Virus genome (UHGV): UHGV-0199997
Strand: one strand, 5' to 3'
DNA from: a virus
Length of the DNA stretch: 43,953 nucleotides
In this document: positions 1-43,953 of the stretch, one piece after another
Numbering within the stretch: the first letter of the stretch is position 1
Layout of the letters: each line of letters begins with the position of its first letter
Translations under genes and position numbers: made by a program
The notes under the pieces: generated by a model
Databases searched by the model: none
What the model saw: only the letters and a program-made list of their open reading frames with translations
Told to the model about the DNA's origin: nothing

Positions 1-417
1 ATGAAACTTTCTGATTTTTATTTCGAAGAGAAAGCACTGGTAGGCAAGAAGATGCCGATTACGCTGCCGAATGGTGAAGACTCAGGAGAGTGGCTTAACG
101 TTGTAAATACGGATGCGGATGCCGCCGTTAAAGCCGGGCGTGCTTTCATTATTGCGTACCGCCGTGGGTTGGCGCGTTTCGAAGAACTGGAAAAAGCCGC
201 CAAAGAAACCGGCGACTATACTGAATATAACCTGGCGGTTAACGAACTGGCGGAAGACCTCAACCGGCAACTCGCGGCAGAAGTCGTAAACGGCTGGAGC
301 TTTGACGAGCCATTCTCTAAGGAAGCGTTTAACAAATTGCTCGATCAGTTCAAAGCATTAGGCACACAGGTAGCGGCGTTTCATAACGCTGAACGTAAAG
401 CATTACAGGAAAAGTAG
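1..417 (+). CDS. tail assembly chaperone (gpG-like)
   Basis: 138-aa ORF directly upstream of the tape measure gene; acidic helical protein; the window end supplies an RBS (AAAGGA 43941-43946) if the sequence is circular. Confidence 0.55.
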   Translation: MKLSDFYFEEKALVGKKMPITLPNGEDSGEWLNVVNTDADAAVKAGRAFIIAYRRGLARFEELEKAAKETGDYTEYNLAVNELAEDLNRQLAAEVVNGWSFDEPFSKEAFNKLLDQFKALGTQVAAFHNAERKALQEK

Positions 418-782
418 ACGCGCTGTACAGGTTCGCCACCTACGAGTTCGTTGATAAGCATAAAATCAGAGAGTTTGATTCTATAGCTGACGGACACGAA
501 CAGGCGCTTATCGCGATGGGTGTAATCGATAAGAAAAAACGTGCAGCGCGACGGGGTGGGCCGGAATGCCCGCCCCTTTTTATATCCACCTTTGAGACGT
601 ATTGCGACATTAAGTTTACGCGACACGTGCGCGAGGACGCTGTAGTATTGTTTGCAAGAGAATCCGTTACGTGGCAAGACCTGAAAGCCTATCTCGATGT
701 TACGCAAAAGCAGCTTAGCCTGTTCGAGATAGACATTATCATGGGCTTAGAAGCAATCTTTGAAGGTAGAAATCATGGCTGA
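399..782 (+). CDS. tail assembly chaperone T-extension (putative G-T fusion via -1 frameshift)
   Basis: -1 frame opens at 399 right after a TAA (396-398), is protein-like through 782 and overlaps the tape measure start; heptamer G GAA AAG at 408-414 resembles the lambda G/GT slip site G GGA AAG. Confidence 0.4.
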   Translation, partial: SITGKVDALYRFATYEFVDKHKIREFDSIADGHEQALIAMGVIDKKKRAARRGGPECPPLFISTFETYCDIKFTRHVREDAVVLFARESVTWQDLKAYLDVTQKQLSLFEIDIIMGLEAIFEGRNHG

Positions 783-3048
783 TACCGCTAGTTTGATAGT
801 ACGAGTATCATCGACCGGCGTCGATAAAACCACATCACAACTGAACGGGCTTACTAAGGCGGCGGGGGCCGCAGCAGCCGCCGTTGTCAGTCTGGAAACC
901 GCTAAGCAGGTGTTCAGCGCGCTGGTGGACTCTCAGCGCAACTTCGACAAGCTAAATTCCGGACTCATCACGATGACCGGGAGCGCGGAGAACGCGGCTA
1001 AGGCTTTCAGCGTCCTGCAACAATTCGCAAAAGAAACCCCATACGGGCTTAACCAGGCGGTGGAAGGCTTTACTAAACTTGTGGCCCTGGGCCTGAACCC
1101 CAGCAAAGAAGCGTTAATCTCCTATGGCAACACCGCCGCGGCTATGGGTAAAGACCTTAATCAAATGATTGAGGCTGTGGCGGACGCCAGTACCTTTGAG
1201 TTTGAGCGCCTAAAAGAGTTCGGCATCAAGTCCTCCCAACAGGCAGATACAGTGTCGTTCACGTTCCGCGGCGTAACGACTACTGTTAAAAAGAACTCCG
1301 AAGAGATTCAGAAATACCTTCTGAACATCGGCAACACGGATTTCGCCGGGGCGATGGAGACGCGCTCTAAGACGTTAGACGGCCAGTTATCGAGCCTCGC
1401 TGACTCTTTCGACGGCCTTGTTCTTGCGGTAGCGCAATCCGGTTTTGGCGACGCGGTAGGTGAACAAGCAGCAACAGCGGAAGATGCCATCACGGCGCTC
1501 ACCGACGCCATTGCGTCTAATGAGATAGCAGCCACGCTGCAGGATTGGGTGACACTGTTCAATGAGTCGTTCAAGTTTATCTCCGACGCCTTGAACGACC
1601 TGGCATTTGACACCGAGGACAAATCCGCGGATATGTCCGACTCGCTGGGTACCATACCTGACGCTATCCGTGAGTGGTTGCCCGACATCCAGCAGACATT
1701 CCACGAGGTTATCGCGTGGTTCCAGCGCATTGACGATTATGCCGTAGCGCTAGGGCAGACCCTTGCCGACGTGTTTGACCCGAGCAAAACGGCAGCGCTC
1801 ACATTTAAAAACCTGACTGCAGAAGCCGACGCCGCATACGCCGCCAGCATAAAACGCGCAGAGGCAGAATCACAGGCCATTACCAACAGGTCTAAGCAGC
1901 GTAAGAAAGAAATTGAGGAGCAACGCAAGCAGTATAATGAGCGCAAGAAGCAAGAGATTGACTTAGCCAGCCTTGTTAATAACAAGGGTGGAACTGGTGG
2001 GGCGGGAAACACCAACGACAAAGACGCGAAAGCTGCCGCTAAGAAAGCGGAGCAATTACGTAAACAGGCGCAGGATTACCTCGACACTTTGGCTCGTCAG
2101 AACAACGACGAGTTAAAGGCTATTGACGCTCAGGAACAGCAGAAACTGGCTAAGGCAAAAGAGTTCTACGGCCAGGGCGCGTTGTCTCTGAAAGAATACG
2201 AACAAGCTAAAACGGCTATCGTCCTTGAAGCAGGGCAAAAACGGCAAGATGAACTGGATAAACGCCAGAAAGAAGCCCAGGAAAAGCAGCAGAAAGGCGA
2301 CGACTTCATGGCCCAGATTATGGGCCAGAACGCCACTGAGCTTGAGCTTCTCGATATCCAGGAACAGCAGAAACTGGCTGTCGCCGATAAATACCGCGAA
2401 CAGGGGCTGATTAAAGAGGAACAGTATCAGGCGGCACTTAACGCTATCAATGAGCAGTATGCTACGAAGCGCGCCGACGCAACGGCAACCGCCTTTGGTA
2501 ACATGGCCTCAAATATCGGGTCTGCGTTGGGCGAGGCCTCTGGTGCGTATAAGGCATTCGCTATCGTACAGGCCACTATCGCCACGTACACCGCAGCTAT
2601 TGAGGCGTACAAGTCAACGGCTGCTATCCCTGTAGTTGGCCCGTTCCTGGCCCCTGTAGCCGCTGCCGCTGCCGTTGGGGCAGGTATGGCGCAGATTTCA
2701 GCTATCAGATCCGCACGTGAACAGGGTGGTCAGTTGTCCGCGGGGCAGGCTTCCACCATCACGGAACGCGATAAACCTGAGGTTATCATGCCGGCGGGTG
2801 CATCGCGTGTGCGCACCGCGCAGCAGATGAAAGAAATTATGGGGCAAAACGGGTCTTCTTCCGGCCCGTCTAATGTTACTATCGTAAACAACACGAGTTC
2901 TCAAATCGGCAAAGTATCCACCGAACAAGATGATGAAGGCCGTTTGCGAATCATCATTGAAGAACAGGTTGCCGCGTCTTTGCAGAACAGCAACAGTAAG
3001 ATTAGCAAGGCCCGCAAGGCCACAAGAAATGCGCCGGGGTTCAAATAA
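775..3048 (+). CDS. tail tape measure protein
   Basis: Roughly 760-aa helical protein rich in A/Q/K/E repeats with a hydrophobic Gly/Ala segment near the C-terminus, in the expected position after the chaperone; ATG 775 follows RBS GAAGG (762-766). The ORF track opens at TTG 760. Confidence 0.85.
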   Translation: MADTASLIVRVSSTGVDKTTSQLNGLTKAAGAAAAAVVSLETAKQVFSALVDSQRNFDKLNSGLITMTGSAENAAKAFSVLQQFAKETPYGLNQAVEGFTKLVALGLNPSKEALISYGNTAAAMGKDLNQMIEAVADASTFEFERLKEFGIKSSQQADTVSFTFRGVTTTVKKNSEEIQKYLLNIGNTDFAGAMETRSKTLDGQLSSLADSFDGLVLAVAQSGFGDAVGEQAATAEDAITALTDAIASNEIAATLQDWVTLFNESFKFISDALNDLAFDTEDKSADMSDSLGTIPDAIREWLPDIQQTFHEVIAWFQRIDDYAVALGQTLADVFDPSKTAALTFKNLTAEADAAYAASIKRAEAESQAITNRSKQRKKEIEEQRKQYNERKKQEIDLASLVNNKGGTGGAGNTNDKDAKAAAKKAEQLRKQAQDYLDTLARQNNDELKAIDAQEQQKLAKAKEFYGQGALSLKEYEQAKTAIVLEAGQKRQDELDKRQKEAQEKQQKGDDFMAQIMGQNATELELLDIQEQQKLAVADKYREQGLIKEEQYQAALNAINEQYATKRADATATAFGNMASNIGSALGEASGAYKAFAIVQATIATYTAAIEAYKSTAAIPVVGPFLAPVAAAAAVGAGMAQISAIRSAREQGGQLSAGQASTITERDKPEVIMPAGASRVRTAQQMKEIMGQNGSSSGPSNVTIVNNTSSQIGKVSTEQDDEGRLRIIIEEQVAASLQNSNSKISKARKATRNAPGFK

Positions 3049-3548
3049 TGACTGACTTATATTTCCCACGTAGCCTTAAGCCTATCGTATCAAAAGGCTA
3101 CTCGATGACCAGACGCAACAACGTCTGGAGTGTCGATTTAGCCTGCGTCGGGGTGCGTCAGGGCCGTGACACGTACTACGACGTGTTCCCGATAAGCGTA
3201 ACCCTGATTACCTCAGCGCTGGGGCGGCAGGCGTTTCTATCGTTTCTCGAAAAAGTAGACGGCGGTGCGTCAAGTTTCTGGATGGCGCATGACTTCGGCA
3301 TGGGTATCGAGGATTATCAAGTCACCATCACGTCCACCATCGCGGAGTCCACAGAAGACGGCATTAACTGGACGATTACTTTCACGGCAACCGCTGAGAA
3401 ATCGCCGTTCCAGGATGAGGATAACCAGTGCCTTGTTAACAATCTGCCGGATTTGTACGGTTGCTATGGTGATGTGCTGGGATGTCTCATTAAAACCTAC
3501 GGCGCCGCACAATCAACGTTTCCACGAATTTGGGATCCGATGCAATGA
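3048..3548 (+). CDS. minor tail protein (gpM-like, distal tail)
   Basis: 166-aa ORF immediately after the tape measure gene, overlapping its stop; call is by synteny with lambda-type tail tip order. Confidence 0.5.
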   Translation: MTDLYFPRSLKPIVSKGYSMTRRNNVWSVDLACVGVRQGRDTYYDVFPISVTLITSALGRQAFLSFLEKVDGGASSFWMAHDFGMGIEDYQVTITSTIAESTEDGINWTITFTATAEKSPFQDEDNQCLVNNLPDLYGCYGDVLGCLIKTYGAAQSTFPRIWDPMQ

Positions 3549-4060
3549 GTCAGGAATCAGTAGAAGCCGCCTATCGCCGTAAGCTGGCTTCAAATCCCGA
3601 CGGCGAGATGGATTACATCACGTTGCAAATCAGCCACCCGTTGCTGTCAAAGACGTATTATCTTGTGCGCGGGCTGCAGGAACTTACGGCAACACTGGAG
3701 ACGGGCGAAACAATCACGTTCGAGCCGACCCCGATGGAAGCGTCGGGGGCCGCTAACAACAGCGATATGGACCAGACGACCACGTTTACTTTACCGGATA
3801 TCCTCAATCAACTGGATGATGAGATGGATAAAATCCCGATGAGTAATACTGAGTTGCCAAAGTTCGTATTCCGCCGTTACGTCAGCACCGACCTGTCTTA
3901 CCCGGCTGACGGCCCCGTCGTGTATGAGTTGCAGGCCATCAACCAGGAGAAAGGTGAGTTCTCTGCAGATGTTGGTACACCTATGCTGAACCAACGAAGC
4001 ACTGGTATACTGATGACACCTAAAGAGATACCGTTATTACGCGGCCTGTTGACCACATGA
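3545..4060 (+). CDS. minor tail protein L-like
   Basis: ATGA stop-start overlap with the upstream gene; N-terminal region resembles lambda gpL; synteny M-L-K. Confidence 0.55.
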   Translation: MSQESVEAAYRRKLASNPDGEMDYITLQISHPLLSKTYYLVRGLQELTATLETGETITFEPTPMEASGAANNSDMDQTTTFTLPDILNQLDDEMDKIPMSNTELPKFVFRRYVSTDLSYPADGPVVYELQAINQEKGEFSADVGTPMLNQRSTGILMTPKEIPLLRGLLTT

Positions 4061-4422
4061 ATATTAACGACTACACGGGCATACCTTACGACTTTCGCAA
4101 ACGCAATTGCTGGCATCACGTGCGCATTGTCCGCGCGGACGCCGGGTTAGACACCCCGGCGTTCGACGTCACAAGCCCTACGGCAATTAACGAAGCGTTT
4201 GACGAAGGTCATCGCAACACAAAGGGGCTTACGAAGATTGATAAGCCTGAAAACTTCTGTGCGGTGCTTATGGGGTATCGCCGTGGTGGTCGTATCGTGT
4301 GGCACGCAGGAGTTTACTTCGACGGGATGGTGAGTCATTGCGAGCTTGCATCCCGTCAGGTACGGCTTGACAGGCTGGCGGATCTCAGAGACACGTACAC
4401 GGAGATTGAATTTTGGCGATAA
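4057..4422 (+). CDS. tail assembly protein K-like, NlpC/P60-type peptidase domain
   Basis: ATGA overlap start; Cys in NCWHH and His in WHAGVYFDGMVSHCE are consistent with an NlpC/P60 catalytic pair as in the lambda gpK C-terminal domain. Confidence 0.55.
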   Translation: MNINDYTGIPYDFRKRNCWHHVRIVRADAGLDTPAFDVTSPTAINEAFDEGHRNTKGLTKIDKPENFCAVLMGYRRGGRIVWHAGVYFDGMVSHCELASRQVRLDRLADLRDTYTEIEFWR

Positions 4423-6968
4423 TCCTGCACTACACGCGAAACGCCGACGGCGCTTTCGACCGTACAAAACACGTCGGGATGCCGATGGAGTTTGTCGTTA
4501 ACCGTATTCCCGACGGCGTGCCTGCGCGAGTCTACCTCGGTGAGATTGGTGATGATACCGACGTAACCGACGACTTCGATGCGCTTAAAGACGAAGACGC
4601 GGTATACCACATTATTGAGGGTGCGGGTAGCGGGGCGCTTGGTGCCGTTAGTAAGGTGTTCGGTTTTATCCTTAAGCCAATCGCCAAGTTGTTCGGCCTG
4701 AACATGTCCGCTAACGCCAACTACACGGCGACTAACAATCAGACAACGTCACCGAACAACAGCCTTACCGACCGCTCAAACAAACCACGCCCTTACGAGC
4801 GCTCTTATGACATCTGCGGTACTGTGCAGACAATCCCTAACGACCTTATGCAGACGTATAAGGCGTTCAACTCAACTGGTGCTTTGCTGGAGTATTCGTA
4901 CTATGACGCGGGACGCGGGCATCTGCATATTGAGGCGGATGGCGTCACAGAAGGCGACACCCTTATAAGCGACATCACGGGTTCTTCTGTTGCCGTGTAC
5001 GCGCCGTATACTTCCCCGAACAACACCGCATCTCCCCAACTACAAATCGGCGACGTCATTGACCAGAAACTCTATGTGACATACTCCAACGACGACGTTG
5101 ACGGTATTGTACTGAAAGCACCAAACGACATCGGAGCTAACCCAAGCGCCGACGGCACCGCTAAACGTATTTCAAACACCGGCTACATTTATGACCCGTC
5201 AGGCGACTCTGCTTTTTCTGAGTTTCTTAGCGTCGGTGATGTCGCGGTGCTGAGCAACTTTGACGTTGCTGATGTCACTAACCTGAACGGCTCGTTTGAG
5301 GTTTTATACGTTGACGACTTCGAAGTAAGATTAGCCGTAAACGGTGCGTCTAACTGGACGGCGTTGACCAGCGGACAGACGTACACCCTAACAGAGCGTT
5401 CAGATACGTTTATTGGCCCGAGCAACACCTATGACGTATCCCTGACAGACTGGTATTACATGGTGCGCGGAGAGGTTGACCGTGTGCTCGCTAACGTAGC
5501 CGGGCAGAACGGCCTATACAAATACGACGGCGGCTATAACCGCACCAGCGTAACCGTAGAACTCCAGTACCAGATGATTGACTCTCAGCGCAACCCGTTG
5601 AGTGATATTTACACGGTACAGGCTACAATTACAGGCAACAATACGGATTACGTCGGTACGTCTATCTACGGACAGTTGCCGACAGCATCTCGTTTCCGCG
5701 CCCGTATGCGCCGTGTAACTAATTTTGACAAGGGCTACGACGGAACGGTAAGTGACGAGATAACCTTCATCAACCTGTACGGGCAGTCGCTGGACACAAC
5801 CCCACACTACGGCAACCGAACTACCGTGCATTGCGCACGTAAACAGACGCCGCGCGCCGCCAGTATCGACAACCCGGAACTACGCATGATTGCTACCGAG
5901 ATGTGCTACAAATACCTCGGCAATGGGGTGTTCGATACGGTAATGACTCCGAACACTCAGGCAGTGCAGTCGCTAATCCGACTGGCCCGAGACCCAGCGG
6001 TTGGTAATCTGAAACTGACAACGGTAAACATGGATAAGTTGCTTGCTGTGCAGGAAGAAATTGAGTCGTATTTCGGAAGTGAATTAGCGGGGCAATTCTG
6101 CTACACGTTCGACGACTACGACACCACGATGCAGGACATTGTTCAGACCATAGCGGAAGCCGTTTTCTGTACCGCATACCGTAAAGGCGCGGATATTATG
6201 TTGCGGTTTGACCGTCCGGTTGCGGGGCCTGAAATGGTGTTCACCCACCGCAGCAAAACTACCGGTACGGAGAAATGGACCCGCACGTTCAACGATTCTA
6301 CGACCTACGATAGCCTGTCGTTCTCGTACATCGACCCGGATACGAATGTACAGGAAACGATTTATATCCCGGAAGAACTCGGTGCAAATACGGAGGAGTA
6401 CGAATCGAAGGGCGTGCGCAACTACCAACAGGCATATTGGCTGGCGTGGCGTCGCTATCAGCGCAACACGTTAAGTAAAGTTGTCGTAGAGTTCGAAGCT
6501 ACGGAAGAAGGCGCTCTCGCTACCCCAGGCGGCGTAATTAGTGTAGTTAAAGGTTCACGTATTGCACCACAGGACGGCTATATTGTTGCCGTTAATGGGC
6601 TTACACTTACGTTATCCCAGCCTGTTACGTTTACTCCTGGCGATGACCACTCCATCATTCTTAAGAAGCGCGATGGCTCGGTGCAGAGTATCTCCGTTAT
6701 CAAAGGAAGCCACGACCGCGAAGTGATTATGCTCTCTGCGCCGGAGGAGGCAATCTACACAGGGAATAGTGCGCTAAAAACTGAGTTTTCATTCGGCAAC
6801 GAAGCAAGGCATAATGCTCAGAAGATAGTTGTTTCTTCAATCGACCCGGGCGACGACCGCACGGTCAAGATTACGGGCTACAACTATGATGACGGATTCT
6901 ATAAATACGACGGCGTCGCGCCATACGGCAGCGGTTTCTCCGACGGATTCAGCAATGGTTTTAATTAA
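4413..6968 (+). CDS. tail tip protein (gpI-like N-terminus fused to gpJ-like host-specificity region)
   Basis: 851-aa ORF; N-terminal ~100 aa (AVYHIIEGAGSGALGAVSKVFGFIL) resembles lambda gpI, the rest is a large beta-rich tip protein. The track start is TTG 4413; ATG 4476 or 4482 are alternatives. Confidence 0.6.
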   Translation: MAIILHYTRNADGAFDRTKHVGMPMEFVVNRIPDGVPARVYLGEIGDDTDVTDDFDALKDEDAVYHIIEGAGSGALGAVSKVFGFILKPIAKLFGLNMSANANYTATNNQTTSPNNSLTDRSNKPRPYERSYDICGTVQTIPNDLMQTYKAFNSTGALLEYSYYDAGRGHLHIEADGVTEGDTLISDITGSSVAVYAPYTSPNNTASPQLQIGDVIDQKLYVTYSNDDVDGIVLKAPNDIGANPSADGTAKRISNTGYIYDPSGDSAFSEFLSVGDVAVLSNFDVADVTNLNGSFEVLYVDDFEVRLAVNGASNWTALTSGQTYTLTERSDTFIGPSNTYDVSLTDWYYMVRGEVDRVLANVAGQNGLYKYDGGYNRTSVTVELQYQMIDSQRNPLSDIYTVQATITGNNTDYVGTSIYGQLPTASRFRARMRRVTNFDKGYDGTVSDEITFINLYGQSLDTTPHYGNRTTVHCARKQTPRAASIDNPELRMIATEMCYKYLGNGVFDTVMTPNTQAVQSLIRLARDPAVGNLKLTTVNMDKLLAVQEEIESYFGSELAGQFCYTFDDYDTTMQDIVQTIAEAVFCTAYRKGADIMLRFDRPVAGPEMVFTHRSKTTGTEKWTRTFNDSTTYDSLSFSYIDPDTNVQETIYIPEELGANTEEYESKGVRNYQQAYWLAWRRYQRNTLSKVVVEFEATEEGALATPGGVISVVKGSRIAPQDGYIVAVNGLTLTLSQPVTFTPGDDHSIILKKRDGSVQSISVIKGSHDREVIMLSAPEEAIYTGNSALKTEFSFGNEARHNAQKIVVSSIDPGDDRTVKITGYNYDDGFYKYDGVAPYGSGFSDGFSNGFN

Positions 6969-6980
6969 AGAGGACTCTAT

Positions 6981-8975
6981 ATGTCAAGCGGATGCGGTGA
7001 CGTTTTAAGCCTGGCGGATTTACAAACCGCCAAGAAACACCAGATTTTTGAAGCTGAGGTTATCACCGGCAAGTCCGGCGGTGTCGCTGGCGGTGCTGAT
7101 ATTGATTATGCGACCAATGCGGTTACAGGGCAGACCCAAAAGACACTACCTGCCGTGTTACGTGACGTGGGCTTCCGCCCGGCGGCATTTACGTTCGCCA
7201 CTGGAGGTACGCTGGGTGTTAATGACGCAGATTTAGCGGTTTTATGGCCTATTTCCGATGGTGGCGATGGTAACTATTACGCGTGGAAAGGCGCGCTGCC
7301 GAAGGTTGTGCCTGCGGCGTCGACCCCTCTAACCACCGGCGGCGTTTCCGATGAGGCTTGGATGCCTGTGACAGAGGCCGCCTTACGTAGTGATTTAGCT
7401 TCCAGTAGTGGGGCTGGTATGATAGGGACTACCTCAGGCGCTACGGTGCAAGATACTATTAATCAAACAGGAACCCAGCAAAAGGATTTACATCCATTTG
7501 TACCAACAGGTTCTTTCGGTTCTGGTGCTTCTTTCACTTCTACACTTCAAGTATTCGAACATAATGGCGAATATTATTCATACAAAGGACCAATTTCACC
7601 AGGTTCTACAGTCCCGGCAACACCATCATCCGATGCAAACTGGAAAAAAGAACCCGTGTCTGACTATATTGAAAATTACGGCGGCGGCGTGCATGTTGCC
7701 GACCAAACACCCGCGATATTAAAAGCTATAGATGCTGGTGTACGACGCATTGTTCTACCCAAGGGTGAGCTTAGGATGTCACCTTGTACCATACCGGGAT
7801 ACACCCAAGGGCTAACTTTTGTAGGTCAAGGTGCTAACCAGGCGTACTCAGGTACTACAGTAATAAAACCGTTGAACGATGGTCAGAACTATATTTTTGG
7901 CTCTGGTGACACTAATGATGGGCAAGATAGTATTAAGTTTGAAAACATCCAGTTCGACGGTGAGTGGCGGTGCAACCACGCCATACTGCATACTCGTGGT
8001 GCCGGTTGGTACTACGAGAAGTTAACTGGCAAGAGATTCAATACGTGGTTTATCTACGACGGTCAAGGACTTGCCAGATTTAGAGATATTTATTGCGAAG
8101 CCACTGATGCATCAGATATCTCAATCCGTGCAACGGGGGGTGGCATACGGGTGTATAGCGACTCTGTCCTGGACACTGTGGAAGTGTACGGAGGAAGCTG
8201 CCCATTAAGGTTATCAGCCGGTGGCAATCGAGCTAGCAATATCTTTTGTAATGGAGGGTATGATATCGGCGCTATAGCTTTAGAGCCACAAGATACTTCA
8301 ACAAATCATATAAACACGGCGTTAAGTAATATATATATAGGTGAGAGTACTAATACATCAGGTGTAGCTATCCCAATTTTAGCACTGTATGGAAACTCCG
8401 TAAGAAAAGTAGAATCTGTGCAAATATCTAACGCTCATTTTGTTCATGCATCAACCACATTGAATACTAACATGACAGTTATAAGGGCTGATAAAGTTAA
8501 TGGTTTTGTTATGTCTTCTTTTGATGCACTTGCCATGGGAGAATACAGCACATCTAGCCGACGTACATATAACTTCCTTAATGCAACTAATTCTACATCT
8601 ATGTTATTTTCTGCTGGCAGTATTAGAGGCGTAAATAATAATCCAATAGTATTGGGTGATGGATGCTCATTGAGCATAGATGCAGTTGAGTTTAATGGCT
8701 GGGGTACAAACTCTGATTCTGGCACTGAAAACAAAGCCGCTATCAGAACCACATCCTCCGATGCAAGGTGCGTGATAGGCTCATCATGTAACTTTACCGC
8801 AAGTCAAACAGACTCATACGCCGTTTGTGCTTATAATGAGTTTACGGTTAGCGCATCGATACTTAACATAAACTATAGTAGTTCTACAATATTCTACCCT
8901 GCTAACGTTAATTACAGTTACATATATAAACGTCCCGGTGGTAAGATAACTTTAGTTAACACTTTTAGTGCGTAG
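6981..8975 (+). CDS. tailspike / tail fiber (receptor-binding protein), mosaic
   Basis: 664-aa ORF with RBS AAGAGGA; GC-rich N-terminal anchor domain followed by an AT-rich, Ser/Thr/Asn/Gly-rich C-terminal part; last gene of the tail operon, followed by a strong terminator. Confidence 0.7.
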   Translation: MSSGCGDVLSLADLQTAKKHQIFEAEVITGKSGGVAGGADIDYATNAVTGQTQKTLPAVLRDVGFRPAAFTFATGGTLGVNDADLAVLWPISDGGDGNYYAWKGALPKVVPAASTPLTTGGVSDEAWMPVTEAALRSDLASSSGAGMIGTTSGATVQDTINQTGTQQKDLHPFVPTGSFGSGASFTSTLQVFEHNGEYYSYKGPISPGSTVPATPSSDANWKKEPVSDYIENYGGGVHVADQTPAILKAIDAGVRRIVLPKGELRMSPCTIPGYTQGLTFVGQGANQAYSGTTVIKPLNDGQNYIFGSGDTNDGQDSIKFENIQFDGEWRCNHAILHTRGAGWYYEKLTGKRFNTWFIYDGQGLARFRDIYCEATDASDISIRATGGGIRVYSDSVLDTVEVYGGSCPLRLSAGGNRASNIFCNGGYDIGAIALEPQDTSTNHINTALSNIYIGESTNTSGVAIPILALYGNSVRKVESVQISNAHFVHASTTLNTNMTVIRADKVNGFVMSSFDALAMGEYSTSSRRTYNFLNATNSTSMLFSAGSIRGVNNNPIVLGDGCSLSIDAVEFNGWGTNSDSGTENKAAIRTTSSDARCVIGSSCNFTASQTDSYAVCAYNEFTVSASILNINYSSSTIFYPANVNYSYIYKRPGGKITLVNTFSA

Positions 8976-8979
8976 AAAT

Positions 8980-9005
8980 AAGGCCCCGAAAGGGGCCTTT
9001 TCTCT
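8980..9005. terminator. bidirectional rho-independent terminator
   Basis: AGGCCCC-GAAA-GGGGCCT stem-loop followed by TTTCTCT; sits between the convergent tailspike gene and the minus-strand replication operon. Confidence 0.7.
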
Positions 9006-9141
9006 ACTCTTCTGATACCTTCTCCAGTACAAACGCCAGTTGCGCATTAGCGGCATCTCTTTGCTGCCGTAGTCGTAGAACCTCTTCTTCAAGTTCCTTG
9101 ATACGTTTTTGTAATGCCGGAATCGGGGCTATGATGTTCAT
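9004..9141 (-). CDS. small coiled-coil protein (45 aa), not in the ORF track
   Basis: MNIIAPIPALQKRIKELEEEVLRLRQQRDAANAQLAFVLEKVSEE; its ATG overlaps the TGA of the upstream primase-like gene (ATGA), suggesting translational coupling. Confidence 0.35.
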   Translation of the reverse strand: MNIIAPIPALQKRIKELEEEVLRLRQQRDAANAQLAFVLEKVSEE

Positions 9142-9653
9142 CTGGTAAATTTCCTCGCAAGATACGTTATTTCTTCTTCACAAAGTTCATCAAGGTCATT
9201 TGACACAAATCCTCTGGTGAATGTTTTGCTGAACTTTAAGCCCGCTTTATCATTGTCACCGGCGCACACCCATTCATACGGCAAAAGTGACATTTGCTGC
9301 CGTAAGTCCGCTGGTATGTTCGACCCCAATGCGCTAACTGCATTAAACCCGCAATTCATCAAAGCAACAGCTTTAAATATGCTTTCGGTAACAAATACCA
9401 CCCCGCTACTCGGCAAATACTCAAGTCCCCATAAACACGGCCTTGTTGTTCGGGTATAGTACCGCGCGTCTTTATGGTTCTTGCAGTTCTTTTCGGCGTG
9501 TGGTTTGTAGTGCTGGTACCCGCGAAGCCTACCGTCAAATCCCCACAGGTAAAACGTAGCTACTCCAGGGCCTAAGACTACACGTAAACGGTCCGCGTCA
9601 AAACCTCGTGACAGCAGATGTGCCTTAAGTAGTAACTCCTCGCTGCCCATCAT
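9138..9653 (-). CDS. TOPRIM-domain primase-like protein
   Basis: TOPRIM signature: conserved Glu in FVTESIF and DxD in CAGDNDKAG; ATGA overlap with the helicase stop. Confidence 0.6.
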   Translation of the reverse strand: MMGSEELLLKAHLLSRGFDADRLRVVLGPGVATFYLWGFDGRLRGYQHYKPHAEKNCKNHKDARYYTRTTRPCLWGLEYLPSSGVVFVTESIFKAVALMNCGFNAVSALGSNIPADLRQQMSLLPYEWVCAGDNDKAGLKFSKTFTRGFVSNDLDELCEEEITYLARKFTR

Positions 9654-11074
9654 TTCTTACCTCGTCTCTTCATGTAGTTAAGCAACTCTTCCTGCACCGA
9701 TTTCTTCTCATCAGTACGCGCGGCAACAACCTCGTCAAGAGTGTCTTTGGCAACGATATGATAGAGGAACACCGGGCGCTCGTGGCCTGCCTGTTTCTGG
9801 CGGACTGGGCCTATGCGCTCGACAACCTGCAAATAGTGCTCAAGGTTCCACCCTGGCGAAATAAACGCCAGATGATGCCCGCCGTCCTGTAAATTGAGGC
9901 CGTGGCCCGCCGACGCAGGATGCACGCATAAGATTTCGATTTCGCCGCGGTTCCACGCTTCCATCTGCTTATTACCCTTAGCGCCTTTGGCGAACGCCTG
10001 CGCCTGCGGGAATCGTTTAAGGATGCGCTCCAGTTCATGCTTGAACTGATAGGCGACTAGCAACGGTGCACCCTGCAACTCTTCCACAATGGACTCCAGT
10101 GCGTCCAGTTTCGTGTCGTGCACTTTCTCCCAGTCTTTCGTTGCTTCGCCGTCCGGCCCTGACACATACACGGCACCGGATGCAATCTGAAGGCACTTAG
10201 ATGTCTTCGCCGCCGCGTTAGCCGCTTCAACTTCCCCGCTCTCCAGCTCCGCGAATAGCTTCTCCTCCATATCGATGTACGCCTGACGTGCTTTCTTCGG
10301 CAGGTCGATTTCAACCGGTACGATAATCGGCGCTTCACATCCGAACCACTCGGCGGCGTCAATCGTGAGACTAATGTCCTTCATCTTCTGGTGAATCTCG
10401 GTATCCGCCCCCGGGCGGGCATGGTACTCGCGTGCCATCGCCGACTTACCTTTCTGTACCGAGTTAAACCAGCGGTCTGTGAATGCCGTGTATGAAGACC
10501 CCAAGCGCTCTCCTGCGTCGATAAACCAGTTCTGGCCCCACAAGTCCTTGAGGCCGTTCGGTGATGGTGTGCCAGTCAGGTTGATAAAACGCTTAACCTT
10601 ACCGAAAGCAACCTTGCTAAGAGCCTTTGCGCGCTTGCTTCCACCTGAACGGCTGCGGAACGATTTAAGCTTCGTGCTTTCATCGGCAACGATAACCGTA
10701 AAAGGCCAGTCGTCTTTGCCGTAGTAGTCAATCAGCCACTCGATAACTTCGTAGTTTGTGCACACCACGTTAGCGTCTGACTCCAGTGCCGCGATGCGAC
10801 GCCTCTCGCTACCTGTTGCATCTACGACACTCAGGCATGGAAATCGCCATTTCTCTTGTTCTGCGGGCCATGTGCCGGATGCGACGCGCAACGGAGCGAG
10901 GATTAACACGCGGTCGTCGTCCGTAAGCTGCCCGTTGCGGAACAGTCTGTTTAACGTCCACAGTACGCTGCCAGTCTTCCCGGCACCCATGCTTGCCCAT
11001 ATGTTGCAGCGATGGTGCCGCAACATGAACGAGGTAATGAGCTTCTGGTACTCGCGCCTTTGAAACTTACTCAT
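9650..11074 (-). CDS. SNF2/DEAD-like superfamily II helicase
   Basis: Walker A in ASMGAGKTGS, DEAH-type box in IVADESTKLK, C-terminal helicase motifs. Confidence 0.85.
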   Translation of the reverse strand: MSKFQRREYQKLITSFMLRHHRCNIWASMGAGKTGSVLWTLNRLFRNGQLTDDDRVLILAPLRVASGTWPAEQEKWRFPCLSVVDATGSERRRIAALESDANVVCTNYEVIEWLIDYYGKDDWPFTVIVADESTKLKSFRSRSGGSKRAKALSKVAFGKVKRFINLTGTPSPNGLKDLWGQNWFIDAGERLGSSYTAFTDRWFNSVQKGKSAMAREYHARPGADTEIHQKMKDISLTIDAAEWFGCEAPIIVPVEIDLPKKARQAYIDMEEKLFAELESGEVEAANAAAKTSKCLQIASGAVYVSGPDGEATKDWEKVHDTKLDALESIVEELQGAPLLVAYQFKHELERILKRFPQAQAFAKGAKGNKQMEAWNRGEIEILCVHPASAGHGLNLQDGGHHLAFISPGWNLEHYLQVVERIGPVRQKQAGHERPVFLYHIVAKDTLDEVVAARTDEKKSVQEELLNYMKRRGKK

Positions 11075-11903
11075 TTACAGCCCCCATGAACGCCTTTATA
11101 AATTCAGCGGCTACTTGCGGGACGATGGCATTGCCGTAACCGCGCAATCGTCCCACTCTGGCGGGTATCCCATTAGCCAGCGGGAATGTGCCGGGTTCAA
11201 CTGGCCGGAACTTTCCATCCCTGCATCCGAGCCAGTCAGCATCCGACCAGAAGCTGCGATTCGGATTGCCCCCACGAGGTAGCATTGATTGTGCAGATTG
11301 TTCGGGTCTCTTTTTGTTTCCGCCTCGCTGTAGCTGCCGTGACGCGAATTCTGAACCGTCGGCGTCCCCCATGCCGCTTTCAGTCCCTGCTCTGTTGAGT
11401 AGTCCAGCCTGTCGAATGTTCTGTCCTTCCCGTCCTTGCGAATCACTGTCTCTCCGCTCCCTTTGTGATCGTTCGCTGTCGGTGTCGGCCAGTTGGTACG
11501 CACCAAAGAAGAGTCGTTCTCTTTTATGCGGAGCGCCGACGCTACAAGCTGGGAGTACGGCAAACCCGACGGCGTAGTCTTCTCCTTCCAGGTGAGTTTG
11601 TAAATCGCACATCCACGATTTTGCAATTGCTGGCGCAACCTGTTCCCCAAAGAGGACTGGAGGGTGGCACTCGCTGATGAGGTCGAGGAAGACTGGCGCG
11701 AGGTGTCTCGGGTCGAACTGTCCGAGTTGTTTTCCTGCCGCGCTAAACGGTTGGCAAGGCGGGCTTCCCGTCCAGAGAGGCGTATCTTCCGAAACTCCCG
11801 CAAGTCTGAGCGCGAGAGGCCAGCCGCCGATGCCAGCGAAAAAAATGACACTGGGTGAACCCGTCAAGGTCTTCTGGCTTAACTTCGGTAATGCTTCTTT
11901 CAT
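11067..11903 (-). CDS. DNA (cytosine-5)-methyltransferase, frame-disrupted
   Basis: This frame carries motif I (FFAGIGGW), motif IV (PPCQPFSAAGK), ENV-like (FGEQV), motif VIII (PHKRERLFF) and motif X (GYGNAIVPQV); the target-recognition region and motif IX lie in an overlapping frame (11111-11851) and the N-terminus in a third frame (11743-11991). Confidence 0.65.
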   Translation of the reverse strand: MKEALPKLSQKTLTGSPSVIFFAGIGGWPLALRLAGVSEDTPLWTGSPPCQPFSAAGKQLGQFDPRHLAPVFLDLISECHPPVLFGEQVAPAIAKSWMCDLQTHLEGEDYAVGFAVLPACSVGAPHKRERLFFGAYQLADTDSERSQRERRDSDSQGREGQNIRQAGLLNRAGTESGMGDADGSEFASRQLQRGGNKKRPEQSAQSMLPRGGNPNRSFWSDADWLGCRDGKFRPVEPGTFPLANGIPARVGRLRGYGNAIVPQVAAEFIKAFMGAVNE

Positions 11904-11991
11904 CTACAACTCCAAAAGGTATGTGACCCTGTTTTATTAATTCACGCAGCCACGCGGCTGCACCTTTATCCCATTCATTGTAATAGTTCAT
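11743..11991 (-). CDS. N-terminal segment of the methyltransferase in an alternate frame
   Basis: ATG 11991 overlaps the TGA of the upstream 63-aa gene (ATGA); reads ...KPEDLDGFTQCHFF and would continue into AGIGGW if the A7 run at 11839-11845 were one base shorter. Confidence 0.4.
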   Translation of the reverse strand: MNYYNEWDKGAAAWLRELIKQGHIPFGVVDERSITEVKPEDLDGFTQCHFFRWHRRLASRAQTCGSFGRYASLDGKPALPTV

Positions 11992-12179
11992 TTGGCCACC
12001 AGAACTAACTCTTTACGCCCGAACGCCGTAACGTTACCTGTTACGTCTTCGATAACCAGTTTGCCGTTCGACTCTACGAACACTGTATCAACGGCAACAG
12101 GACGACGGGTCTTAACGTTGAAAATCATGTCGCCCGGTACGATGTCACGTGCTGGTTTGCGGTCATATTCGTGTTTCAT
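11988..12179 (-). CDS. hypothetical protein (63 aa)
   Basis: ORF with RBS AAGGAATTGAG before the ATG; lies upstream of and is coupled to the methyltransferase N-terminal frame. Confidence 0.5.
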   Translation of the reverse strand: MKHEYDRKPARDIVPGDMIFNVKTRRPVAVDTVFVESNGKLVIEDVTGNVTAFGRKELVLVAK

Positions 12180-12209
12180 TTCTCAATTCCTTATATTGTT
12201 GGTGTAGGA

Positions 12210-12494
12210 CTAACTATAGTAGTTCGCTATTAGGTCGTCAACCTGTTTGAACGAACCAACGACAAAAACATTTGCACCACGTTTGCGCATCCGCTCGTGC
12301 TCTCGTAACTGGTGCGGGTCAGGCTTCGTGCTTTCGTCTTTCTTAACCTCGACGAACCAGATGATGCCGCCGGGGAGAATTACCAGCAGGTCAGGAGCGC
12401 CGGAGCGCCCCTCGTAGGAAAGTTTACGAACGAGGCCACCAATGGCCTCGAATCGCTCTTTTGCGTATTTCTGTATTTTTCCTTCCGGGGTCAC
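12210..12494 (-). CDS. VRR-NUC domain nuclease
   Basis: 94-aa protein with the PD-(D/E)xK-like pattern GAPDLLVIL...FVEVKK...Q typical of VRR-NUC. Confidence 0.65.
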   Translation of the reverse strand: MTPEGKIQKYAKERFEAIGGLVRKLSYEGRSGAPDLLVILPGGIIWFVEVKKDESTKPDPHQLREHERMRKRGANVFVVGSFKQVDDLIANYYS

Positions 12495-12685
12495 AGCAAA
12501 GGCTCCGCATCCGGGTTACGCAGGAAGTACGCTTGATAGATGTCGTGTTCTGAATAGTAAACGCCTTTGTGCGTACACCCGGCACAAACGTCACTAAAGA
12601 ACCCATCACCCATTACCATGATAAATTCCCATTCTGGCATATCCACCAACGCAGCTAGTTTCTTACTAAATGGTTTGTTGCTCAT
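12491..12685 (-). CDS. hypothetical protein
   Basis: ORF track 12491-12694 opens at GTG; the internal ATG at 12685 is preceded by RBS AGAGGGG. Confidence 0.45.
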   Translation of the reverse strand: MSNKPFSKKLAALVDMPEWEFIMVMGDGFFSDVCAGCTHKGVYYSEHDIYQAYFLRNPDAEPLL

Positions 12686-12767
12686 AATACGCACCCCTCT
12701 CGTTTTGTATGCTCAATACCACAGCGCGGACAGATTCGGCAGTCTTCTTCATAAAACCAGTAAATTT

Positions 12768-12899
12768 TCATTCCAGCACCCACAGATAAATTGCGATGAA
12801 CATGCCCAGTACGGCGACAATCATGCCGTATTGGCCCTCGTGACAGTAGACACCGGCGGCAAATCCCGCCAGTACCGCGATAATCAGTTTACTTAGCAT
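12768..12899 (-). CDS. small hydrophobic membrane peptide (43 aa), not in the ORF track
   Basis: MLSKLIIAVLAGFAAGVYCHEGQYGMIVAVLGMFIAIYLWVLE; the start overlaps the 3' end of the DNA polymerase gene. Confidence 0.3.
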   Translation of the reverse strand: MLSKLIIAVLAGFAAGVYCHEGQYGMIVAVLGMFIAIYLWVLE

Positions 12900-15072
12900 A
12901 GCGCTTCATCTCCGCACCTTCCGCCACAAGAGGGAACCCCTCTGCCCACTCCGGTAATTCGCACATCAACCGCTCAAGCTCTGCAACATTGTATTCCGGT
13001 AAATCTGGCGTCTCGCAGATAATCTCATCGTGAACATGAAGTACAATCGGGTAGCCGTTTGCCTCTACGTTCAGCAGCGCATTAGCCAGCAAATCACGGC
13101 ACAGCGCCTGCGTGCAGTTTTCCACCAGTTTACCGGAGTAGGTGTACTGAAAGCCCCACTGACGGGTTAGCTGATTTTCACCCTGATACTTGATGCGGAC
13201 GTTAGTAGACACTTTTCCATCTTCGTCTGTCTCTTTCGACACGCTTAACCCAACACCCGGATAAGACATAACACGACCCGACGGCAGCGTCATACGCAAC
13301 CACCAACCGGCGACTTTGTTGCCGTTGTTGTCTGTCTCCACGTTACGCGAAAACTTAACTCCCCGCGGCCCTGCGGTGAACTCTTTACCTGGATTGCGAA
13401 TAGCTGCCATAGCCGCATCTTCAATATCTCGCCAGAAAGCTACGGTTTCCGGGTGGGACTCACGCCACATGCGTTTGATAGCGTCACAGGTACGCCACAC
13501 TTTCTTATCAAGAATATATGATGGTCGGTCATCTTTTTCACCTGGCCGCGGAGGCCGCTTGGCTTCCTGAATACGCGCCCACTCATATCCACGCGCGGTA
13601 GCGGCCCAGATGTGGTCGGGGAAAGTACCGTCCATTGTTTTAGCCATATCAACAAGGTCAAGGCCGAGGTTCTTAGCAAACTGAACGAAAGCACCTACAC
13701 CGCCTGCGTAGCCGAGGCCCAATTCGCAGGCTTTACCAATCTGCCGTAAGTCTTTACGTTCTTTCTTAATGTAATCCGGCTCCATGCCAAACATCTTACC
13801 TGCGGTTACGCAGTAAATATCCAGCCCAGCACGGAACGTATCTAACGCGGTTTCTTCCCCCGCCAGCCACGCGAGACCGCGGCCTTCAACGTTAGAGTAA
13901 TCGGCAACGACAAACTTATGCCCGGCTTCCGGGATAATGCAGCTACGAACCGTCGATGCCGTCAGCTTGGCTACATCGAAACGGCGGTGCGCGCGGCCCT
14001 TAAGTAACGCTGAAATGCCTTTATCCAGTTCATCATCATCATGGTAATACCCGCGCGCCAGGTTCTGCGGCTGGAAGCCTTTACCCGCAAACCGTAACGT
14101 ACGCTTTGCCCCACCGTACTGGATGCAACCGCGGCGTCGGTCGTCAGAAGAGCGGCCTAACAGCAGCGGGTTATATTTCGTTGACGCCGTGGACGCGGCC
14201 CCGAGGCGCATTTCGATAATCGTGCGGGCGTCGTCCGGTAAATCATCATCCGCCAGCAGGTCATTCAGCGTCGACTTCTGCGCATTGTGGATGCGGTGCG
14301 CGGGTGCGAGTTCACGCAGAATCGGAAGGAAGTCTTTACCGGTAAGCGAGCCGCCGTATTTGCGCTGTGCTTCTTCCTGTAACTGCGCTTTATGTTTCTC
14401 CACGGCTTCAATCGCGGCTTCCGCCAGCGCGACGTCAACCTTAAACCCTCGGTCATTGATTAACTGGTCCAGTTCCAGTACGCGGTCCTCGAACTCAGAG
14501 TTACCCCACCGCGGTAGCTTATGGAAAACTTCACGCATCGCAGTGATGTCGCTCACGGCGTACTTGATGAATAGCGCCCACTCGTCCGGGTGTGTTTCGG
14601 CGGTGTAACGGCGGATTTTGTAGTTCTTCGGCGTAGGTTTAGAAAAACGCTGAATCAGTGCCTTGCCGCGTTTATCTTTCGCGTTGTCCGCGGATACGCC
14701 CAGCACTTCGCACAGCGCATCGAGAGAACCCGGCAGCGCGTGACGAAACGCCCAAATCATCGTATCAATGGTGTTGCTTACCGGAATATCAAAGCCCCAG
14801 CAGTGCTTCATGATGAGCCTATCGAAAAGTCCACCGTTGTGCCACACCATCTTAATTCGGCTGTTTGGCTTCACCAGACGGCGTAACACGCGGTGCAAAT
14901 CCCCCGGCATGTCGCTGCCGTCCGTGCAATCCCACACCTGCACAGGCTCGTCATCGAAAGCATAGGTACAGATTAACACTTCGGTTGACGGGTGTTCGGC
15001 GTAAGCGTAGGAACCGACTTTCTTTAAATCGGCTTCGGAGAATGTTTCAAAGTCTAAGAACAGGTAACTCAT
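12889..15072 (-). CDS. DNA polymerase, family A (Pol I / T7-like) with 3'-5' exonuclease domain
   Basis: 727 aa; Exo I motif in LFLDFETFS at the N-terminus and a Pol A-type polymerase domain. Confidence 0.9.
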   Translation of the reverse strand: MSYLFLDFETFSEADLKKVGSYAYAEHPSTEVLICTYAFDDEPVQVWDCTDGSDMPGDLHRVLRRLVKPNSRIKMVWHNGGLFDRLIMKHCWGFDIPVSNTIDTMIWAFRHALPGSLDALCEVLGVSADNAKDKRGKALIQRFSKPTPKNYKIRRYTAETHPDEWALFIKYAVSDITAMREVFHKLPRWGNSEFEDRVLELDQLINDRGFKVDVALAEAAIEAVEKHKAQLQEEAQRKYGGSLTGKDFLPILRELAPAHRIHNAQKSTLNDLLADDDLPDDARTIIEMRLGAASTASTKYNPLLLGRSSDDRRRGCIQYGGAKRTLRFAGKGFQPQNLARGYYHDDDELDKGISALLKGRAHRRFDVAKLTASTVRSCIIPEAGHKFVVADYSNVEGRGLAWLAGEETALDTFRAGLDIYCVTAGKMFGMEPDYIKKERKDLRQIGKACELGLGYAGGVGAFVQFAKNLGLDLVDMAKTMDGTFPDHIWAATARGYEWARIQEAKRPPRPGEKDDRPSYILDKKVWRTCDAIKRMWRESHPETVAFWRDIEDAAMAAIRNPGKEFTAGPRGVKFSRNVETDNNGNKVAGWWLRMTLPSGRVMSYPGVGLSVSKETDEDGKVSTNVRIKYQGENQLTRQWGFQYTYSGKLVENCTQALCRDLLANALLNVEANGYPIVLHVHDEIICETPDLPEYNVAELERLMCELPEWAEGFPLVAEGAEMKRYAK

Positions 15073-15086
15073 TATTTTCGACCCTT

Positions 15087-15112
15087 AGTAAAAAGGCCCA
15101 ATGAAGGGCCTT
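15087..15112 (-). terminator. rho-independent terminator or attenuator between the SSB-like and polymerase genes
   Basis: GGCCC-AATGAA-GGGCC hairpin followed on the minus strand by a U tract (plus-strand AAAA at 15091-15094). Confidence 0.45.
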
Positions 15113-15131
15113 AGTTAAATTGATTCAGATA

Positions 15132-15761
15132 TTAACGGCGACGACGTTCGCGACGTGGTGCGTCATCTTCTTCGTCGTCTTCAAGGTCGTCGGTGCTCGC
15201 TACTACACTGGAGCCTCCGAAGCGTTTACCTTCTCCCATATACTTGATACCAAGGATGGTAGCGCACAGGTTTTTCCAATCTTTGTGCCACCATAATTCT
15301 ACAGATACGTTTGCTACACAACCGCTATAAACCTGCTCCCCTTCTACTTCCTTCCCGTCGATGTTGAAATCAGGCTCGGTTTGTTTTTCACCTTTAGCCG
15401 ATGTCATAATCACCGGTTGGCGGTTGTTAGTAGCACGGAAGTACAGACCTTCTTCAAAATCCTCAATCGGATTGTCGCGCATTGCCAGGTCGCGGACGCA
15501 GCATTTGTCTGCGTGGTGGTCTGCACCGTAGTTGGCCTTCATCCATTTCTCAGCAGCAGCAGCCCCGATTGCCTCTGTTACAACTTCCATAGCGGTATCG
15601 TAAAGCGCATCAATTTGAGGATGGTCCGGCTGCATAAGAACAGTAACCTGATATTTACCCTTAATCAGTTTACCGGTTTTCTTGTCCTCAGAGTCGGCAG
15701 CACGTTCAAATACATTAACCCATGCAGTGTTTACTTTACGCAGATTCAGCTTAATACCCAT
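15132..15761 (-). CDS. putative ssDNA-binding protein (phage SSB-like)
   Basis: 209-aa protein with an acidic C-terminal tail (DDLEDDEEDD), located between the exonuclease and polymerase genes; the family assignment is tentative. Confidence 0.45.
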   Translation of the reverse strand: MGIKLNLRKVNTAWVNVFERAADSEDKKTGKLIKGKYQVTVLMQPDHPQIDALYDTAMEVVTEAIGAAAAEKWMKANYGADHHADKCCVRDLAMRDNPIEDFEEGLYFRATNNRQPVIMTSAKGEKQTEPDFNIDGKEVEGEQVYSGCVANVSVELWWHKDWKNLCATILGIKYMGEGKRFGGSSVVASTDDLEDDEEDDAPRRERRRR

Positions 15762-15852
15762 CTTGATTTCTCGCTTTTAAGTTTCGTTTACTCCGGGAAC
15801 TGCCCGGCCAGTGGTTAGAAATATAATAGCTAACTATTCAGGTGTCAACACT

Positions 15853-17100
15853 TTATTCCAAATCTTCTTCACTAACCCGATTCCACTCAGGCCGTTTGTC
15901 GTCGGCTGTTGCGACGCATGGCGCCCCCCGCTTGCGTGTGATGAAGTCTTTCAGTTCTTCTTCCGGTATTACTTTAACCGCTTCGGTCGGTGTCATGAGC
16001 ACTACCTTTTGCAGCATAGTACCGTACTTCTCGAATACTGCATCGGCATCTTTCCACGCACGATTACCTGGGCGGCCCTCGACCAGCTTGTACCCCGGCA
16101 CTTTCTTACCGGAATGCAACGCGACCGCCATAGCTTTCTCAACCTTGTCGATGTGCTGGCGCAACAACGGCAACTTCTCGTACTCAGATACGAGTTGCTC
16201 TGGTGTCAGTTCCAGTGCAAAGTCGTCTTCCAGTTCTTCCGCCAGTACCGCGTTAACTGTTTTTGTACGCGCGGCGCACTGTTCAGAGAAACGACACCAC
16301 TGACAACCATCGACCGACGGCTTGAAGTCCGACGCTTTCAGGTTCTTCTTGCCACGGAAATACGCATCAAGAGCCAACAGCGCGCGTTTTTGTGCGAACT
16401 TAGCGAACAGTTCCAGACCTTCAACCGAGATATCCCACTCCGACGCACCTCCGGCATACGGCTGGAAGATGGCCAGACGAACCATGGTGATGTTATAGCG
16501 TCTCTTGAGTCGGCGATAAACACCGAGAGCGTAAAGCATAAGCTGCTTGTTTTCTTTCGCTTCGACGCGATGTCTCCCGGTTTTAAGGTCGCCGATAATG
16601 AGCATTGCTGAGTTACTTTCACCCGTAAAGCCTTCTATAACCGCCACTAAGTCGGCGGTTCCGAACGTCTCAACACCTTCATAGCCCGGATGCAATACCT
16701 CAGTAAGATTGACGCGCATTTCCAGCTTAGCGTAAGTCGCTACATCGATAATAGCTTTGCAGTAGTCGGTGTACTTGCGCACCTGCTCAATCATGTCAGC
16801 TGTAATCAGTACCGCGCCTTTCATCGGACTGATTAGCGCCTTAATATGGCCTTTACCATCATCCAGAACATACGCACCTACTTCACGCTCTAACGGCAGC
16901 GCAGTTCCGCGAATATAGGCGTTGAGATGTACCTCAGCTATGGTGTGGCACGCGGTCCCTGTAACGGCGGCTTTACCCGACGTGTTAGGAATATCTTTTT
17001 CACAGGCTAGCGATGCACTGCACGTCAGCCACTTCTTAGCACCTGACGGCGACAGTAGGGCGTGCACATCGTTATTACCACCGCGTTCTTTTAGAATCAT
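15853..17100 (-). CDS. PD-(D/E)xK exonuclease, Cas4-like
   Basis: N-terminal LSPSGAKKWLTCSAS motif and C-terminal cysteine cluster (DGCQWCRFSEQC); ATG 17100 overlaps the upstream stop (ATGA). The track start is 17115. Confidence 0.7.
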   Translation of the reverse strand: MILKERGGNNDVHALLSPSGAKKWLTCSASLACEKDIPNTSGKAAVTGTACHTIAEVHLNAYIRGTALPLEREVGAYVLDDGKGHIKALISPMKGAVLITADMIEQVRKYTDYCKAIIDVATYAKLEMRVNLTEVLHPGYEGVETFGTADLVAVIEGFTGESNSAMLIIGDLKTGRHRVEAKENKQLMLYALGVYRRLKRRYNITMVRLAIFQPYAGGASEWDISVEGLELFAKFAQKRALLALDAYFRGKKNLKASDFKPSVDGCQWCRFSEQCAARTKTVNAVLAEELEDDFALELTPEQLVSEYEKLPLLRQHIDKVEKAMAVALHSGKKVPGYKLVEGRPGNRAWKDADAVFEKYGTMLQKVVLMTPTEAVKVIPEEELKDFITRKRGAPCVATADDKRPEWNRVSEEDLE

Positions 17101-17369
17101 ACTCTGCTCTCCCACTGGTCAATTAAATGTCGCGTCTTATGGTCGCAGTGCATCGCCCACCCGTACATCGACTCGAAGACATAAAAGTCAGGTTTGGCGA
17201 AAGTCGTGCGTTTAATCTGCGACACATGACGGCCTATATCTTTATGCCGTGGTACTTTGCCTAAGTATGCCATCTCTTCCATCTGGTGCGCACCTGACGT
17301 CGCACGCAATAGCCACAACGCCTCGGTGTTATCCCGCCTGTCTACGGCGCGGTAGAGTTGGTAAATCAT
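17097..17369 (-). CDS. hypothetical protein (90 aa)
   Basis: ORF translationally coupled to the exonuclease gene. Confidence 0.45.
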   Translation of the reverse strand: MIYQLYRAVDRRDNTEALWLLRATSGAHQMEEMAYLGKVPRHKDIGRHVSQIKRTTFAKPDFYVFESMYGWAMHCDHKTRHLIDQWESRV

Positions 17370-17412
17370 AATTCCGACCCTCAGTTAAAGCGGCCCGAAG
17401 GCCGCGAGATAG

Positions 17413-17883
17413 TTATTCTTCTTCGAAATACTTGTTCTTGATTGCTGTCAAGCGTTCCAGGTATTCAGCCAGGTCTTCGTCTTTAATCGCAGCAATCTTC
17501 ATCTTCTTGCCGGTGAACTCTTCCAGCAGTTCATCTGAATCATCGCACGCGGCATCGCTAGGACCTTCGTTAATAGCATCGTCGATAGCCTGAATCTGGT
17601 CACGCAGAGACTGGTAATCTACCTCTTCCTTCTCTTCTTCCGGCTCTGGCGTTGGTTCCTCTACTTTAGCTTTACGCGGCTTGCGTTTCGGCTTCTCTTC
17701 TTCTGCCGGTTTAGTGTCGACGATGTCTTCACCTTCGACCGGGATTTCTTTTGTTGCTTCTTTTACAACATTAGGCTCAATTGTTGCGGTTTCAGCAACG
17801 ACAACTTGTTTCGCACTGTTCGCAGCAATCAGTTCATGTGCAACTACGAAACGTTCCAGTAATACTAAGAATTTCTCTAACAT
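17413..17883 (-). CDS. acidic hypothetical protein
   Basis: 156 aa with a Glu/Pro/Lys-rich low-complexity centre; RBS GAGGAGAG; first gene of the leftward operon, divergent from the XRE gene. Confidence 0.5.
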   Translation of the reverse strand: MLEKFLVLLERFVVAHELIAANSAKQVVVAETATIEPNVVKEATKEIPVEGEDIVDTKPAEEEKPKRKPRKAKVEEPTPEPEEEKEEVDYQSLRDQIQAIDDAINEGPSDAACDDSDELLEEFTGKKMKIAAIKDEDLAEYLERLTAIKNKYFEEE

Positions 17884-17916
17884 TTGTTTCTCTCCTCTCG
17901 TTTGGTATGCACTAAC

Positions 17917-17935
17917 TATAATAGCTAACTATTCA
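17917..17935 (+). promoter_or_regulatory. palindromic operator-like element in a divergent promoter region
   Basis: TATAATAGCTAACTATTCA contains AATAG-N4-CTATT; a near copy lies at 15821-15840; sits between the divergent genes at 17883 (-) and 18009 (+). Confidence 0.35.
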
Positions 17936-18008
17936 TTATGTCAATGGGCTTTTCTAAAATAATTAATATGGTACTATTCACATATCAACTGACTAAGGAG
18001 TAATTGAC

Positions 18009-18224
18009 ATGCAACCATCTGAACTAGGCATCCGTGTAGAACAACGCCGTAAAGAACTCGGTATCTCCCAGCGCCGTCTGGCGGTCCTGGCCGGTGTTTC
18101 CCAGGGCGCGATTAACCAGCTGGCACTTGGAGTAACTCAGGACGTCCGCCCGGCGACGCTGTTCAAGCTGGCGGAAGTGCTGGAAGTAGACGCCAAGTGG
18201 CTGGCGTTCGGTGAAGGGGCTTAA
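18009..18224 (+). CDS. XRE-family HTH transcriptional regulator (Cro/CI-like)
   Basis: 71 aa; HTH core ISQRRLAVLAGVSQGAINQL. Confidence 0.8.
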   Translation: MQPSELGIRVEQRRKELGISQRRLAVLAGVSQGAINQLALGVTQDVRPATLFKLAEVLEVDAKWLAFGEGA

Positions 18225-18238
18225 CGCCCCTTTCTTTT
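18216..18238 (+). terminator. rho-independent terminator
   Basis: GGGGC-TTAAC-GCCCC hairpin followed by TTTCTTTT; the XRE stop codon lies in the loop. Confidence 0.6.
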
Positions 18239-18264
18239 CATTCCTCTACGGCTTTCTCGCATAA

Positions 18265-18375
18265 TCACTCGAGAAACGAAACAAGACCGCAGATTAAATC
18301 CTCAGAAACAATAAATTGGCCGTCATCTTCCTGTTCGCACTGCTTCAACTCAGCAATTAACTGTTCAGCGTTCAT
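18265..18375 (-). CDS. small ORF (36 aa), not in the ORF track
   Basis: MNAEQLIAELKQCEQEDDGQFIVSEDLICGLVSFLE; ATGA overlap with the stop of the 753-aa replication gene. Confidence 0.3.
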   Translation of the reverse strand: MNAEQLIAELKQCEQEDDGQFIVSEDLICGLVSFLE

Positions 18376-20633
18376 TCCAAATCCTCATCTGTCACCACCA
18401 GCATTTCATTCGGTTCGTATATTGTCTTCGGAATTTTGTTGTCGTTTATACCCCACGGCAGCCGGTACTGCTTAGGTATAGGTCTGTTGTTGCCATCCAG
18501 ACCTGAGACGATAACCCCAGCCTCGTGCATCTCTTCCAGTTTCTTTCTAAGGTCGTTATTGGCGTTAATTGGTACGCCATAACTATCTTCTTTCGCGGCT
18601 TTGACGATAGCCGACATAGAGAACCCTCGCTTATCGTCGCCCTGCTCCTGCAATTTACCCAATGCGTAAATAACCGTAGCCTCTTTGGTGTCCAGTTTCT
18701 CGAACTGGCCTACCTTTTCTTTAACGGCTTCCTTCTGTTCGTCGGTCATACCTTCTACTTTCTTCACGAAGACAGAGAAGGCGTTAAAGTTAACAAAGAC
18801 ATCGATGTGCGGGTTTCCTGCGTCAAAATCGCGGACATCATCACTACTGTACCCTTCCGGAAGACCCATGAAGTTGTGAGTTGGCTCTTTCTTTTTCGGT
18901 GGCTCCGCTATCTGAATCTTCTGTATTACAAATCCTCTGGCTTTCTGCCGTTCTCCGTTTCGGTTCTTTATGTGATACAGGTTTATCCCTAAGTTATTGT
19001 CGTTGTCAGGCTTATGCAGGAACATCCCGTTATCGATGGAGTTGTGAAAGTCACTTCCACCCTTCGGCATCATGCCGTTTTCCGACGGTACTGTTTCGTC
19101 GATGTTTTTAGTCGGGTGCACCATAGCACCTACCGCGGCGTTAAGCGTCGACGCTATTTCGTTAAGTGCCTGCGCCGCTTCTTTCATTGACCTGTTGTCG
19201 TTTTCGTCAAAGCCAGGTATGCAAGTTTGCAGGGTATCAAACGTAACCTTTACAATTTTCTCTTCACCGGCAACACGGCGCATCATTCTCACCACCTGAC
19301 GTCGCCATGCTTCGTCGAGTAAGTTACATCCCTCCGCAACACAATCGATAATGTGCAAGCGGTCCAAGTTATCGCCGAGGGCAATCTGCAAAGATTTTTT
19401 ATGTCGCTCGAACGACCGCACACCTTCACCCGCAAAAATAAACGCATGACCTTCCGCTACCTCAGCCCCGCCGAACGCATATCTTTTTTCGGCAGCAATA
19501 GCGGCGTCAATCGCCATACTAAATGTTGACTTACCGGTATGCGACTTTGCACAAATGTAGAATGATTCGTTAGTCTGCATAAGACCATCTACGACGGAGT
19601 ATGCAGGTTCTTTTTCTAATTCCGGCTCGTCTTCAAGGTCTTCCAGCGTGCAAGTTACAGGTTCCTCGTTCTCTGTGCGGTGCAGTTCTTCAATCTCTTC
19701 ATCAGGTAAATCAGGCAGAGCCGCGCGAATGCTGTTAACGCTGATAGGTTGCTTGTCTACGTTAAGCTCGTCAGGTAGACCACACATACGCAGGGCCAAA
19801 TGCTGCCTACGGTTAAGCTCGGTGCAAGCGCCGTTGTTTGTATGCTGGCAGACAAAGCGCACTTCTTTACCGTCTAGCATGATGCTGGTGGAGCCTTTGC
19901 CTGTGTGCAGATGTTCGTTAGGGCATGGCACTTCGTACCCGCGCCCGGAAGATAAAGCATCAAGCCCAAGCTCGGCTTCGCAGAAATGCGCTATATCTGC
20001 GTTAAGCCCATGCTCATCGGCAGCAAGTGTCTTGGCTTCGCGTTTACGCAACCCCATCTCTTCGGCTTTCTTGATGTACCGCTCGGCACGGATAACACGC
20101 CCCTCTGTAACCGTTATCTTCGACTCTTTATGCGGCAGGTAGATAAGGCGGTTGCCATCTTCTGTGCAGTGGTCACGCAGCGATTCATCTATTTCTAACT
20201 CTGCACAAATAGCCCGTTGCACCATCCACGCATCGTTAGAGTTAAACGGAGTGCGAGCCGGAACCAGAACGCGGAATGCGTAATCCCCGTTTTTACACGC
20301 GTGCTGATGCGATGCCGTTGTGTGCAGAATATTGAAGAACGGCGCGTTCTTGAATTTGCGTGTCAGGTCGCGGTACTGAGTACGGTTGAGATGGTCGAAG
20401 TCGAACTTAACCACACTGTCTTCCAGAATCGCATTCTTACGGCGACCGCCAACAGGAGCAATAGCCTTCTGCTTAATCTTAGCCGCGTCGTATTCTTCCT
20501 TAGTCCACGACGGGTCCACGGACAAACGCTTCGATGTATCGCAGACGTACTCTACAAACTGCTCCAGCGGCATTTCACGTGCTACAGGGTTTTTATCGAA
20601 TGTGTTACGCAGCGTTGCAAAAACAATATTCAT
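18372..20633 (-). CDS. replication protein, primase/helicase-like P-loop NTPase
   Basis: 753 aa; Walker A in AKSHTGKST followed by a RecA-like region; Cys/His-rich segment (CPNEH...CQHTNNGAC) in the N-terminal half. Confidence 0.65.
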   Translation of the reverse strand: MNIVFATLRNTFDKNPVAREMPLEQFVEYVCDTSKRLSVDPSWTKEEYDAAKIKQKAIAPVGGRRKNAILEDSVVKFDFDHLNRTQYRDLTRKFKNAPFFNILHTTASHQHACKNGDYAFRVLVPARTPFNSNDAWMVQRAICAELEIDESLRDHCTEDGNRLIYLPHKESKITVTEGRVIRAERYIKKAEEMGLRKREAKTLAADEHGLNADIAHFCEAELGLDALSSGRGYEVPCPNEHLHTGKGSTSIMLDGKEVRFVCQHTNNGACTELNRRQHLALRMCGLPDELNVDKQPISVNSIRAALPDLPDEEIEELHRTENEEPVTCTLEDLEDEPELEKEPAYSVVDGLMQTNESFYICAKSHTGKSTFSMAIDAAIAAEKRYAFGGAEVAEGHAFIFAGEGVRSFERHKKSLQIALGDNLDRLHIIDCVAEGCNLLDEAWRRQVVRMMRRVAGEEKIVKVTFDTLQTCIPGFDENDNRSMKEAAQALNEIASTLNAAVGAMVHPTKNIDETVPSENGMMPKGGSDFHNSIDNGMFLHKPDNDNNLGINLYHIKNRNGERQKARGFVIQKIQIAEPPKKKEPTHNFMGLPEGYSSDDVRDFDAGNPHIDVFVNFNAFSVFVKKVEGMTDEQKEAVKEKVGQFEKLDTKEATVIYALGKLQEQGDDKRGFSMSAIVKAAKEDSYGVPINANNDLRKKLEEMHEAGVIVSGLDGNNRPIPKQYRLPWGINDNKIPKTIYEPNEMLVVTDEDLE

Positions 20634-20758
20634 TTCTTTTTCTCCGCACGTTCTAAGGCTTCCTGCATACGACGCATTGCGCGGTTCATCTTTACCGGTG
20701 CGAAGAAATCAGCGCCGTGTTTCTGGCGGCGTAGCTGTGGAACTATTAACTTCGTCAT
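20630..20758 (-). CDS. small basic protein (42 aa), not in the ORF track
   Basis: MTKLIVPQLRRQKHGADFFAPVKMNRAMRRMQEALERAEKKK; RBS AAGGA 7 nt before the ATG; its stop overlaps the ATG of the downstream gene (ATGA). Confidence 0.4.
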   Translation of the reverse strand: MTKLIVPQLRRQKHGADFFAPVKMNRAMRRMQEALERAEKKK

Positions 20759-20826
20759 TGTATAATCCTTGTGCTTACTTTGATGATTTGTACTTTAACC
20801 CCGACGTTCTGGCGTTGGGGTTTCTT

Positions 20827-21039
20827 TTATTTATCGCCTGCAAACCACGCGTGCGCAGAATCATAGAAACGACATTTACTTAACATGTCTACCGGCATCT
20901 TAATAATGCGCGTCGGTTCCGACAAATGATTAGGTTTACATATTTCTGCATAGAATCCGCTGTCGGTAATTTCTGACGCAAACTTAAACCAGTATTTAAC
21001 TTTACCGTTCTCAAAGTAACAACCCATACGCCCAATCAT
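20827..21039 (-). CDS. hypothetical protein (70 aa)
   Basis: ORF with ATGA coupling to the upstream HTH gene. Confidence 0.45.
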   Translation of the reverse strand: MIGRMGCYFENGKVKYWFKFASEITDSGFYAEICKPNHLSEPTRIIKMPVDMLSKCRFYDSAHAWFAGDK

Positions 21040-21218
21040 TTCACGTTCTCCTTAATCCACGCTTCAACTTTATTACGGTCAAATGTTCCAGGTAAACGGC
21101 GGCCCATAACCTTAATACAACAGTCGGGGAATTTACCACTGCGTAACCAGTTATTAATTGTCTGACGTGTCACCCCAATACGTTCTGCTACTTCATTCTG
21201 GGTCATGTAATGTTGCAT
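21036..21218 (-). CDS. small HTH DNA-binding protein (AlpA/excisionase-like fold)
   Basis: MTQNEVAERIGVTRQTINNWLRSGKFP helix-turn-helix; ATG 21218 with RBS AGGAG; divergent from the early rightward operon. The track start is 21290. Confidence 0.55.
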   Translation of the reverse strand: MQHYMTQNEVAERIGVTRQTINNWLRSGKFPDCCIKVMGRRLPGTFDRNKVEAWIKENVK

Positions 21219-21325
21219 TTTTATATCTCCTGTTTGTTTAGTGAAGCCAAGTATAGGATAGCGTGAATGTAAAAGCAACCAAAACACCACACAAAGTTAC
21301 TAAGATACAAAAGATGCTACTGGTA

Positions 21326-21470
21326 TTGACTTTTACTAAGAAATATGCTAAGCTCGTCCTGAGCTTGTGAAGTATGAACAAGCGACCGCGGTGCGCGGCA
21401 GGCGAAACGAGCACGTCTCGACGTGTGGAGTGAGTCTCGCTGGCGCATTCGGAAGGGCCATAGTCTATTG
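21326..21470 (+). promoter_or_regulatory. promoter (TTGACT-N17-TAAGCT) plus conserved leader element, copy 1
   Basis: -35 at 21326-21331 and -10 at 21349-21354; 34-nt block identical to copy 2 at 21358-21391 containing a perfect hairpin GCTTGT-N9-ACAAGC; second conserved block at 21448-21470. Confidence 0.5.
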
Positions 21471-21541
21471 TTATTCCCGCCTAAGTATCTAAGTTACTGA
21501 TTTGACGTAGGTTAGAACCGCAAGCTCACTCACTCACTCTT

Positions 21542-21573
21542 GGTGCCTTCGGCACCCCGTTCGTTTCGTTTCG
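21542..21573 (+). terminator. hairpin with U-rich tail (weak terminator) closing the copy 1 leader
   Basis: GGTGCC-TTC-GGCACC followed by CCGTTCGTTTCGTTTCG. Confidence 0.35.
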
Positions 21574-21623
21574 CTCGCTACCCTATTACACGAAAGAATC
21601 ACAACGGCAACGTAACTATTCTC

Positions 21624-21659
21624 TTGCACACCCCAATATAATAGGATACTATTCACTTA
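21624..21659 (+). promoter_or_regulatory. conserved promoter element (TTGCAC-N17-TACTATTCACTTA)
   Basis: One of at least five near-identical ~36-bp elements, each 25-40 bp upstream of an RBS and start codon; this one precedes the gene at 21687. Confidence 0.5.
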
Positions 21660-21686
21660 TCGAAACGAGACAGAGGAGTGAGGGTT

Positions 21687-21878
21687 ATGTTTAAAAAGGG
21701 TCAGTTGGTTAAATGCGCCGACGGTAAACACGGTGTGATTGAATTAAAATCCGCTTTATTTCCGGGAGAGTACGTAGTTACTGTGCAAAAGGTGAGAGGA
21801 GTAAATTCGGTGGTATACGTAGCGGAAGAGAATTTAAAGCTAATCGGCAACAATTTTAAATTCAAAGGGGCGAAGTGA
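21687..21878 (+). CDS. hypothetical early protein
   Basis: RBS GAGGAGTGAGGG before ATG 21687; first gene of the rightward early operon. Confidence 0.55.
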   Translation: MFKKGQLVKCADGKHGVIELKSALFPGEYVVTVQKVRGVNSVVYVAEENLKLIGNNFKFKGAK

Positions 21879-22084
21879 TGGACGAATTATTCGAAGAACT
21901 GAAACATCATAAACTGGAGAAAGTGCATTTCCAGGTAAACAGATACGAGGTTATTTTATTCGACGGCCCAACTATTTCTTCCGGGGTATGGAAGGACCTG
22001 CTAAAAGTTTTACGTGCGCTACGAACGGCATCGAATCATGATGCCAGTGCCGACGACTCTGAGGGAGTTGCCGTTAATGAATAA
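21875..22084 (+). CDS. hypothetical protein
   Basis: GTG 21875 or ATG 21878, overlapping the upstream stop. Confidence 0.45.
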   Translation: MMDELFEELKHHKLEKVHFQVNRYEVILFDGPTISSGVWKDLLKVLRALRTASNHDASADDSEGVAVNE

Positions 22085-22343
22085 CGCTGAACTGGAAAAA
22101 GTCTCCGACACTCTTCATAAGGTACGGGTCATGCGTCGGGGTGCTGGGCTGGAGCAGTTTTATAACATGTGGCGCACCGCGACGCGCGACCATGAGTTTC
22201 TGCGAACAGGTTATTATTTCACTAAAGGCATTATCCCGATTCGCGCACGCGGGGATTACGGATGGGTTCGCGAGACACCTAATCTTATGTGGTGCTGGTA
22301 CTGCGGTGAGTTCTGGGTGCACGTTAAAGAGAAGATGGGGTGA
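22077..22343 (+). CDS. hypothetical protein
   Basis: ATG 22077 inside track ORF 22014-22343, overlapping the end of the upstream gene. Confidence 0.45.
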   Translation: MNNAELEKVSDTLHKVRVMRRGAGLEQFYNMWRTATRDHEFLRTGYYFTKGIIPIRARGDYGWVRETPNLMWCWYCGEFWVHVKEKMG

Positions 22344-22346
22344 GTT

Positions 22347-22601
22347 ATGAGAGAAGCATTCGAACGGTGGGCCGTCGTCGATGGTCTGCCGGTTAACAAG
22401 GGTTCGAAGAAAGAGTACCTGAACGTTAAGACGCGTCTCGCGTGGCGGGCGTGGAAAGCTGGTGTGCAGTACAAATCTCGTGCTGACGAAGTGCTGCTCT
22501 CGCGTTCATACAAGAATCAGACACATGAAGCGTTAAAATGCGATTCTCCGAAGTCTGATGAATCGATCTTAGATATGCTATCTACTTACTCAGAAAGGTA
22601 A
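22347..22601 (+). CDS. hypothetical protein
   Basis: ATG 22347 close after the upstream stop. Confidence 0.5.
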   Translation: MREAFERWAVVDGLPVNKGSKKEYLNVKTRLAWRAWKAGVQYKSRADEVLLSRSYKNQTHEALKCDSPKSDESILDMLSTYSER

Positions 22602-22644
22602 GTGGAAAGCTGGTGTGTTGTTTATCGCGAATCAGAGGTGAGAT

Positions 22645-22848
22645 ATGGGTAAGTGGATTAAGTGTAGTGAGCGGATGCCAGACCATGGCCAGCCAGTTTT
22701 GGTTGTCAGTAGTATGGGTGGTGTGGTCCAGAACAATGTGTACGAGTGGGATGGGGTAACTTGGTGTGATTTCCGGGCGGACTACGGGGAACACGTGCAG
22801 GAAGTGTTTTCTCACTGGATGCCATTACCTGAGCCACCAGAAGTGTGA
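22645..22848 (+). CDS. DUF551-like small protein
   Basis: MGKWIKCSERMPDHGQPVLVV matches the recalled DUF551 N-terminal pattern (W-I-x-x-x-E-R-x-P ... V-L-V). Confidence 0.5.
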   Translation: MGKWIKCSERMPDHGQPVLVVSSMGGVVQNNVYEWDGVTWCDFRADYGEHVQEVFSHWMPLPEPPEV

Positions 22849-22881
22849 TGTTCAATAGTTTGGGATTTTACTGAGTGACTT

Positions 22882-22915
22882 ACGCTGCTACACAGCAGCG
22901 TATCATTTTTCTCAT
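22882..22915 (+). terminator. rho-independent terminator
   Basis: ACGCTGCT-ACAC-AGCAGCGT hairpin followed by ATCATTTTTCTCATTTTT. Confidence 0.65.
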
Positions 22916-22972
22916 TTTTGTTCTATTTCACCAAACGCAACAATCGAAGCGACTATTGAAGGAGATGCAACA

Positions 22973-23143
22973 ATGAAACTTAATGACATCGTAACCTGGA
23001 CCGGTAGAAACGGAGAAAAGCGATTCGGGCTTATTGTTGCATCAAACGGCAACAAGTACCGTGTTATGCGATGGCGTCAGTGGGCGCGACGCCCGAGGCA
23101 CTACTGGATTAGTAGCGAACGATTATCTTTAAAACACCAATAA
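22973..23143 (+). CDS. small protein (56 aa), not in the ORF track
   Basis: RBS GAAGGAGA before the ATG; MKLNDIVTWTGRNGEKRFGLIVASNGNKYRVMRWRQWARRPRHYWISSERLSLKHQ. Confidence 0.4.
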   Translation: MKLNDIVTWTGRNGEKRFGLIVASNGNKYRVMRWRQWARRPRHYWISSERLSLKHQ

Positions 23144-23150
23144 AATTTAC

Positions 23151-23186
23151 TTGCACGCTAAGATAGAATAGGCTACTATTCACTTA
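23151..23186 (+). promoter_or_regulatory. conserved promoter element (TTGCAC-N17-TACTATTCACTTA)
   Basis: Same element family as 21624-21659; precedes RBS GAGAGGAGAG and ATG 23211. Confidence 0.5.
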
Positions 23187-23210
23187 CACAAACGAGAGGA
23201 GAGACAGAAT

Positions 23211-23351
23211 ATGATTCCCGCAGCAACTTGGATGGAAGGGTATAGGTCCTGGACTTTAGGCGAACTGGTTGATGCTTACGAGATACTAGGCAGCACTTCG
23301 GTGTGTAACGGCGACACGAAAGTGATAACAATGGGGTTTGATGATGAGTAA
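23211..23351 (+). CDS. small protein (46 aa), not in the ORF track
   Basis: MIPAATWMEGYRSWTLGELVDAYEILGSTSVCNGDTKVITMGFDDE; promoter element and RBS directly upstream. Confidence 0.35.
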   Translation: MIPAATWMEGYRSWTLGELVDAYEILGSTSVCNGDTKVITMGFDDE

Positions 23352-24012
23352 CAAAAACGAAGTATTCGAGTACCTGATTGACCAGCTACGGCAGCAGCTA
23401 CCTGTCGTAGATGTAATGGGTGAGATTGAACGGTGGAGTATCGACCGTAGTATTGCTGGCCGCGGTAACTATACCGACGAGGAAAACGTCATAATCGATG
23501 CTTACATCGGCCTGGAGCACAACACATACAAGCAACAGTGCGAAGACCTGGCACAAGAGGTACAGTCACTCAAGAATCAGTTACGTGATGCGTCTGCACA
23601 GATTAAGGAGTTGCAGGAAGACAACATTAGGAAATCCGAGCACATATCACATATGACCGGGCAATCGTCCGCATATCGTAATGACGCGTTGCGCTTTCAA
23701 GCGCAAGTTGATGACCTGGTAAAACGACTGGCTACCGCTACCGGTGACGTGGAGGCGTACAAACTTATCCGCAAAGGCGGCTACATTTCTGGTGGTCAGC
23801 GATACGTAGTAGGTGAACACGGACCTGAGCAATCTGGTTGCCGCAAAGAAGATACACAAGAATGCAACCATACCTGGAGATTCGTTAATGGTAAGGCTCC
23901 CGCCGTTTGTATTAATTGCGGCGTGACTAAATCCAGCGAGTGTGAACACGAATGGCAATTTTACGGAGTAGGGTTTCCGTGTATGTGCATTAAATGCGGG
24001 CTGAAGAAATGA
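23341..24012 (+). CDS. hypothetical protein with coiled-coil centre and C-terminal Cys-rich zinc-ribbon-like region
   Basis: C-terminal CNHTW...CINCG...CEHEW...CMCIKCG; the track start is TTG 23338. Confidence 0.5.
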   Translation: MMSNKNEVFEYLIDQLRQQLPVVDVMGEIERWSIDRSIAGRGNYTDEENVIIDAYIGLEHNTYKQQCEDLAQEVQSLKNQLRDASAQIKELQEDNIRKSEHISHMTGQSSAYRNDALRFQAQVDDLVKRLATATGDVEAYKLIRKGGYISGGQRYVVGEHGPEQSGCRKEDTQECNHTWRFVNGKAPAVCINCGVTKSSECEHEWQFYGVGFPCMCIKCGLKK

Positions 24013-24212
24013 CCAGCGTCTTATTCATCTGGGTACTGTCCGCAGGCCAGATGCAACTGGCGGCATCAGAAACGTTCTATTCGATGGAGGCGTGCCAGTC
24101 AGCGGCACGCGCCGCAGAGAACGCGCACTTTCTGTTTCAGGGCGACAAGCCCATCGATTCAGAGGTACGCGCTATCTGCTCACCTAAGCGACTTGGTAAA
24201 CAGGAGAAGTGA
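24009..24212 (+). CDS. hypothetical protein with hydrophobic N-terminus
   Basis: ATGA overlap start; N-terminal MTSVLFIWVLSAGQMQLAAS is signal-peptide or TM-like. Confidence 0.45.
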   Translation: MTSVLFIWVLSAGQMQLAASETFYSMEACQSAARAAENAHFLFQGDKPIDSEVRAICSPKRLGKQEK

Positions 24213-24214
24213 TT

Positions 24215-24421
24215 ATGGTGCAGAGATATTTATTACAAGGCGGTTTAATTGGACCGCACGATGCAGGTGATTGGGTTGGCTATGAAGATTACGCAAAACT
24301 TGAGGCCGCCGTTATCGCATTACTTGCGGACATAAACCGACGCTACCCTGGAGAAGGGTTTAAGTGTCCGTTAATACTTAAACTCGCGGAGATTGTGGAA
24401 CATGTGGAAGGGGTGGAGTGA
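24215..24421 (+). CDS. hypothetical protein (MVQRY paralog A)
   Basis: RBS AGGAGA before ATG 24215; shares the N-terminal MVQRY and a YxxYxKLEA motif with the next gene. Confidence 0.5.
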   Translation: MVQRYLLQGGLIGPHDAGDWVGYEDYAKLEAAVIALLADINRRYPGEGFKCPLILKLAEIVEHVEGVE

Positions 24422-24615
24422 TGGTACAGAGGTACGAGGCAAACGCGTGGGGTCTGCCGGAGCCTGAGATGGCTGAGTACGCGTACGGCGATTACGTAGA
24501 ATATGACGCTTATCTGAAACTCGAAGCAAAGTTACGTGAATTCGCTGAACAGGTAATGTACGCACCTTGTTCGAAAGTTACAGAAGAAATGGCCCGCGAG
24601 ATTCTCGGAATATGA
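24421..24615 (+). CDS. hypothetical protein (MVQRY paralog B)
   Basis: Tandem paralog of 24215-24421 (MVQRYEANAWG...YDAYLKLEAK). Confidence 0.5.
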   Translation: MVQRYEANAWGLPEPEMAEYAYGDYVEYDAYLKLEAKLREFAEQVMYAPCSKVTEEMAREILGI

Positions 24616-24752
24616 GCCTCGCAACTGACATCCTGAAACGAAGCGGCCTCGCTCCGCTGTCTCCGAGAGCGAAGACCCGGATACACAAGCGCCGCCGTAA
24701 CGCGCTGTTCCCGGAGATACAAGAACGCCGTAAAGCTATCCGCGCCTGTTGA
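24612..24752 (+). CDS. small basic protein (46 aa)
   Basis: ATGA overlap with the upstream stop; Arg/Lys-rich. Confidence 0.3.
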   Translation: MSLATDILKRSGLAPLSPRAKTRIHKRRRNALFPEIQERRKAIRAC

Positions 24753-24901
24753 TTCCAGAACGGGAAGGCCGTGAATCTTGGTGAGTTTAAAACACAGGAA
24801 CGCGCAGCTATCGCTAATCGACTATTTAACTACTGGAAATCGCTGGGGTACGAGGATATTCCGACGAAACCTCAGAGACGACAATACATCTGGAGACACA
24901 A

Positions 24902-25342
24902 ATGACGACTATCGCGTTCGACGGAAAGACAATGGCATGTGACACGCGTGTTGTGTGCGGGAGTAACTGTTACAACACAGACACAAAGATATACGAGAAT
25001 GATTTTGCTGTTATCGGGGTGGCTGGCGATGCCGGAGTCGGAACTATGCTTATCGATTGTCCGTATATCCTCCAGGCCAGACACTATGACTTCGATTTCG
25101 AAGCCCTGGTGTTCGTGAAAGATACAGAAAAAGTGTATAAAGTCGCGTTTTATAAATCGTGGGATTGTGCACTAAGTTCGGTTATCCCTGTTGCCGATAG
25201 CTTTGCCGCCGTTGGTTCCGGTTCTCCTTATGCACTGGCGGCCATGGAATGTGGATATTCAGCACATGGAGGTGTGGCCGTTGCCTCGAAGTTCGACACT
25301 AACACGGGCGGCAAGATTATTACCAAACAACTATTAGGATAA
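24902..25342 (+). CDS. HslV-like Ntn-hydrolase (proteasome beta-type peptidase homolog)
   Basis: N-terminal MTTIAFDG (Thr2 nucleophile after Met removal), ...FAVIGVAGD..., and GSGSPYALAAME matching the HslV GSGGxYAxAA region. Confidence 0.6.
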   Translation: MTTIAFDGKTMACDTRVVCGSNCYNTDTKIYENDFAVIGVAGDAGVGTMLIDCPYILQARHYDFDFEALVFVKDTEKVYKVAFYKSWDCALSSVIPVADSFAAVGSGSPYALAAMECGYSAHGGVAVASKFDTNTGGKIITKQLLG

Positions 25343-25401
25343 ATCCTACCCGTGGTATCCTCCAGTTACTGCATACTTAATACGCACCTGGAGGATTCAT
25401 C

Positions 25402-25710
25402 TTGGATAAATTTACCGAAACAGTGACAGGCTGGCTTCTCGCTGCCGCACTCGCCGGAGGGGTCATCGGACTACGACAACATAAGTCCGTTATTTCTGGC
25501 CCTATCGACGGCTTCTGCTTTATCGCAACCGGCTTCACTTGCGCCGTATTTGGTGCGCCTCTTGCCGCCCAATGGTTTGGCATTACCGGGGAGCGTGAAA
25601 TCGCTGGCCTCGGATTTATCATCGCTGTCCTCTGGATGCCCATCTATTCCCGCCTTTCTGGCATCGTCGCCGGAGAATACATCGCACGTCGAGGAGGCTC
25701 GGATGAATGA
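25402..25710 (+). CDS. putative holin
   Basis: 102 aa with 2-3 predicted TM helices and a charged C-terminus; RBS GGAGG before TTG 25402; just upstream of the endolysin. Confidence 0.5.
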   Translation: MDKFTETVTGWLLAAALAGGVIGLRQHKSVISGPIDGFCFIATGFTCAVFGAPLAAQWFGITGEREIAGLGFIIAVLWMPIYSRLSGIVAGEYIARRGGSDE

Positions 25711-25975
25711 GCTATTCTGGTTCGGCGGTATGCTGGCAATCGGTGGCGCATCGCTGTTTAATGTGTATCATCCCAGCGTTGACGACGGGTTATTTGGTCG
25801 GGTGCTCTATATCCTGACCGCTATTGTCTGCGCCGCCGGGTGTATCCACCTGTTACAGGGCAGCATGTCACCTACGTTGCCCGAGACGTTAATCACATTA
25901 GTCGCGCTGCGTCAGATTCGTCAGGCGTGGCTGTCGTACGGAGGACATAAGCGTGTCTCGAAATATTTCAGATAA
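25703..25975 (+). CDS. small membrane protein (second holin/antiholin-like)
   Basis: RBS GAGGAGG before ATG 25703; two hydrophobic helices; overlaps the holin 3' end and the endolysin 5' end. Confidence 0.45.
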   Translation: MNELFWFGGMLAIGGASLFNVYHPSVDDGLFGRVLYILTAIVCAAGCIHLLQGSMSPTLPETLITLVALRQIRQAWLSYGGHKRVSKYFR

Positions 25976-26456
25976 TGGATTGCAGTTCAAAAAAGCGTGG
26001 GAAAAGTTTCGCGGAACTGCGTACAAAGCAACAAAGAACGAAAAATACTGGACTATAGGCTGGGGCCATACCGGGCCTGATGTGTACGAAGGGCAGAAGA
26101 TTACCGAAGGCCAGGGACTTCTGTTACTGAACCGTGATATGCAGTGGGCGGTGAAAGCAGTCGATGACGTCGCACATCCCTCCCTGACCCAAGCCCAGTT
26201 TGATGCCGTCGTTGACCTGGTGTTCAACGCAGGGACTGGCGTGATTGCGGCTACGACAGGGACGGGTAAGGCACTACAGCGGGGAGACATCCCTACCCTA
26301 CGGCACAAGATGAGTCAGTTCATTAACCAGCGCAACCCTAAGACCGGTAAACTTGAACCTGTTCTGGGCCTGCGCCGTCGCGTAGCGGGTCGTCTGGCGC
26401 TGTTCGACGGTAAACCGTGGCGGGAGGCAGAGGCTATCGGGAGGGCTGTTAAATGA
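25953..26456 (+). CDS. endolysin, phage lysozyme family (GH24-like)
   Basis: RBS GGAGGA before GTG 25953; the N-terminal E...TIGWGHTG block and the overall pattern match P22 gp19 / T4 lysozyme-type muramidases. Confidence 0.75.
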   Translation: MSRNISDNGLQFKKAWEKFRGTAYKATKNEKYWTIGWGHTGPDVYEGQKITEGQGLLLLNRDMQWAVKAVDDVAHPSLTQAQFDAVVDLVFNAGTGVIAATTGTGKALQRGDIPTLRHKMSQFINQRNPKTGKLEPVLGLRRRVAGRLALFDGKPWREAEAIGRAVK

Positions 26457-26669
26457 TGGACGAATACGAAGGTGTTTAGTATTCTGGTTAGGCCAAGTTT
26501 TTCGTATTTGCTAATGGAGGCCGATATGGCACTGCAAGAGTTCACCAACCCTGTTAAATCGCGCGACGATATTGACGAGTCTGTCGGTTACGGCGAAGGT
26601 TGACACCTAAGACTAATCCGACGATACTTAAATCACCTCCTGTTCCATCCCTCTACTCTCCAGTTTTAT

Positions 26670-26700
26670 CCCGGCCCTGACCTAGCCGGGATTTTTTTTA
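26670..26700 (+). terminator. rho-independent terminator
   Basis: CCCGGC-N9-GCCGGG hairpin followed by a T8 run. Confidence 0.7.
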
Positions 26701-26721
26701 TCTATTTTCTATAATGACTAG

Positions 26722-26750
26722 TTGACTATTATCTACGACCCTACTATATT
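26722..26750 (+). promoter_or_regulatory. sigma70-like promoter (TTGACT-N17-TATATT)
   Basis: Good -35 and -10 hexamers with 17-bp spacing, immediately after the terminator and ~35 bp upstream of the gene at 26785. Confidence 0.55.
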
Positions 26751-26784
26751 TACTCCATCGACAACGAGAACGGAGTAGAGAGAA

Positions 26785-26973
26785 ATGATGACTAAGATTA
26801 AGCATACCGATAACTGGGGCGATTTCATGGAGATAGAGAAGTGCCGGGACGGGACATTACTTATAACTTGTACAGACGGAGATAGCGACGAATCGGTTAG
26901 TGTTAACGTGAGTATGGGTGATTTTATGATTATTGTTGAGCAAGTGGCGTCTTTTTACGGAGATGATAAATGA
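26785..26973 (+). CDS. hypothetical protein (62 aa)
   Basis: RBS GGAGTAGAGAG before the ATG; acidic small protein. Confidence 0.5.
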   Translation: MMTKIKHTDNWGDFMEIEKCRDGTLLITCTDGDSDESVSVNVSMGDFMIIVEQVASFYGDDK

Positions 26974-27119
26974 AAATCACAGATACCGAAGCATTTGAAG
27001 ACGCACAACTGATGGCACGTATTGCCGTTAGCAACCTGGGCAGCAATATCCCGTCGGACGCGTTCTGGTCCGCGGCGATGCAGGCACTTAAAGCAGCTTA
27101 TGCAGGAGAGAAGAAATGA
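26970..27119 (+). CDS. small protein (49 aa), not in the ORF track
   Basis: ATGA overlap start; MKITDTEAFEDAQLMARIAVSNLGSNIPSDAFWSAAMQALKAAYAGEKK. Confidence 0.4.
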   Translation: MKITDTEAFEDAQLMARIAVSNLGSNIPSDAFWSAAMQALKAAYAGEKK

Positions 27120-27270
27120 GCTAACAAAGTCCAGCAAGCCGGCCATTACGAGTAGGCCGTAAAGTTAGTCACACCCCGTTCCCGACACGCGAGGAACTGA
27201 TGAAACGTAACAGTTTCCCTGGGCCGGACAAGAACAAGTATCTCAATCGCATGTGGGGAGAGCGTAAAGA

Positions 27271-27441
27271 ATGAAAAAGTTAATTGCAGACGTTGAGCTT
27301 GGCGATGTTATCCGTATTGATGATGACTACGGCGGCTACGACGTAGTGGCGAAGCGCATCGAGTGGGATTTTATGTTGCCGTTTGTCACGATTAACCGTG
27401 AAATCATGTTCGCTAAAACTGATTGGGTAGAGGTTCGATAA
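27271..27441 (+). CDS. small protein (56 aa), not in the ORF track
   Basis: RBS GGGGAGAG before the ATG; MKKLIADVELGDVIRIDDDYGGYDVVAKRIEWDFMLPFVTINREIMFAKTDWVEVR; its stop TAA overlaps the next ATG. Confidence 0.4.
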   Translation: MKKLIADVELGDVIRIDDDYGGYDVVAKRIEWDFMLPFVTINREIMFAKTDWVEVR

Positions 27442-27638
27442 TGACTGACCGTGAATACGAAAAGATGATGGTAGAGGCTGTTAACGGCGGTGTAGACATC
27501 GGTCACGTGATGCACGTCCTGAATACTAAAATTTCGGTAGCGGAGCAAATGGTTGAGTCGCTTTACGAGACACGCCGCGAACTGATTAACCGCTTCAACC
27601 TGAACAAAGTCTTGGGTGACGGGCATGAAAGCGCCTGA
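27441..27638 (+). CDS. hypothetical protein
   Basis: ATG 27441 within track ORF 27423-27638. Confidence 0.5.
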   Translation: MTDREYEKMMVEAVNGGVDIGHVMHVLNTKISVAEQMVESLYETRRELINRFNLNKVLGDGHESA

Positions 27639-27807
27639 ACCAGTAGTTATCGATGGCGTCCTGTGGAAACCCTACTCTGTTAACCACATAGACGCTGACG
27701 GGAAGAAGTTCAGCTTCTACATTTTTGCAATTAGCCGGGAGCATGCCGCTTGTGTGGTCGACGATATCAGAGAAACGGCGTGGCTCGGTGATGAGATAGT
27801 GGGGTAG
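27616..27807 (+). CDS. hypothetical protein
   Basis: ORF overlapping the upstream 3' end; ATG 27625 is an alternative start. Confidence 0.45.
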   Translation: MTGMKAPEPVVIDGVLWKPYSVNHIDADGKKFSFYIFAISREHAACVVDDIRETAWLGDEIVG

Positions 27808-27809
27808 TT

Positions 27810-27980
27810 ATGTTCAGTGACATCAACGCTGCAATCGAAGAGGCGATATGGCGCCGCTACAACGGTGGGCAACAGCGGCACTTCTGCCTGGTGCAGCGCG
27901 GTAACGTGATTGCCGTGGTACAGGACCGCGATAACAAATATCCGAATGCGATGTGGACAACGAGGAATTTCTTAGGATGA
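27810..27980 (+). CDS. small protein (56 aa), not in the ORF track
   Basis: MFSDINAAIEEAIWRRYNGGQQRHFCLVQRGNVIAVVQDRDNKYPNAMWTTRNFLG; ATGA coupling to the downstream gene. Confidence 0.4.
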   Translation: MFSDINAAIEEAIWRRYNGGQQRHFCLVQRGNVIAVVQDRDNKYPNAMWTTRNFLG

Positions 27981-28213
27981 TTACCAGCATTCCGAACCTG
28001 ATTAAAGAATTTGGCACGATGGCCGAGACATGCCGACAAACCGGCATCAACGAGATGACGATTGCCAAGTACAGCAAAGACGTGGACTGTGAGCGCCACG
28101 TAATTTATAACAACCGTCTGATGACGCATGTTAAGACAAGCCCGGTGTTATTCACGCGCCGGGGCATCACTAAAACTGAGCAACGCATTGCTAAAGGGGA
28201 GAGTGGAGAATGA
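27977..28213 (+). CDS. hypothetical protein, possible HTH
   Basis: ATGA overlap start; segment ETCRQTGINEMTIAKYSK is HTH-like. Confidence 0.45.
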   Translation: MITSIPNLIKEFGTMAETCRQTGINEMTIAKYSKDVDCERHVIYNNRLMTHVKTSPVLFTRRGITKTEQRIAKGESGE

Positions 28214-28392
28214 TTGCGTTTTTGAAGGCACTTGATGCCGCAGGCAACCTGGTGTTTTGGCTGGCCTTTTTAGTTGTGCTGATAAAACAACCGACTTTGT
28301 TTAACAGTCTTCCTAGCCATCTGTGGTGGCCTATGTTTTTAGGCATGATTGTGTCAGGAGTGGCTGGTATCCTTTTGTGGTTTTTCAAATGA
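28210..28392 (+). CDS. small membrane protein (2 TM helices)
   Basis: ATGA overlap start; two hydrophobic helices (LVFWLAFLVVLI, MFLGMIVSGVAGILLWFF). Confidence 0.5.
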   Translation: MIAFLKALDAAGNLVFWLAFLVVLIKQPTLFNSLPSHLWWPMFLGMIVSGVAGILLWFFK

Positions 28393-28494
28393 GACTACTA
28401 ATCATCCCGAACGCCTGGGCTATCGCTGTAGCTAACGACCATTACGGCGGTGATGGTAAAAGAGCACCACGACACGGCCTATATAACTGATACA

Positions 28495-28519
28495 AGCCCT
28501 CTACGGAGGGCTTTTCTGT
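28495..28519 (+). terminator. rho-independent terminator at the end of the early operon
   Basis: AGCCCTC-TACG-GAGGGCT hairpin followed by TTTCTGT. Confidence 0.55.
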
Positions 28520-28611
28520 ACATCCAGCCCAATCCCCTTATATAATCCCTTTAGACGCGTAGGGCGCGTCTGGTGCGCTCTGATGGTCAGACGCATATGC
28601 AAGGGGATTCT

Positions 28612-29121
28612 ATGAAGCTGAAACTTAAGCAGCCATCGCCTGAGGTGGTGCAAGCTGCACATGAAGAAGCTGTTAGCGCAAACCGTCGCCGTAAACGCCC
28701 GCGCGGTAAACAGAGCCTTTATCAATCATCCCGTAATTCCGCCGCGTTGTGGGACCCGGACTATTGCGACGAACTGATTCGTTTCTTCGACCGCACGTCG
28801 TGGGAGCTTGTGCCTACGTCTAAGGGTGGCGAACGCCCCCTTATTCAGGATAAACCGCCATCACTGGCCCGCTTCGCCTTGCACATCGGCGTCACTATTC
28901 CGATTATTAAACTATGGCTGCGCGAGATTCCCGCATTTGCAGAAGCCTATGAAACGGCGCAGGCACTGGAAGAGGCGTACTTCACTGAGACAGGGGCCGC
29001 GGGCATCTCCGCTACGTTCGCTGCCGCTAAGTTGGGCCTGAATAAAACAGTTGTTGCTGAAGAAGTACGCGACGAGCCAATCAGCGAAGTAACAATTAAG
29101 GTGGTGTCCGGTGAACGTTAA
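28612..29121 (+). CDS. terminase small subunit
   Basis: Basic N-terminus with an HTH-like segment; directly upstream of and overlapping the large terminase gene; RBS AAGGGGA before ATG 28612. Confidence 0.6.
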   Translation: MKLKLKQPSPEVVQAAHEEAVSANRRRKRPRGKQSLYQSSRNSAALWDPDYCDELIRFFDRTSWELVPTSKGGERPLIQDKPPSLARFALHIGVTIPIIKLWLREIPAFAEAYETAQALEEAYFTETGAAGISATFAAAKLGLNKTVVAEEVRDEPISEVTIKVVSGER

Positions 29122-30382
29122 TATCACGGCGACGGAGCCACAAGGCGCATTTCTAGGTATGCATTGCAAGTTCCCGGCATTCGTGGCAGGCTTCGGCACC
29201 GGGAAGTCAGAGGTTATGTGCAACTCTGCACTACTCGACAGCATGGAAGGTGGTAGCGATTCTATCATCGCCATGTACGAGCCTACCTATGACCTGGTGC
29301 GCCTCATCCTTGCACCGCGTATGGAAGAAAAGCTGACGGACTGGGGTATCCGATACAAATACAACAAGTCTGACAACATAATCTATACGTCATCCAGTCA
29401 ATTTGGGGATTTTGTTCTGCGTACATTGGATAATCCAGCACGAATCGTAGGTTACGAGTCCTTTCGCGCAAAAATCGACGAGTTGGACACCCTTAACATG
29501 GAACATGCTGAGCACGCGTGGAACAAAGTCATCGCCCGTAACCGCCAGTTGCCGCGGACATATAAACCTATTACGCCCAAACCGGCTAATACCGTTTCCG
29601 TGTTCACCACGCCGGAAGGATTCCGTTTCGTACATGACCGCTGGGTTGTTAAAAAGAATCCTGGCTACGAGATGATTCAGGCATCCACCCTGTCGAACCC
29701 GTTCCTGCCGGAAGATTATGTTCAGTCATTGCGCGATACCTACCCGGGTCAGTTGATTGACGCCTACATTAACGGCGAGTTTGTAAACCTCACGGCTGGG
29801 ACGGTCTACTACGCTTACGACCGCAGGAAAAATAGTAGTCGTGAAACAATCAAGCCTGGCGAGACTCTGTATATTGGGCAGGACTTTAACGTAGGCCACA
29901 TGGCGAGCACAGTTTACGTGCAACGCGGGAAGGTGTGGCACGCTGTCGCCGAGTTGGTTGATATGTTCGATACCCCCGATGTAGTGCGGGCTATAACCGA
30001 GCGATGGAAAAGTAAGGGTCACTATATCGTTATGTACCCGGACGCCAGCGGCAAAAACCGTAAAAGCAACAACGCCAGTACCTCAGACATCGCCCAGCTA
30101 CAGCAGGCCGGTTTCGAAGTACGCGCTAAATCGACAAACCCACCGGTTAAAGACCGCGTATCTGCGATGAATAAGGCGCTTGAATCTGGTATGGTCATGA
30201 TTAACGAACAGGCTTGCCCAGTTACGGCGCGATGCCTGGAGCAGCAAGCCTACGACAAGAACGGCGAACCGGATAAATCCGGGGGCGTGGACCACCAGAA
30301 TGATGGAACCACATACCCTATCGCGTACGAAATGCCGATTCGCAAACCAGTTATTAACGTCCCGGTGACTTTCGCACTTTAA
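29111..30382 (+). CDS. terminase large subunit
   Basis: Walker A-like AGFGTGKS, Walker B-like IDELD, C-terminal RNase H-like nuclease region (GQDFN...D). Confidence 0.9.
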   Translation: MNVNITATEPQGAFLGMHCKFPAFVAGFGTGKSEVMCNSALLDSMEGGSDSIIAMYEPTYDLVRLILAPRMEEKLTDWGIRYKYNKSDNIIYTSSSQFGDFVLRTLDNPARIVGYESFRAKIDELDTLNMEHAEHAWNKVIARNRQLPRTYKPITPKPANTVSVFTTPEGFRFVHDRWVVKKNPGYEMIQASTLSNPFLPEDYVQSLRDTYPGQLIDAYINGEFVNLTAGTVYYAYDRRKNSSRETIKPGETLYIGQDFNVGHMASTVYVQRGKVWHAVAELVDMFDTPDVVRAITERWKSKGHYIVMYPDASGKNRKSNNASTSDIAQLQQAGFEVRAKSTNPPVKDRVSAMNKALESGMVMINEQACPVTARCLEQQAYDKNGEPDKSGGVDHQNDGTTYPIAYEMPIRKPVINVPVTFAL

Positions 30383-30394
30383 GAGGATTATTCA

Positions 30395-31876
30395 ATGTTA
30401 ACTATGAACGGTCAGAATCAGGGTGTTAAGACAAAACACCTGGAATGGCTACATCACTTCGATAAATGGCAGAAGGTACGCCACGCTCTGGAAGGCGACC
30501 TCATCCGTTATCTTCGCAACGTCGGGAAGAACGAGCCGGACCCTAAATATGCAGCACAGCGCCAGGAAGAATACGAGAATGGCGCTATCTGCTACAACTT
30601 CACAAAACGTACCCTGGCGGGGATGGTCGGCAGCGTTATGCGTAAAGACCCTGAGCAAATTATCCCACCTGAAATGGAGTACCTGCTACGCAACGCGGAT
30701 GGCTCAGGTGTCGGCTTGTGGCAGCACGCGCAGGACACGCTGATGGAGATTGACTCGGTGGGCCGTGGCGGTTTGCTGGTGGACGCCCCTGAGACTGCTG
30801 CTGCAACGGCGGCAGAACAGAACGCGGGGCTATTAAACCCGGTCATCGCGTTCTACACCGCGGAGAACATCATCAACTGGCGACTTACTCGCATCGGCTC
30901 AGTGAACCGCGTGACGATGGTTGTATTGCGTGAGGTATGGGAATACTCAGAACCTGGTGCAGAGTTCGAAACCAAGTTCGGTGAGCAATACCGCGTCCTT
31001 GACCTTATTGAAGGCCGTTACCGTCAGCGCATTTACCGCTTCGATGCCGAAGGTGGTGCTCAGGATGAGGTAATCGAAATATTCCCGGAACTCGGCGAAC
31101 AGTTACGCGGCAAAATCCCCTTCACATTCATCGGGGCAAGCAACAACGATGCAACCATCGACGACGCACCTTTGCTGCCGTTGGCTGAACTTAATATCGG
31201 ACATTTCCGCAACAGCGCGGACAATGAGGAGTCCAGCTTCGTTGTAGGCCAACCTACTCTGTTCATCGCCCCGGGAGAGAACATGAGCATGGAACAGTGG
31301 GCGGAAGCTAACCCGCACGGCGTGCGCATGGGGTCGCGTTCAGGCCATAACATCGGCTACGGCGGCAATGCGTTTCTGGTCCAGGCGGGAGAGAACAACC
31401 TTGCCAAGCAGAACATGCTGGATAAAGAGAATCAGGCAATCCAGATTGGGGCGCAGCTTATCACCCCTACGCAGCAAATCACCGCGGAATCGGCCCGCCT
31501 GCAACGCGGCGCTGACACCTCAGTTATGGCAACAATCGCACGTAACGTAAGCATGGCGTATACCGATGCGTTGCGCTGGGTAGCGGCGATGCTAGGGTTG
31601 CGTGAAGGCACAGAGATTGAGTTCAAACTGAACATGGAATTCTTCCTGCAACCGATGACCGCTCAGGACCGTGCACAGTGGATGGCGGATATTAACGCCG
31701 GTTTGCTGCCAGCTACTGCTTACTACGCGGCGTTGCGTAAGGCCGGTGTAACCGACTGGACTGACGAGGACATTCAGAACGCTATTGAGGATGCACCTCT
31801 GCCGAATGCTACGATGGTGCAAGGAGATATTCCGGCATCGGCTAACCCGCAAGACCAACAGAACCCGCCGCAATGA
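30395..31876 (+). CDS. portal protein
   Basis: 493-aa protein immediately after TerL; RBS AAGAGGA; acidic Q/P-rich C-terminal tail. Confidence 0.75.
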   Translation: MLTMNGQNQGVKTKHLEWLHHFDKWQKVRHALEGDLIRYLRNVGKNEPDPKYAAQRQEEYENGAICYNFTKRTLAGMVGSVMRKDPEQIIPPEMEYLLRNADGSGVGLWQHAQDTLMEIDSVGRGGLLVDAPETAAATAAEQNAGLLNPVIAFYTAENIINWRLTRIGSVNRVTMVVLREVWEYSEPGAEFETKFGEQYRVLDLIEGRYRQRIYRFDAEGGAQDEVIEIFPELGEQLRGKIPFTFIGASNNDATIDDAPLLPLAELNIGHFRNSADNEESSFVVGQPTLFIAPGENMSMEQWAEANPHGVRMGSRSGHNIGYGGNAFLVQAGENNLAKQNMLDKENQAIQIGAQLITPTQQITAESARLQRGADTSVMATIARNVSMAYTDALRWVAAMLGLREGTEIEFKLNMEFFLQPMTAQDRAQWMADINAGLLPATAYYAALRKAGVTDWTDEDIQNAIEDAPLPNATMVQGDIPASANPQDQQNPPQ

Positions 31877-31878
31877 GA

Positions 31879-31898
31879 AAGGCCCCGTGAGGGGCCTT
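31879..31898. terminator. bidirectional hairpin terminator
   Basis: AAGGCCCC-GTGA-GGGGCCTT stem-loop; U-rich flanks on both strands; separates the portal gene from a convergent minus-strand small gene. Confidence 0.6.
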
Positions 31899-31902
31899 AA
31901 AT

Positions 31903-32088
31903 TTAACAAGCTGATGTTGTCCAGTAATCACCATAATCATTTACGTAAAATTTCTTCATACCAGACCACCCGAAGTTCTTACATGTCTTTTTGAATCGCT
32001 TCATTACCTGTGTTCTTGTCAGCATCAAAACACTACCGTTTCCATCTCTTGCGAAATCTCCGCCGGACTTATATGGTTTCTTTTCCAC
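31903..32088 (-). CDS. small AT-rich moron protein (61 aa)
   Basis: Minus-strand ORF between portal and head-morphogenesis genes with its own upstream promoter element and downstream terminator; GTG start with RBS AGGGGG; clearly AT-richer than its flanks. Confidence 0.5.
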   Translation of the reverse strand: MEKKPYKSGGDFARDGNGSVLMLTRTQVMKRFKKTCKNFGWSGMKKFYVNDYGDYWTTSAC

Positions 32089-32109
32089 TTTTATGCCCCC
32101 TGTTTAAAT

Positions 32110-32145
32110 TAACCGAATAGTACCCTATTATATTGGTGTCTGCAA
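32110..32145 (-). promoter_or_regulatory. conserved promoter element (TTGCAG-N17-TACTATTC), minus orientation
   Basis: Member of the ~36-bp element family; drives the 61-aa minus-strand gene. Confidence 0.5.
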
Positions 32146-32189
32146 ATATTATTTTTATGCGTTACACTGGCGATACTACAGGAGGGCTT

Positions 32190-33233
32190 ATGAGCTTACT
32201 TACATCGCTAATCAGCCACCAGATATGGCTGCAACGCACCGCATCCGGCGAAGTGAAAGACCTTGCACCGTTTATTCAGGAGATGCGGGATGAAATCAAA
32301 CGGCAGGTGCTGTTATTCGGTGACGACGGGCGAAGCACAGCGCGCCTGAATAAACTGTTACGCGACCTCGAAGAAGCATTGACCGGACTTACGGGTGACT
32401 GGCAGACAAAGCTGACAGAAGACCTTAAGGAACTGGCAGCGTATGAGGCTGAGTGGAACGTAAAGACACTTACCGCCAACGTAAATGCGGAATTTGTTAC
32501 ACCTACCGCCGAACAGGTGTGGGCCGCCGCCGAGTTTCAACCGCTCTCATTAAGCGACAAACCAGTTGATTTCACCAAGCTGATGTCGGGCTGGGGTGAA
32601 ACAGAAGTCGCGCGCCTTGTAACCGGCGTTAAAATGGGTTTCGTACAAGGCCAAACCACACGGCAGATTGTTAAAAGCGTAGTCGGCGCTGGCGGACTGG
32701 CAGACATCTCGGAACGAAACGCAGCTACAGTAATACGTACTGCGCTGTCTCATGTGTCCAACGAAGCCCGTAACGAGACGTACCGCCAGAACGACGACAT
32801 CATTGAGAAATACGAAATAGTCGCCACACTCGACAGCCGTACATCAACAATATGCCGTAGCCTGGACAGGCAGGAATACGAAATCAGCAAAGGTCCGAGA
32901 CCCCCTTTCCATCCTAACTGCAGAACGACCACTGCGCCCGTAATCAGTTCCGAGTTCGATTTCCTGGATAAAGGTGCAAAACGCGCGGCTAAGGGTGCGA
33001 ACGGCGGTACTCAGGTAAGTGCGGACACCACTTACTACGAGTTCCTCAAACAACAACCGGCGTGGTTTCAGGACCAGGCCCTCGGCCCTGTTCGCGGTAA
33101 GATTTTCCGTAACAGCGGTATATCGCCGGAAGAGTTTCGCGTAATATCTGTAGATGGTTTTGGGAATCCGCTCACGCTTAAGCAGATGGCGGAACTCGAT
33201 AAACGTGTCGCTGATTATCTGAAAGGGGAATAA
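32190..33233 (+). CDS. head morphogenesis protein (minor head protein, SPP1 gp7 / Mu F-like)
   Basis: RBS AGGAGGG before ATG 32190; ~350-aa protein after the portal gene. The track start is 32133. Confidence 0.65.
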   Translation: MSLLTSLISHQIWLQRTASGEVKDLAPFIQEMRDEIKRQVLLFGDDGRSTARLNKLLRDLEEALTGLTGDWQTKLTEDLKELAAYEAEWNVKTLTANVNAEFVTPTAEQVWAAAEFQPLSLSDKPVDFTKLMSGWGETEVARLVTGVKMGFVQGQTTRQIVKSVVGAGGLADISERNAATVIRTALSHVSNEARNETYRQNDDIIEKYEIVATLDSRTSTICRSLDRQEYEISKGPRPPFHPNCRTTTAPVISSEFDFLDKGAKRAAKGANGGTQVSADTTYYEFLKQQPAWFQDQALGPVRGKIFRNSGISPEEFRVISVDGFGNPLTLKQMAELDKRVADYLKGE

Positions 33234-33694
33234 TGATGGGCTTTTTCAAAGTAACTGATGTACCGTCGCGTCGCGTAGTCCAGTACGCCCGCGTGTCTGG
33301 CTCCGGCGAGAACGTAGTATTTATTGAGGATGAAAGTGTACTAGGTACACCAGTAGACGATATGCCGTTTGCGGATAAGACAGGCATCGCACTTCCTGCG
33401 GCAGGTATGCTTTATGAGATTCCGTATCTGGCTGATGCGGGTGATGTGTATTTCTCCGAGCAACCGAAAGATGCGGAACTGGTAGACGGCAGCGCAACCC
33501 TCACTGTCGAAGTTAAAGCAGGTGAAGCGCCGTATACACTGACCTGGTACAAAGACGGTAAGGAAGTGGTAAACGCCCCGGAAGAGGCCTTGTCTCTGAC
33601 GGTCAATGCAGTTGGTGAATACTTCGTTAAGGTTACTGATGCCGATGGTGTAGATGCGGTAAGTAAAGCGGCGAAGGTTACTAAGCCAGAATGA
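33233..33694 (+). CDS. Ig-like domain protein (putative virion decoration)
   Basis: C-terminal Ig-like segment TLTVEVKAGEAPYTLTWYKDGKEV...GEYFVKVTDADG. Confidence 0.5.
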   Translation: MMGFFKVTDVPSRRVVQYARVSGSGENVVFIEDESVLGTPVDDMPFADKTGIALPAAGMLYEIPYLADAGDVYFSEQPKDAELVDGSATLTVEVKAGEAPYTLTWYKDGKEVVNAPEEALSLTVNAVGEYFVKVTDADGVDAVSKAAKVTKPE

Positions 33695-33697
33695 TAA

Positions 33698-33727
33698 AAG
33701 GCCCCTTATGGGGCCTTAATTTTATTT
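33698..33727. terminator. bidirectional rho-independent terminator
   Basis: AAGGCCCC-TTAT-GGGGCCTT followed by AATTTTATTT; shared by the convergent genes 33233-33694 (+) and 33722-34243 (-). Confidence 0.65.
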
Positions 33728-34243
33728 AAATCGCGCTGGCATTAGCACCATAAATGCAGTGTTTGAAAATGATATTTTGCATCCTCTGATTTGGTCCTGG
33801 AAATCGAAACGAGCGATTTCATTTTTGTATGCCTTAGAAATCTTGTGCGCGTCCGCCAAGTAGCGCAGGGTGAACCCTATGCTGTCAACCGCCCCCGGCG
33901 TGATGTGCGCCACACGTCTCCAGTCAGGAAACCTTCCGTCTACAACATCTACCGGAAGTGTACATATAAGCGCACGACTATCGTCATAGAAAGAAACGCT
34001 GCTGTTGTCGTGGTCTACTTCCGCGTAGTTAAATTTAGAAGGCTCTCTCCCTTTGATGTCTATGAGAACCGCATTCTCAACGTTTGTCTTAACGTTGTCG
34101 CAGAACAATCTATGACCGTCCGTAGACACTATCAATCCCTCCGGGTCTATGTAAAAAGCATTCAAATAATAGCGCACATCATTTTTAGCTCTGCATATTT
34201 TTGCCCCTACATACGCAGGGAAAGTAATTACTGTAGTAGCCAT
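33722..34243 (-). CDS. DnaN (beta sliding clamp)-like mini-protein
   Basis: 173 aa; VSTDGHRLF matches the conserved DnaN TDGHRL motif and the C-terminus FMVLMPARF matches the DnaN YVVMPMRL tail; own promoter element upstream; RBS GAGGAGGAG. Confidence 0.55.
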   Translation of the reverse strand: MATTVITFPAYVGAKICRAKNDVRYYLNAFYIDPEGLIVSTDGHRLFCDNVKTNVENAVLIDIKGREPSKFNYAEVDHDNSSVSFYDDSRALICTLPVDVVDGRFPDWRRVAHITPGAVDSIGFTLRYLADAHKISKAYKNEIARFDFQDQIRGCKISFSNTAFMVLMPARFK

Positions 34244-34264
34244 TTTAACTCCTCCTCGTTTCGA

Positions 34265-34300
34265 TAACTGAATAGTACCCTATTATGTTGGGGTGTGCAA
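34265..34300 (-). promoter_or_regulatory. conserved promoter element (TTGCAC-N17-TACTATTCAGTTA), minus orientation
   Basis: Member of the element family; immediately upstream of the DnaN-like gene. Confidence 0.5.
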
Positions 34301-34366
34301 ACTATTTATTAGCCTATTCCAGTTATTCCGCTCAATTGTAAATGTTGGAATAAACTATTCGAATAG

Positions 34367-34509
34367 TTGACTTTTCACTAAAAATATGCTAAGCTCCACC
34401 TGAGCTTGTGAAGTATGAACAAGCGACCGCGGCGCGGGCAGGTAACGGAGCGGGACGTAAGTCCTGAGTGTAGTTACGCTGACGCGTTCGGAAGGGCCAT
34501 ACTCTATTG
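34367..34509 (+). promoter_or_regulatory. promoter (TTGACT-N17-TAAGCT) plus conserved leader element, copy 2
   Basis: -35 at 34367-34372 and -10 at 34390-34395; conserved blocks at 34399-34432 and 34487-34509 are identical or near-identical to copy 1. Confidence 0.5.
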
Positions 34510-34575
34510 CTTGTGTAAAAAGTAACTGGTTTACTGAGATTACGCCGTTTCTATGTTTAAATGATAAGGACTAGC

Positions 34576-34602
34576 GCCCCGCTTTATGGCGGGGCTTTAC
34601 TT
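34576..34602 (+). terminator. hairpin terminator between the copy 2 leader and the spanin gene
   Basis: GCCCCGC-TTTATG-GCGGGGC followed by TTTACTT, about 20 nt upstream of the spanin RBS. Confidence 0.45.
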
Positions 34603-34619
34603 ATCGAGAAAGGAGAAAC

Positions 34620-35006
34620 ATGAATCTTAAAGCAACTGTCGTAGCGGGAGCATGTTTCATCATCCTGGCTTACGCACACGGCATCCACCAGTATCGCAGC
34701 GGCTGGCACGAAGGCCGGGCGAATCTCGTTTCGCAGCAACAGCAGAAAGCACAAGCTGAGTTAGCGAAGAAAACACAACGGCAGCAGCAGGATGAATCAA
34801 AGGCCGCAGCCGCTGACAACGAAGGCAAGACGAAATCAGAGGTGATTACCCGTGAAGTCGTTAAGTACATTAAAACGCCTGGCCGCAGCGTGTGCACTTT
34901 TGACCCTGAGCGCGTGCAGCTCAAGTCCCGCGCCGTCGCAAACGCAAATTCCATCCCCGGATATGACGATGATGCAGCCTCCGTGCAAACTGGCGCCGCC
35001 AAGTAG
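34620..35006 (+). CDS. i-spanin (Rz-like)
   Basis: N-terminal TM helix followed by a Q/A/K-rich coiled-coil periplasmic domain; contains an embedded +1-frame lipoprotein gene. Confidence 0.7.
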   Translation: MNLKATVVAGACFIILAYAHGIHQYRSGWHEGRANLVSQQQQKAQAELAKKTQRQQQDESKAAAADNEGKTKSEVITREVVKYIKTPGRSVCTFDPERVQLKSRAVANANSIPGYDDDAASVQTGAAK

Positions 35007-35115
35007 CGACGCTGACGAGGATTTGGCTATCGACGTTCAGAACGCCGAATGTGTACGGCAACTGAGACTGAAAGTGTTCATGTTGCAGGATTACGTGAGG
35101 AATATTCTGGAATAG
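34852..35115 (+). CDS. o-spanin (Rz1-like lipoprotein)
   Basis: Signal peptide with lipobox LSAC, Pro-rich mature region; overlaps and extends past the i-spanin gene. Confidence 0.7.
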   Translation: MKSLSTLKRLAAACALLTLSACSSSPAPSQTQIPSPDMTMMQPPCKLAPPSSDADEDLAIDVQNAECVRQLRLKVFMLQDYVRNILE

Positions 35116-35197
35116 TTGCCTTGCATGTTGGAATAATTTATTCTTGACATGTAAATCCGGGTGGCCCGGGTTCCAACGTCCAGGGGACATACTGACT

Positions 35198-35899
35198 ATG
35201 AATCGTTTTTTACGTTATCCGTTCCAGGAAGAAGCTGGGGCAGAAGATAAAGCTGGTGGCGGTGACGCGCCGAAAATGTTCACCGCTGAAGAAGTTCAGG
35301 CGCTGATTGAGAAAGAAGTCGCCGGGCTTAAGGCCAATCAGGAAGCGTTGCTGGCGGAGAAGAAAGAAGCCGCTCGCAAAGCAAAAGAGGCCGAAGAAGA
35401 ACGGCAGCGCGCACACCAGGAGGCGTTAAAAGCCGCTGGTAAGATGGACGAGTTCGAAAAAACGATTCGTAGCCAGTATGACCCGGTGCTAGCCGAGAAA
35501 GATGGCCGCATCTCCAGAATGGCAGAGCGCATCCTCGGCAGCGAACGTAAAGCGGTGTTAGGCTCTTTCGCAGGTGACTTCATCACCCCGGAAGCAGTGG
35601 ACATCCTTGCACCGTTCGTTAAGACTGAGTTCGAAGGTGATGATGTGGTTACTAAGTTTGTCGGTGCAGATGGCAACGTAATCACGACTGACCCGGAACA
35701 GTTCCGCAAATATCTGCGCGAACACAAAGCGTTTTCGCATTTGATTAAAGCAAATGCAGCTTCCGGCGGCGGGGCTTCCGGTGGCAAAGGCGGCGGGGCC
35801 GCACCAGCGTTTAAAGACATGAGTGAAGCGGAGCGTTTAGCTCTGTATAAATCGAACCCTGCCGAATTTGAACGGCAACTTAAAGCCCTGAGGAAATAA
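35198..35899 (+). CDS. scaffolding protein
   Basis: Charged alpha-helical, coiled-coil-like protein directly upstream of the major capsid gene; ATG 35198 within track ORF 35144-35899. Confidence 0.55.
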   Translation: MNRFLRYPFQEEAGAEDKAGGGDAPKMFTAEEVQALIEKEVAGLKANQEALLAEKKEAARKAKEAEEERQRAHQEALKAAGKMDEFEKTIRSQYDPVLAEKDGRISRMAERILGSERKAVLGSFAGDFITPEAVDILAPFVKTEFEGDDVVTKFVGADGNVITTDPEQFRKYLREHKAFSHLIKANAASGGGASGGKGGGAAPAFKDMSEAERLALYKSNPAEFERQLKALRK

Positions 35900-35901
35900 T
35901 A

Positions 35902-36951
35902 ATGGCAATTACCACTATCGGCGATATCGTAACTAGCAACATCCCGGTCTTGGCGTCTTATATGACCGAGGACCCGGTAGAGAAAACCGCGTTCTTCCAG
36001 TCCGGTATTCTGACCCCGACTCCGTACGCCGCAGAGATTGCTCGTGGCCCTTCCAACGTCGCCAACATTCCTTTCTGGAAAGCGATTGATGCCTCTATCG
36101 AGCCTAACTATTCGAACGACGTGTATCAGGACATCGCTACCCCGCGTAACGTGCAGACCGGTGAGATGATGGCCCGCGTTGCGTACCTGAACGAAGGTTT
36201 CGGCCAGGCGGACCTGACTGTCGAACTGACCAGTCAGAATCCGCTGCAATCCGTGGCTTCTCGTCTGGATAACTTCTGGCAGCGCCAGGCACAACGCCGT
36301 CTGATTGCTACCGCGCTGGGTCTGTACAACGACAACGTAGCCGCTACTGATGCTTACCACGAGAAGGATGACATGGTTATCGACGTGTCCGCTACTCTGG
36401 GCTTCGACGCGGGTGCATTCATCGACGCTACCCAGACTATGGGCGACGCTCTGATGGGCAACGGTGGTGAAGTGCTGGGCGCCATTGCTATGCACAGCTT
36501 CGTTTATGCGCAGGCGCGTAAGCAGCAGCTTATTGACTTCATCAAAGACGCCGACAACGACACCCTGTTTGCCACCTACCAGGGCTACCGCGTGATTGTT
36601 GACGACAGCATGACCGTGGTCGGCACTGGTCCAAGCCGTAAGTTCATCTCCATCATCTTCGGCAACGGCGCTATCGGTTATGGCGAAGGCAACCCGTCCA
36701 ACCCGCTGGAATATGAGCGCGAAGCGTCTCGCGGTAACGGCGGTGGCATTGAAACCCTGTGGACCCGTAAGACCTGGCTGTTGCACCCGCTGGGTTACAG
36801 CTTCACCAGCGCAGTAATCACTGGCAACGGCACCGAGACTACCCCGCGCTCTGCTTCATGGCAGGACCTGGCGAACGCCTCCAACTGGAACCGTGTTGTT
36901 GACCGTAAGCACGTACCGATTGCCTTCCTGGTAACTGGTGTCGGTGCTTAA
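35902..36951 (+). CDS. major capsid protein
   Basis: 349-aa protein after the scaffold; codon usage typical of highly expressed genes; followed by a strong terminator. Confidence 0.8.
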   Translation: MAITTIGDIVTSNIPVLASYMTEDPVEKTAFFQSGILTPTPYAAEIARGPSNVANIPFWKAIDASIEPNYSNDVYQDIATPRNVQTGEMMARVAYLNEGFGQADLTVELTSQNPLQSVASRLDNFWQRQAQRRLIATALGLYNDNVAATDAYHEKDDMVIDVSATLGFDAGAFIDATQTMGDALMGNGGEVLGAIAMHSFVYAQARKQQLIDFIKDADNDTLFATYQGYRVIVDDSMTVVGTGPSRKFISIIFGNGAIGYGEGNPSNPLEYEREASRGNGGGIETLWTRKTWLLHPLGYSFTSAVITGNGTETTPRSASWQDLANASNWNRVVDRKHVPIAFLVTGVGA

Positions 36952-36966
36952 GGTTAAGCTATAATC

Positions 36967-36995
36967 GAGAGGGACTTCGGTCCCTCTTTTCATTT
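36967..36995 (+). terminator. rho-independent terminator after the capsid gene
   Basis: AGAGGGAC-TTCG-GTCCCTCT followed by TTTCATTT. Confidence 0.7.
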
Positions 36996-37010
36996 ACTAA
37001 GAGGTAAATT

Positions 37011-37310
37011 ATGGCTAAGACCGGAAAAGGCTTGCCGCGCAGCCTTCAGAATGTTGACTTCGGCGACTTTGATATCCCAGTCACGCCTGCTACTACCAGC
37101 GTAGTTGGTGGCGTTAAAAAGTCAGCTACTGTAGCCGCACCAGCCGCCATTACCGCTGGTGAAGGGGCACAGTCTGCGGATGCCCCGACTAAGATCGAGT
37201 TCGACGCCCTTGTAGCGGAGTACAACAAACTCCGAACTGATGTTACCGCGCTGCGCACTACCGTAGCAAATCTATTGACTGCGCTTAAAAACGCAGGAAC
37301 TGTAAGCTAA
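37011..37310 (+). CDS. hypothetical structural protein (99 aa)
   Basis: RBS AAGAGG before the ATG; Ala/Thr-rich with a C-terminal helical segment. Confidence 0.5.
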   Translation: MAKTGKGLPRSLQNVDFGDFDIPVTPATTSVVGGVKKSATVAAPAAITAGEGAQSADAPTKIEFDALVAEYNKLRTDVTALRTTVANLLTALKNAGTVS

Positions 37311-37322
37311 AGGAGCTTAAAA

Positions 37323-37673
37323 ATGGTTGATGTAATCAAACGTCGTATTACCGGTGTTTCTGATGATTCTCCTGCCGATGGTCAGGTTGAAATCGATATG
37401 GCGAATATCTCGCCAGCGTCTTTTTCTACCGCACTCTCGGCTACTACCGCAGTTACAGCAGGGCAGACAATGACTCTGACCGTAGCGGTAACTGGCGGTC
37501 TGGAGCCGTATTCCTACCAGTGGTATAAGAACAACAACGCCATCGACGGAGCTACCGCAGCTACCTATGCTAAAGCGTCGACCACTACCGCCGATTCCGG
37601 TACGTATAAAGTGGTTGTTCACGATGTATATGGTAATATTATCTCCGGCAGCACTGTAGCAACTGTGTCTTAA
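37323..37673 (+). CDS. Ig-like domain protein (putative decoration protein)
   Basis: Ig-like segment TLTVAVTGGLEPYSYQWYKNNNAIDGATAATY...GTYKVVVHD, similar to the domain in 33233-33694. Confidence 0.5.
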   Translation: MVDVIKRRITGVSDDSPADGQVEIDMANISPASFSTALSATTAVTAGQTMTLTVAVTGGLEPYSYQWYKNNNAIDGATAATYAKASTTTADSGTYKVVVHDVYGNIISGSTVATVS

Positions 37674-37709
37674 TACAACGGCCCTTCGGGGCCGTAATAA
37701 GGAAAGGTC

Positions 37710-37889
37710 ATGGCTGATAATTACGTAATCCGCGAAAAGTATACCCACGTTGATGTTGTTGATGGGCAGGTGATGCCGGTTCGCGGTGTTGTAGAAGCGG
37801 ATGAACTGGTTGCAACGCAACCGGACAACGAAGAAGCGCACAACAACGGCGGTGGTACTAAGCGTCGTCGCCGTAAGTCAGAGGAATAA
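37710..37889 (+). CDS. small protein (59 aa), not in the ORF track
   Basis: RBS AAGGAAAGG before the ATG; basic C-terminus (KRRRRKSEE); preceded by a GC hairpin at 37678-37695. Confidence 0.4.
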   Translation: MADNYVIREKYTHVDVVDGQVMPVRGVVEADELVATQPDNEEAHNNGGGTKRRRRKSEE

Positions 37890-37892
37890 TCT

Positions 37893-38405
37893 ATGCCGCT
37901 AATCGTGGAAACTGGGGCAATCGTCCCGAATGCCGACAGTTACATTAGTCTGGCTGACGCCCGCGCGTTAGCGGCTAATTATGGCCTGGAGCTGCCGGAA
38001 GACGATACCGCAGCAGAGGTGGCCTTGCGCAACGGTGCTACTTATGTCGGGCTTGCAGAGCCGCAGATGTGTGGTCGTCGGGTGTCAGCGGAACAGTCTC
38101 TGGCGTATCCACGCACCGGCGTTGCGTTAAACGGGTTCCCTGTAGCAAACAATGTTATCCCTAAGCAGGTAATTCTTGCGCAGGTAATCGCCGCCGTTAC
38201 ATATGGCGCAGGTACTGAGGTACGAGCTAACTCAGATGGGCGCGCGGTACAGACCGAGCGCGTAGAGGGCGCAGTAACCGTGACGTACTTCAACAACGGC
38301 AACAGTGGAGCTACAACCGCTATTACCGCCGCGGACGACGCCTTACGCCCGTTACTGTGTGGTGGTCTTAACAATGGCTTCTCGTTTAACGTGTACCGGG
38401 GTTAA
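37893..38405 (+). CDS. putative head-tail connector / head completion protein
   Basis: 170-aa ORF in the connector region between capsid and tail genes; assigned by synteny. Confidence 0.45.
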   Translation: MPLIVETGAIVPNADSYISLADARALAANYGLELPEDDTAAEVALRNGATYVGLAEPQMCGRRVSAEQSLAYPRTGVALNGFPVANNVIPKQVILAQVIAAVTYGAGTEVRANSDGRAVQTERVEGAVTVTYFNNGNSGATTAITAADDALRPLLCGGLNNGFSFNVYRG

Positions 38406-38407
38406 AA

Positions 38408-39022
38408 ATGGCGAAGACTAAAACAGAGATGTTTACCCTTATCGGTGCAAATCTTCCCGATAACACTACCGGTCTTATCACCCCAGCCGCATTGCGCGAG
38501 GTAATGACGCAGATGGCCGACTCGCCTATTTACGCCACTCCTGGGGTGAAAGAGGTCGAAGTTCTCCGTGCCGCGTCGACCGTAACACAAGCGCCTACCG
38601 CGGTAGATACGGCGTTGCAGTTAACTTTTGGTTCCGCTCAGGGTAGCGCATCTGACCCGGTAATGATTAATGCCGCCGGGCTGGTTACATTCAACACCGC
38701 GGGTAACTACGCCGTTCGCATCAAGTTACAAGCTGGGCGCACTGGGGCAAGCGGCACGTCTATCCTGTTATCGCGTATTCTTCTGAACGGCGCTCAGTAC
38801 GGCTCGCCAGCAGCTACTAAACTGGTAAACGCTGATATTACAATCCCGATTGAGTCTCGCGTCGTTATTAACCCGACCGCAGGTCAGACGTTTGCCGTTC
38901 AGATTATGCGGGACAGCGCCGGGAGTGACTTCGGCGGAGTATACCCACAAGCAGCTACTGTAACCTCATGGGGTACTGCGCCATCTGCGCTACTGGTTAT
39001 TTCGAGACTGGAGGCCGCCTGA
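38408..39022 (+). CDS. hypothetical structural protein
   Basis: 204-aa ORF, tightly packed in the structural operon. Confidence 0.45.
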   Translation: MAKTKTEMFTLIGANLPDNTTGLITPAALREVMTQMADSPIYATPGVKEVEVLRAASTVTQAPTAVDTALQLTFGSAQGSASDPVMINAAGLVTFNTAGNYAVRIKLQAGRTGASGTSILLSRILLNGAQYGSPAATKLVNADITIPIESRVVINPTAGQTFAVQIMRDSAGSDFGGVYPQAATVTSWGTAPSALLVISRLEAA

Positions 39023-39381
39023 TGAGCACCGCTTTCAGTAAACGTATGCAAGGCGTTGGCACGCGCCTGCTAACTAAATTCGGTAGCACGGTATCTCTGG
39101 TTCGTGCTGGCTCGAAAGTGTGGGATGAAGTTCTCGGTGAATACGTCTGGTCCGCGGATGAAGTGCTGCCGTTAAAGGCCGTTCCGGTTCCTGTTAACGC
39201 GGGGCTGGTAAATGGTACGACGATTCAGGCGGGCGACATGATTGTTAAAGCCGATTGCAGTGTCGTTCCTAAGATGGAGGACAAGGTGCAATTCGGTGGC
39301 GAGCAATGGTCTGTCGTAGCTATTGAGAAGAAGATGGTTAACGATGATGTCGTGGCATATTTTATTCAGGTGAGAAAATGA
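39022..39381 (+). CDS. putative head-tail joining protein
   Basis: ATG 39022 sharing one base with the upstream TGA; synteny. Confidence 0.45.
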   Translation: MSTAFSKRMQGVGTRLLTKFGSTVSLVRAGSKVWDEVLGEYVWSADEVLPLKAVPVPVNAGLVNGTTIQAGDMIVKADCSVVPKMEDKVQFGGEQWSVVAIEKKMVNDDVVAYFIQVRK

Positions 39382-39776
39382 GTTTCGCGCTTGATGTCTC
39401 TAAGTTCGTGGAAAAGGCGAAGAAGAACCCAGAGAAGGTGATGCGTCAGGTGTCTATCAAGCTGTTTTCCGCTATTATAAAGGCGAGTCCGGTAGATACG
39501 GGTCGCTTTCGTATGAACTGGATGGCGTCTGGCGGCATTCCTGCTTCGGGGATTACAGATGCTACGGATAAATCAGGAAACATAGCAATCGGAAACGCTA
39601 CAGGTTTCGTACTGAAAGCCACAGACTGGCACGAGTTCACGCTGACAAATAACCTACCGTATGCCCAACGGCTGGAGTATGGCCATTGGTCGAAACAGGC
39701 CCCACAAGGCATGGTCAGGATAAATGTGTCCCGCTTCCAGCAACTCATTAACGAAGAAGCCAACAAGGTGAAATGA
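39378..39776 (+). CDS. HK97 gp10-like head-tail joining / tail completion protein
   Basis: PVDTGRFRMNW matches the characteristic DTG(R/N)LRNSW-type motif of the HK97 gp10 family. Confidence 0.6.
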   Translation: MSFALDVSKFVEKAKKNPEKVMRQVSIKLFSAIIKASPVDTGRFRMNWMASGGIPASGITDATDKSGNIAIGNATGFVLKATDWHEFTLTNNLPYAQRLEYGHWSKQAPQGMVRINVSRFQQLINEEANKVK

Positions 39777-40189
39777 TGGGCTACTTTGAGGACTTAACCA
39801 AAGCGTTCGATGTGCCACTGGTAGCCTTCGGAACCACCAACGGCATCAAGGTCGCGCTTGAAAATATCGACGCGCCAACGTCAACCAATACCCCGTATCT
39901 GGCAAGTTACATGTTGCTGGCGGATACGGAACAGGCGGATTTGTTCTTCACGGAACAACGCGCCGGTGTTTATCAGGTAGACATTAACTACGCATCGGTG
40001 AAAGGTAGCGCGCCAATCAATAAAATGGCAGACTTACTTAACACGGCGTTTAAAGCAGGTAAGTCATTTTCGCGTAACGACATCTGCGCCGAGGTTCAAT
40101 CGGTTAGCCTGGGGCCGCTAATTGTAGAAAACGGATGGGCCAAACGACCATTGTCAATTAACTTTATTGCATTCACCAAGAGGCTGTGA
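39773..40189 (+). CDS. putative tail terminator / tail completion protein
   Basis: 138-aa ORF between the gp10-like and major tail genes; synteny. Confidence 0.45.
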   Translation: MMGYFEDLTKAFDVPLVAFGTTNGIKVALENIDAPTSTNTPYLASYMLLADTEQADLFFTEQRAGVYQVDINYASVKGSAPINKMADLLNTAFKAGKSFSRNDICAEVQSVSLGPLIVENGWAKRPLSINFIAFTKRL

Positions 40190-41358
40190 ATATGGCTACA
40201 ACTCCTTTTAAGGGCGCGACTACCGCGCAATTCTATGTGGCAGAAGTCACCCCGGGCGTAACACCGACTAACCCGGTATGGTCGCCGTTGCGTAACACAG
40301 GTGGCGTCCCCGCTATTACCCGCGACACGCTGACCTCCAACGAGCTGGACGGCAGCCGTGAAACTACGTCCATCCGCACCGGTAACAAGCAGATTAGCGG
40401 GGAATACGCTATTGAGCTTAGCTCGAAAAGCCAGGACGACTGGCTGGCGGGGGCTTTAGGCTCTACGTGGCAATCCGGTAGATCTCTGACAGGGCTATCA
40501 ATTACCGTCGCACCGGCGGGCAAGACGTTCACACGCGCCACTGGCAGCTTCATCACTGACGGCGTTGAAGTTGGCGACCTGATCGCGTTTACCGACTTAA
40601 CAGGCGATAACGCAAAACCATTTATTGTTACTGCAGTAACGGCTACGGTTGTTACTGGTGCAGGTATCCAACACACCCTGACCACCGAGACAAAAACCAG
40701 TAAGGCTAAAACTGGCGACACGCTGGAAACCGGCAACACGTGTAAGACGTTCTCTATCCTCACCTGGTACAAAGGCCAGTGCGGCGGTACTGACGCGTAC
40801 ACGTTAACCAAAGGCGTGGAAGTTTCTGGTTTTACCATCGAACAGGCTGTTAACGCAATGGTAACGGGCAGCTTCCCGTTCATCGGGCGCAGCCAGGAGA
40901 TTCTCGCGACGCCGCCGTCTGGTTCCGACTTCTCTTCCGTTACGTTTGGTGACGAGCCGTTCTCTTCGGTTGACGTTTCTGTGTTCGATGGGTCTACGCC
41001 GTTGCGTTGCGACAGCCTGACCATCACCAACGATAACAGCGCGTCTGCGCAGTTCGAACTCGGCAACACTAACGTAGCGTTTGTGGAACGTAGCCGCGCG
41101 GCTAACACCTTCTCCATCTCCGGTAAGCTGTACGACATGGCGATGATTCAGAAGTTTATCAACGAACAGCAGGTAGAGATTAACTCTATTCTGGCTGGGG
41201 TAAACGGGGCTATGTCCTTTAGTCTGAAACGTGCAGAACTTACAGCGGTTACACCAGAGATTGGCGGGCCTGAGTCAATCACTCAGTCTATTGAAGGCCA
41301 GGCTACGGGCAACCAGTACCAGTCGTCTATTGTTATCCAGCGTATCACCTACGCATAA
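40186..41358 (+). CDS. major tail protein
   Basis: 390-aa protein, last structural gene before the chaperone and tape measure (through the circular junction); followed by a very strong terminator. Confidence 0.6.
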   Translation: MNMATTPFKGATTAQFYVAEVTPGVTPTNPVWSPLRNTGGVPAITRDTLTSNELDGSRETTSIRTGNKQISGEYAIELSSKSQDDWLAGALGSTWQSGRSLTGLSITVAPAGKTFTRATGSFITDGVEVGDLIAFTDLTGDNAKPFIVTAVTATVVTGAGIQHTLTTETKTSKAKTGDTLETGNTCKTFSILTWYKGQCGGTDAYTLTKGVEVSGFTIEQAVNAMVTGSFPFIGRSQEILATPPSGSDFSSVTFGDEPFSSVDVSVFDGSTPLRCDSLTITNDNSASAQFELGNTNVAFVERSRAANTFSISGKLYDMAMIQKFINEQQVEINSILAGVNGAMSFSLKRAELTAVTPEIGGPESITQSIEGQATGNQYQSSIVIQRITYA

Positions 41359-41362
41359 AACT

Positions 41363-41388
41363 AAGGCCCCTTTCGGGGCCTTTTTCTT
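41363..41388. terminator. bidirectional rho-independent terminator
   Basis: AAGGCCCC-TTTC-GGGGCCTT followed by TTTTTCTT; U tracts on both strands; shared with the convergent minus-strand cassette. Confidence 0.75.
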
Positions 41389-41941
41389 ACAAACCTAATT
41401 TTAAAGCAATGTCTATAACGTTCGATTTAACGTCACCTGGTATGATGTAGGTGTCGTAATCTTTTACACCGCTAACATCATACAGATAACCACGGCTGTC
41501 CCCCTCAAACGTATAGCCGTCGCGATGGAGGCGAACGATTCGCACGTCATGACCCGCGGCGACGATAGGGGCTACTTCGCTGGCGAACCCGCCGTCGGAC
41601 ACTACAAAAACTTCGTCGCCGTCTGGCAAGTTTTCAGCAAGATACTTACCGAAATAATCACTACCAAGTACCGGTTTAATGAATTGCTCAGATATAGCAA
41701 TCATGAACTGACGCCGCGACAAGCCATTAAGGAAGCCTTCTGACTTTTCTTTCCGTGCCCGGTCGTCGTAGCCGTCGATAAACTCGTGGTAAGCATCCGG
41801 GCCTAATGCCGCCAGAGCGATATTGAACATTGGATTCTTGAAACTGGTGATTCCCTTCGCAAAGCCCATTTCTACCAGCGCCATAGCAAGTGTGTCTTTC
41901 CCGCAACCCGCCGGGCCATTAAGAATAATTACCTTAGCCAT
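41387..41941 (-). CDS. P-loop nucleotide/polynucleotide kinase (dNMP kinase / Pnk kinase-like)
   Basis: Walker A ILNGPAGCGKDT; the C-terminal pattern resembles T4 dNMP kinase; its start overlaps the stop of the HAD phosphatase gene. Confidence 0.6.
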   Translation of the reverse strand: MAKVIILNGPAGCGKDTLAMALVEMGFAKGITSFKNPMFNIALAALGPDAYHEFIDGYDDRARKEKSEGFLNGLSRRQFMIAISEQFIKPVLGSDYFGKYLAENLPDGDEVFVVSDGGFASEVAPIVAAGHDVRIVRLHRDGYTFEGDSRGYLYDVSGVKDYDTYIIPGDVKSNVIDIALKLGL

Positions 41942-42429
41942 TATTTATCGCTCCCGTGTGGTTTTAAGTGTGTAGAGTTCCCGTTACAGTCGTATTCAGT
42001 AACCGCGTGAGTGGTTATACCGAGTCCGCGGAAATGCTTTATTACCGCGGGAGAGTCGTCGAATGCGCACAAGATTCTTTCCAGCCCGATAGCACGTAAC
42101 ACCTCTTCTTTAATTACGATGTCTTTTCTGTTGTCGTGTTTGCTGCGCATTATCAGCGTGTCAAACTTAACGTTATTTTCTCGCAACCATTTACGAGTCC
42201 CATCCTCAGCGTCGTCGCTTCGACCGGTAAGGATGATTACGGTCATCCCGGTATGCCACAGCGTGTTGCACAAGTGAATGTTGTCATATATCGGCGCATC
42301 ATCTTTGCACGCCATGTTAAATGGCCTCCAAGCCCATGTTTCGCCGTAGTTATCTTTCGGCAGCAGGTGCAAACGATGTGTACCATCTGCTAATGTCCCG
42401 TCTAAATCGAAAATTACAATATCTTTCAT
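41941..42429 (-). CDS. HAD-family phosphatase resembling the T4 polynucleotide kinase 3'-phosphatase domain
   Basis: HAD motif I FDLDGTL, motif II ILTGR, and the segments DNRKDIVIKEEV and FDDSPAVIKHF align with recalled T4 Pnk phosphatase-domain motifs. Confidence 0.7.
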   Translation of the reverse strand: MKDIVIFDLDGTLADGTHRLHLLPKDNYGETWAWRPFNMACKDDAPIYDNIHLCNTLWHTGMTVIILTGRSDDAEDGTRKWLRENNVKFDTLIMRSKHDNRKDIVIKEEVLRAIGLERILCAFDDSPAVIKHFRGLGITTHAVTEYDCNGNSTHLKPHGSDK

Positions 42430-43556
42430 CCCAGCATCTCCGGTGAAATAGTTAAACGCGCAACCTCGCCATATTCGGCGCTATATGTAATTACGTTTGC
42501 ACTGCGGCCTGACATCCATCCGCCGCGAGAGGCGTAGGCGTCTTTAGCCGCCAGGGTGCGGTGTTGCTCGACAATCATGTTACGACTTTCTACAATCTTC
42601 TGGTGGTGCAGGTGGCCCACGTGAGCGTAGCTGTAAACACTCTCGCCGAACGCTTTACGGAACTTGGCAATCATAACAGGTTCGATAGCGTCGAATCGCG
42701 CCTTATGGCCGTGATGAAAGAACAGAGTCGTTTTGCCGTGTCGCACCATCTTGTAAACATCCGGCGACGTATCGACGAACACACGCGGCTCGTTGTCGTA
42801 CAGCGTGCTAAACATCTCAGCCAACCAAATCATTCCGCTTTCGTCGTGGTTCCCTTGCACGATAAGCAAGCGAACATTTTTATGCTTAACAAGGGCCATA
42901 TCAACAACACGGCGGACCATACGAATCATGTAGCGGACAAGTTTCTGATAACGGGTGTCAGCATCAAGAACATTACCACTCGCCGGTGTAACGGCAACCA
43001 GACTATCGAAGTGCGCAAGGTCCCCAAGCAGGTTAATAACCCCTGTTCCCGCATCCGGTGCTTTCTGAAACGCGGCATCGAACCAGCGGGAGAACAGGTC
43101 TTCTGCAATCTTCATATCCCAGTCGTCGCCGCTTTCATCGGCCCAGGCCAGCATACCGAGATGGAAATCAGATACCGTGTAAAGATTGAGTAGTTTATCG
43201 TCGCGTTTAGCCCGAACGGCTTTAACAGGAGCAACGGGGGTAATCTCCGACTTCATCCCTTCGATTACGGCTTTCATCAACTCTACCTGACGTTCGGCAT
43301 CGGTGTCGGTCTTAACCCATTGCAGCTTAGTGTTGCCGAACTCGTCCACCAGTGACGACGTGCCTTTAATCTTGTAGCCGTCTGGTACAAGATGACTGAC
43401 GTCGCGGCCGTGCCCTACGCCTTTCTTAGCCAGCTTCGCTTTACGGATACGAATAACGCGATCTGAGATGCCATATTTACGGGCTATATCGATATTCCTC
43501 AATCCGGCGTTCAATTCTTCCTGTAACTGTTCGTCGGTTATTTTCTTCCGGGCCAT
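42426..43556 (-). CDS. HTH domain fused to a calcineurin-like metallophosphoesterase
   Basis: N-terminal HTH (NIDIARKYGISDRVIRIRKAKL); phosphoesterase motifs DFHLG, GDLAHFD, GNHDE, HHGH, GHLHH. Confidence 0.65.
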   Translation of the reverse strand: MARKKITDEQLQEELNAGLRNIDIARKYGISDRVIRIRKAKLAKKGVGHGRDVSHLVPDGYKIKGTSSLVDEFGNTKLQWVKTDTDAERQVELMKAVIEGMKSEITPVAPVKAVRAKRDDKLLNLYTVSDFHLGMLAWADESGDDWDMKIAEDLFSRWFDAAFQKAPDAGTGVINLLGDLAHFDSLVAVTPASGNVLDADTRYQKLVRYMIRMVRRVVDMALVKHKNVRLLIVQGNHDESGMIWLAEMFSTLYDNEPRVFVDTSPDVYKMVRHGKTTLFFHHGHKARFDAIEPVMIAKFRKAFGESVYSYAHVGHLHHQKIVESRNMIVEQHRTLAAKDAYASRGGWMSGRSANVITYSAEYGEVARLTISPEMLG

Positions 43557-43594
43557 GCTTACGTCCTCGTGTTTAGGATTTGTCCTATACTAGC

Positions 43595-43786
43595 TCACTT
43601 CTCGTTAACATTCGAGTTGCACGCCCAGATTAAAATAAACACCCACGGCAGCAGAACCCATCCGAGAAACAGGTTAGCCATGAATATCGCTAACTTCGCT
43701 TTATGGTTACGGAAGTATGCAACCAGGAAAGGTGCGAAATAGGCGAGCAGTGCAAACAGAATTAAGGAAACTGGTAAACTTGACAT
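43595..43786 (-). CDS. superinfection-immunity-like small membrane protein
   Basis: YFAPFLVAYFRNHKAKLAIFMANLFLGWVLLPWVFILIW matches the recalled Imm-type pattern (YF.P.IIAF.R.H...AIF.LNL.LGWT..GW..ALIW); ATG 43786 with RBS GAAGGGG; first gene of the minus-strand cassette. Confidence 0.55.
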   Translation of the reverse strand: MSSLPVSLILFALLAYFAPFLVAYFRNHKAKLAIFMANLFLGWVLLPWVFILIWACNSNVNEK

Positions 43787-43809
43787 TTTAAACCCCTTCA
43801 TTGTTGGTG

Positions 43810-43845
43810 TAAGTGAATAGTACCCTATTATATTGGGGCGCGCAA
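43810..43845 (-). promoter_or_regulatory. conserved promoter element (TTGCGC-N17-TACTATTCACTTA), minus orientation
   Basis: Member of the element family; drives the four-gene minus-strand cassette. Confidence 0.5.
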
Positions 43846-43953
43846 GTAGTGTGCTAGAATAAGTTTGCGCCTAGTGTCGCACACGAAAAGCGGGTGGTTC
43901 CCGTCTGGCGCATTTATCGTTAACCTGTAACCTCTTAACCAAAGGATTAAAGA

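What the first reader, a model, noticed from the sequence alone, without database searches (positions are those of the whole stretch)
399..782. Candidate programmed -1 frameshift producing a chaperone G-T fusion
The -1 frame relative to the chaperone ORF opens exactly at 399 (after TAA 396-398), reads as protein-like sequence (SITGKVDALYRFATYEFVDKHKIREFDSIADGHEQALIAMGVIDKK...) through 782 and ends with a stop overlapping the tape measure start. The heptamer G GAA AAG (408-414), one codon before the G stop, matches the A-site half of the lambda slip site G GGA AAG. The slip site is non-canonical in the P-site, so efficiency is uncertain.
Basis: partly seen in the sequence, partly recalled or inferred. 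Interest (0 to 1): 0.4.

Follow-up and report, generated by a model that had tools for sequence, protein, structure and literature searches.

The report
Tail chaperone G-T frameshift signal
This is the usual programmed -1 ribosomal frameshift by which a long-tailed phage makes a little of an extended tail-assembly chaperone; sister phages already carry the same annotation, but comparison shows that its signal is an A_AAG slip site next to the stop codon, followed by a conserved long-range RNA helix.

Summary
The window is a Kagunavirus-like (Guernseyvirinae) E. coli siphophage.

- **Layout:** ORF 1-417 is a tail assembly chaperone (G). The -1 frame, open from 399 to 782, encodes a T domain that abuts the tape-measure gene.
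- **Prior annotation:** PHROG 15027 spans both ORFs as one 259-position profile. The predicted junction ...LQEK|VDALY... reproduces exactly the fusion proteins deposited for K1ind1 and K1G. The frameshift is therefore already annotated in the genus.
- **Conservation:** In 75 distinct relatives (down to about 41% T identity) the -1 frame stays open for 120-122 codons. Codon periodicity switches frame exactly at the junction. The 516 ATG is not conserved.
- **Slip site:** What is conserved is A_AAG followed by UAR (74/75), not the heptamer. The preceding codon is GAA, GCA, GGA or UCA.
- **New element:** The synonymously frozen GCGYUG five nucleotides downstream is the 5' arm of a long-range helix (window 419-428 with 541-550). 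It has compensatory changes, and its 3' arm lies at +130 in one clade and +204 in the other. It is probably the frameshift stimulator. This step is inferred, not shown.

The parts
1..417 (+). Gene G: tail assembly chaperone, 138 aa, stop TAG at 415-417
   Evidence: ORF list. PHROG 15027 E=1.8e-69. Pfam PF08748 Phage_TAC_4, 27 bits against a cut-off of 21.1. Homologue annotated as ORF21A in K1ind1.
408..414 (+). Shift site G_GAA_AAG. The conserved core is the tetramer A_AAG (411-414), on which tRNA-Lys re-pairs from AAG to AAA.
   Evidence: A_AAG is present in 75/75 distinct contexts. The preceding codon is GAA in 55, GCA in 18, GGA in 1 and TCA in 1. AAG is used in 31/31 non-redundant sequences and codon -1 always ends in A. 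In L024/L027 the -1 frame opens only 7 nt before the stop, which is exactly the heptamer.
415..417 (+). 0-frame stop codon immediately 3' of the shift site; it also lies in the spacer before the helix
   Evidence: TAG or TAA directly follows A_AAG in 74/75 contexts. In L078 the stop lies one codon later.
419..428 (+). 5' arm of the long-range RNA helix (CGCGCUGUAC), starting 4-5 nt after the shift site
   Evidence: Synonymous sites are frozen: Ala is GCG in 30/30, and Leu is CUG in 28 and UUG in 3. The helix is present in the minimum-energy and centroid folds.
541..550 (+). 3' arm of the long-range helix (GUGCAGCGCG). It closes a 112-nt domain (429-540).
   Evidence: Ten base pairs with 419-428. 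C137, A138, C140, G141 and C142 of alignment A4 are invariant even though the encoded residues vary (A/T/P, A/T, R/Q/L/P). Pair 16-139 is CG in 9 and UA in 8 sequences, with none unpaired. An unbiased scan picks a 20-nt window starting at +127 as the best partner; it contains the 3' arm at +127..+136.
414..782 (+). T segment read in the -1 frame: 122 codons from GTA 414-416, stop TGA at 780-782. Nucleotide 414 is read twice. The -1 frame is open from 399.
   Evidence: Translation. PHROG 15027 positions 137-259, E=1.2e-70. Pfam PF23812 Phage_TAC_18, 67.6 bits. There is no ATG/GTG/TTG in this frame before 516.
775..3048 (+). Tape measure protein gene. Its ATG at 775 overlaps the T stop by 8 nt.
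   Evidence: PHROG 1538 E=1.8e-191. The same start is annotated in K1ind1, Bas74 and fTaEco03.

Best explanation
Genes G (1-417) and T (-1 frame, to 782) form the tail-assembly-chaperone pair of a Kagunavirus-like siphophage.

Most ribosomes terminate at UAG 415-417 and release the 138-aa G protein. A minority slip back one nucleotide on A_AAG (411-414). The single E. coli tRNA-Lys re-pairs from AAG to AAA, and the ribosome then reads GUA (Val) and continues. The product is a 260-aa G-T fusion, ...ALQEK-VDALYRF....

The P-site half of the heptamer is not required. GAA can re-pair approximately on GGA, but relatives with GCA or UCA cannot re-pair. The site therefore behaves as an NNA_AAG tetramer site.

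Such sites are weak on their own. I infer that the shift is boosted by a helix whose 5' arm begins 4-5 nt after the slip site (419-428) and whose 3' arm lies 112 nt further on (541-550). The helix sits at the mRNA entrance when GAA and AAG occupy the P and A sites. The adjacent stop codon may add a pause.

By analogy with lambda gpG/gpGT, G and the G part of GT bind the tape measure, and the T part recruits the major tail protein.

Shown here by comparison: the fusion frame, the position of the shift, and the conservation and covariation of the helix. Inferred: that the helix stimulates shifting, the efficiency of the shift, and the assembly role.
For: **Identity**
- One PHROG profile spans both ORFs, and two Pfam TAC families match.
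- Joined CDSs are annotated in K1ind1, fTaEco03 and Shemara.
- The predicted fusions are exact matches to ADA82368.1/YP_009597303.1 and ADA82267.1/QNO11960.1.

**Frame**
- The -1 frame is open for 120-122 codons in 75 distinct contexts.
- The T-frame protein is conserved from its first codon: V-x-A-L-Y....
- Codon periodicity switches at the stop.
- The window has no start codon in the T frame before 516. That ATG is absent in L029-L034, and L110-L116 have no start for 47-108 codons.

**Site**
- A_AAG is found in 75/75 contexts and UAR follows in 74/75. One relative (L013/L050) has the canonical G_GGA_AAG at the same place.
- In L024/L027 the frame overlap is only 7 nt.
- A_AAG is the most shift-prone tetramer in E. 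coli, reaching 5.6% with a pseudoknot and about background without one (PMC4066793).
- NNA_AAG shifting is known in IS1222, IS3 and Bacillus cdd (PMC5009743).

**Helix**
- It is present in the minimum-energy and centroid folds; z = -2.05.
- RNAalifold finds it without prior guidance.
- Clade A: the core of 7 bp is paired in about 100% of sequences. The covariation score is 0.272 against 0.146 +/- 0.021 for shuffles (0/500) and 0.04-0.10 when the partner is slid.
- Clade B: a 13-bp helix gives 90.7% of cells paired over the 14 pairs counted, against 16-53% when slid.
- Clade B has 19 G.U pairs against 1 A.C mismatch, so the pairing is on the sense RNA strand.
- The best downstream partner lies at the clade-specific site in 31/33 sequences, and also in Tsm2, Shemara, Snoke and Klebsiella phage D1.
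Against: - There is no experimental evidence for the fusion protein or for any shift efficiency in this phage group.
- The P-site codon does not allow canonical re-pairing.
- A helix closing a 112-185-nt loop is an unusual stimulator for bacterial ribosomes and may form only between widely spaced ribosomes.
- The fold z-score is modest: 8 of 200 shuffles fold as well.
- In clade B both arms encode conserved residues, and only one pair shows changes on both sides.
- Two clade-A sequences (L051, L054) have a slightly better alternative partner about 25 nt upstream.
- The sequences are related by descent, so the shuffle statistics overstate independence.
Confidence: 0.8

Rival explanations
1. T is made as a separate protein by independent initiation. 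The start would be either ATG 516 or the CTG/TTG at 423 that gene callers pick in Bas74, TS33 and SeF1.
For: Gene callers annotate a separate ORF in many relatives. CUG or UUG is always present at T codon 4.
Against: - The 34 codons before 516 are conserved as protein, with -1-frame periodicity.
- ATG 516 becomes ATC/ATA in L029-L034. Several relatives have no ATG/GTG/TTG for 47-108 codons.
- No Shine-Dalgarno-like sequence is conserved upstream of either candidate start.
- The restriction to CUG/UUG is explained by base pairing: the first base of that codon covaries with the 3' arm, CG in 9 and UA in 8 sequences.
- This model gives no reason for the invariant A_AAG.
Confidence: 0.05
2. The frameshift is real, but the long-range helix is not its stimulator. 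Shifting would rely on G_GAA_AAG together with the adjacent slowly decoded stop codon (a 'shifty stop'). The helix would serve another purpose, such as mRNA stability, ribosome spacing or control of tape-measure translation, or would be a by-product of descent.
For: The stop directly follows A_AAG in 74/75 contexts. Lambda-type G-T shifting is low level, with a product ratio of about 30:1 (PMC5009743). Covariation in clade B is weak. The fold z-score is only -2.05.
Against: - The 5' arm keeps a fixed 4-5 nt distance from A_AAG, even in L078 where the stop has moved.
- The same arm is conserved while its partner sits at +130 or +204 in different clades.
- Four-fold degenerate sites are invariant in both arms.
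- A_AAG without a stimulator is at about background level in E. coli (PMC4066793).
Confidence: 0.2
3. The frame change comes from RNA polymerase slippage on the A run, or reflects a sequencing error or pseudogene rather than recoding.
For: A short run of A (AAAA, 410-413) lies at the junction.
Against: The run is only four A in the window and three in the GCA_AAG relatives, too short for transcriptional slippage as I understand the known cases. The two-frame layout is identical in 75 independent assemblies and in many isolate genomes.
Confidence: 0.01

Closest known systems
ORF21A/ORF21B of Escherichia phages K1ind1 and K1G (Kagunavirus), and the 'tail assembly chaperone frameshift product' of Salmonella phage Shemara
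   Same: These are the same genes in the same position, about 95% identical in nucleotides. They have the same shift site, GGAAAAG followed by TAG. The junction is the same, because the deposited 260-aa proteins equal my predicted fusions.
   Different: The window's own fusion protein differs by a few residues and is not in the protein collection. The records carry no stated slip site or RNA signal. Many sister records instead annotate two separate ORFs.
Phage lambda gpG/gpGT -1 frameshift at G_GGA_AAG (Levin 1993 and Xu 2004, as summarised in PMC5009743)
   Same: Two overlapping ORFs lie just upstream of the tape-measure gene. The shift is -1, near the end of G, on an AAG lysine codon. The fusion is about twice the size of G. 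One relative (L013/L050) even carries G_GGA_AAG.
   Different: The P-site codon is GAA, GCA or UCA, so the heptamer rule is not met in 74/75 contexts. The stop is immediately adjacent. A conserved downstream helix is present. In K1ind1 the major tail gene is separated from G by four minus-strand genes. G and T belong to different Pfam families from lambda's (my recollection, not tested).
Tetramer-type -1 frameshifting at NNA_AAG: IS3 (C_CA.A_AAG plus pseudoknot), IS1222 (G_CGA_AAG) and Bacillus cdd (A_CGA_AAG)
   Same: The slip involves a single tRNA-Lys moving from AAG to AAA. The preceding codon need only end in A. Shifting depends on a 3' structure placed about 5-6 nt downstream (PMC4066793; PMC5009743).
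   Different: In those cases the stimulator is a local hairpin or pseudoknot. Here the two arms are 112 nt apart (185 nt in the other clade), and the product is a phage assembly chaperone rather than a transposase.
Burkholderia phage KL1 gp18/gp19 (GGGAAAC immediately before the TGA stop)
   Same: It is a tail chaperone pair in a phage that shares tail genes with K1G-type phages, and its shift site abuts the 0-frame stop (PMC3483164).
   Different: It has a canonical X_XXY_YYZ heptamer ending in AAC. An extra gene lies between the pair and the tape measure. Only a local stem-loop was suggested there.
Long-distance frameshift stimulators: barley yellow dwarf virus, and the IS3411-type loop-loop pairing 44-104 nt downstream
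   Same: [quoted passage not shown]
   Different: In those systems a local stem-loop is supplemented by a distal contact. Here the distal pairing itself forms the helix next to the shift site. The host is a bacterium and the genome is a DNA phage.

Membership tests
Phage tail assembly chaperone G/GT frameshift pair (lambda gpG/gpGT type) | Two overlapping ORFs immediately upstream of the tape measure gene, with the second ORF in the -1 frame | tested here: met
   G is at 1-417, T runs in the -1 frame to 782, and the tape measure ATG is at 775.
Phage tail assembly chaperone G/GT frameshift pair (lambda gpG/gpGT type) | The second ORF has no conserved start codon or ribosome-binding site of its own, and is conserved as protein from the overlap onward | tested here: met
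   The window has no ATG/GTG/TTG before 516. Some relatives have none for 47-108 codons. V-x-A-L-Y is conserved from the first codon, and periodicity switches at the stop.
Phage tail assembly chaperone G/GT frameshift pair (lambda gpG/gpGT type) | Canonical X_XXY_YYZ slippery heptamer in the overlap | tested here: not met
   G_GAA_AAG in the window. Only 1 of 75 relatives has G_GGA_AAG, and 19 have GCA or UCA as the P-site codon. The tetramer A_AAG is invariant instead.
Phage tail assembly chaperone G/GT frameshift pair (lambda gpG/gpGT type) | Sequence membership in curated chaperone families | tested here: met
   PF08748 scores 27.0 bits against a cut-off of 21.1. PF23812 scores 67.6 bits against 27. 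PHROG 15027 covers both parts.
Phage tail assembly chaperone G/GT frameshift pair (lambda gpG/gpGT type) | Pair lies directly downstream of the major tail protein gene | tested here: not met
   In K1ind1 the putative tail tube gene (10185-11351) is separated from G (13944) by four minus-strand genes. This is a frequent but not universal feature of the family.
Phage tail assembly chaperone G/GT frameshift pair (lambda gpG/gpGT type) | The fusion protein is made at a few per cent of G, is needed for tail assembly and is absent from virions | not testable with these tools
   This needs proteomics, reporter assays and genetics.
Tetramer (Z_ZZN) -1 frameshift signal with a 3' structural stimulator (IS3 type) | Conserved A_AAG, with the preceding codon ending in A | tested here: met
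   Found in 75/75 contexts. AAG is used in 31/31 sequences although other Lys codons mix AAA and AAG.
Tetramer (Z_ZZN) -1 frameshift signal with a 3' structural stimulator (IS3 type) | RNA structure beginning about 5-8 nt 3' of the motif and supported by covariation | tested here: met
   The helix starts 4-5 nt after G414. Compensatory pairs are seen in clade A, and 90.7% of cells are paired in clade B.
Tetramer (Z_ZZN) -1 frameshift signal with a 3' structural stimulator (IS3 type) | Shifting depends on that structure | not testable with these tools
   This needs reporter assays with disruptive and compensatory arm mutations.

The most novel reading that the evidence does not exclude
The G-T frameshift of Guernseyvirinae is driven by a minimal A_AAG tetramer abutting the stop codon, together with a long-range helix of 10-13 bp. 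The helix's 5' arm is fixed 4-5 nt after the shift site. Its 3' arm has relocated during evolution: about 112 nt away in Kagunavirus, Jerseyvirus and their kin, and about 185 nt away, inside the KF(I/V)QR codons, in the Cornellvirus and Serratia Eta/Tsm2 group.

This would be a distal-pairing frameshift stimulator in a DNA phage tail-chaperone gene. It would explain why some annotators report 'no canonical slippery sequence' for these phages. A GenBank note for phage Snoke cites Anany et al. 2015 for a 'predicted secondary structure here'. I could not read that paper, so part of this may already be in print.
Probability: 0.55. Interest if true: 0.55.

Novelty: already known. Interest (0 to 1): 0.33.

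Why it matters
**For annotation.** The finding settles an inconsistency. In this phage subfamily roughly half of the records call two separate genes, and one paper states that no slippery sequence exists. Comparison shows a single conserved shift site and fixes the fusion protein sequence. The rule 'A_AAG + UAR + GCGYUG' could be used to correct hundreds of Kagunavirus, Jerseyvirus and Cornellvirus records.

**For recoding biology.** The group offers a natural series with one invariant tetramer, four different P-site codons, an adjacent stop and a helix with two alternative distal partners. With simple reporters this series could test three things in E. coli and Salmonella:
- how much the P-site tRNA contributes to -1 shifting;
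- how much a neighbouring stop codon contributes;
- how much a long-range structure contributes.

The frameshift itself is ordinary.

Tried and rejected
- **Local stimulatory hairpin or pseudoknot within 116 nt of the site.** RNAalifold found only 3 invariant pairs (-0.9 kcal/mol), and the single-sequence z-score was -0.08. This search missed the helix because the 3' arm lies just beyond the stretch I gave.
- **Pairing of the 5' arm with upstream sequence.** UACAG at 404-408 can pair with CUGUA at 423-427 in the window, but this is not conserved in relatives (inspection).
- **Conserved Shine-Dalgarno-like element upstream of the shift site.** None is evident.
- **Rfam.** There are only two sub-threshold chance hits, sroC and PhrS.
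- **Solved structures by sequence.** There is no relative; one spurious hit at E=0.0056.
- **Literature.**
  - No paper held in the library describes the Guernseyvirinae shift site.
  - Anany et al. 2015 (PMID 25663216) is not held.
  - The Snoke, Sciku and Schulenberg genome announcements do not discuss the site.
- **Not run.** I ran no structure prediction of the fusion and no large protein-database searches. Exact look-up already showed that the fusion is deposited, so these would not have changed the verdict.

Full report
**What is in the sequence**

Positions 1-417 form an ATG-initiated ORF of 138 codons that ends ...CAG GAA AAG TAG, with the stop at 415-417. One nucleotide back, the -1 frame has TAA at 396-398. 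It is then open from 399 to TGA at 780-782, reading SITGKVDALYRF.... This TGA overlaps the ATG at 775 of a 757-codon ORF. The heptamer G GAA AAG lies at 408-414, and AAG is the last sense codon.

**What the genes are**

The first 3.1 kb is 90-92.5% identical to Kagunavirus phages (K1ind1-3, K1G, fTaEco03, Bas74 and others), and 96 phage records match.
- The 138-aa product matches PHROG 15027 'tail assembly chaperone' at profile positions 1-138 (E=1.8e-69).
- The -1 ORF matches the same profile at positions 137-259 (E=1.2e-70). That family was therefore built from fused proteins.
- Pfam gives Phage_TAC_4 for the first part and Phage_TAC_18 for the second. Both score above the curated cut-offs.
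- The next ORF is the tape measure (PHROG 1538, E=1.8e-191).

**Is it already known?**

- RefSeq K1ind1 carries a joined CDS, 13944..14725 (ORF21B), beside ORF21A. fTaEco03 and the Cornellvirus Shemara carry the same kind of feature, labelled 'frameshift product' in Shemara.
- I built the fusions for K1ind1 and K1G/fTaEco03 by joining the 0 frame through AAG to the -1 frame at GTA. Both 260-aa sequences are exact matches to deposited proteins: ADA82368.1/YP_009597303.1, and ADA82267.1/QNO11960.1/YP_009168804.1.
- The same event with the same junction has thus been annotated in this genus, under ADA-series accessions that I take to date from the original 2010 deposition (my inference from the accession series).
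- The window's own fusion is not in the collection.
- Annotation is inconsistent elsewhere. Bas74, TS33, SeF1, Tsm2 and Snoke list two separate genes. The Shashou genome note says there is 'no canonical slippery sequence' (PMC6776780).

**Comparative test of the frame**

I collected 31 loci with the G protein and 80 with an alignment of T segments.
- Identity falls to about 48% in G and 41% in T. Across 75 distinct sequence contexts the -1 frame is always open for 120-122 codons past the G stop.
- The fused proteins align without disturbance across the junction. The T frame is conserved from its first codons: K-V-x-A-L-Y/C-x-F/Y-A-x-W....
- Mean pairwise nucleotide difference is highest at 0-frame third positions before the stop (0.62 against 0.42 and 0.38). 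It is highest at -1-frame third positions immediately after the stop (0.55 against 0.27 and 0.28).
- The window has no ATG, GTG or TTG in the T frame before 516, and the 18 nt before 516 contain no Shine-Dalgarno motif.
- The 516 Met is Ile in L029-L034.
- Several relatives have no canonical start for 47-108 codons.

**Where the shift happens**

- The last sense codon is AAG, preceded by A, in 75/75 contexts. TAG or TAA follows directly in 74/75. In L078 the stop is one codon later.
- The preceding codon is GAA (55 contexts), GCA (18), GGA (1, giving lambda's G_GGA_AAG) or UCA (1).
- In 31 sequences less than 92% identical, Lys is AAG in 31/31 and Glu is GAA in 20/20, whereas other Lys codons mix AAA and AAG.
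- In L024/L027 the -1 frame opens only 7 nt before the stop, which pins the event to the heptamer.
- tRNA-Ala and tRNA-Ser cannot re-pair in the -1 frame. The conserved element is therefore the tetramer A_AAG, as in IS3, IS1222 and Bacillus cdd (PMC5009743).
- In E. coli, A_AAG is the best tetramer. It reaches 5.6% with a pseudoknot but is near background without a stimulator (PMC4066793).
- Whichever tRNA slips, the protein is the same: ...LQEK-VDALY....

**A conserved RNA helix**

- Just after the site, Ala is GCG in 30/30 sequences and Leu is CUG in 28 and UUG in 3. Other invariant Ala and Leu codons in the same genes use four to six synonymous codons.
- A search for complements showed why. 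GCGYUG pairs with CARCGC at +130 from the Val codon in one clade: Kagunavirus, Jerseyvirus, TS33, Snoke and relatives. It pairs at +204 in the other clade: Serratia Eta and Tsm2, Cornellvirus and many metagenomic phages.
- In the window, 419-428 (CGCGCUGUAC) pairs with 541-550 (GUGCAGCGCG). This is 10 bp including one U.G pair, and it closes a 112-nt domain.
- The helix is in the minimum-energy and centroid folds of 415-560: -44 kcal/mol, z = -2.05, with 8 of 200 shuffles folding as well.

*Clade A* (18 sequences, ungapped alignment):
- RNAalifold finds the helix without guidance.
- Pair 16-139 is C-G in 9 and U-A in 8 sequences, with none unpaired.
- Pair 19-136 is U-A in 6, U.G in 6 and C-G in 4 sequences.
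- The covariation score is 0.272, against 0.146 +/- 0.021 in shuffles (0/500) and 0.04-0.10 when the partner is slid.
- The 3' arm lies where the protein varies (A/T/P, A/T, R/Q/L/P), yet its four-fold degenerate sites are invariant.
- A non-synonymous GCG/ACG change there compensates for the synonymous CUG/UUG change in the 5' arm.

*Clade B* (26 sequences):
- The helix has 13 bp. Over the 14 pairs counted, 90.7% of cells are paired, against 16-53% when slid.
- There is one doubly changed pair, U-A in 15, C-G in 5 and U.G in 3 sequences.
- There are 19 G.U pairs against 1 A.C mismatch, so the pairing is on the sense RNA strand.

*Both clades:*
- Arm duplex energies are -14 to -27 kcal/mol.
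- In an unbiased scan of about 366 downstream positions, the best partner is the clade-specific site in 31/33 sequences.
- Four named phages fetched afterwards obey the rule.

**Mechanism**

With GAA and AAG in the P and A sites, the conserved start of the helix (G420) is at about +12 from the first P-site base. This is where a structure meets the mRNA entrance, by my knowledge of ribosome geometry. The 4-5 nt spacer is in the usual range. I infer a tetramer-type -1 shift that is stimulated by this helix and possibly aided by the adjacent stop. That the helix stimulates shifting is an inference. Its conservation, spacing and covariation are shown. The roles of G and GT follow from lambda (PMC5009743).

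**Rivals**

- Independent initiation or re-initiation at CUG/UUG 423 is disfavoured. It does not explain A_AAG. The codon restriction is explained by pairing. Starts and ribosome-binding sites are not conserved.
- Transcriptional slippage is unlikely on a run of three to four A.
- A 'shifty stop only' mechanism, with the helix serving another role, remains possible at about 0.2.

**Verdict**

The finding is a real and correctly interpreted G-T frameshift, and it is already annotated in sister phages. The added value is the definition of the signal. A GenBank note for Snoke cites Anany et al. 2015 for a 'predicted secondary structure here'. I could not read that paper, so the novelty of the helix is uncertain.

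Noticed in passing
window 38968-39776 (ATGA overlap at 39378-39381): This is the homologue of K1ind1 ORF14A/ORF14B ('tail completion or Neck1 protein'). RefSeq annotates that pair as a second joined (frameshift) CDS. In the window the upstream ORF ends ...GTG AGA AAA TGA and the next ORF starts at the overlapping ATG (39378). It could be an A_AAA shift next to a stop, or ordinary ATGA translational coupling.
   Followed up: partly
L013/L050 (IMGVR_UViG_2974654489_000001), position equivalent to window 408-414: One close relative has G_GGA_AAG, the exact lambda heptamer, through a single A-to-G change (Glu to Gly in G). This shows that the canonical site is reachable by one mutation yet is not the common state.
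   Followed up: yes
L078 (IMGVR_UViG_2162886012_000023), junction region: This is the only exception to the adjacent stop: A AAG TTA TAG. G is one codon longer, while the A_AAG-to-helix spacing is unchanged. It would be a natural test case for the role of the stop codon.
   Followed up: partly
window 474-477 with 497-500, inside the domain closed by the long-range helix: RNAalifold predicts a small inner helix (alignment columns 67-70 with 90-93). One pair shows U-A in 10, U.G in 4 and C-G in 4 sequences. Its significance was not assessed.
   Followed up: no
window 1 and 43940-43953; K1ind1 10185-13944: The window starts exactly at the ATG of G, and an AAGGA Shine-Dalgarno motif sits at 43942-43946. 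The record therefore looks like a circularly permuted whole genome opened at this gene. In K1ind1, G is separated from the putative major tail gene by four minus-strand genes: an ATP-binding protein, polynucleotide kinase, an exonuclease and superinfection immunity.
   Followed up: partly
relatives: Bas74 (L002 1923-2282), TS33 (L035 1423-1782), SeF1 (L036 1522-1881), Snoke (L120 610-969): Gene callers place a separate 'T' gene starting at the CTG/TTG equivalent to window 423, and Tsm2 starts it further downstream still. Annotation of this locus is inconsistent across several hundred Guernseyvirinae records. The Snoke note refers to PMID 25663216 for a predicted secondary structure.
   Followed up: partly
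window 760-777: The tape-measure ORF is open from TTG 760, but relatives annotate ATG 775, which has AAGG 8 nt upstream. The T stop, TGA 780-782, lies inside the first three tape-measure codons. This suggests coupled translation of T or GT termination with tape-measure initiation.
   Followed up: no

Follow-up and report, generated by a model that had tools for sequence, protein, structure and literature searches.

A very likely chimeric tailspike, with a lineage anchor and a horizontally exchanged beta-helix cassette, in a Kagunavirus-like siphophage

In the viral genome UHGV-0199997 (43,953 nucleotides, all of which were analysed and are here called the window), the tailspike gene changes abruptly in base composition along its length, raising the question of whether its two parts share a common history. 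Modular exchange of tailspikes is well known; it is the main route of host change for O-antigen-specific phages and the basis of host-range engineering. An initial annotation had read the compositional break as a horizontally exchanged receptor-binding module placed on a virion-attachment domain. Our comparisons bear this out: homology switches from relatives of the anchor to relatives of the body within 7353-7486 (between 7353 and 7473 by sliding nucleotide identity), a zone that includes the GC change point at 7450. We consider it very likely that the gene encodes a chimeric tailspike, in which the anchor of a Kagunavirus-like siphophage lineage carries a horizontally exchanged beta-helix receptor cassette (Table 1).

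Table 1. Positions in the window of the tailspike gene, its predicted parts and the downstream terminator
Feature	Position	Strand	Description
Tailspike gene	6981-8975	+	ATG start, 664 aa, from the ORF list
Virion-attachment (anchor) module	6981-7448	+	aa 1-156, genome-typical GC 0.558
Tail_spike_N (PF18668) core	7266-7373	+	aa 96-131, 'ALPKVVPAASTPLTTGG...', Pfam E 9.9e-13
Junction/linker	7449-7485	+	aa 157-168, 'QDTINQTGTQQK', directly after neck motif 'SGAGMIGTTSGATVQ'
Exchangeable receptor-binding cassette (predicted)	7476-8967	+	aa ~166-662: capping region, right-handed parallel beta-helix, C-terminal beta domain; GC ~0.42
Distal cassette part	8238-8972	+	aa ~420-664, most AT-rich (GC ~0.377), Ser/Thr/Asn 34%
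Hairpin terminator	8980-9005	.	AAGGCCCC-GAAA-GGGGCCTT then TTCTCT, directly 3' of the tailspike stop codon

The product was recognised as a tailspike by a Pfam match to Tail_spike_N (PF18668) and by matches to PHROG 'tail spike protein' families. These are all confined to residues 1-150, pointing to a particle-binding domain distinct from the body. The gene closes the tail module and converges with a minus-strand replication module; its neighbours encode the tape measure, a tail protein, a primase and a helicase. The annotated tailspikes of CR01, Golestan, Bas75 and Jersey occupy the equivalent locus (tail protein, tailspike, convergent replication module), and the flanks of the chassis are 89-91% identical to Kagunavirus genomes at the nucleotide level. 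Synteny and flank identity together identify the gene as the predicted tailspike of a Kagunavirus-like (Guernseyvirinae) siphophage of E. coli type, and it encodes the sole tailspike-type protein identified among the larger ORFs of this phage. The terminator downstream folds stably (RNA fold -22.9 kcal/mol, z -5.6) and is near-identical in Golestan and Bas75 and similar in Jersey. A consensus terminator scan gave no call for this hairpin, and direct folding confirmed it. Kagunavirus nucleotide homology picks up again at 8970-8973, and the hairpin marks where this 3' homology arm begins.

The anchor begins with the conserved N-terminal start of the Guernseyvirinae ('MSSGCGDVLSLADLQTAKKHQIFEAEVITGK...') and matches phrog_29731 (tail spike, E 7.8e-77 over residues 1-138). 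It had been described as conserved and GC-rich. At the protein level, residues 1-138/166 share 77-80% amino acid identity with Guernseyvirinae tailspikes (tblastn), with no match beyond. Nucleotide conservation is uneven, however, and homology with the closest relatives stops inside the anchor, at 7174 (CR01, Golestan), 7303 (Bas75) and 7361 (Jersey, 70-74%). By its alignments, the anchor is a sub-mosaic itself; 6981-7174 is 86% identical to Kagunavirus CR01 and Golestan, and the remainder 74-80% identical to Bas75 and Jerseyvirus types. Across the subfamily, the tailspikes of Kagunavirus golestan (gp30), Bas75 (Bas75_0033), CR01 and Jerseyvirus share the gene position, the downstream terminator, the flanks and the N-terminal ~140-165 residues (62-80% amino acid identity), but their bodies are related neither to each other nor to the one described here. 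The tailspikes of K1-type kagunaviruses, which also belong to this group, are K1-specific endosialidases.

The PF18668 core is common to the anchors of several phage genera, and the neck motif that follows it was found both in Kagunavirus anchors and in Kuttervirus and T7-like carriers of the cassette (protein and nucleotide alignments). Sequence matches in the PDB for the whole protein covered residues 57-163 only (8x8m, 9d84, 9lna, 5w6h, 4oj5), with no relative of the body. Residues 132-174 were modelled by AF2 with a pLDDT below 50, which suggests a flexible linker. A previous study (PMC10408124) described exchange of receptor-binding domains across genera, together with conserved DNA motifs where the anchors of Kagunavirus and Kuttervirus end.

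Had the gene descended as a unit, both halves might be expected to match the same homologues at similar identity. Comparing the N-terminal and receptor-binding parts across 31 homologues, we clearly found otherwise: P0005, P0011, P0012 and P0014 share 83-93% identity with our tailspike over residues 170-664 vs 17-49% over residues 1-157. Other anchor domains found in this group are the P22 head-binding domain (PF09008) and the T7 tail-fibre N-terminus (PF03906). PF09008 is present in the carriers P0011, P0014 and P0024, and our tailspike had no match to it at E<=1 (Pfam). The carriers include T1-like siphophages (P0005; 47-kb contigs with ERF, SSB and HNH genes; cassette 90% identical at the nucleotide level), a T7-like podophage (P0012; gp13-16, ocr and RNA polymerase; 88%) and a P22-like prophage at argW in the E. 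coli O125 strain NCTC8623 (83%). The cassette also occurs in a lambdoid prophage of Citrobacter freundii, in a prophage remnant near fliE, in Kuttervirus TSP4 (73% amino acid identity) and in the Braunvirinae phage FP (54%). Its boundaries are identical in five chassis. From these comparisons it is evidently a mobile module, common to at least six unrelated phage types, and one 1.5-kb cassette on seven virion architectures offers a clean natural example of module swapping.

No GenBank phage record covered at least 80% of the region 6000-10000, Kagunavirus and Jerseyvirus relatives matching the flanks only, and none of the deposited Guernseyvirinae genomes yielded a match to the cassette. Searches of deposited phages (megablast, blastn) returned no copy above 70% nucleotide identity, closer relatives being present only in the metagenome/genome protein collection. 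The closest known copies belong to phages and prophages of E. coli that differ in morphotype, with no single obvious source.

We propose that residues 1 to ~157 would be the lineage's own anchor, attaching what is presumably a trimeric spike at the tail tip and ending in a neck motif (GAGxxGTxxGxTVQ) common to many tailspike anchors, and that residues ~166-662 would form a self-contained beta-helix cassette which recombination moves from phage to phage. One crossover would lie upstream, in or just after the neck motif, and the other downstream, at the stop codon and terminator, and the cassette would have had a long history outside the Kagunavirus chassis. In an alignment of five carriers, none was similar enough across 7326-7480 to place the 5' crossover at one base. 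Identity to every carrier is just 62-72% over 7476-7625 and first reaches 93-99% around 7840-8050, and no sampled sequence showed high nucleotide identity spanning the 5' junction. Hence, the crossover is placed in a zone of ~120 nt, and either the event was not recent or the partner is unsampled.

Among deposited phage genomes, full-length matches to the cassette came only from Kuttervirus TSP4 proteins (EP75 gp169, PhiSH19 gp139, SPTD1, SJ3, moki and ST-W77; phrog_34776), whose C-terminal ~495 residues are homologous throughout (73% amino acid and 68% nucleotide identity). The phrog_34776 profile matched our tailspike over positions 500-1011 of 1013 (hmmscan, 879 bits, E 6e-264), and tblastn gave 72-73% identity at 99-100% coverage of the ~500-residue body. 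TSP4 has the same PF18668/neck region and the same start of the body ('LHPFVP'). However, TSP4 is 1013 residues long, and its ~430-residue N-terminal part is absent here, a 157-residue Guernseyvirinae anchor standing in its place; our tailspike aligns to PhiSH19 gp139 from residue 428 onward only, the two having the receptor-binding module alone in common. The N-terminal part of TSP4 comprises baseplate-anchor and gp10-like XD domains (PMC8217332, PMC8825819), and we found no counterpart in our tailspike of either the baseplate-anchor domain or the gp10-like XD1-XD3 branching domains. The Kuttervirus homologues are deposited as 'haemolysin-type calcium binding protein'. No RTX nonapeptide repeats (HemolysinCabind) were detected in the tailspike, for which a Pfam scan at E<=1 returned PF18668 alone, and the name was probably taken over from similarity to AlgE-like beta-helices. 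Another orphan TSP4, S117 TSP4-1 (PMC8432352), was considered as a relative; it lies outside the tblastn matches and hence is probably a different subtype.

As the initial annotation anticipated, structure prediction (AF2, monomer) gave the body a right-handed parallel beta-helix of the depolymerase type. Structurally characterised counterparts are CBA120 TSP1-4, HK620, Sf6, phi29 gp12, the K5 lyase and the AlgE4 A-module, at 8-16% sequence identity. With identities this low and no sequence relative in the PDB, neither active site nor substrate can be transferred from these structures, and the monomer model did not reveal a catalytic site. In alignment A1, four acidic residues do not vary (D241, D316, D394, E455) and two hardly do (D326, D398), and all six are kept in PhiSH19 TSP4. 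The four invariant positions are only candidates, on conservation, for residues involved in polysaccharide cleavage. A dN/dS of 0.11-0.14 for the cassette (pN 0.19 vs Kuttervirus, with synonymous sites saturated) indicates purifying selection and a retained function. Close Kuttervirus homologues are reported to form SDS-resistant oligomers that become monomers on heating (PMC8217332). A beta-helix fold alone does not separate a hydrolase from a lyase.

What the cassette recognises is suggested by its genetic company. O-antigen-modifying genes adjoin it in all three temperate carriers (gtrABC in two, an OafA-like acetyltransferase gene in one), and in two of the three, cassette and gtrCBA form a single collinear 4.7-kb block. 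The NCTC8623 prophage, in which gtrABC lies downstream of the tailspike (WP_250185911.1; cluster P0014, 74 member sequences), is temperate and P22-like (Lederbergvirus-type); its tailspike carries the same cassette (83-86% amino acid identity, 97-100% over residues 320-440) on a PF09008 N-terminus without the PF18668 region. Tailspikes of P22-like prophages are classically O-antigen specific (P22, Sf6, HK620). Most likely, then, the cassette binds and cleaves enterobacterial O-antigen polysaccharide, which would give the virion access to the outer membrane and set its host range. That the target is instead a capsule or exopolysaccharide, or that the cassette is a lyase or a non-cleaving binder rather than an O-antigen glycoside hydrolase, seems improbable to us; both the linkage to gtrABC or an O-acetyltransferase in every temperate carrier and the classical specificity of the P22-like tailspikes argue against a target other than O-antigen.

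An O-antigen target may be narrowed down further, to a serogroup. The cassette occurs in 1 of 5,426 complete E. coli genomes, that of NCTC8623, whose wzx and wzy carry O125-family annotations; draft contigs with the cassette lack the O-antigen locus. O125 is an EPEC-associated E. coli group. NCTC8623 is also listed as O125 elsewhere (PMC5704137), and from this one host E. coli O125 is tentatively suggested as the target. The copy in this sole O125 lysogen is 83% identical at the nucleotide level and mosaic (53% amino acid identity over residues 590-635), and a literature search for O125 with tailspike found nothing relevant. The analysis directly shows the break, the junction, a cassette with fixed boundaries in several carriers, its purifying selection and its beta-helix fold, whereas trimer formation, enzymatic cleavage, the O-antigen substrate and O125 are all points that we infer.

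The target of EP75/SPTD1-type TSP4 has been called elusive (PMC8217332, PMC9965104), with one of the two studies suggesting that it may be non-functional, and purified EP75 TSP4, a 73% relative, produced a halo on none of the tested strains (PMC8217332). Its body is one of a widespread family on which purifying selection acts, and here provides the sole tailspike-type protein identified among the larger ORFs, which argues against the suggestion of a non-functional protein. We therefore raise, as a possibility that we would still call somewhat unlikely, that O125 is the specificity of this orphan module in our phage and its 83-93% relatives (T1-, T7- and P22-like), that Kuttervirus TSP4 is a functional depolymerase for O125 or a chemically related enterobacterial O-antigen, and that gtrABC co-travels with the cassette as a low-GC unit in temperate phages. 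If so, TSP4 of EP75, SPTD1, PhiSH19, SJ3, moki and ST-W77 would gain a candidate target, and recognition and gtrABC-mediated modification of the O-antigen would move together across unrelated chassis. O125 also offers a concrete serogroup lead for Kuttervirus phages that already serve in diagnostics and in the biocontrol of food.

Could the cassette have come directly and recently from a Kuttervirus (Ackermannviridae) TSP4, explaining the drop towards the GC of ~0.43-0.44 at the PhiSH19 tailspike locus? The full-length matches cited above, the PF18668/neck region common to both anchors and the GC of the PhiSH19 locus (0.435) would fit such a donor, yet identity is just 68% (nucleotide) and 73% (amino acid) with synonymous sites saturated, and T1-like, T7-like and P22-like phages of E. 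coli have much closer copies (83-90% at the nucleotide level). Moreover, the cassette lies below the GC of its chassis even in PhiSH19 (0.404 vs 0.435, the one Kuttervirus locus measured). We consider this origin very unlikely.

The preferred reading, of a cassette exchanged among many phages, also accounts for the composition of the gene. Genome-typical GC had been proposed to extend to about 7440, and the agreement is close: the anchor (6981-7448) has a GC of 0.558 and a GC3 of 0.519 (window mean GC 0.507), and a likelihood change-point scan of 4413-9137 found a single strong break at nt 7450 (0.525 to 0.424, permutation p<=0.005), within ~10 nt. GC is 0.458 (GC3 0.379) over 7449-8240 and 0.377 (GC3 0.287) over 8241-8972, or 0.419 for 7449-8972 as a whole, and the minimum of the whole window lies inside the tailspike gene at all three sliding sizes (8231-8698 for 468 nt, 8241-8972 for 732 nt, 7451-8974 for 1524 nt). 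Codon usage differs too, as had been claimed; GC3 of the gene (0.378) is the lowest among 28 long ORFs, and a CAI-like index with the other window genes as reference is 0.623 for codons 158-664 vs a minimum of 0.731 in 507-codon segments of other genes. The AT enrichment was not found to develop along the gene: low GC is the cassette's own property, at 0.385-0.425 in all 6 carriers measured, with chassis GC of 0.42-0.51. Since the cassette holds a GC of ~0.39-0.42 in any genome, it produces a sharp break in composition and codon usage in a 51% GC Kagunavirus. The coincidence of this break with the graft zone supports the use of GC change points to find engineering-competent junctions.

Vertical descent without transfer would attribute the AT-rich body to the Asn/Ser/Thr/Ile-rich composition of a beta-helix and to relaxed codon selection in a fast-evolving domain. 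Consistent with this, S+T+N makes up 34% of the distal part, GC at codon positions 1+2 drops from 0.577 in the anchor to 0.462 in the body, and other Guernseyvirinae tailspike bodies likewise lie below chassis GC. Their drop from anchor to body is weaker (0.44-0.49); some of what is seen here may accordingly be common to beta-helix receptor modules, through amino acid composition, rather than a foreign signature. However, GC3 drops as well (0.519 to 0.335), proteins of other morphotypes that have unrelated anchors match the body at 83-93% identity, its boundaries coincide in five chassis, and no similarity was detected between it and the tailspike bodies of the closest Kagunavirus genomes despite 90% identical flanks. 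Descent without transfer is thus extremely unlikely. A junction created by metagenomic assembly of two co-occurring phages can be dismissed as virtually impossible. Metagenome assemblies and a 'MAG TPA' nr record are the only known sources of the exact protein, but at least 8 metagenomic contigs, obtained from independent samples with different assemblers (ENA, JGI, Logan), encode the identical 664-aa protein among matching neighbours, three sibling proteins (P0002-P0004, 93-95%) have a matching anchor and architecture, and purifying selection acts on an intact reading frame.

The exchanged cassette is itself not uniform in composition. The initial annotation described AT enrichment as progressive and strong after about 8240; the body is indeed AT-rich and the best internal split falls at 8238, but the course is one sharp step (7450) plus one weak one, and the second is marginal (p=0.02, or p=0.14 with downstream DNA included). 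Across it, S+T+N increases (21% to 34%), and GC decreases both at codon positions 1+2 (0.498 to 0.422) and at third positions (GC3 0.379 to 0.287), but a scan of GC3 only put the best split elsewhere. The second step in part tracks amino acid composition. Among homologues, the P22-like copy has this step, the T1-like and T7-like copies show it weakly, and those of Kuttervirus and Citrobacter lack it. We considered 8238 as a recombination boundary and rejected it, as some homologues have no step and intragenic mosaic breakpoints fall elsewhere (e.g. at residue ~385 in P0026-28 and ~575 in P0014, neither coinciding with 8238). The body had also been described as made of Ser/Thr/Asn-rich, beta-strand-like repeats. 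The residue enrichment holds in the distal part, but Tandem Repeats Finder returned one trivial array only (21 nt, 1.9 copies, 8325-8364), and in the predicted model the periodicity of the body is structural, arising from the coils of the beta-helix without true sequence repeats.

Homology assigns the window to a Kagunavirus-like siphophage (Guernseyvirinae), whose genome it covers essentially in full. It shares ~89-91% nucleotide identity over 60-70% of its length with the E. coli Kagunavirus phages SCS92, NTEC3, Golestan, CR01 and Bas72-75, and its larger genes match tape measure, tail protein, primase, SNF2-type helicase, DNA polymerase, helicase-primase, terminase, portal and major head families. 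The tailspike gene lies in the same slot as the annotated tailspike of CR01, Golestan, Bas75 and Jerseyvirus. The tail protein upstream has two possible starts, TTG at 4413 (851 aa) or ATG at 4479 (829 aa), and gene callers are split between the two lengths in sibling contigs.

Coordinates and carriers of the tailspike cassette and its neighbouring features
Feature	Location	Coordinates (nt)	Strand	Description
Tailspike ORF	Window	6981-8975	+	664 aa; just after 851-aa tail protein
Terminator hairpin	Window	8980-9005		Directly 3' of tailspike stop codon; AAGGCCCC-GAAA-GGGGCCTT, then TTCTCT
Small ORF	Window		-	45 aa; replication module, convergent with tailspike
Primase/toprim	Window	9138-9653	-	Same module
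Helicase	Window	9650-11074	-	Same module
Carrier P0005	~47-kb T1-like siphophage contigs			656 aa; contigs with ERF, SSB and HNH genes
Carrier P0012	T7-like genome (gp13-16, ocr, RNA polymerase)			744 aa; T7 tail-fibre N-terminus + PF18668
Carriers P0011, P0014, P0016	E. coli prophages			642 aa; P22 head-binding domain
Cassette-gtr block	L007, E. coli NCTC8623, P22-like podophage prophage	5947-10655
Cassette-gtr block	L018, Citrobacter freundii CP057319, lambdoid siphophage prophage	10424-15121
Third receptor-modifying neighbour	L019, Logan ERR1015383 contig, prophage remnant by fliE/fliF and yedD	8001-11734
Terminator-like sequence	L008, T1-like	~9972-10012		3' of cassette stop codon; TAAAAATAACCCCGCTTCGGCGGGGTTATTTTTATCATCAG
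Terminator-like sequence	L010, T7-like	~10236-10275		3' of cassette stop codon; TAAAAATAACCCCGCTTCGGCGGGGTTATTTTTATCATCAG

The initial annotation proposed a conserved anchor carrying a horizontally exchanged receptor-binding module, and the two parts indeed have separate sets of homologues, with anchor identities (12-49%) completely decoupled from body identities (up to 93%). The sole Pfam domain is Tail_spike_N (PF18668) at aa 96-131. In PHROG, aa 1-150 match tail-spike families (phrog_29731, E 8e-77), while aa 151-664 match positions 500-1011 of the 1013-position phrog_34776 profile (E 6e-264). The anchor (aa 1-138/166) shares 77-80% amino acid identity with Guernseyvirinae tailspikes, and aa 170-664 share 72-73% with the C-terminal half of the 1013-aa Kuttervirus tailspike TSP4 (matches include PhiSH19 gp139, EP75, SJ3, moki, ST-W77 and SPTD1) and 54% with an 838-aa protein of Braunvirinae phage vB_EcoS_FP. 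Nucleotide homology to the chassis (the host phage genome) ends at 7174 (CR01, Golestan), 7303 (Bas75) or 7361 (Jersey) and picks up again at 8970-8973, the stop codon; no record among deposited phage genomes spans the whole tailspike region, and the chassis relatives match its flanks only. By anchor and position we classify the whole protein as a Guernseyvirinae tailspike, and its body, by similarity, as an EP75-gp169-type module. It differs from Kuttervirus TSP4 in lacking the XD and baseplate-anchor domains, from P22-type tailspikes in lacking PF09008, and from RTX 'haemolysin-type calcium-binding' proteins in having no such repeats in Pfam. Phages of different families are well known to exchange tailspike bodies (PMC10408124, PMC8432352, PMC8217332), so the proposal, correct overall, describes an ordinary, though unusually clean, case. 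What we add are the fixed cassette boundaries over seven chassis, the module's constant low GC, a co-travelling gtr block and a testable O125 hypothesis for the orphan Kuttervirus tailspike.

An assembly chimera is excluded, as the identical protein occurs on at least eight contigs from independent metagenome assemblies (ENA, JGI, Logan) with constant gene context, and three siblings (protein clusters P0002-P0004, 93-95% identity) have the same anchor; the graft is thus fixed in a lineage. The protein is already deposited in nr as 'MAG TPA: tailspike protein [Bacteriophage sp.]'. Closer copies of the cassette, obtained from a large protein collection, occur on T1-like, T7-like and P22-like chassis (P0005, P0012 and P0011/P0014/P0016), with 83-93% amino acid identity in the body and anchors unrelated to the window's. 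More distant copies (69-74% in the body, BLASTP) occur in a lambdoid Citrobacter freundii prophage and a prophage remnant near fliE. Homology to the carriers in blastn starts at window position 7476-7489 and stops at 8965-8967, and these shared limits define an exchangeable unit of nt ~7476-8967. The cassette itself is mosaic: P0005 matches it at 100% amino acid identity in aa 260-440 and at 67-93% in aa 170-260, P0014 matches it at 97-100% in aa 320-440 and at 53% in aa 590-635, and for P0026-28 ~100% identity falls to ~40% past aa ~385. This pattern suggests sub-domain exchange that could shift specificity.

The neck motif '...LRSxLxSxxGAGxxGTxxGxTVQ' is common to all PF18668-type carriers; a short helix and then 'LHPFVP(S/T)G' come after it. 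The window tailspike is Guernseyvirinae-like up to about 'TVQ' (aa 157) and carrier-like from 'DLHPFVP' (aa 167-170). Sliding nucleotide windows place the switch in relatedness between 7353 and 7473, a zone in which every sampled sequence is too dissimilar for base-level mapping of the crossover. The closest carriers are ~0.62 identical at 7476-7565, rising to 0.93-0.99 over ~7840-8050. Conserved DNA motifs at the end of Kagunavirus and Kuttervirus anchors have been proposed as recombination hotspots (PMC10408124), and the junction fits this model.

At the 3' end, the window phage carries the Kagunavirus terminator, a strong hairpin between the convergent tailspike gene and the 45-aa ORF (-22.9 kcal/mol, z -5.6 by direct RNA folding). 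It is kept in Golestan and Bas75, with a similar version in Jersey, and probably terminates transcription in both directions. A scan with a terminator consensus missed it. The T1-like and T7-like carriers have a different, mutually similar terminator, which may therefore belong to their exchange unit, unlike in the window phage, and may correspond to 'motif three' of PMC10408124. A second variable spot adjoins the tailspike gene: Bas75-type relatives lack the toprim/primase-like gene there or have another sequence in its place, their homology jumping over 9141-9650, and GC is below average at the 3' end of this gene (0.42-0.45 over 9100-9400).

The claimed compositional break near 7440 is real and statistically strong. 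A likelihood change-point scan over 4413-9137 found one significant break, at nt 7450 (0.525 to 0.424, permutation p<=0.005), in the middle of the zone where relatedness switches. GC is 0.558 over 6981-7448, 0.458 over 7449-8240 and 0.377 over 8241-8972 (window 0.507), while GC3 falls from 0.519 to 0.379 and 0.287. At the 468-, 732- and 1524-nt scales, the GC minimum of the 43,953-base window falls within this gene. Codon usage also differs as claimed: the gene has the lowest GC3 among 28 long ORFs, and a CAI-like index referenced to the window's other genes is 0.623 for codons 158-664, against a minimum of 0.731 over all 507-codon segments elsewhere. Of the second step, described as falling after about 8240, the position held (8238) but the strength did not (marginal, p=0.02; p=0.14 with downstream DNA). 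At the same point Ser+Thr+Asn climbs from 21% to 34% and GC drops at codon positions 1 and 2; GC3 is also lower past it, yet a GC3-only scan put the best split elsewhere. The P22-like copy shows the step, the T1-like and T7-like copies show it weakly, and in the Kuttervirus and Citrobacter copies it is missing or runs the other way. The gene has no real sequence repeats; the reported Ser/Thr/Asn-rich 'repeats' are beta-helix coils.

Other low-GC stretches of the window are 33661-34392 (0.423), 17341-18072 (0.444) and 20591-22114 (0.436), the last matching a GC-skew sign change near 21 kb that is probably a boundary of divergent transcription units. A DNA methylase ORF (11067-11903, minus strand; PF00145 assigned in a sibling contig) has the lowest CAI-like index of all long ORFs (0.592), although its GC is high (0.564), and may be another acquired gene.

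Does the break record a recent arrival from a particular donor? Cassette GC is 0.385-0.425 in 6/6 chassis examined, in surrounding DNA of 0.42 to 0.51, so the break is conspicuous only in GC-richer chassis (the window phage and the T7-like phage). It therefore reflects an intrinsic, long-kept composition of the module rather than such an arrival. The bodies of other Guernseyvirinae tailspikes also fall somewhat below their chassis (GC 0.44-0.49), which makes the effect partly a general one for modules of this kind. The copies in temperate phages directly adjoin O-antigen-modification genes that are very AT-rich (gtrC GC 0.295), and the composition of the cassette might stem from long residence in this low-GC gene pool.

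This linkage occurs in 3/3 temperate carriers (gtrABC in two, an OafA-like acetyltransferase in one) and supports an O-antigen receptor. The NCTC8623 and C. freundii prophages share a collinear block of 4.7 kb (73.7% nucleotide identity; GtrC proteins 73% identical) that joins the cassette to the O-antigen glucosylation operon gtrC-gtrB-gtrA downstream of it; recognition of a receptor and modification of that receptor appear to travel together here. In the prophage remnant, an O-acetyltransferase gene (Acyl_transf_3+SGNH, OafA/Oac-like) comes directly after the 654-aa carrier P0022 (69% identity).

By analogy with the established behaviour of the P22, HK620, Sf6 and CBA120 tailspikes, the window protein is most likely an O-antigen-cleaving trimeric spike: aa 1-157 would anchor the trimer, and the beta-helix would bind and cleave host O-antigen so that the virion can move down to the outer membrane. 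An AF2 model (mean pLDDT 79, built on 32 homologues) has a low-confidence linker (aa 132-174) and a body of successive short strands (85-97), and CBA120 TSP3, TSP1 and TSP4 rank top in Foldseek. In the 32-sequence alignment four acidic residues (D241, D316, D394, E455) do not vary and two more (D326, D398) hardly do; PhiSH19 TSP4 keeps all six. With 65 clusters at 50% identity in a set of 1.84 billion proteins, the family is small. Substitution patterns show strong constraint: dN/dS is 0.11-0.14 in comparisons with the three closest carriers, and in the comparison with Kuttervirus synonymous sites are saturated while pN is 0.19.

The target of the Kuttervirus body (EP75 gp169; SPTD1 TSP4) has been elusive, with no halo on any tested strain, and the authors considered two explanations, a commensal host outside the tested strains or a domain without function (PMC8217332, PMC9965104). 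Purifying selection argues against the latter, as does the fact that this body belongs to the sole tailspike-type protein identified among the window phage's larger ORFs. Among 5,426 complete E. coli genomes, the cassette occurs in one, NCTC8623, within the P22-like prophage at argW. This strain is listed as O125 (PMC5704137), and its O-antigen locus carries annotated O125-family wzx and wzy plus GDP-fucose/GDP-mannose pathway genes. With n=1 and mosaic identity, E. coli O125 is a tentative suggestion for the receptor of the 83-93% subgroup including the window phage, but it provides a candidate target for the Kuttervirus body.

Follow-up and report, generated by a model that had tools for sequence, protein, structure and literature searches.

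The analysed window of 43,953 bp corresponds to a complete, tightly packed Kagunavirus-like (Guernseyvirinae) E. coli siphophage genome. Compared by megablast with 50,697 phage records, it showed 88-91% identity over 60-86% of the query to Kagunavirus phages, for example Golestan, fKuEco01, K1G, K1ind, EM1 and XY1, and the nucleotide identity below 95% to Kagunavirus type members suggests a distinct species. The modules are collinear with those of the annotated relatives fKuEco01, Golestan, EM1 and K1G, and the gene order is the same. Rightward tail genes (1-8975) are followed by a leftward replication block (9004-21218), by a rightward block containing the early, lysis, packaging and head genes (21687-41358) and by a short leftward block (41387-43801). 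The corrected gene map holds 77 genes at a coding density of about 94%. The ten relatives used for comparison are designated L001-L010.

A previous sequence-only reading had listed ten small ORFs, with ribosome-binding sites and/or overlapping stop-start signals, as missing from the ORF track. Each of the ten coordinate pairs delimits an exact open frame from ATG to stop codon, encoding 36-59 aa. A Shine-Dalgarno (SD) site was found at all ten, with a duplex to the 3' end of the 16S rRNA of -5.2 kcal/mol or stronger, a value to be compared with -4.4 kcal/mol, which only 13% of random 20-mers reach. The strand of each ORF is that of its upstream neighbour (10/10). We then used an independent gene caller that scores codon log-likelihood (with a model trained on 17 long ORFs) and SD strength and makes its choice by dynamic programming; all ORFs of at least 25 aa were candidates and the listed ORFs were not given as input. 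The caller, which prefers the longest allowed ORF and could thereby slightly inflate the calls of -4 overlaps, selected the ten listed ORFs. The list omits two real genes, at 12682-12771 and 34969-35115. The codon bias of nine of the ten ORFs lies inside the range of accepted genes of 60-150 aa (0.185 ± 0.075 per codon). Because a null made of wrong-frame decoys is biased by construction, a shuffled-sequence null was added, and the codon log-likelihood of nine ORFs exceeded the 98.5th percentile of shuffled-sequence ORFs, the exception being 22973-23143 (85th percentile).

Full-length PHROG matches, covering nearly the whole protein and profile with E values of 5e-15 to 5e-34, were obtained for seven ORFs (9004-9141, 12768-12899, 20630-20758, 22973-23143, 26970-27119, 27810-27980 and 37710-37889). 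PHROG gave no match for 18265-18375 or 27271-27441 and only a weak one for 23211-23351 (1.5e-3), no Pfam or NCBIfam profile passed the threshold with any of the ten ORFs, and a PDB sequence search with 37710-37889 and 22973-23143 returned no match. Conservation of the frames in related genomes, which had been put forward as a check, was observed for eight ORFs, intact at the syntenic place with a pooled pN/pS of 0.04-0.33; as far as aligned sequences can tell, these comparisons with the ten relatives show eight of the ten ORFs to be under purifying selection. In a codon-position test, in which variable alignment columns are tallied by codon position and each column is counted once, third positions made up 63-85% of the variation for 9004-9141, 12768-12899, 26970-27119, 27810-27980 and 37710-37889 (p from 1e-4 to 6e-11) and 65-78% for 20630-20758 and 27271-27441 (p = 0.008), while wrong-frame decoys showed their excess at codon position 1 or 2, not 3. 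Nine of the ten ORFs are thus supported as probable genes by comparative evidence, the tenth being 18265-18375. Our literature search turned up no expression studies, ribosome profiles or proteomes covering these ORFs or Kagunavirus-type phages.

In the leftward block, the last gene of the replication operon (9004-9141, minus strand) encodes a predicted coiled-coil peptide of 45 aa, and its ATG overlaps the stop codon of 9138-9653 (ATGA). It matches phrog_5915 at 2.7e-27, is found in 10/10 relatives with a pN/pS of 0.07, and exhibits variable columns of 5/1/20 by codon position (p = 7e-6). Its homologs fall into 171 protein clusters on 40-45-kb Kagunavirus/Jerseyvirus contigs, and it is already annotated as KE1_030, Golestan gp31 and EM1_gp56. 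The label "exonuclease subunit SbcD" carried by homologs was rejected, as no profile (PHROG, Pfam, NCBIfam) backs it. Directly downstream of the DNA polymerase gene, with an 11-nt overlap, lies a 43-aa hydrophobic gene (12768-12899, minus strand) with two predicted membrane segments (GRAVY 1.53, two hydrophobic peaks); it matches phrog_10404 at 9e-31 and is conserved in 10/10 relatives (pN/pS 0.11; variable columns 6/2/19). An ATGA links it to the 29-aa gene 12682-12771 (minus strand), one of the two absent from the earlier list, which has ATGA overlaps on both sides, matches phrog_38225 at 2.5e-22 (10/10 relatives, pN/pS 0.03, variable columns 7/1/17) and is annotated in relatives as KE1_037 and Golestan gp37. 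The stop codon of a 42-aa basic gene (20630-20758, minus strand) overlaps the primase-helicase start in the ATGA at 20630-20633. This gene, annotated as KE1_046 and Golestan gp51, matches phrog_23061 at 7e-34 and is intact in 4/10 relatives, with a pN/pS of 0.06 on few substitutions and variable columns of 2/0/7.

The rightward block contains two neighbouring small early genes on the plus strand. The 56-aa basic gene 22973-23143 is a cassette whose homology borders are its own start and stop codons; it matches phrog_9384 at 5e-15, has an SD of -8.8, and occurs in 3/10 relatives with a pN/pS of 0.33. Its codon bias is marginal and informative substitutions are few (variable columns 5/0/7, p = 0.07), and it is present in EM1 without annotation there. 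The 46-aa acidic gene 23211-23351, directly behind a promoter-like repeat (23145-23197) and overlapping the next gene by 11 nt, was found by tblastn in 31 phage records, has a weak phrog_35344 match and is annotated as KE1_055. Its homologs begin directly after the common SD GAGAGGAGAGAC, and here an in-frame 21-nt insertion adds seven N-terminal codons relative to them. Protein-guided codon alignment gave a dN/dS of 0.17-0.65 at high dS; it is a fast-evolving gene.

Further downstream on the plus strand, a 49-aa gene (26970-27119) has ATGA overlaps at its start (26970) and stop (27116), matches phrog_2180 at 2e-24 and is present in 10/10 relatives (pN/pS 0.22; variable columns 10/7/29). The 56-aa cassette gene 27271-27441, with ATGA at its 5' end and TAATG at its 3' end, separates two genes which an ATGA joins directly in relatives, the breakpoints of the insertion being at 27274 and 27424-27440. 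It was found in 8 phage records, among which those of Klebsiella, Pantoea, Hafnia and Salmonella phages show 47-55% aa identity; its pN/pS against L005 is 0.15 and its codon log-likelihood ratio is the highest of the ten. The stop codon of another 56-aa gene (27810-27980) overlaps the start of a NinH-family gene (ATGA at 27977), and this gene matches phrog_5407 at 2e-24 in addition to being conserved in 9/10 relatives (pN/pS 0.06; variable columns 6/2/29, p = 2.5e-8). The second gene absent from the earlier list, 34969-35115, encodes a 48-aa o-spanin (Rz1-like) and overlaps the i-spanin gene by 38 nt; it matches phrog_5672 (Rz-like spanin) at 8.5e-31 and is found in 10/10 relatives with a pN/pS of 0.08. 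In the head/neck module, between the Hoc-like decoration and head-tail adaptor genes, a 59-aa gene with a basic C-terminal tail (37710-37889) matches phrog_4451 at 5e-34, occurs in 8/10 relatives (pN/pS 0.04; variable columns 4/2/33, p = 6e-11) and is annotated as K1G ORF11, Golestan gp12 and EM1_gp36.

The remaining ORF, 18265-18375 (minus strand), encodes an acidic near-orphan peptide of 36 aa, and its ATG overlaps the primase-helicase stop codon (ATGA at 18372-18375). It exhibits a codon log-likelihood ratio of 0.33 per codon and an SD of -6.1. It sits on a 135-nt insert whose boundaries are the ATGA and a terminator hairpin (18213-18233), and between about 18240 and about 18372 the homology to every one of the ten relatives is interrupted. 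Neither tblastn against the 50,697 phage records nor a search of viral contigs with a degenerate back-translated pattern gave a match. An exhaustive HMMER search of 1.84 billion representatives led to a 45-aa protein, 94% identical over all 36 residues; the top match of that search, a 1267-aa repeat protein (P0001), was treated as a compositional/repeat artefact. The 45-aa homolog is encoded at the identical slot in two raw-read (Logan) assemblies, where it shares 4 nt with the end of a gene for a 755-aa primase-helicase, stop codon included. The two sequences differ by 4 synonymous and 3 non-synonymous changes and in their last ~27 nt, where a TGA ends the present ORF nine codons earlier. In seven relatives the slot is empty (5 nt) and the primase-helicase gene ends in ..GGAATAG. 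Three unrelated inserts occupy it in this genome, in Golestan/K1G (a 65-aa gene) and in L005 (a ~105-aa gene); all three start with ..GGAATGA and finish before the common terminator hairpin. The 65-aa cassette was found in 37 phage records and the ~105-aa cassette in 14. Among the relatives compared, the primase-helicase gene ends in TGA where an ORF follows in the slot and in TAG where none does.

We, then, examined the four-base overlaps, which had been described as pervasive on both strands. The twelve ATGA/TCAT tetranucleotides given as examples are all present at their positions. In the corrected map, 67 junctions are co-directional, of which 22 are at -4 (21 ATGA and 1 GTGA), 8 at -1 (TAATG/TGATG) and 41 overlapping in some way, so that start and stop codons overlap at 30/67 (~45%). 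Of the 46 junctions within ±20 nt, 18 lie at exactly -4, for which a uniform null gives P = 1e-17. More genes end in TGA (39/77) than in any other stop codon, and the TGA is preceded by A in 27/39 cases, compared with 19.8% expected from the third-position A frequency (p = 3e-11); this test and the annotations of the relatives are independent of the calling of downstream starts. Over the whole genome ATGA is only modestly enriched, with 349 occurrences versus 295 ± 15 in dinucleotide-preserving shuffles. The overlap motif is kept in 77/78 junctions aligned to relatives, the exception being the GTGA, a conservation that is partly expected because ATGA comprises a start and a stop codon. Starts at -4 have a mean SD of -6.0 kcal/mol and 78% of them a good one, like uncoupled starts.

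On the plus strand, the ATGA between two tail genes at 3545-3548 is kept in 7/7 aligned relatives and that at 4057-4060 in 10/10. The gene following the latter, 4057-4422, is the sole downstream partner at -4 without an SD, and the K1G record remarks on its homolog 'no RBS, translation may be coupled'. On the minus strand, ATGA joins the helicase stop to the start of a 171-aa primase-like gene (9650-9653), the stop of a 63-aa gene to the C5-methyltransferase start (11988-11991, kept in 5/5 relatives) and the stop of a 90-aa gene to a nuclease gene start (17097-17100, kept in 4/4). Two further plus-strand sites are 24009-24012, where the start at 24009 opens a 204-nt gene whose homologs in fKuEco01, Golestan and EM1 also measure 204 nt, and 28210-28213, where the NinH-family gene stop overlaps the start of a 60-aa gene (phrog_10956).

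The sites are therefore present as described, but at three of them, 11991, 24612 and 27271, the ATGA does not link intact genes, the partner gene being disrupted in this genome. The C5-methyltransferase gene starting at 11991 (minus strand) loses its frame about 100 nt further on, in a run of seven T (T7, 11839-11845) that is T6 in Golestan, and thus 11743-11991 codes for an N-terminal fragment only. The plus-strand gene 24612-24905, whose ATG forms the 24612 ATGA, encodes 97 aa in relatives and carries here an in-frame TGA at 24750-24752; it is a single 97-aa ORF in 9/10 relatives, with GGA, GGC or GGG (Gly) at the TGA position, and both halves retain the third-position signature. The DUF2737-family gene 27116-27274 (plus strand, 52 codons), whose TGA is the stop codon within the 27271 ATGA, has a TAA at codon 3 (27122-27124), where the aligned homologs in fKuEco01, Golestan and EM1 have GAA or GAG. 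A scan for in-frame stops based on all ORFs of the relatives was too noisy and was dropped.

These disruptions raise the question of whether mutation or sequencing error has split larger genes and left several of the small ORFs or junction partners as their pieces. This holds for 24612-24752 and 24771-24905 (GGA to TGA in the 97-aa gene), for 27200-27274, the C-terminal part of DUF2737 after the TAA, and for 11743-11991, the methyltransferase piece left by the T6-to-T7 frameshift, and 18265-18375 falls nine codons short of its homolog; the remaining nine ORFs of the list, however, have the lengths of their annotated homologs in relatives and are not fragments, and we regard fragmentation as a very improbable account of the small genes. 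Nearly as improbable, in our estimate, is a chance origin of some listed ORFs (18265-18375 and 22973-23143 above all), which would then be open stretches of spacer DNA that yield no functional protein. An open frame in relatives carries no weight here and was dropped as a criterion, because wrong-frame ORFs too remain open at 90% DNA identity. For 18265-18375, the lack of any match in the phage records or PHROG and a length below that of its sole homolog are set against a strong codon bias (z = 3.8), an SD, an exact ATGA start, insert ends that match the ORF and a slot that holds two other cassettes which are established genes. Similarly, 22973-23143 ranks no higher in codon log-likelihood than the 85th percentile of ORFs from shuffled sequence, and its pN/pS of 0.33 rests on 24 substitutions, but it has the PHROG match at 5e-15, no second-position changes at all and an SD of the strongest class. 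The ten sub-60-aa ORFs are, in our view, very probably genuine protein-coding genes, mostly catalogued, with ATGA overlaps that represent the usual phage packing.

The ATGA pattern had been taken as indicating tight translational coupling. At such junctions the upstream stop and the downstream start have bases in common (ATGA, TAATG/TGATG); a ribosome terminating at the TGA would re-initiate at the overlapping ATG, aided by an SD inside the upstream coding sequence, and the expression of the small gene would thereby be tied to that of its neighbour. Termination-reinitiation has been shown for E. coli gene pairs with -4/-1 overlaps and is mostly SD-dependent (Huber et al. 2019, PMC6728339), and overlaps of 1 and 4 nt dominate dsDNA virus genomes (PMC8903798). 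The junctions studied here share with the pairs of Huber et al. (E. coli, Haloferax; PMC6728339) the motifs, the -4/-1 geometry, the co-directional operon and, mostly, the SD within the upstream gene. There is no structural difference; the overlapping fraction of 30/67 is high and typical of dsDNA phages (PMC8903798). By analogy with these published experiments, the ATGA pattern most likely reflects translational coupling, and the SD-less 4057-4422 and the TAG/TGA switch in the post-primase slot are indirect hints of upstream dependence.

The overlaps could, as a less probable but still serious option, be a by-product of compaction and mutational ease, the genes being translated independently from their own SDs. 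In favour of independent initiation, 78% of the -4 starts have a normal SD that is at least as strong as those of uncoupled starts. Moreover, the overlapping E. coli pair bioBF initiated de novo (Huber et al., PMC6728339), and neutral models of start/stop replacement are reported to yield the -4 and -1 peaks (PMC3887535). On the other hand, most of the E. coli -4/-1 pairs tested were coupled (PMC6728339), 4057-4422 lacks any SD and yet is conserved in 10/10 relatives, and the post-primase stop goes from TAG to TGA exactly with the downstream ORF. For one site, the ATGA at 39378-39381, a programmed frameshift fusing two neck/tail-completion ORFs may be considered instead of a coupling site, as the records of K1G and fKuEco01 list for the homologous pair, besides the short ORF, a joined 'frameshift product'. 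Golestan and EM1, in contrast, annotate two separate genes with a 4-nt overlap, and the downstream ORF starts at an ATG of its own behind a 6-nt SD; we consider the frameshift unlikely. Translational coupling remains the reading that we prefer for these junctions.

The stop-start junctions also act as seams at which related phages exchange alternative small-gene cassettes. Comparison with relatives showed such an exchange for the post-primase slot and for 22973-23143, 23211-23351 and 27271-27441; these three are presence/absence or replacement cassettes with breakpoints at start and stop codons, and together with 18265-18375 they exhibit a presence/absence polymorphism whose borders fall between genes. 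Over the whole genome, a gene boundary is found within 5 nt of 34% of the homology breakpoints but of only 3% of random positions, and the excess at -4/-1 junctions specifically is marginal (p = 0.049). Lambdoid phages are mosaic at gene boundaries and carry 'moron'-type accessory cassettes. As in these phages, unrelated small genes share one slot here, with breakpoints at start and stop codons, and some cassettes may have their own promoter-like element, a repeat found before 23211 and before 31903-32088. No such repeat precedes 18265-18375 or 27271-27441, both of which are joined to the upstream stop codon, and a terminator-like hairpin follows 18265. In contrast to morons, the post-primase cassettes appear to lack a promoter of their own and are joined straight to the upstream stop codon, so that their expression would depend on the upstream gene. 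The boundary exchange is classical phage mosaicism and involves no new principle.

We consider two more far-reaching proposals doubtful: that the overlap, besides packing or coupling genes, would be a docking point at which Kagunaviruses gain and swap tiny accessory genes and, separately, that a 145-nt promoter-proximal repeat, for which Rfam gave no match, would be a new cis-acting RNA. The post-primase slot accepts no fewer than three cassettes unrelated to one another (36/45 aa, 65 aa and ~105 aa), all on ..GGAATGA. If docking were true, each cassette would inherit its SD from the helicase C-terminus and need no promoter of its own, and the 36-aa acidic peptide would be an uncatalogued accessory protein, possibly a host-takeover or anti-defence factor.

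Concerning the annotation status, the ORFs are indeed absent from the track, but only because of its 60-aa cutoff, and most are annotated in the more recent records of relatives, so that "missing" applies to the track alone. Same-sized CDSs exist for most of them in fKuEco01 (72 CDS), Golestan (78) and EM1 (76), while the K1G record (2010, 52 CDS) omits most of these small genes. They resemble the annotated small hypothetical genes of Kagunavirus/Jerseyvirus in length, syntenic position and, for most, 84-100% aa identity, with counterparts such as fKuEco01 KE1_030, 038, 046, 055, 063 and 068 and Golestan gp12, 31, 38, 51 and 75. They depart from catalogued families in that 18265-18375 and 27271-27441 are outside PHROGs and 23211-23351 has the 7-codon N-terminal extension. 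As in the lambda nin region, genes of 45-90 aa follow one another upstream of the terminase genes, with overlaps of 1, 4 and 8 nt; the cluster here includes a NinH-family gene (27977-28213) and the DUF2737 homolog (families NinH, DUF2737 and DUF551), whereas its gene content is largely unrelated to that of lambda.

Most of the ten probably belong to the early and replication modules as small accessory proteins, with one membrane protein beside the polymerase gene and one head/neck protein. Host-takeover and anti-defence factors often come from the small early proteins of phages, and the verified list is thus a useful starting point. The small genes and their ATGA architecture are ordinary, largely already annotated and unsurprising to a phage biologist; the main value lies in annotation quality, the 60-aa ORF cutoff hiding 13 of the 77 genes (17%) here. 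Mildly new are the near-orphan 36-aa cassette 18265-18375 and a few side observations. Two weak picks of the gene caller, 21263-21370 and 26514-26603, were dropped, having neither a conserved frame nor a PHROG match, and 34415-34525, a protein according to the fKuEco01 record, was discarded too, as it has no coding signature in the codon-position test. The interval 21263-21370 falls within the 145-nt repeat, and KE1_005 is a conserved non-coding element annotated as a protein.

An element of about 145 nt occurs in the window as two direct copies, at 21326-21470 and 34367-34509, which are 87-89% identical. A sigma-70-like promoter (TTGACT-N17-TAAGCT) is found at the start of both. The early copy precedes the rightward early operon and is shared by three of the ten relatives compared; the late copy precedes the spanin/late genes and occurs in every one of the ten. 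The consensus fold of the element presents an invariant first hairpin and a long stem with five compensatory pairs, and an Rfam search with the element returned no match. In phage fKuEco01, the element overlaps KE1_005, annotated as 'hypothetical protein'; a coding signature was looked for in this region and none was seen. The 145-nt element may be a promoter-proximal cis-acting RNA.

A second, shorter promoter-like element of about 45 nt (TTGCAC-N17-TACTAT) is present in five copies in the window, each directly 5' of a gene start. Two of them are on the plus strand (21618-21670 and 23145-23197) and three on the minus strand (32110-32148, 34255-34303 and 43803-43848). The genes behind them include the 46-aa early gene 23211-23351, the RusA-like gene 33722-34243 and the superinfection-immunity gene 43595-43801. 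The portal and head-morphogenesis genes are separated by a gap (31877-32188) of about 310 nt, compared with about 70 nt in fKuEco01; it contains a promoter-like repeat and a leftward 61-aa ORF with a GTG start (31903-32088). As this ORF has no PHROG match and no DNA homolog among the ten relatives, it is a possible moron.

Gene content varies in the slot directly 3' of the primase-helicase stop codon (18240-18374 in the window), which was compared with the homologous slots of L002, L004, L005, L011 and L012, i.e. three of the relatives and two further sequences. At least three unrelated cassettes occupy this slot, or it is empty. Where there is no cassette, the primase-helicase gene ends in TAG; where one is present, the gene ends in TGA, which lies inside the ATGA overlap.

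Two genes of the window are disrupted by stop codons. The conserved gene 24612-24905 is broken by an in-frame TGA at 24750-24752, while its homologs in nine relatives form one ORF of 97 aa with a glycine codon (GGA, GGC or GGG) at this position, the TGA differing from the glycine codon by one G-to-T change. In the DUF2737-family gene 27116-27274, codon 3 is TAA (27122-27124) instead of GAA or GAG as in relatives, and the remaining open part is only a 24-aa C-terminal ORF (27200-27274).

A T homopolymer at 11839-11845, with 7 T in gene sense compared to 6 in phage Golestan, throws the C5 cytosine methyltransferase gene (11991-11067) out of frame and results in the apparent ORFs 11743-11991 and 11067-11903. 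This run could reflect a sequencing error, pseudogenisation or slippage. A 246-aa ORF (11111-11851, minus strand) lies in a second frame wholly within the gene, and in phages K1G and fKuEco01 both members of the homologous pair are annotated as methyltransferase genes, overlapping one another (ORF30/31; 'Mte8-like').

The neck/tail-completion genes 39022-39381 and 39378-39776 overlap by ATGA, and their homologs in K1G and fKuEco01 are annotated additionally as a joined frameshift product. The pair 1-417/516-782 is the usual tail-assembly-chaperone frameshift pair.

RefSeq/UniRef homologs of the gene 9004-9141 (Golestan gp31, EM1_gp56 and Jerseyvirus entries) carry the product name 'exonuclease subunit (SbcD)'. 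No match in PHROG, Pfam or NCBIfam supports this name for the 45-aa predicted coiled-coil peptide, and it looks like a propagated annotation error.

Follow-up and report, generated by a model that had tools for sequence, protein, structure and literature searches.

A phage cytosine methyltransferase locus is most probably a pair of nested genes interrupted by one extra T

C5 DNA cytosine methylases combine a large domain carrying motifs I-VIII and X with a small one that contains the variable region and motif IX (PMC3404938, PMC2836561). These two papers, which attribute the work to Lee, Kam & Shaw 1995, describe M.EcoHK31I of E. coli as a two-polypeptide C5 methylase in which the beta gene lies entirely inside the alpha gene in a different frame; alpha carries motifs I-VIII and X, beta carries motif IX, and both are needed (PMC3404938, PMC2836561). 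According to the same papers, tens of N-terminal residues of beta are progressively dispensable, and the predicted recognition domain is assigned to alpha (PMC3404938, PMC2836561). [quoted passage not shown] The methylase locus of a Kagunavirus relative is transcribed (PMC12645636). The literature that we searched on overlapping or frameshifted phage cytosine methylases and on Kagunavirus methylases did not describe a nested architecture in phages; in that literature the nested alpha/beta design is described only for M.EcoHK31I, and it is rarely recognised.

Here we examine a methylase locus on the minus strand of a Kagunavirus-like E. coli phage, contained in a stretch of 43,953 nucleotides (UHGV virus genome UHGV-0199997) that we call the window. 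An earlier note had described a C5 cytosine methyltransferase whose motifs are divided among overlapping minus-strand frames, such that an enzyme of about 308 aa would need three single-base frame changes (near 11845, 11490-11500 and 11140-11160). The enzyme class is borne out by a match of ORF 11067-11903 to PF00145 (59.4 bits against a cut-off of 22, E=5e-16), and every motif listed in the note was found in its frame and place. The requirement for three changes does not survive, given that two of the shifts occur in 70 of 72 viral and 68 of 72 bacterial loci. We think that the locus most probably comprises two fully nested genes, alpha and beta, for the subunits of a heterodimeric C5 DNA cytosine methyltransferase, and that it carries one extra T. 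Its features are as follows.

11067..11991, minus strand: whole locus, the alpha gene when read with T6, 307 aa (ORF calls and deletion of one T)
11839..11991, minus strand: alpha N-terminal segment, 51 codons, MNYYNEWDKGAAAWLRELI...CHFF (identity to Golestan)
11901..11913, minus strand: putative beta translation start, GGAG at 11910-11913, 6-nt spacer, ATG at 11901-11903 (conserved in relatives)
11839..11845, minus strand: T7 homopolymer (A7 on the plus strand) in His-Phe-Phe codons; T6 in relatives
11067..11840, minus strand: alpha body with motifs I-VIII, linker and motif X (PF00145, phrog_363, M.HhaI alignment)
11820-11840, minus strand: motif I, FAGIGGW, alpha frame
11742-11762, minus strand: motif IV, PPCQPFS, with the catalytic Cys, alpha frame
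11637-11651, minus strand: motif VI, FGEQV, an ENV-like variant, alpha frame
11505-11531, minus strand: motif VIII, PHKRERLFF, alpha frame
about 11253-11504, minus strand: alpha linker, low-complexity and non-conserved, about 85 residues, with no third-position variation pattern in the alpha frame
11205-11252, minus strand: alpha conserved segment FWSDADWLGCRDGKFR, between linker and motif X
11112-11150, minus strand: motif X, RLRGYGNAIVPQV, containing GYGNAIVP, alpha frame
11111..11851, minus strand: beta body, +1 frame relative to alpha, ORF of 246 aa (phrog_1008, frame-specific selection)
11636-11662, minus strand: beta LQSSLGNRL, +1 frame
11528-11605, minus strand: beta segment IYKLTWKEKTTPSGLPYSQLVASALR, +1 frame
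11384-11491, minus strand: beta variable module WPTPTANDHKGSGETVIRKDGKDRTFDRLDYSTEQG, which begins WPTPTANDHKG, a W-x-T-P module
11351-11371, minus strand: beta variable module WGTPTVQ, a W-x-T-P module
11150-11206, minus strand: beta motif IX, GQLNPAHSRWLMGYPPEWD, core LNPAHSRWLMGYPPEW, by pattern match

The alpha ATG at 11991 overlaps, as ATGA, the TGA of a 63-aa ORF upstream (11988-12179), a coupling that the note had already read. At the other end, the alpha stop shares 8 nt with the start of an SNF2-type helicase gene (9650-11074). The neighbours are this helicase, the 63-aa ORF and a 94-aa ORF, the relatives of which bear the annotation Holliday junction resolvase or VRR-NUC protein; no cognate restriction endonuclease was found among them, and the methylase of this lytic phage is an orphan. 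From ATG 11991 the N-terminal segment reads MNYYNEW...KPEDLDGFTQCHFF and ends at the T7 run. It is 100% identical to residues 1-51 of the Golestan protein and is the best-conserved part of alpha, with column identities of 0.9-1.0 and a variable third position. In the window it continues past the T-run in the wrong frame until it meets a stop at 11743 (82-aa ORF, 11743-11991). The claim that three frames stay open across the region thus fails, for in relatives this frame has about 2-4 stops per segment and only two frames are open throughout. The alpha body sits in ORF 11067-11903 (278 aa), which opens at the ATG of beta and carries motifs I, IV, the ENV-like motif, VIII and X, as the note had assigned them; it also matches phrog_363, and M.HhaI aligns with it at motifs IV-VIII. 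Across 60 homologues the alpha-frame motifs I, IV, VI, VIII and X are nearly invariant, and third-position variation in the alpha frame is present at both ends of the gene and absent from the linker. A homology search with alpha, which scored at least 8,000 candidates, gave only close phage relatives among the matches listed, none of them named M.EcoHK31I.

The ORF at 11111-11851 carries all of what the note had placed in its third frame: WPTPTANDHKG, WGTPTVQ and the motif IX-like sequence. Motif IX was assigned by matching the consensus pattern L.P.....LMG[FY]P..[FW]; Pfam and PDB profile searches detected neither motif IX nor motif X in either frame. The motif IX block of beta has about 94% amino-acid identity across homologues, under beta-frame selection, and its N-terminal 60 or so residues are non-conserved. 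Beta had no match among Pfam, NCBIfam or PDB profiles, and a search with a frame-hopped chimera likewise returned no motif IX or X. It does match phrog_1008, with 2440 homologues that mostly have no Pfam domain, and its profile matched 16,978 representatives of 50%-identity clusters; long beta-type proteins bear Dam or PD-(D/E)XK domains, not PF00145. An example of a beta-frame peptide is TFDRLDYSTEQGLK. The K1G record labels the beta ORF "Mte8-like", which is a lead only. AlphaFold2 gave low-confidence models for both chains, with a pLDDT of 52.9 for beta (49-sequence alignment; residues 58-106 alone confident) and 38.6 for alpha (28 sequences), so that motifs and the literature are the basis of the domain assignment.

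[quoted passage not shown] The dispensable N-terminus of its beta parallels the non-conserved 60 or so residues of the phage beta. The two differ in that M.EcoHK31I belongs to a restriction-modification system (YGGCCR), whereas the phage gene is an orphan flanked by a small ORF and a helicase, and in that its predicted recognition domain is assigned to alpha, whereas the conserved variable modules of the phage are in beta and the middle of the phage alpha is an unconstrained linker. The arrangement is not that of M.AquI, because in the phage motif X belongs to alpha and the beta gene lies wholly within the alpha gene. With the monomeric enzymes of PF00145 (M.HhaI, M.HaeIII, Dcm) the locus shares the alignment of motifs IV-VIII to M.HhaI and the same logic of large and small domains, but its small domain would be supplied by a second chain, encoded in a different frame, a motif II-like YYNEWD segment precedes motif I, and GEQV stands in place of ENV.

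The nested layout, with both frames open and motif IX in the +1 frame when motifs I, IV and X are taken as reference, was found in 70 of 72 viral loci and 68 of 72 homologous bacterial loci (138 of 144 in all). It persists down to about 33% identity and was found also in a distant prophage and in E. coli lambdoid prophages. K1G, Golestan and ZCEC5, which are annotated as intact and have alpha equivalents of 274-309 aa, contain the frame switches near 11490-11500 and 11140-11160 as well, with both frames open; the W-x-T-P cassettes have a long form in the window and a short one in K1G. In the window, motif IX is in a different frame from the other motifs, its LNPAHSRWLMGYPPEW being in the beta frame, and no conventional single-frame relative was seen among 79 viral and 80 bacterial loci. 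Three loci (P0067, L154 and L209) have motifs IV and IX in one frame; these are indel fusions of the alpha N-terminus to beta, and a DNA-level check of L154 and L209 showed that the frame of the remaining alpha sequence has stayed open. Annotation pipelines treat the locus inconsistently, calling alpha only, beta only, both with an unexplained overlap, or two partial pseudogenes.

Selection was assessed from the mean pairwise nucleotide identity at alpha codon positions 1, 2 and 3 (p1/p2/p3). From the N-terminus to motif IV the values are.74/.78/.44, and at motif X they are.79/.87/.58, which indicates selection on alpha. In the motif IX block the values are.78/.95/.94 with a beta amino-acid identity of.94, which indicates selection on beta. 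The WPTPTAND...DRLDY module has identities of.97/.98/.73 at beta codon positions 1/2/3, and its amino-acid identity is.97 in beta versus.74 in alpha. Between these regions, in the motif VI-VIII/LTWK block, alpha-type and beta-type columns are interleaved: the nucleotides of motif VIII overlap IYKLTWK..TPSG..L.AS.R of the other frame, conserved residues alternating over about 35 codons, and alpha WL.CRDGK.R overlaps beta ML.TGSDAGM on the same nucleotides. Purifying selection acts frame-specifically, switching between the alpha and beta frames and interleaving. Stop codons give a similar picture. Over about 75 codons of the +1 frame without peptide conservation, 60 distinct homologues have 1 stop, versus 123 in the +2 frame, and across the variable region of about 98 codons the alpha frame has 0 stops, versus 2.1 expected per sequence. 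The simultaneous openness of the two frames is far beyond chance.

Beta also has candidate translation signals of its own. The Shine-Dalgarno-like (SD) sequence and ATG are embedded in alpha codons 27-31, and both the ATG and the GGAG are identical in all close relatives. An in-ORF +1-frame ATG no more than 120 nt upstream of motif I is present in 53 of 56 homologues, compared with 29 in the control frame, and an SD-like site 4-11 nt upstream of such an ATG in 41 of 56, compared with 4 of 56. When the tract is read as T6, beta would be a protein of 263 aa from ATG 11903. In the window, this ATG now leads into the body of alpha, because T7 cuts the start of beta from its body, which is left with no start codon in front of it other than a GTG at 11851 that lacks an SD.

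Could a single full-length methylase nevertheless be produced if the frame were changed at three sites during translation or transcription? The order I-VIII, variable region, IX, X is obtainable by passing from alpha to beta and back to alpha, and the T7 run, which would be the first site, also makes a U UUU UUU heptamer. However, the conserved residues of both frames overlap on the same nucleotides at motif VIII/LTWK..TPSG and at WL.CRDGK.R/ML.TGSDAGM, and one ribosome pass therefore cannot read both frames. A hopping ribosome would need neither alpha to be stop-free over about 98 codons nor beta over about 75 non-conserved ones, and beta owns an ATG and an SD. In relatives the frame is unbroken at the first site, the second and third junctions showed no conserved slippery site, and the chimera scored no better against PF00145 (61.2 versus 58.7 bits). 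With both frames open end to end and conserved residues interleaved, the locus does not have the form of a programmed frameshift, and we regard slippage-dependent expression of one long enzyme as highly improbable. A decaying pseudogene with three independent frameshift lesions would account for the fact that, as sequenced, no ORF holds all of the motifs, and PGAP calls the E. coli prophage homologues two partial pseudogenes; those prophage copies, however, keep both ORFs open (400 and 334 aa). Moreover, two of the three supposed lesions recur in about 140 divergent loci, where both frames are under purifying selection, and the two bodies in the window are undamaged, with 92-95% identity to their counterparts in the nearest intact relative, so that decay is scarcely credible. 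The three-lesion pseudogene and triple slippage were both rejected on the conservation data.

Another alternative is that alpha is the sole enzyme and that the +1 frame is conserved as a by-product of constraint acting on alpha or on the DNA or RNA, no beta protein being made. The failure of beta to match Pfam, NCBIfam or PDB entries and its mostly low-confidence predicted structure are in keeping with this. On the other hand, substitutions in the variable region and motif IX cluster at the third codon position of beta while the alpha peptide diverges, stops are avoided in the +1 but not the +2 frame, and start signals for beta are enriched; alpha alone would also be left without motif IX and any conserved recognition region. 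It is very unlikely, in our opinion, that beta is such a by-product.

What remains peculiar to the window is the T7 tract, located downstream of the beta start codon and upstream of motif I. The note had observed that one base fewer here would continue the N-terminal segment into motif I, and this is correct: deletion of one T joins the two, restoring an alpha of 307 aa and a beta of 263 aa, and every intact relative is unbroken at this point. The note had also proposed alignment with intact relatives to place each frame change. A tblastn with the intact Golestan protein is broken solely at the T-run, with no break at the other two sites, and when 80 ORFs of the nearest genome were mapped onto the window the T-run was the sole frame break. 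The T7 tract disconnects the alpha N-terminus and swaps the 5' ends of both genes, such that neither subunit is intact as sequenced. The tract is the sole candidate at the locus for an error, a null mutation or a slippage site; the decaying pseudogene among the explanations that the note had offered, and slippage at all three sites, do not agree with the conserved nested genes.

Homopolymer length is the commonest residual sequencing error, and the phage may truly have T6 and an intact alpha/beta pair, the extra T having arisen in sequencing or assembly. The tract is T6 in 18 close loci and 40 IMG/VR contigs with the exact context, and in every methylase-context match of a metagenome scan; the T7C allele was found in 0 IMG/VR contigs, and the bodies of alpha and beta are otherwise undamaged. 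Against an error, no coding homopolymer in the window apart from T7 reaches a length of 7, all nine 6-nt runs are undisturbed, no other homopolymer error was found and no other frame break appeared against the 80 ORFs, from which we conclude that the assembly is not error-prone. In addition, an independent and otherwise clean contig, L009, has the same extra base, together with a C>T change that is synonymous in the new frame; the lengthened tract occurs only there and in the window, versus T6 in about 70 sequences. We regard an error as a reasonable possibility, though somewhat short of an even chance. We think it unlikely that the extra T, present in two independent genomes, represents a genuine heritable OFF state of a mutational switch, or a low-ON state of it that depends on slippage. 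Phase-variable methylase genes such as Type III mod are controlled by homopolymers, and the phage locus is like them in that a one-base change in a coding homopolymer would turn the enzyme off. It is unlike them in that its tract is short and near-invariant, encodes a conserved His-Phe-Phe and gave no sign of programmed variation, tract length not being polymorphic among close relatives. Because the tract lies between the beta start and the catalytic body of alpha, a single +/-1 change would disable or restore both subunits.

We propose that alpha is translated from ATG 11991 to give the catalytic/AdoMet (large) domain, which would consist, in order, of the YYNE.D segment, motifs I, IV, VI and VIII, a linker of about 85 residues, and a conserved C-terminal segment with motif X at its end. 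Beta would be translated independently in the +1 frame from its own SD and ATG (11903) within alpha, as the conserved start signals suggest for the present phage. Its first 60 or so residues would be a non-conserved read-through of the motif I-IV region of alpha, and its conserved part would be the counterpart of the monomeric small domain, with a helix-hairpin element, W-x-T-P modules and motif IX. The variable W-x-T-P modules probably serve in target recognition, which would place this function in beta and make the alpha linker the other-frame translation of beta's recognition modules. By likeness to M.EcoHK31I, the two chains may assemble into the active enzyme, which presumably serves against restriction. 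With T7, the alpha start would yield an 82-aa fragment, the beta start would yield the body of alpha minus its 51-aa N-terminus, and the beta body would have no proper start. Unless sequencing introduced the extra T, or slippage removes it, the enzyme is predicted to be off.

What looks like a methylase in three frames is a normal two-gene architecture with a single ordinary homopolymer indel. In annotation, alpha and beta are best entered as overlapping CDS with a note on the frameshift, and not as a pseudogene or a single gene. The same-strand nested overlap of about 790 nt is unusually long for a dsDNA phage and has a clear structural logic. Because the unconstrained linker of alpha is the putative variable recognition module of beta, specificity cassettes could be swapped with the catalytic domain untouched. 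If the switch were true, the phage would toggle 5-methylcytosine to suit classical versus methylation-dependent (Mcr-type) host restriction. Judging from the homologous loci, the nested alpha/beta design appears to be shared by a very large class of orphan cytosine methylases in phages and prophages.

The methylase locus of this phage most probably encodes a C5 methylase with two nested subunits, of the M.EcoHK31I kind, and carries a single +1 indel in a homopolymer. The earlier note had proposed that three frame changes would be needed for a full-length enzyme. The break at the T-run stands and is peculiar to the window, but the other two belong to an architecture conserved among relatives; the observation itself was confirmed and its interpretation was supported in part. 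The quoted motif strings were all located in the window at the positions reported, and the claim that all three frames stay open had to be given up, as the N-terminal frame closes at a stop at 11743. The genome is that of a Kagunavirus-like (Guernseyvirinae) E. coli siphophage with approximately 90% overall identity to known genomes, and the locus is 95.8% identical to that of phage EcoPhCCP1. Transcriptome data from a Kagunavirus relative place the two methylase-annotated genes among the phage genes transcribed in infection, a result that speaks to transcription only.

11988–12179: 63-aa ORF flanking the methylase locus (minus strand)
11991: minus strand, ATG of the N-terminal piece of alpha
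11839–11845: minus strand, T-run
11067–11903: minus strand, alpha-frame ORF with motifs I, IV, VI, VIII and X
11111–11851: minus strand, beta-frame ORF (+1 to alpha) with W-x-T-P strings and RWLMGYPPEW
9650–11074: SNF2-type helicase flanking the locus on the other side

When the intact 309-aa Golestan methylase was aligned with the window by tblastn, the sole break was the T-run, past which the alignment ran in a single frame to the stop with a poorly conserved middle. The tract, within the His-Phe-Phe codons of alpha, has six T residues (T6; CAT TTT TTC GCT) in K1G, Golestan, ZCEC5, EcoPhCCP1 and 14 IMG/VR contigs, and seven (T7) in the window. The exact T6 context was present in 40 IMG/VR contigs and the T7 context in none, and T6 was seen in every methylase-context match of a metagenome scan. 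Removal of one T yields an alpha of 307 aa and brings beta (263 aa) into frame with its ATG at 11903. The T-run lies downstream of this beta ATG and upstream of motif I (11840). With T7, the alpha start leads to the N-terminal piece plus 31 out-of-frame residues (82 aa), and the beta start leads to MKEALPKL...VIF joined to the alpha body (278 aa), a product without the 51-aa N-terminus (YYNE.D..AA.WLR.L) that is the most conserved part of alpha. Upstream of the beta body there is then only a GTG, without a Shine-Dalgarno (SD) site. The enzyme is predicted from these reading frames to be off in the window as sequenced.

The beta frame is open in intact relatives as well; it is annotated in K1G as ORF30, "Mte8-like", and PHROGs places the two frames in distinct families (alpha frame, phrog_363; beta, phrog_1008). 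In 70 of the 72 viral loci in which motif IX and the reference motifs were both detectable (79 loci in the set), motif IX (WLMG[YF]P) is +1 to motifs I, IV and X, with both frames open throughout. The same layout was found in 68 of 72 bacterial loci, from a set of 80 genome loci that included Proteobacteria, Desulfovibrio, Verrucomicrobia and others. A prophage homologue (beta identity 48%) also has this layout, with a 370-aa alpha-frame ORF enclosing a 297-aa beta ORF in the +1 frame. The few exceptions are indel variants, and no conventional single-frame relative was found among the 79 viral and 80 bacterial loci. A homology search with beta returned 2440 proteins, nearly all lacking any Pfam domain, and the beta profile matched 16,978 representatives of 50%-identity clusters at E<=1e-3 (5,959 at E<=1e-30).

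Among the indel variants, the alpha N-terminus is fused to the beta frame in L154:2568-3765 (Erwinia tracheiphila) and L209:2712-3714, through motif IV, and in P0067, to about motif VI; in L154 and L209 the alpha frame itself is still open over the remainder of the gene. Frameshift mutation or misassembly could account for these variants. In some homologues the C-terminal block is enlarged by long insertions or extensions: both frames of L053:1169-2924 are open for approximately 500–585 codons with no motif X within 150 nt past motif IX, and P0220 (479 aa) has approximately 170 aa inserted after RPVE and ahead of the motif X region. Some beta-type ORFs among the representatives (P0247, 497 aa; P0252, 758 aa) extend without a frame change into further domains, namely a Dam N6-adenine methylase (PF05869) and a DUF2800/PD-(D/E)XK nuclease, and could be true fusions or ORF calls that run on into the next gene.

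Frame under selection, from codon-aligned homologues (60 distinct sequences). p1/p2/p3, mean pairwise nucleotide identity at alpha-frame codon positions 1/2/3; alpha position 1 is beta position 3.
N-terminal piece through motif IV:.74/.78/.44; amino acid identity alpha.71, beta.36 (equal to the control frame); alpha only
Motif VI–VIII block (beta reads IYKLTWK..TPSG..L.AS.R): mixed column by column; both frames
Variable region: identity lowest at position 1; conserved W-x-T-P columns have the beta pattern
WL.CRDGK.R block: alpha-type; alpha
Motif IX block:.78/.95/.94; beta amino acid identity.94; beta
RLRGYGNAIVPQV:.79/.87/.58; alpha

In the motif VI–VIII block, alpha-type columns (Y326, G339, A340, R344, R346) are interleaved with beta-type columns (317, 321, 335, 337, 338). 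In the variable region the alpha-frame peptide is of low complexity and unalignable; the WPTPTAND..DRLDY module shows identities of.97/.98/.73 at beta codon positions 1/2/3 and amino acid identities of.97 (beta) and.74 (alpha). At two places the same nucleotides carry conserved residues of both frames, and because one pass of translation cannot make both, two products are indicated. Beta has start signals of its own: an in-ORF ATG lies at most 120 nt upstream of motif I in 53 of 56 homologues (29 for a control frame), with an SD-like site 4–11 nt upstream of the ATG in 41 of 56 (control, 4). Two solutions recur: Kagunavirus has GGAGTTGTAGATG, and other homologues have AGGAGCAT.GAGGATG, in which AGG/AGC codons encode the Arg-Ser of alpha.

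Across motifs I–VI (approximately 75 codons), where its peptide is not conserved, the beta frame has one stop in 60 sequences, compared with 123 in the +2 frame and 0.42 per sequence, an underestimate, expected from alpha-synonymous shuffling. The alpha frame has no stop in the variable region (approximately 98 codons, its peptide likewise not conserved) in a set pre-filtered for an open alpha frame (65 loci passed, 60 distinct); the third frame has 4.0, and beta-synonymous shuffling predicts 2.1 per sequence. Frames free of stops where their own peptide is unconserved indicate that both are read through there. One could envision a ribosome that hops between frames, but openness in unconserved stretches is not expected of it and fits two full-length translations.

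[quoted passage not shown] In M.EcoHK31I, beta is encoded wholly inside the alpha gene in another frame, motifs I–VIII and X are on alpha and IX on beta, and the enzyme needs both chains; activity was abolished when the start codons of beta were removed silently, and the N-terminal residues of beta are progressively dispensable (PMC3404938, PMC2836561). The locus has exactly this architecture, as judged from the published description rather than by sequence, and we therefore class it as a new orphan member of that kind, carried by a phage. The predicted recognition domain, however, is assigned to alpha in the M.EcoHK31I literature, whereas here it is beta that contains the conserved and variable W-x-T-P modules. 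M.AquI resembles the locus less closely, with motif X on the second subunit and consecutive ORFs. The alpha homology search gave no match named M.EcoHK31I, profile searches did not detect motifs IX or X, structure predictions of both chains were of low confidence, and our literature search found no description linking phage methylases to a nested architecture.

The highly conserved YYNEWDKGAAAWL (alpha residues 3–19, window 11935–11985) is similar to M.HhaI around motif II (SNEWDKYA) in an alignment that is not statistically significant; its location before motif I suggests a possible permuted order of AdoMet-binding elements in alpha. Comparison of window 11253–11504 with K1G, Golestan, P0224 and P0034 suggests that specificity may be exchanged as a module within otherwise approximately 95% identical genes.

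Is the extra T an error or a real allele? Elsewhere the assembly is clean: none of the 80 EcoPhCCP1 ORFs mapped onto the window shows a further frame split, and the window has just one other homopolymer of at least 7, a T8 in an intergenic terminator. This T8 follows a GC-rich hairpin (CCCGGC...GCCGGG) at 26661–26699, a typical intrinsic terminator. An independent contig (IMGVR_UViG_3300045988_021324, 1361–2186) has the same additional base at the His-Phe-Phe tract and an identical ORF layout; its T8 is the T7 of the window plus a C>T change, synonymous in the new frame, and its recognition cassette is of the different, short K1G type. The shared base, which could mark an allele common to both genomes or a hotspot of mutation, makes it likelier that the allele is real and possibly recurrent or inherited, although it may instead have arisen as a recurrent homopolymer artefact; on balance we lean modestly toward a real allele over sequencing error. 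With such an allele, both alpha and beta would be restored if the ribosome shifted by +1 at UUU C or if transcriptional slippage lost one U, but nothing favours efficient slippage at a 7-nt run.

In E. coli lambdoid prophages near cmoA/yecN (L085:3017-4219 and L086), PGAP calls two partial "DNA cytosine methyltransferase" pseudogenes where both an alpha ORF of 400 aa and, nested in it, a beta ORF of 334 aa are uninterrupted, and in the EcoPhCCP1 GenBank record the beta-frame ORF alone is annotated as a methyltransferase. The kind of enzyme is already known; the family is apparently very large and is annotated inconsistently.

Follow-up and report, generated by a model that had tools for sequence, protein, structure and literature searches.

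A Cro-like core gene of virulent Guernseyvirinae most likely times lytic gene expression

Why should a phage without an integrase carry a Cro/CI-like gene behind a divergent control region? An earlier note on this DNA, which proposed a switch within the lytic cycle, advised a search for an integrase or recombinase in sequence outside the window, the whole 43,953-nt stretch analysed here. The window is, however, a Kagunavirus genome (subfamily Guernseyvirinae) that is complete and circularly permuted. Because it is collinear throughout with phage Schulenburg, whose genome is complete, nothing lies outside it. No integrase, recombinase or partition protein was found among the ORFs of at least 150 aa, which have other functions or no recombinase match, in agreement with the note. 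Among 5,426 complete E. coli genomes, none carries the 8.4-kb regulatory and replication region as a prophage, the only match being one CRISPR spacer, and a prophage search of 185,579 species-representative genomes returned no relative above about 50% identity. A lambdoid immunity region was likewise not found: no cI-type gene with a tripartite operator stands opposite the XRE gene, the control region contains no ORF and only two dyads, 45 bp apart, and the gene to its left encodes the phrog_3127 protein. Related phages are reported to be virulent (PMC7203180, PMC11990801). Because the complete genome lacks integrase and partition genes and no prophage copy was found, a lytic-cycle role for the regulator fits much better than lysogeny, as the note had supposed.

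The XRE gene lies exactly where it had been placed, and its product is of the kind proposed. Pfam HTH_3 matches residues 11–65 of the 71 aa (E 2.3e-12; score 47.2 bits, threshold 23), and a phmmer search of the PDB returns 434 Cro as the top match (E 5.4e-7, residues 6–68). The AlphaFold model (pLDDT 84) contains five helices, spanning residues 5–17, 21–28, 32–39, 48–57 and 62–66, and its top PDB match in Foldseek is 2cro (TM 0.73/0.79, 40% identity). The protein is a single domain with no C-terminal dimerisation, oligomerisation or autocleavage domain, making it Cro-type rather than CI-type. 434 Cro is a dimer that binds 14-bp dyads. An AAGGAG ribosome-binding site is located 8 nt 5′ of the ATG. 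Homologues occur in 563 phage records. Annotations of the gene already exist in hundreds of related phages, and "Cro/repressor" is the label that relatives give it; the gene is a core gene of this virulent siphovirus subfamily.

The divergence from the leftward genes across 125 bp is exact. This region is almost unchanged across 37 kagunavirus loci, and the gene to its left has been exchanged among at least six unrelated forms. The predicted leftward promoter, P_left, is near-consensus, scoring 11/12 in a promoter scan, and its -35 and -10 hexamers are kept in Kagunavirus, Jerseyvirus, Cornellvirus VSiA and PhiSTP2. On the opposite strand, the TG of the putative extended -10 of P_xre arises from a G-to-T change in dyad O2 that is fixed in 37/37 loci; the TG is kept in relatives, position -13 varies (G, A or C), and the Jerseyvirus homologue reads TTGCGT-17-TACTAT. 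Transcription is predicted to start near 17908 (-) and near 17984 (+). The XRE gene also has its own terminator, as claimed: the stem (18213–18233) is followed by TTTCTTTTC, with a folding energy of -15.3 kcal/mol, and is retained in all 37 loci, including those that diverge downstream of it. The reverse strand of the terminator has no U-tract. With its own promoter and terminator and both neighbours on the opposite strand, the gene is monocistronic.

Inside the "leftward replication operon" of the earlier note lie no fewer than three predicted promoters of the P_left type (12218, 15825 and 17920). The helicase-primase genes form an operon that converges on the XRE gene and its terminator and is not controlled from the 125-bp region.

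Table 1 Coordinates of the locus and of the dyad family in the window; promoter assignments are predictions. Types A, B and C denote dyads overlapping the -10, lying in the spacer and overlapping the -35, respectively.
Feature	Position	Strand	Remarks
First gene of leftward operon	17413..17883	-	156 aa, phrog_3127; conserved in four genera compared
Divergent control region, first leftward gene / XRE gene	17884..18008		125 bp; read from sequence
P_left, putative sigma70 promoter	17915..17944	-	TTGACA (17944-17939), 18-nt spacer, TATAGT (17920-17915)
P_xre, putative promoter	17969..17977	+	extended -10 TGgTACTAT without recognisable -35; predicted from sequence
XRE / 434-Cro-like repressor gene	18009..18224	+	71-aa ORF; Pfam HTH_3; 434 Cro closest PDB relative
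XRE intrinsic terminator	18213..18241	+	one-directional; XRE stop codon within loop
Helicase-primase (18372-20633) and overlapping 36-aa ORF (18265-18375)	18265..20633	-	AAA_25 domain
Second HTH gene	21036..21218	-	60 aa; HTH_17 / PHROG 66 "excisionase and transcriptional regulator"
Dyad O1, AATAG-CTAA-CTATT	17920..17933		type B, P_left spacer (about -25 to -12); AATAGCTAACTATT
Dyad O2, AATAT-GGTA-CTATT	17965..17978		one half-site mismatch; overlaps P_xre -10
Dyad, 1 mismatch	12218..12231		type B, spacer of leftward promoter TTGACG-17-TATAGT
Dyad identical to O1	15825..15838		type B, spacer of TTGACA-17-TATATT (leftward), 5′ of SSB and polymerase genes
Dyad	21640..21653		type A, -10 of rightward early promoter TTGCAC-17-TACTAT
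Dyad GAATAG-GCTA-CTATTC (perfect 6-4-6)	23167..23180		type A, -10 of rightward promoter
Dyad-like, 1 mismatch	26717..26730		type C, -35 of rightward promoter TTGACT-17-TATATT
Dyad	32116..32129		type A, -10 of leftward promoter of small gene 31903-32088
Dyad	34271..34284		type A, -10 of leftward promoter of gene 33722-34243
Dyad-like, 1 mismatch	34362..34375		type C, -35 (TTGACT) of second RNA-cassette promoter
Dyad	43816..43829		type A, -10 of leftward phosphoesterase / PNKP-phosphatase / dNMP-kinase operon promoter

Dyad O1 forms the core of the palindromic element at 17917–17935 that the earlier note had singled out, and a second 17-nt copy containing O2 lies at 17964–17980, 45 bp from the first; the two dyads bracket the XRE promoter region. 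The palindrome proved real and far above chance, but it is not private to this locus: it belongs to a family of about 11 promoter dyads. If up to one mismatch is allowed, the window holds 11 copies of AATAG-N4-CTATT where 1.16 would be expected, and 100 shuffles never gave more than 4; the 17-mer form is present 9 times against 0.17 expected. Of all 5-N-5 inverted repeats, this dyad shows the strongest over-representation in each of three genomes, namely the window, Schulenburg and Jerseyvirus Shelanagig. All copies lie within sigma70-like promoter contexts. Because they adopt three geometries and both orientations relative to transcription, the dyad is not itself a promoter element, and the view that it is simply a -10 or an extended promoter motif was rejected, as it is inverted in spacers and also found over -35 boxes. 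The promoter spacer, which holds both the half-sites and the centre of type-B dyads, is not read by sigma70. Across 67 type-B sites from 37 genomes, 1 of 670 half-site cells is changed, against 47 of 268 cells of the centre. Invariant half-sites around a free centre look like an operator footprint. As the palindrome is one of about 11 operator-like sites in early promoters, the XRE gene most likely times lytic gene expression.

Comparison across four genera makes XRE the candidate binder. It is the sole recognisable DNA-binding regulator conserved in all of them, and no other conserved DNA-binding gene was found among the four. The dyad recurs in the same geometries in Serratia phage Tsm2, despite differing flanks. 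Against XRE as the binder, Kagunavirus, Jerseyvirus and Tsm2 share the dyad but not the XRE recognition helix, which reads SQGAINQ, SQSLITH and SQGMLNH, respectively. Cornellvirus VSiA, too, has an XRE gene with a recognition helix that differs, and its dyad is degenerate (AATA[CG]-N4-[CA]TAAT), which likewise counts against this binder. In VSiA, PhiSTP2 and Tsm2, the helicase-primase gene lies downstream of XRE on the same strand, and XRE heads that operon in the position held by Cro in lambdoid phages. The idea that the helicase block was merely flipped with respect to Cornellvirus was rejected: even between Kagunavirus and Jerseyvirus the helicase-primase shows just ~29% identity, and a mosaic junction follows the XRE terminator; replacement of the module appears more likely than inversion.

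We consider it rather probable that a Cro-like dimer lowers early promoters genome-wide and regulates its own gene, as a device for lytic timing and not for lysogeny. We infer that the XRE protein binds the dyad and that this binding amounts to repression and timing. P_left and P_xre would serve as back-to-back promoters for host RNA polymerase, the first driving recombination and replication genes and the second driving the regulator alone, up to its own terminator. To our knowledge, Guernseyvirinae encode no RNA polymerase or sigma factor. Candidate 14-bp dyads overlap both putative promoters, and about nine more would lie in sigma70-type promoters of non-structural operons. As XRE protein accumulates, its dimer would occupy these candidate operators and occlude the -10, spacer or -35, turning down strong early promoters, and the weakened O2 (AATAT) at P_xre would confer negative autoregulation at higher XRE concentration. 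Such a device would time the lytic programme as Cro does in lambdoid phages, but spread across the genome and with no role in lysogeny.

The second small HTH gene and the rightward early operon diverge, as the earlier note had it; ~460 bp separate the gene from the ATG at 21678. Its product matches Pfam HTH_17 (E 1.6e-8), and the gene heads the helicase-primase operon. A part as excisionase or recombination directionality factor is at odds with a genome that has no cognate integrase. Nor is it a core partner of the XRE gene: it occurs in Kagunavirus and Jerseyvirus only, and both Cornellvirus VSiA and Serratia phage Tsm2 lack it.

The ~460-bp gap (21218/21678) holds a promoter, structured-RNA and terminator cassette, which is duplicated in the window (21326–21560 and 34367–34600) upstream of late genes, with predicted terminators at 21542 and 34576. 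An Rfam scan of the window gave no match, and blastn of the cassette found none in Jerseyvirus, VSiA or Tsm2; with a covariance model, a single copy emerged in Jerseyvirus and still none in the other two. The cassette may be more novel than the XRE regulator. Only tentatively do we suggest that the temporal programme of Guernseyvirinae combines a Cro-like repressor, acting on about ten dyads in three geometries, with an antiterminating RNA cassette. The two cassettes may then gate late-gene blocks, possibly in an RNA-driven manner like that of the HK022 put RNAs.

Another factor, such as HTH_17 or a different small phage or host protein, could instead use the dyads, with XRE acting locally or elsewhere, a reading that we regard as unlikely. 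Between Kagunavirus and Jerseyvirus, the HTH_17 protein is 82% identical and XRE only 52%, and the dyad remains identical while the XRE recognition helix has changed. The dyads adjoining the XRE gene, moreover, are the least canonical sites in Jerseyvirus and Tsm2. Small HTH_17/excisionase-like proteins, however, usually bind direct repeats or single sites, not 14-bp dyads. HTH_17 is down-weighted as the dyad binder because Tsm2 retains the dyad in the same promoter geometries yet has no HTH_17, and the lack of any other conserved DNA-binding gene across the four genera further weakens the case. A coarse transcriptome of phage K1B4 lists an HTH-domain gene among 4 early genes, consistent with this alternative, and assigns a "specific DNA binding" gene to a large group of 42 middle genes, which counts against timing by XRE (PMC12645636). 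By gene order alone, K1B4_004 is probably XRE and K1B4_008 is probably HTH_17.

The repeats might also serve no dedicated regulator, the 17–20-mers being duplicated or homogenised promoter cassettes for host RNA polymerase, which seems to us quite improbable. This explanation would leave XRE with another job, for example reprogramming host promoters or countering defence, an idea that we credit just as little. Type-A promoters are alike over about 50 bp, including the -35 and leader, and duplicated promoter cassettes could therefore explain part of the repetition. The CTAT of the right half of the dyad is also part of the type-A -10. In the kagunavirus Golestan, the corresponding 20-mers (TAATAGGGTACTATTCA...) are given as forward or backward promoters, as PHIRE predictions only, in a list that includes both copies 5′ of the XRE homologue (PMC7203180, Table S4); dyad symmetry, the three geometries, the inverted leftward orientation and a link to a repressor are not discussed there (PMC7203180). 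Against promoter cassettes stand the inversion of the dyad relative to transcription in type-B spacers and its presence over type-C -35s. In type B, the half-sites are invariant and the centre and flanks vary where RNA polymerase does not read, and in type A the left half-site falls outside the -10, spanning about -19 to -15.

It is very unlikely that XRE is a persistence device, that is, a residual immunity repressor for pseudolysogeny, plasmid-like carriage or superinfection exclusion. The gene is often labelled "repressor" in databases, a pre-existing repressor of every early promoter would be expected to block an incoming relative, and one record from an E. coli blood isolate, CP088689.1, presents a whole Kagunavirus genome of 44,086 bp under the name of a circular "plasmid". 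This record is, however, the only one of its type among 72,556 plasmids, and it has no integrase or partition genes. The 71-aa protein without C-terminal oligomerisation or cleavage domain, the lack of copies in 5,426 E. coli chromosomes and the reported virulence of relatives likewise speak against persistence. Least credible of all is an antitoxin-type (HigA/HipB-like) or restriction-modification C-protein-like controller of an adjacent module, for which there are weaker PDB matches to HipB, HigA, C.AhdI and C.BclI and a C5-cytosine methylase gene (11067–11903), but which was rejected on gene context, as XRE is monocistronic with its own terminator, no toxin or restriction gene adjoins it, and the methylase lies 6 kb off in a mosaic segment missing from relatives.

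Timing of the lytic programme by XRE thus remains the preferred reading. Phage therapy is a widely proposed use of kagunaviruses and jerseyviruses, as is their role as small synthetic-biology chassis, and we know of no experimental study of their gene regulation. The labels "Cro", "repressor" and "excisionase" regularly prompt the safety question of whether these phages are strictly lytic. The lack of an integrase and of prophage copies, together with a Cro-sized protein, places the XRE regulator in the lytic programme. If the regulon model is true, cells pre-loaded with XRE protein should be immune to the phage. The map of predicted promoters, about 11 candidate operators and a terminator is testable and could guide the rewiring or attenuation of these phages. 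XRE itself is a regulator of a common type and of moderate interest, already annotated in relatives; what is new is the recurrence of the palindrome beyond the XRE locus.

Several known systems resemble this arrangement in part. Mu Ner and phi29 p4 are also small early phage DNA-binding proteins that lower early promoters of host RNA polymerase. Both act at one or two control regions, and p4, whose fold differs from that of XRE, also activates a late promoter, an activity not evidenced for XRE. Another partial parallel is given by the stoperators of mycobacteriophage L5, where a small repressor, gp71, is likewise paired with many dispersed sites, and a virulent relative, the L5 derivative D29, retains those sites. 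L5 stoperators are asymmetric 13-mers, oriented with transcription and mostly within transcription units, that serve lysogenic silencing, whereas the sites described here are dyads at promoters of a phage without lysogeny. In contrast to 434, lambda and P22 Cro, the XRE gene belongs to a phage with no cI partner, PRM, N, cII or int; in Kagunavirus and Jerseyvirus it forms a monocistronic unit closed by its own terminator, and its candidate operators are single and distributed over about 11 promoters around the genome rather than gathered in a tripartite OR/OL. The half-site also differs, AATAG in this phage against ACAA for 434 Cro. Even so, 434 Cro is likewise a 71-aa, single five-helix domain with ~40% identity to XRE, and as in lambdoid phages, the gene adjoins divergent early promoters overlapped by candidate 14-bp operators and, in some genera, is the first gene of a replication-gene operon.

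The XRE gene encodes a 71-residue protein that matches Pfam HTH_3 (47.2 bits, cut-off 23) and PHROG repressor/regulator families, with AAGGAG placed 8 nt 5′ of its ATG. Its nearest solved relative by sequence is phage 434 Cro (E 5.4e-7, residues 6-68), a protein of the same length, and 434 Cro (2cro) is also the top PDB match (TM 0.73-0.79) of a five-helix AlphaFold model made from the single sequence (pLDDT 84). The Cro/CI-like gene proposed in the earlier note is borne out by sequence and modelled fold; its divergence across 125 bp from the gene at 17413-17883 (-), its own terminator and the second small HTH gene are likewise present. Curated relatives already carry the annotation "transcriptional regulator Cro" together with the terminator. 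Homologues occur in 563 phage records, with identities of 95-100% in Kagunavirus, ~52% in Jerseyvirus and 41-43% in Cornellvirus VSiA, PhiSTP2 and Serratia phage Tsm2. The G+C content of the gene is 59%, against 51% for the genome and 43-49% for neighbouring genes, which suggests a different origin or codon bias, even though it belongs to the core gene set of the subfamily.

None of the 37 kagunavirus loci drawn from IMG/VR lacks the terminator hairpin. Its opposite strand has no U-tract, so it should stop XRE transcripts only; the helicase-primase operon (18372-20633 and an overlapping 36-aa ORF) is convergent with the XRE gene. A mosaic junction lies directly 3′ of the T-tract, despite the conservation of the terminator. 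An operon that begins with the XRE gene and runs on into helicase-primase is found in VSiA, PhiSTP2 and Tsm2, whereas Kagunavirus and Jerseyvirus carry the helicase module on the opposite strand. Because this module is only ~29% identical between genera, its replacement at the terminator junction is more likely than a simple inversion. On the other side, the first gene downstream of the leftward promoter P_left is a swap slot, with at least six unrelated coding sequences among 37 kagunaviruses. At this place (window 17860-17905 and its equivalent in loci L002-L037) they abut an invariant leader and ribosome-binding site, CTCTCCTCTCGTTTGGTATG, and the mosaic junction therefore falls sharply at the start codon.

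Coordinates of regulatory features (window positions unless another locus is named)
Feature	Position	Strand	Detail
XRE gene	18009-18224	+	ORF, 71 aa
XRE terminator hairpin	18213-18233	+	-15.3 kcal/mol, then TTTCTTTTC
Second HTH gene	21036-21218	-	HTH_17 protein
P_left	17944-17939 (-35), 17920-17915 (-10)	-	TTGACA, 18-nt spacer, TATAGT; near-consensus sigma70, score 11/12
Element copy 1	17919-17935		TAATAGCTAACTATTCA; in P_left spacer
Element copy 2	17964-17980		TAATATGGTACTATTCA; over -10 of putative XRE promoter
Type A dyads	17965, 21640, 23167, 32116, 34271, 43816		TTGCAC-17-TACTAT, dyad ~-19 to -6
Type B dyads	12218, 15825, 17920		TTGACA-17/18-TATAGT or TATATT, dyad in spacer ~-25 to -12, inverted relative to transcription
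Type C dyads	26717, 34362		dyad overlapping TTGACT -35
Leader motif	21655-21675, 23182-23200, 26765-26785, 34245-34268		also in Tsm2 and Jerseyvirus
Cassette parts		+	promoter TTGACT-17-TAAGCT (sigma70-like), conserved GC-rich RNA ~110 nt, intrinsic terminator
Cassette RNA (covariance-model matches)	21358-21471, 34399-34510	+	
Cassette terminators	21542-21556, 34576-34595	+	intrinsic
Cassette elsewhere	L001 6312-6423, 37910-38022; L043 (Shelanagig) 5827-5924; L137 (CP088689.1) 854-965, 33023-33134		

Two 17-nt copies of one element, 45 bp apart, occupy the 125-bp region, and each contains the 14-bp dyad AATAG-N4-CTATT. Kagunavirus, Jerseyvirus, Cornellvirus VSiA and PhiSTP2 all keep the hexamers of P_left, whose spacer holds the first copy (O1). 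Upstream of the XRE gene lies an extended -10, TGgTACTAT (17969-17977), without a recognisable -35; the Jerseyvirus counterpart of this putative promoter is TTGCGT-17-TACTAT. Here the second copy (O2) carries a single G-to-T change, fixed in all 37 kagunavirus genomes, which weakens one half-site and also supplies the TG of the extended -10.

The palindromic element that the earlier note placed beside the XRE gene is present, but it is not private to this region; it belongs to a genome-wide family. The window holds nine copies of the 17-mer (0.17 expected) and 11 dyads with at most one mismatch (1.16 expected). In each of three genomes (the window, Kagunavirus Schulenburg and Jerseyvirus Shelanagig), AATAG-N4-CTATT ranks first among 5-N-5 inverted repeats, above the terminator hairpins. 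All copies sit in sigma70-like promoters, in three geometries, and the operons served are non-structural: recombination/replication, small early and nucleotide-metabolism genes, and accessory leftward genes inside the structural block. No dyad stands upstream of terminase, capsid or tail genes in sense orientation in the window. The 67 type-B sites from 37 kagunaviruses show change in 1 of 670 half-site cells, as against 47 of 268 cells at the four central positions; all of these positions fall in spacer sequence not read by RNA polymerase. Such constant half-sites around a variable centre look like the mark of a dimeric DNA-binding protein. In Tsm2 the dyad persists, in both type-A and type-B geometry, amid different flanking sequence, and VSiA has the dyad only in a degenerate version. 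In Shelanagig, the dyad of the early rightward promoter (L043 36430-36465) centres a perfect 34-bp palindrome, AACCTGTAATAATAG-TACT-CTATTATTACAGGTT. A further feature common to dyad promoters is the leader motif ATCGA(A/C)AACGAGA(G)GAG, which continues into the Shine-Dalgarno sequence.

Which protein binds these sites? HTH_17 is 82% identical in Jerseyvirus and absent from VSiA and Tsm2; it is ruled out as the binder in Tsm2, which has the dyad without it. Among non-structural genes, XRE is the sole recognisable DNA-binding regulator common to all four genomes compared. Dyads of 14 bp are the textbook target of 434 Cro homologues, and we therefore infer that XRE binds those described here. The recognition helices (SQGAINQ, SQSLITH, SQGMLNH and TQSAISH) do not track cleanly with the sites, and covariation therefore neither establishes the assignment nor rules it out. 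In lambda and in 434, Cro and CI recognise shared operators although their helices differ.

In the lytic scheme we propose, host polymerase would fire P_left and the type-A promoters on entry. XRE, made from its own weaker promoter, would build up and occupy the dyads, occluding the -10, spacer or -35, so that early transcription would drop; the imperfect dyad on its own promoter would provide negative feedback. This would extend the lytic role of Cro to ~11 promoters. In the only kagunavirus transcriptome, the coarse one of K1B4, an HTH-domain gene is among four early genes and a "specific DNA binding" gene adjoining an AAA helicase falls in the middle class of 42 genes (PMC12645636); by gene order we equate these with HTH_17 and XRE, respectively.

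A separate non-coding cassette is duplicated on the + strand. One copy (21326-21560) separates HTH_17 from the early rightward operon and precedes the early/lysis/terminase block; the other (34367-34600) precedes the spanin, scaffold and capsid genes. Covariation across 13 diverse Kagunavirus and Jerseyvirus copies supports its long hairpin: the share of paired cells is 93.8%, whereas shuffles give 81.5% (none of 500 reaches 93.8%) and slid controls 28-54%. Invariant G-U pairs assign the RNA to the + strand. The covariance model recovers two copies in each Kagunavirus and a single one in Jerseyvirus, and the cassette has no Rfam match; some annotators call tiny opposite-strand ORFs in it. A promoter, an RNA and a terminator placed in this order before late genes suggest that these are controlled by antitermination, and the cassette may be a put-like or Q-site-like late-gene leader. 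It may be a more novel feature of the genome than the XRE regulator.

A 4.5-kb query around the XRE locus matches 437 phage records, the best being Escherichia phages of the genus Kagunavirus (Guernseyvirinae; 92-93% identity). The window is collinear with the complete Schulenburg genome and circularly permuted (window 28561 is Schulenburg 1; window 43953/1 is Schulenburg 15426/15427), so its 43,953 bases are the whole genome and no outside sequence is left to hide the integrase for which the earlier note had allowed. In line with that note, recombinase and partition proteins are absent among ORFs of at least 150 aa, and from the curated relative too. One segment without counterpart in Schulenburg holds a C5-cytosine DNA methylase gene (11067-11903, -; Pfam DNA_methylase, E 5e-16), probably an accessory gene with an anti-restriction role.

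A comparison of the 8.4-kb regulatory and replication region with 5,426 complete E. coli genomes gave a single match, to a type I-E CRISPR spacer (35 nt exact, window 18172-18206, inside the XRE gene); the region itself is absent from all of them. This spacer, in the E. coli 2017.09.02CC array beside cas2e, cas1e and iap (NZ_AP025214.2 4038605-4038639; L138 1501-1535), matches the 3′ part of the gene, and the 35 nt include flanking coincidences. Close XRE relatives are absent from 185,579 species-representative genomes. One PLSDB "plasmid", pC16EC0033-2 (CP088689.1; 44,086 bp, circular; E. coli isolated from blood in Korea), is an entire kagunavirus genome. Its regulatory region shares 92% identity with that of the window, and no integrase or par genes are annotated in it. 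The record hints that the phage was carried along with the culture rather than integrated, and suggests a carrier state, pseudolysogeny or contamination. Kagunavirus-type phages are described as virulent (PMC7203180, PMC11990801), and one paper states that a repressor gene is absent (PMC12919940), which shows how little attention the XRE gene has had.

XRE is a regulator of an ordinary kind, and its phage group is well sampled. Hundreds of genomes already have the gene annotated, and one paper tabulates the same 20-mers for Kagunavirus Golestan, with no further remark, as PHIRE-predicted "promoters" (PMC7203180, Table S4). New here, in silico, are the reading of the repeats as candidate dyad operators in three promoter geometries, the putative XRE promoter architecture and the proposed link to the Cro-like gene; the regulon-like distribution of the sites is testable and moderately interesting. 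The protein belongs to the Cro/C1 XRE family and is most like 434 Cro, but its locus is not a lambdoid immunity region, since cI and the tripartite operator are missing. The dispersed dyads recall the gp71 stoperators of L5 and L5's virulent relative D29, although stoperators, unlike the dyads, are asymmetric and serve lysogeny. In VSiA, PhiSTP2 and Tsm2, the order of XRE and then helicase-primase mirrors the lambdoid order of cro and then replication genes.
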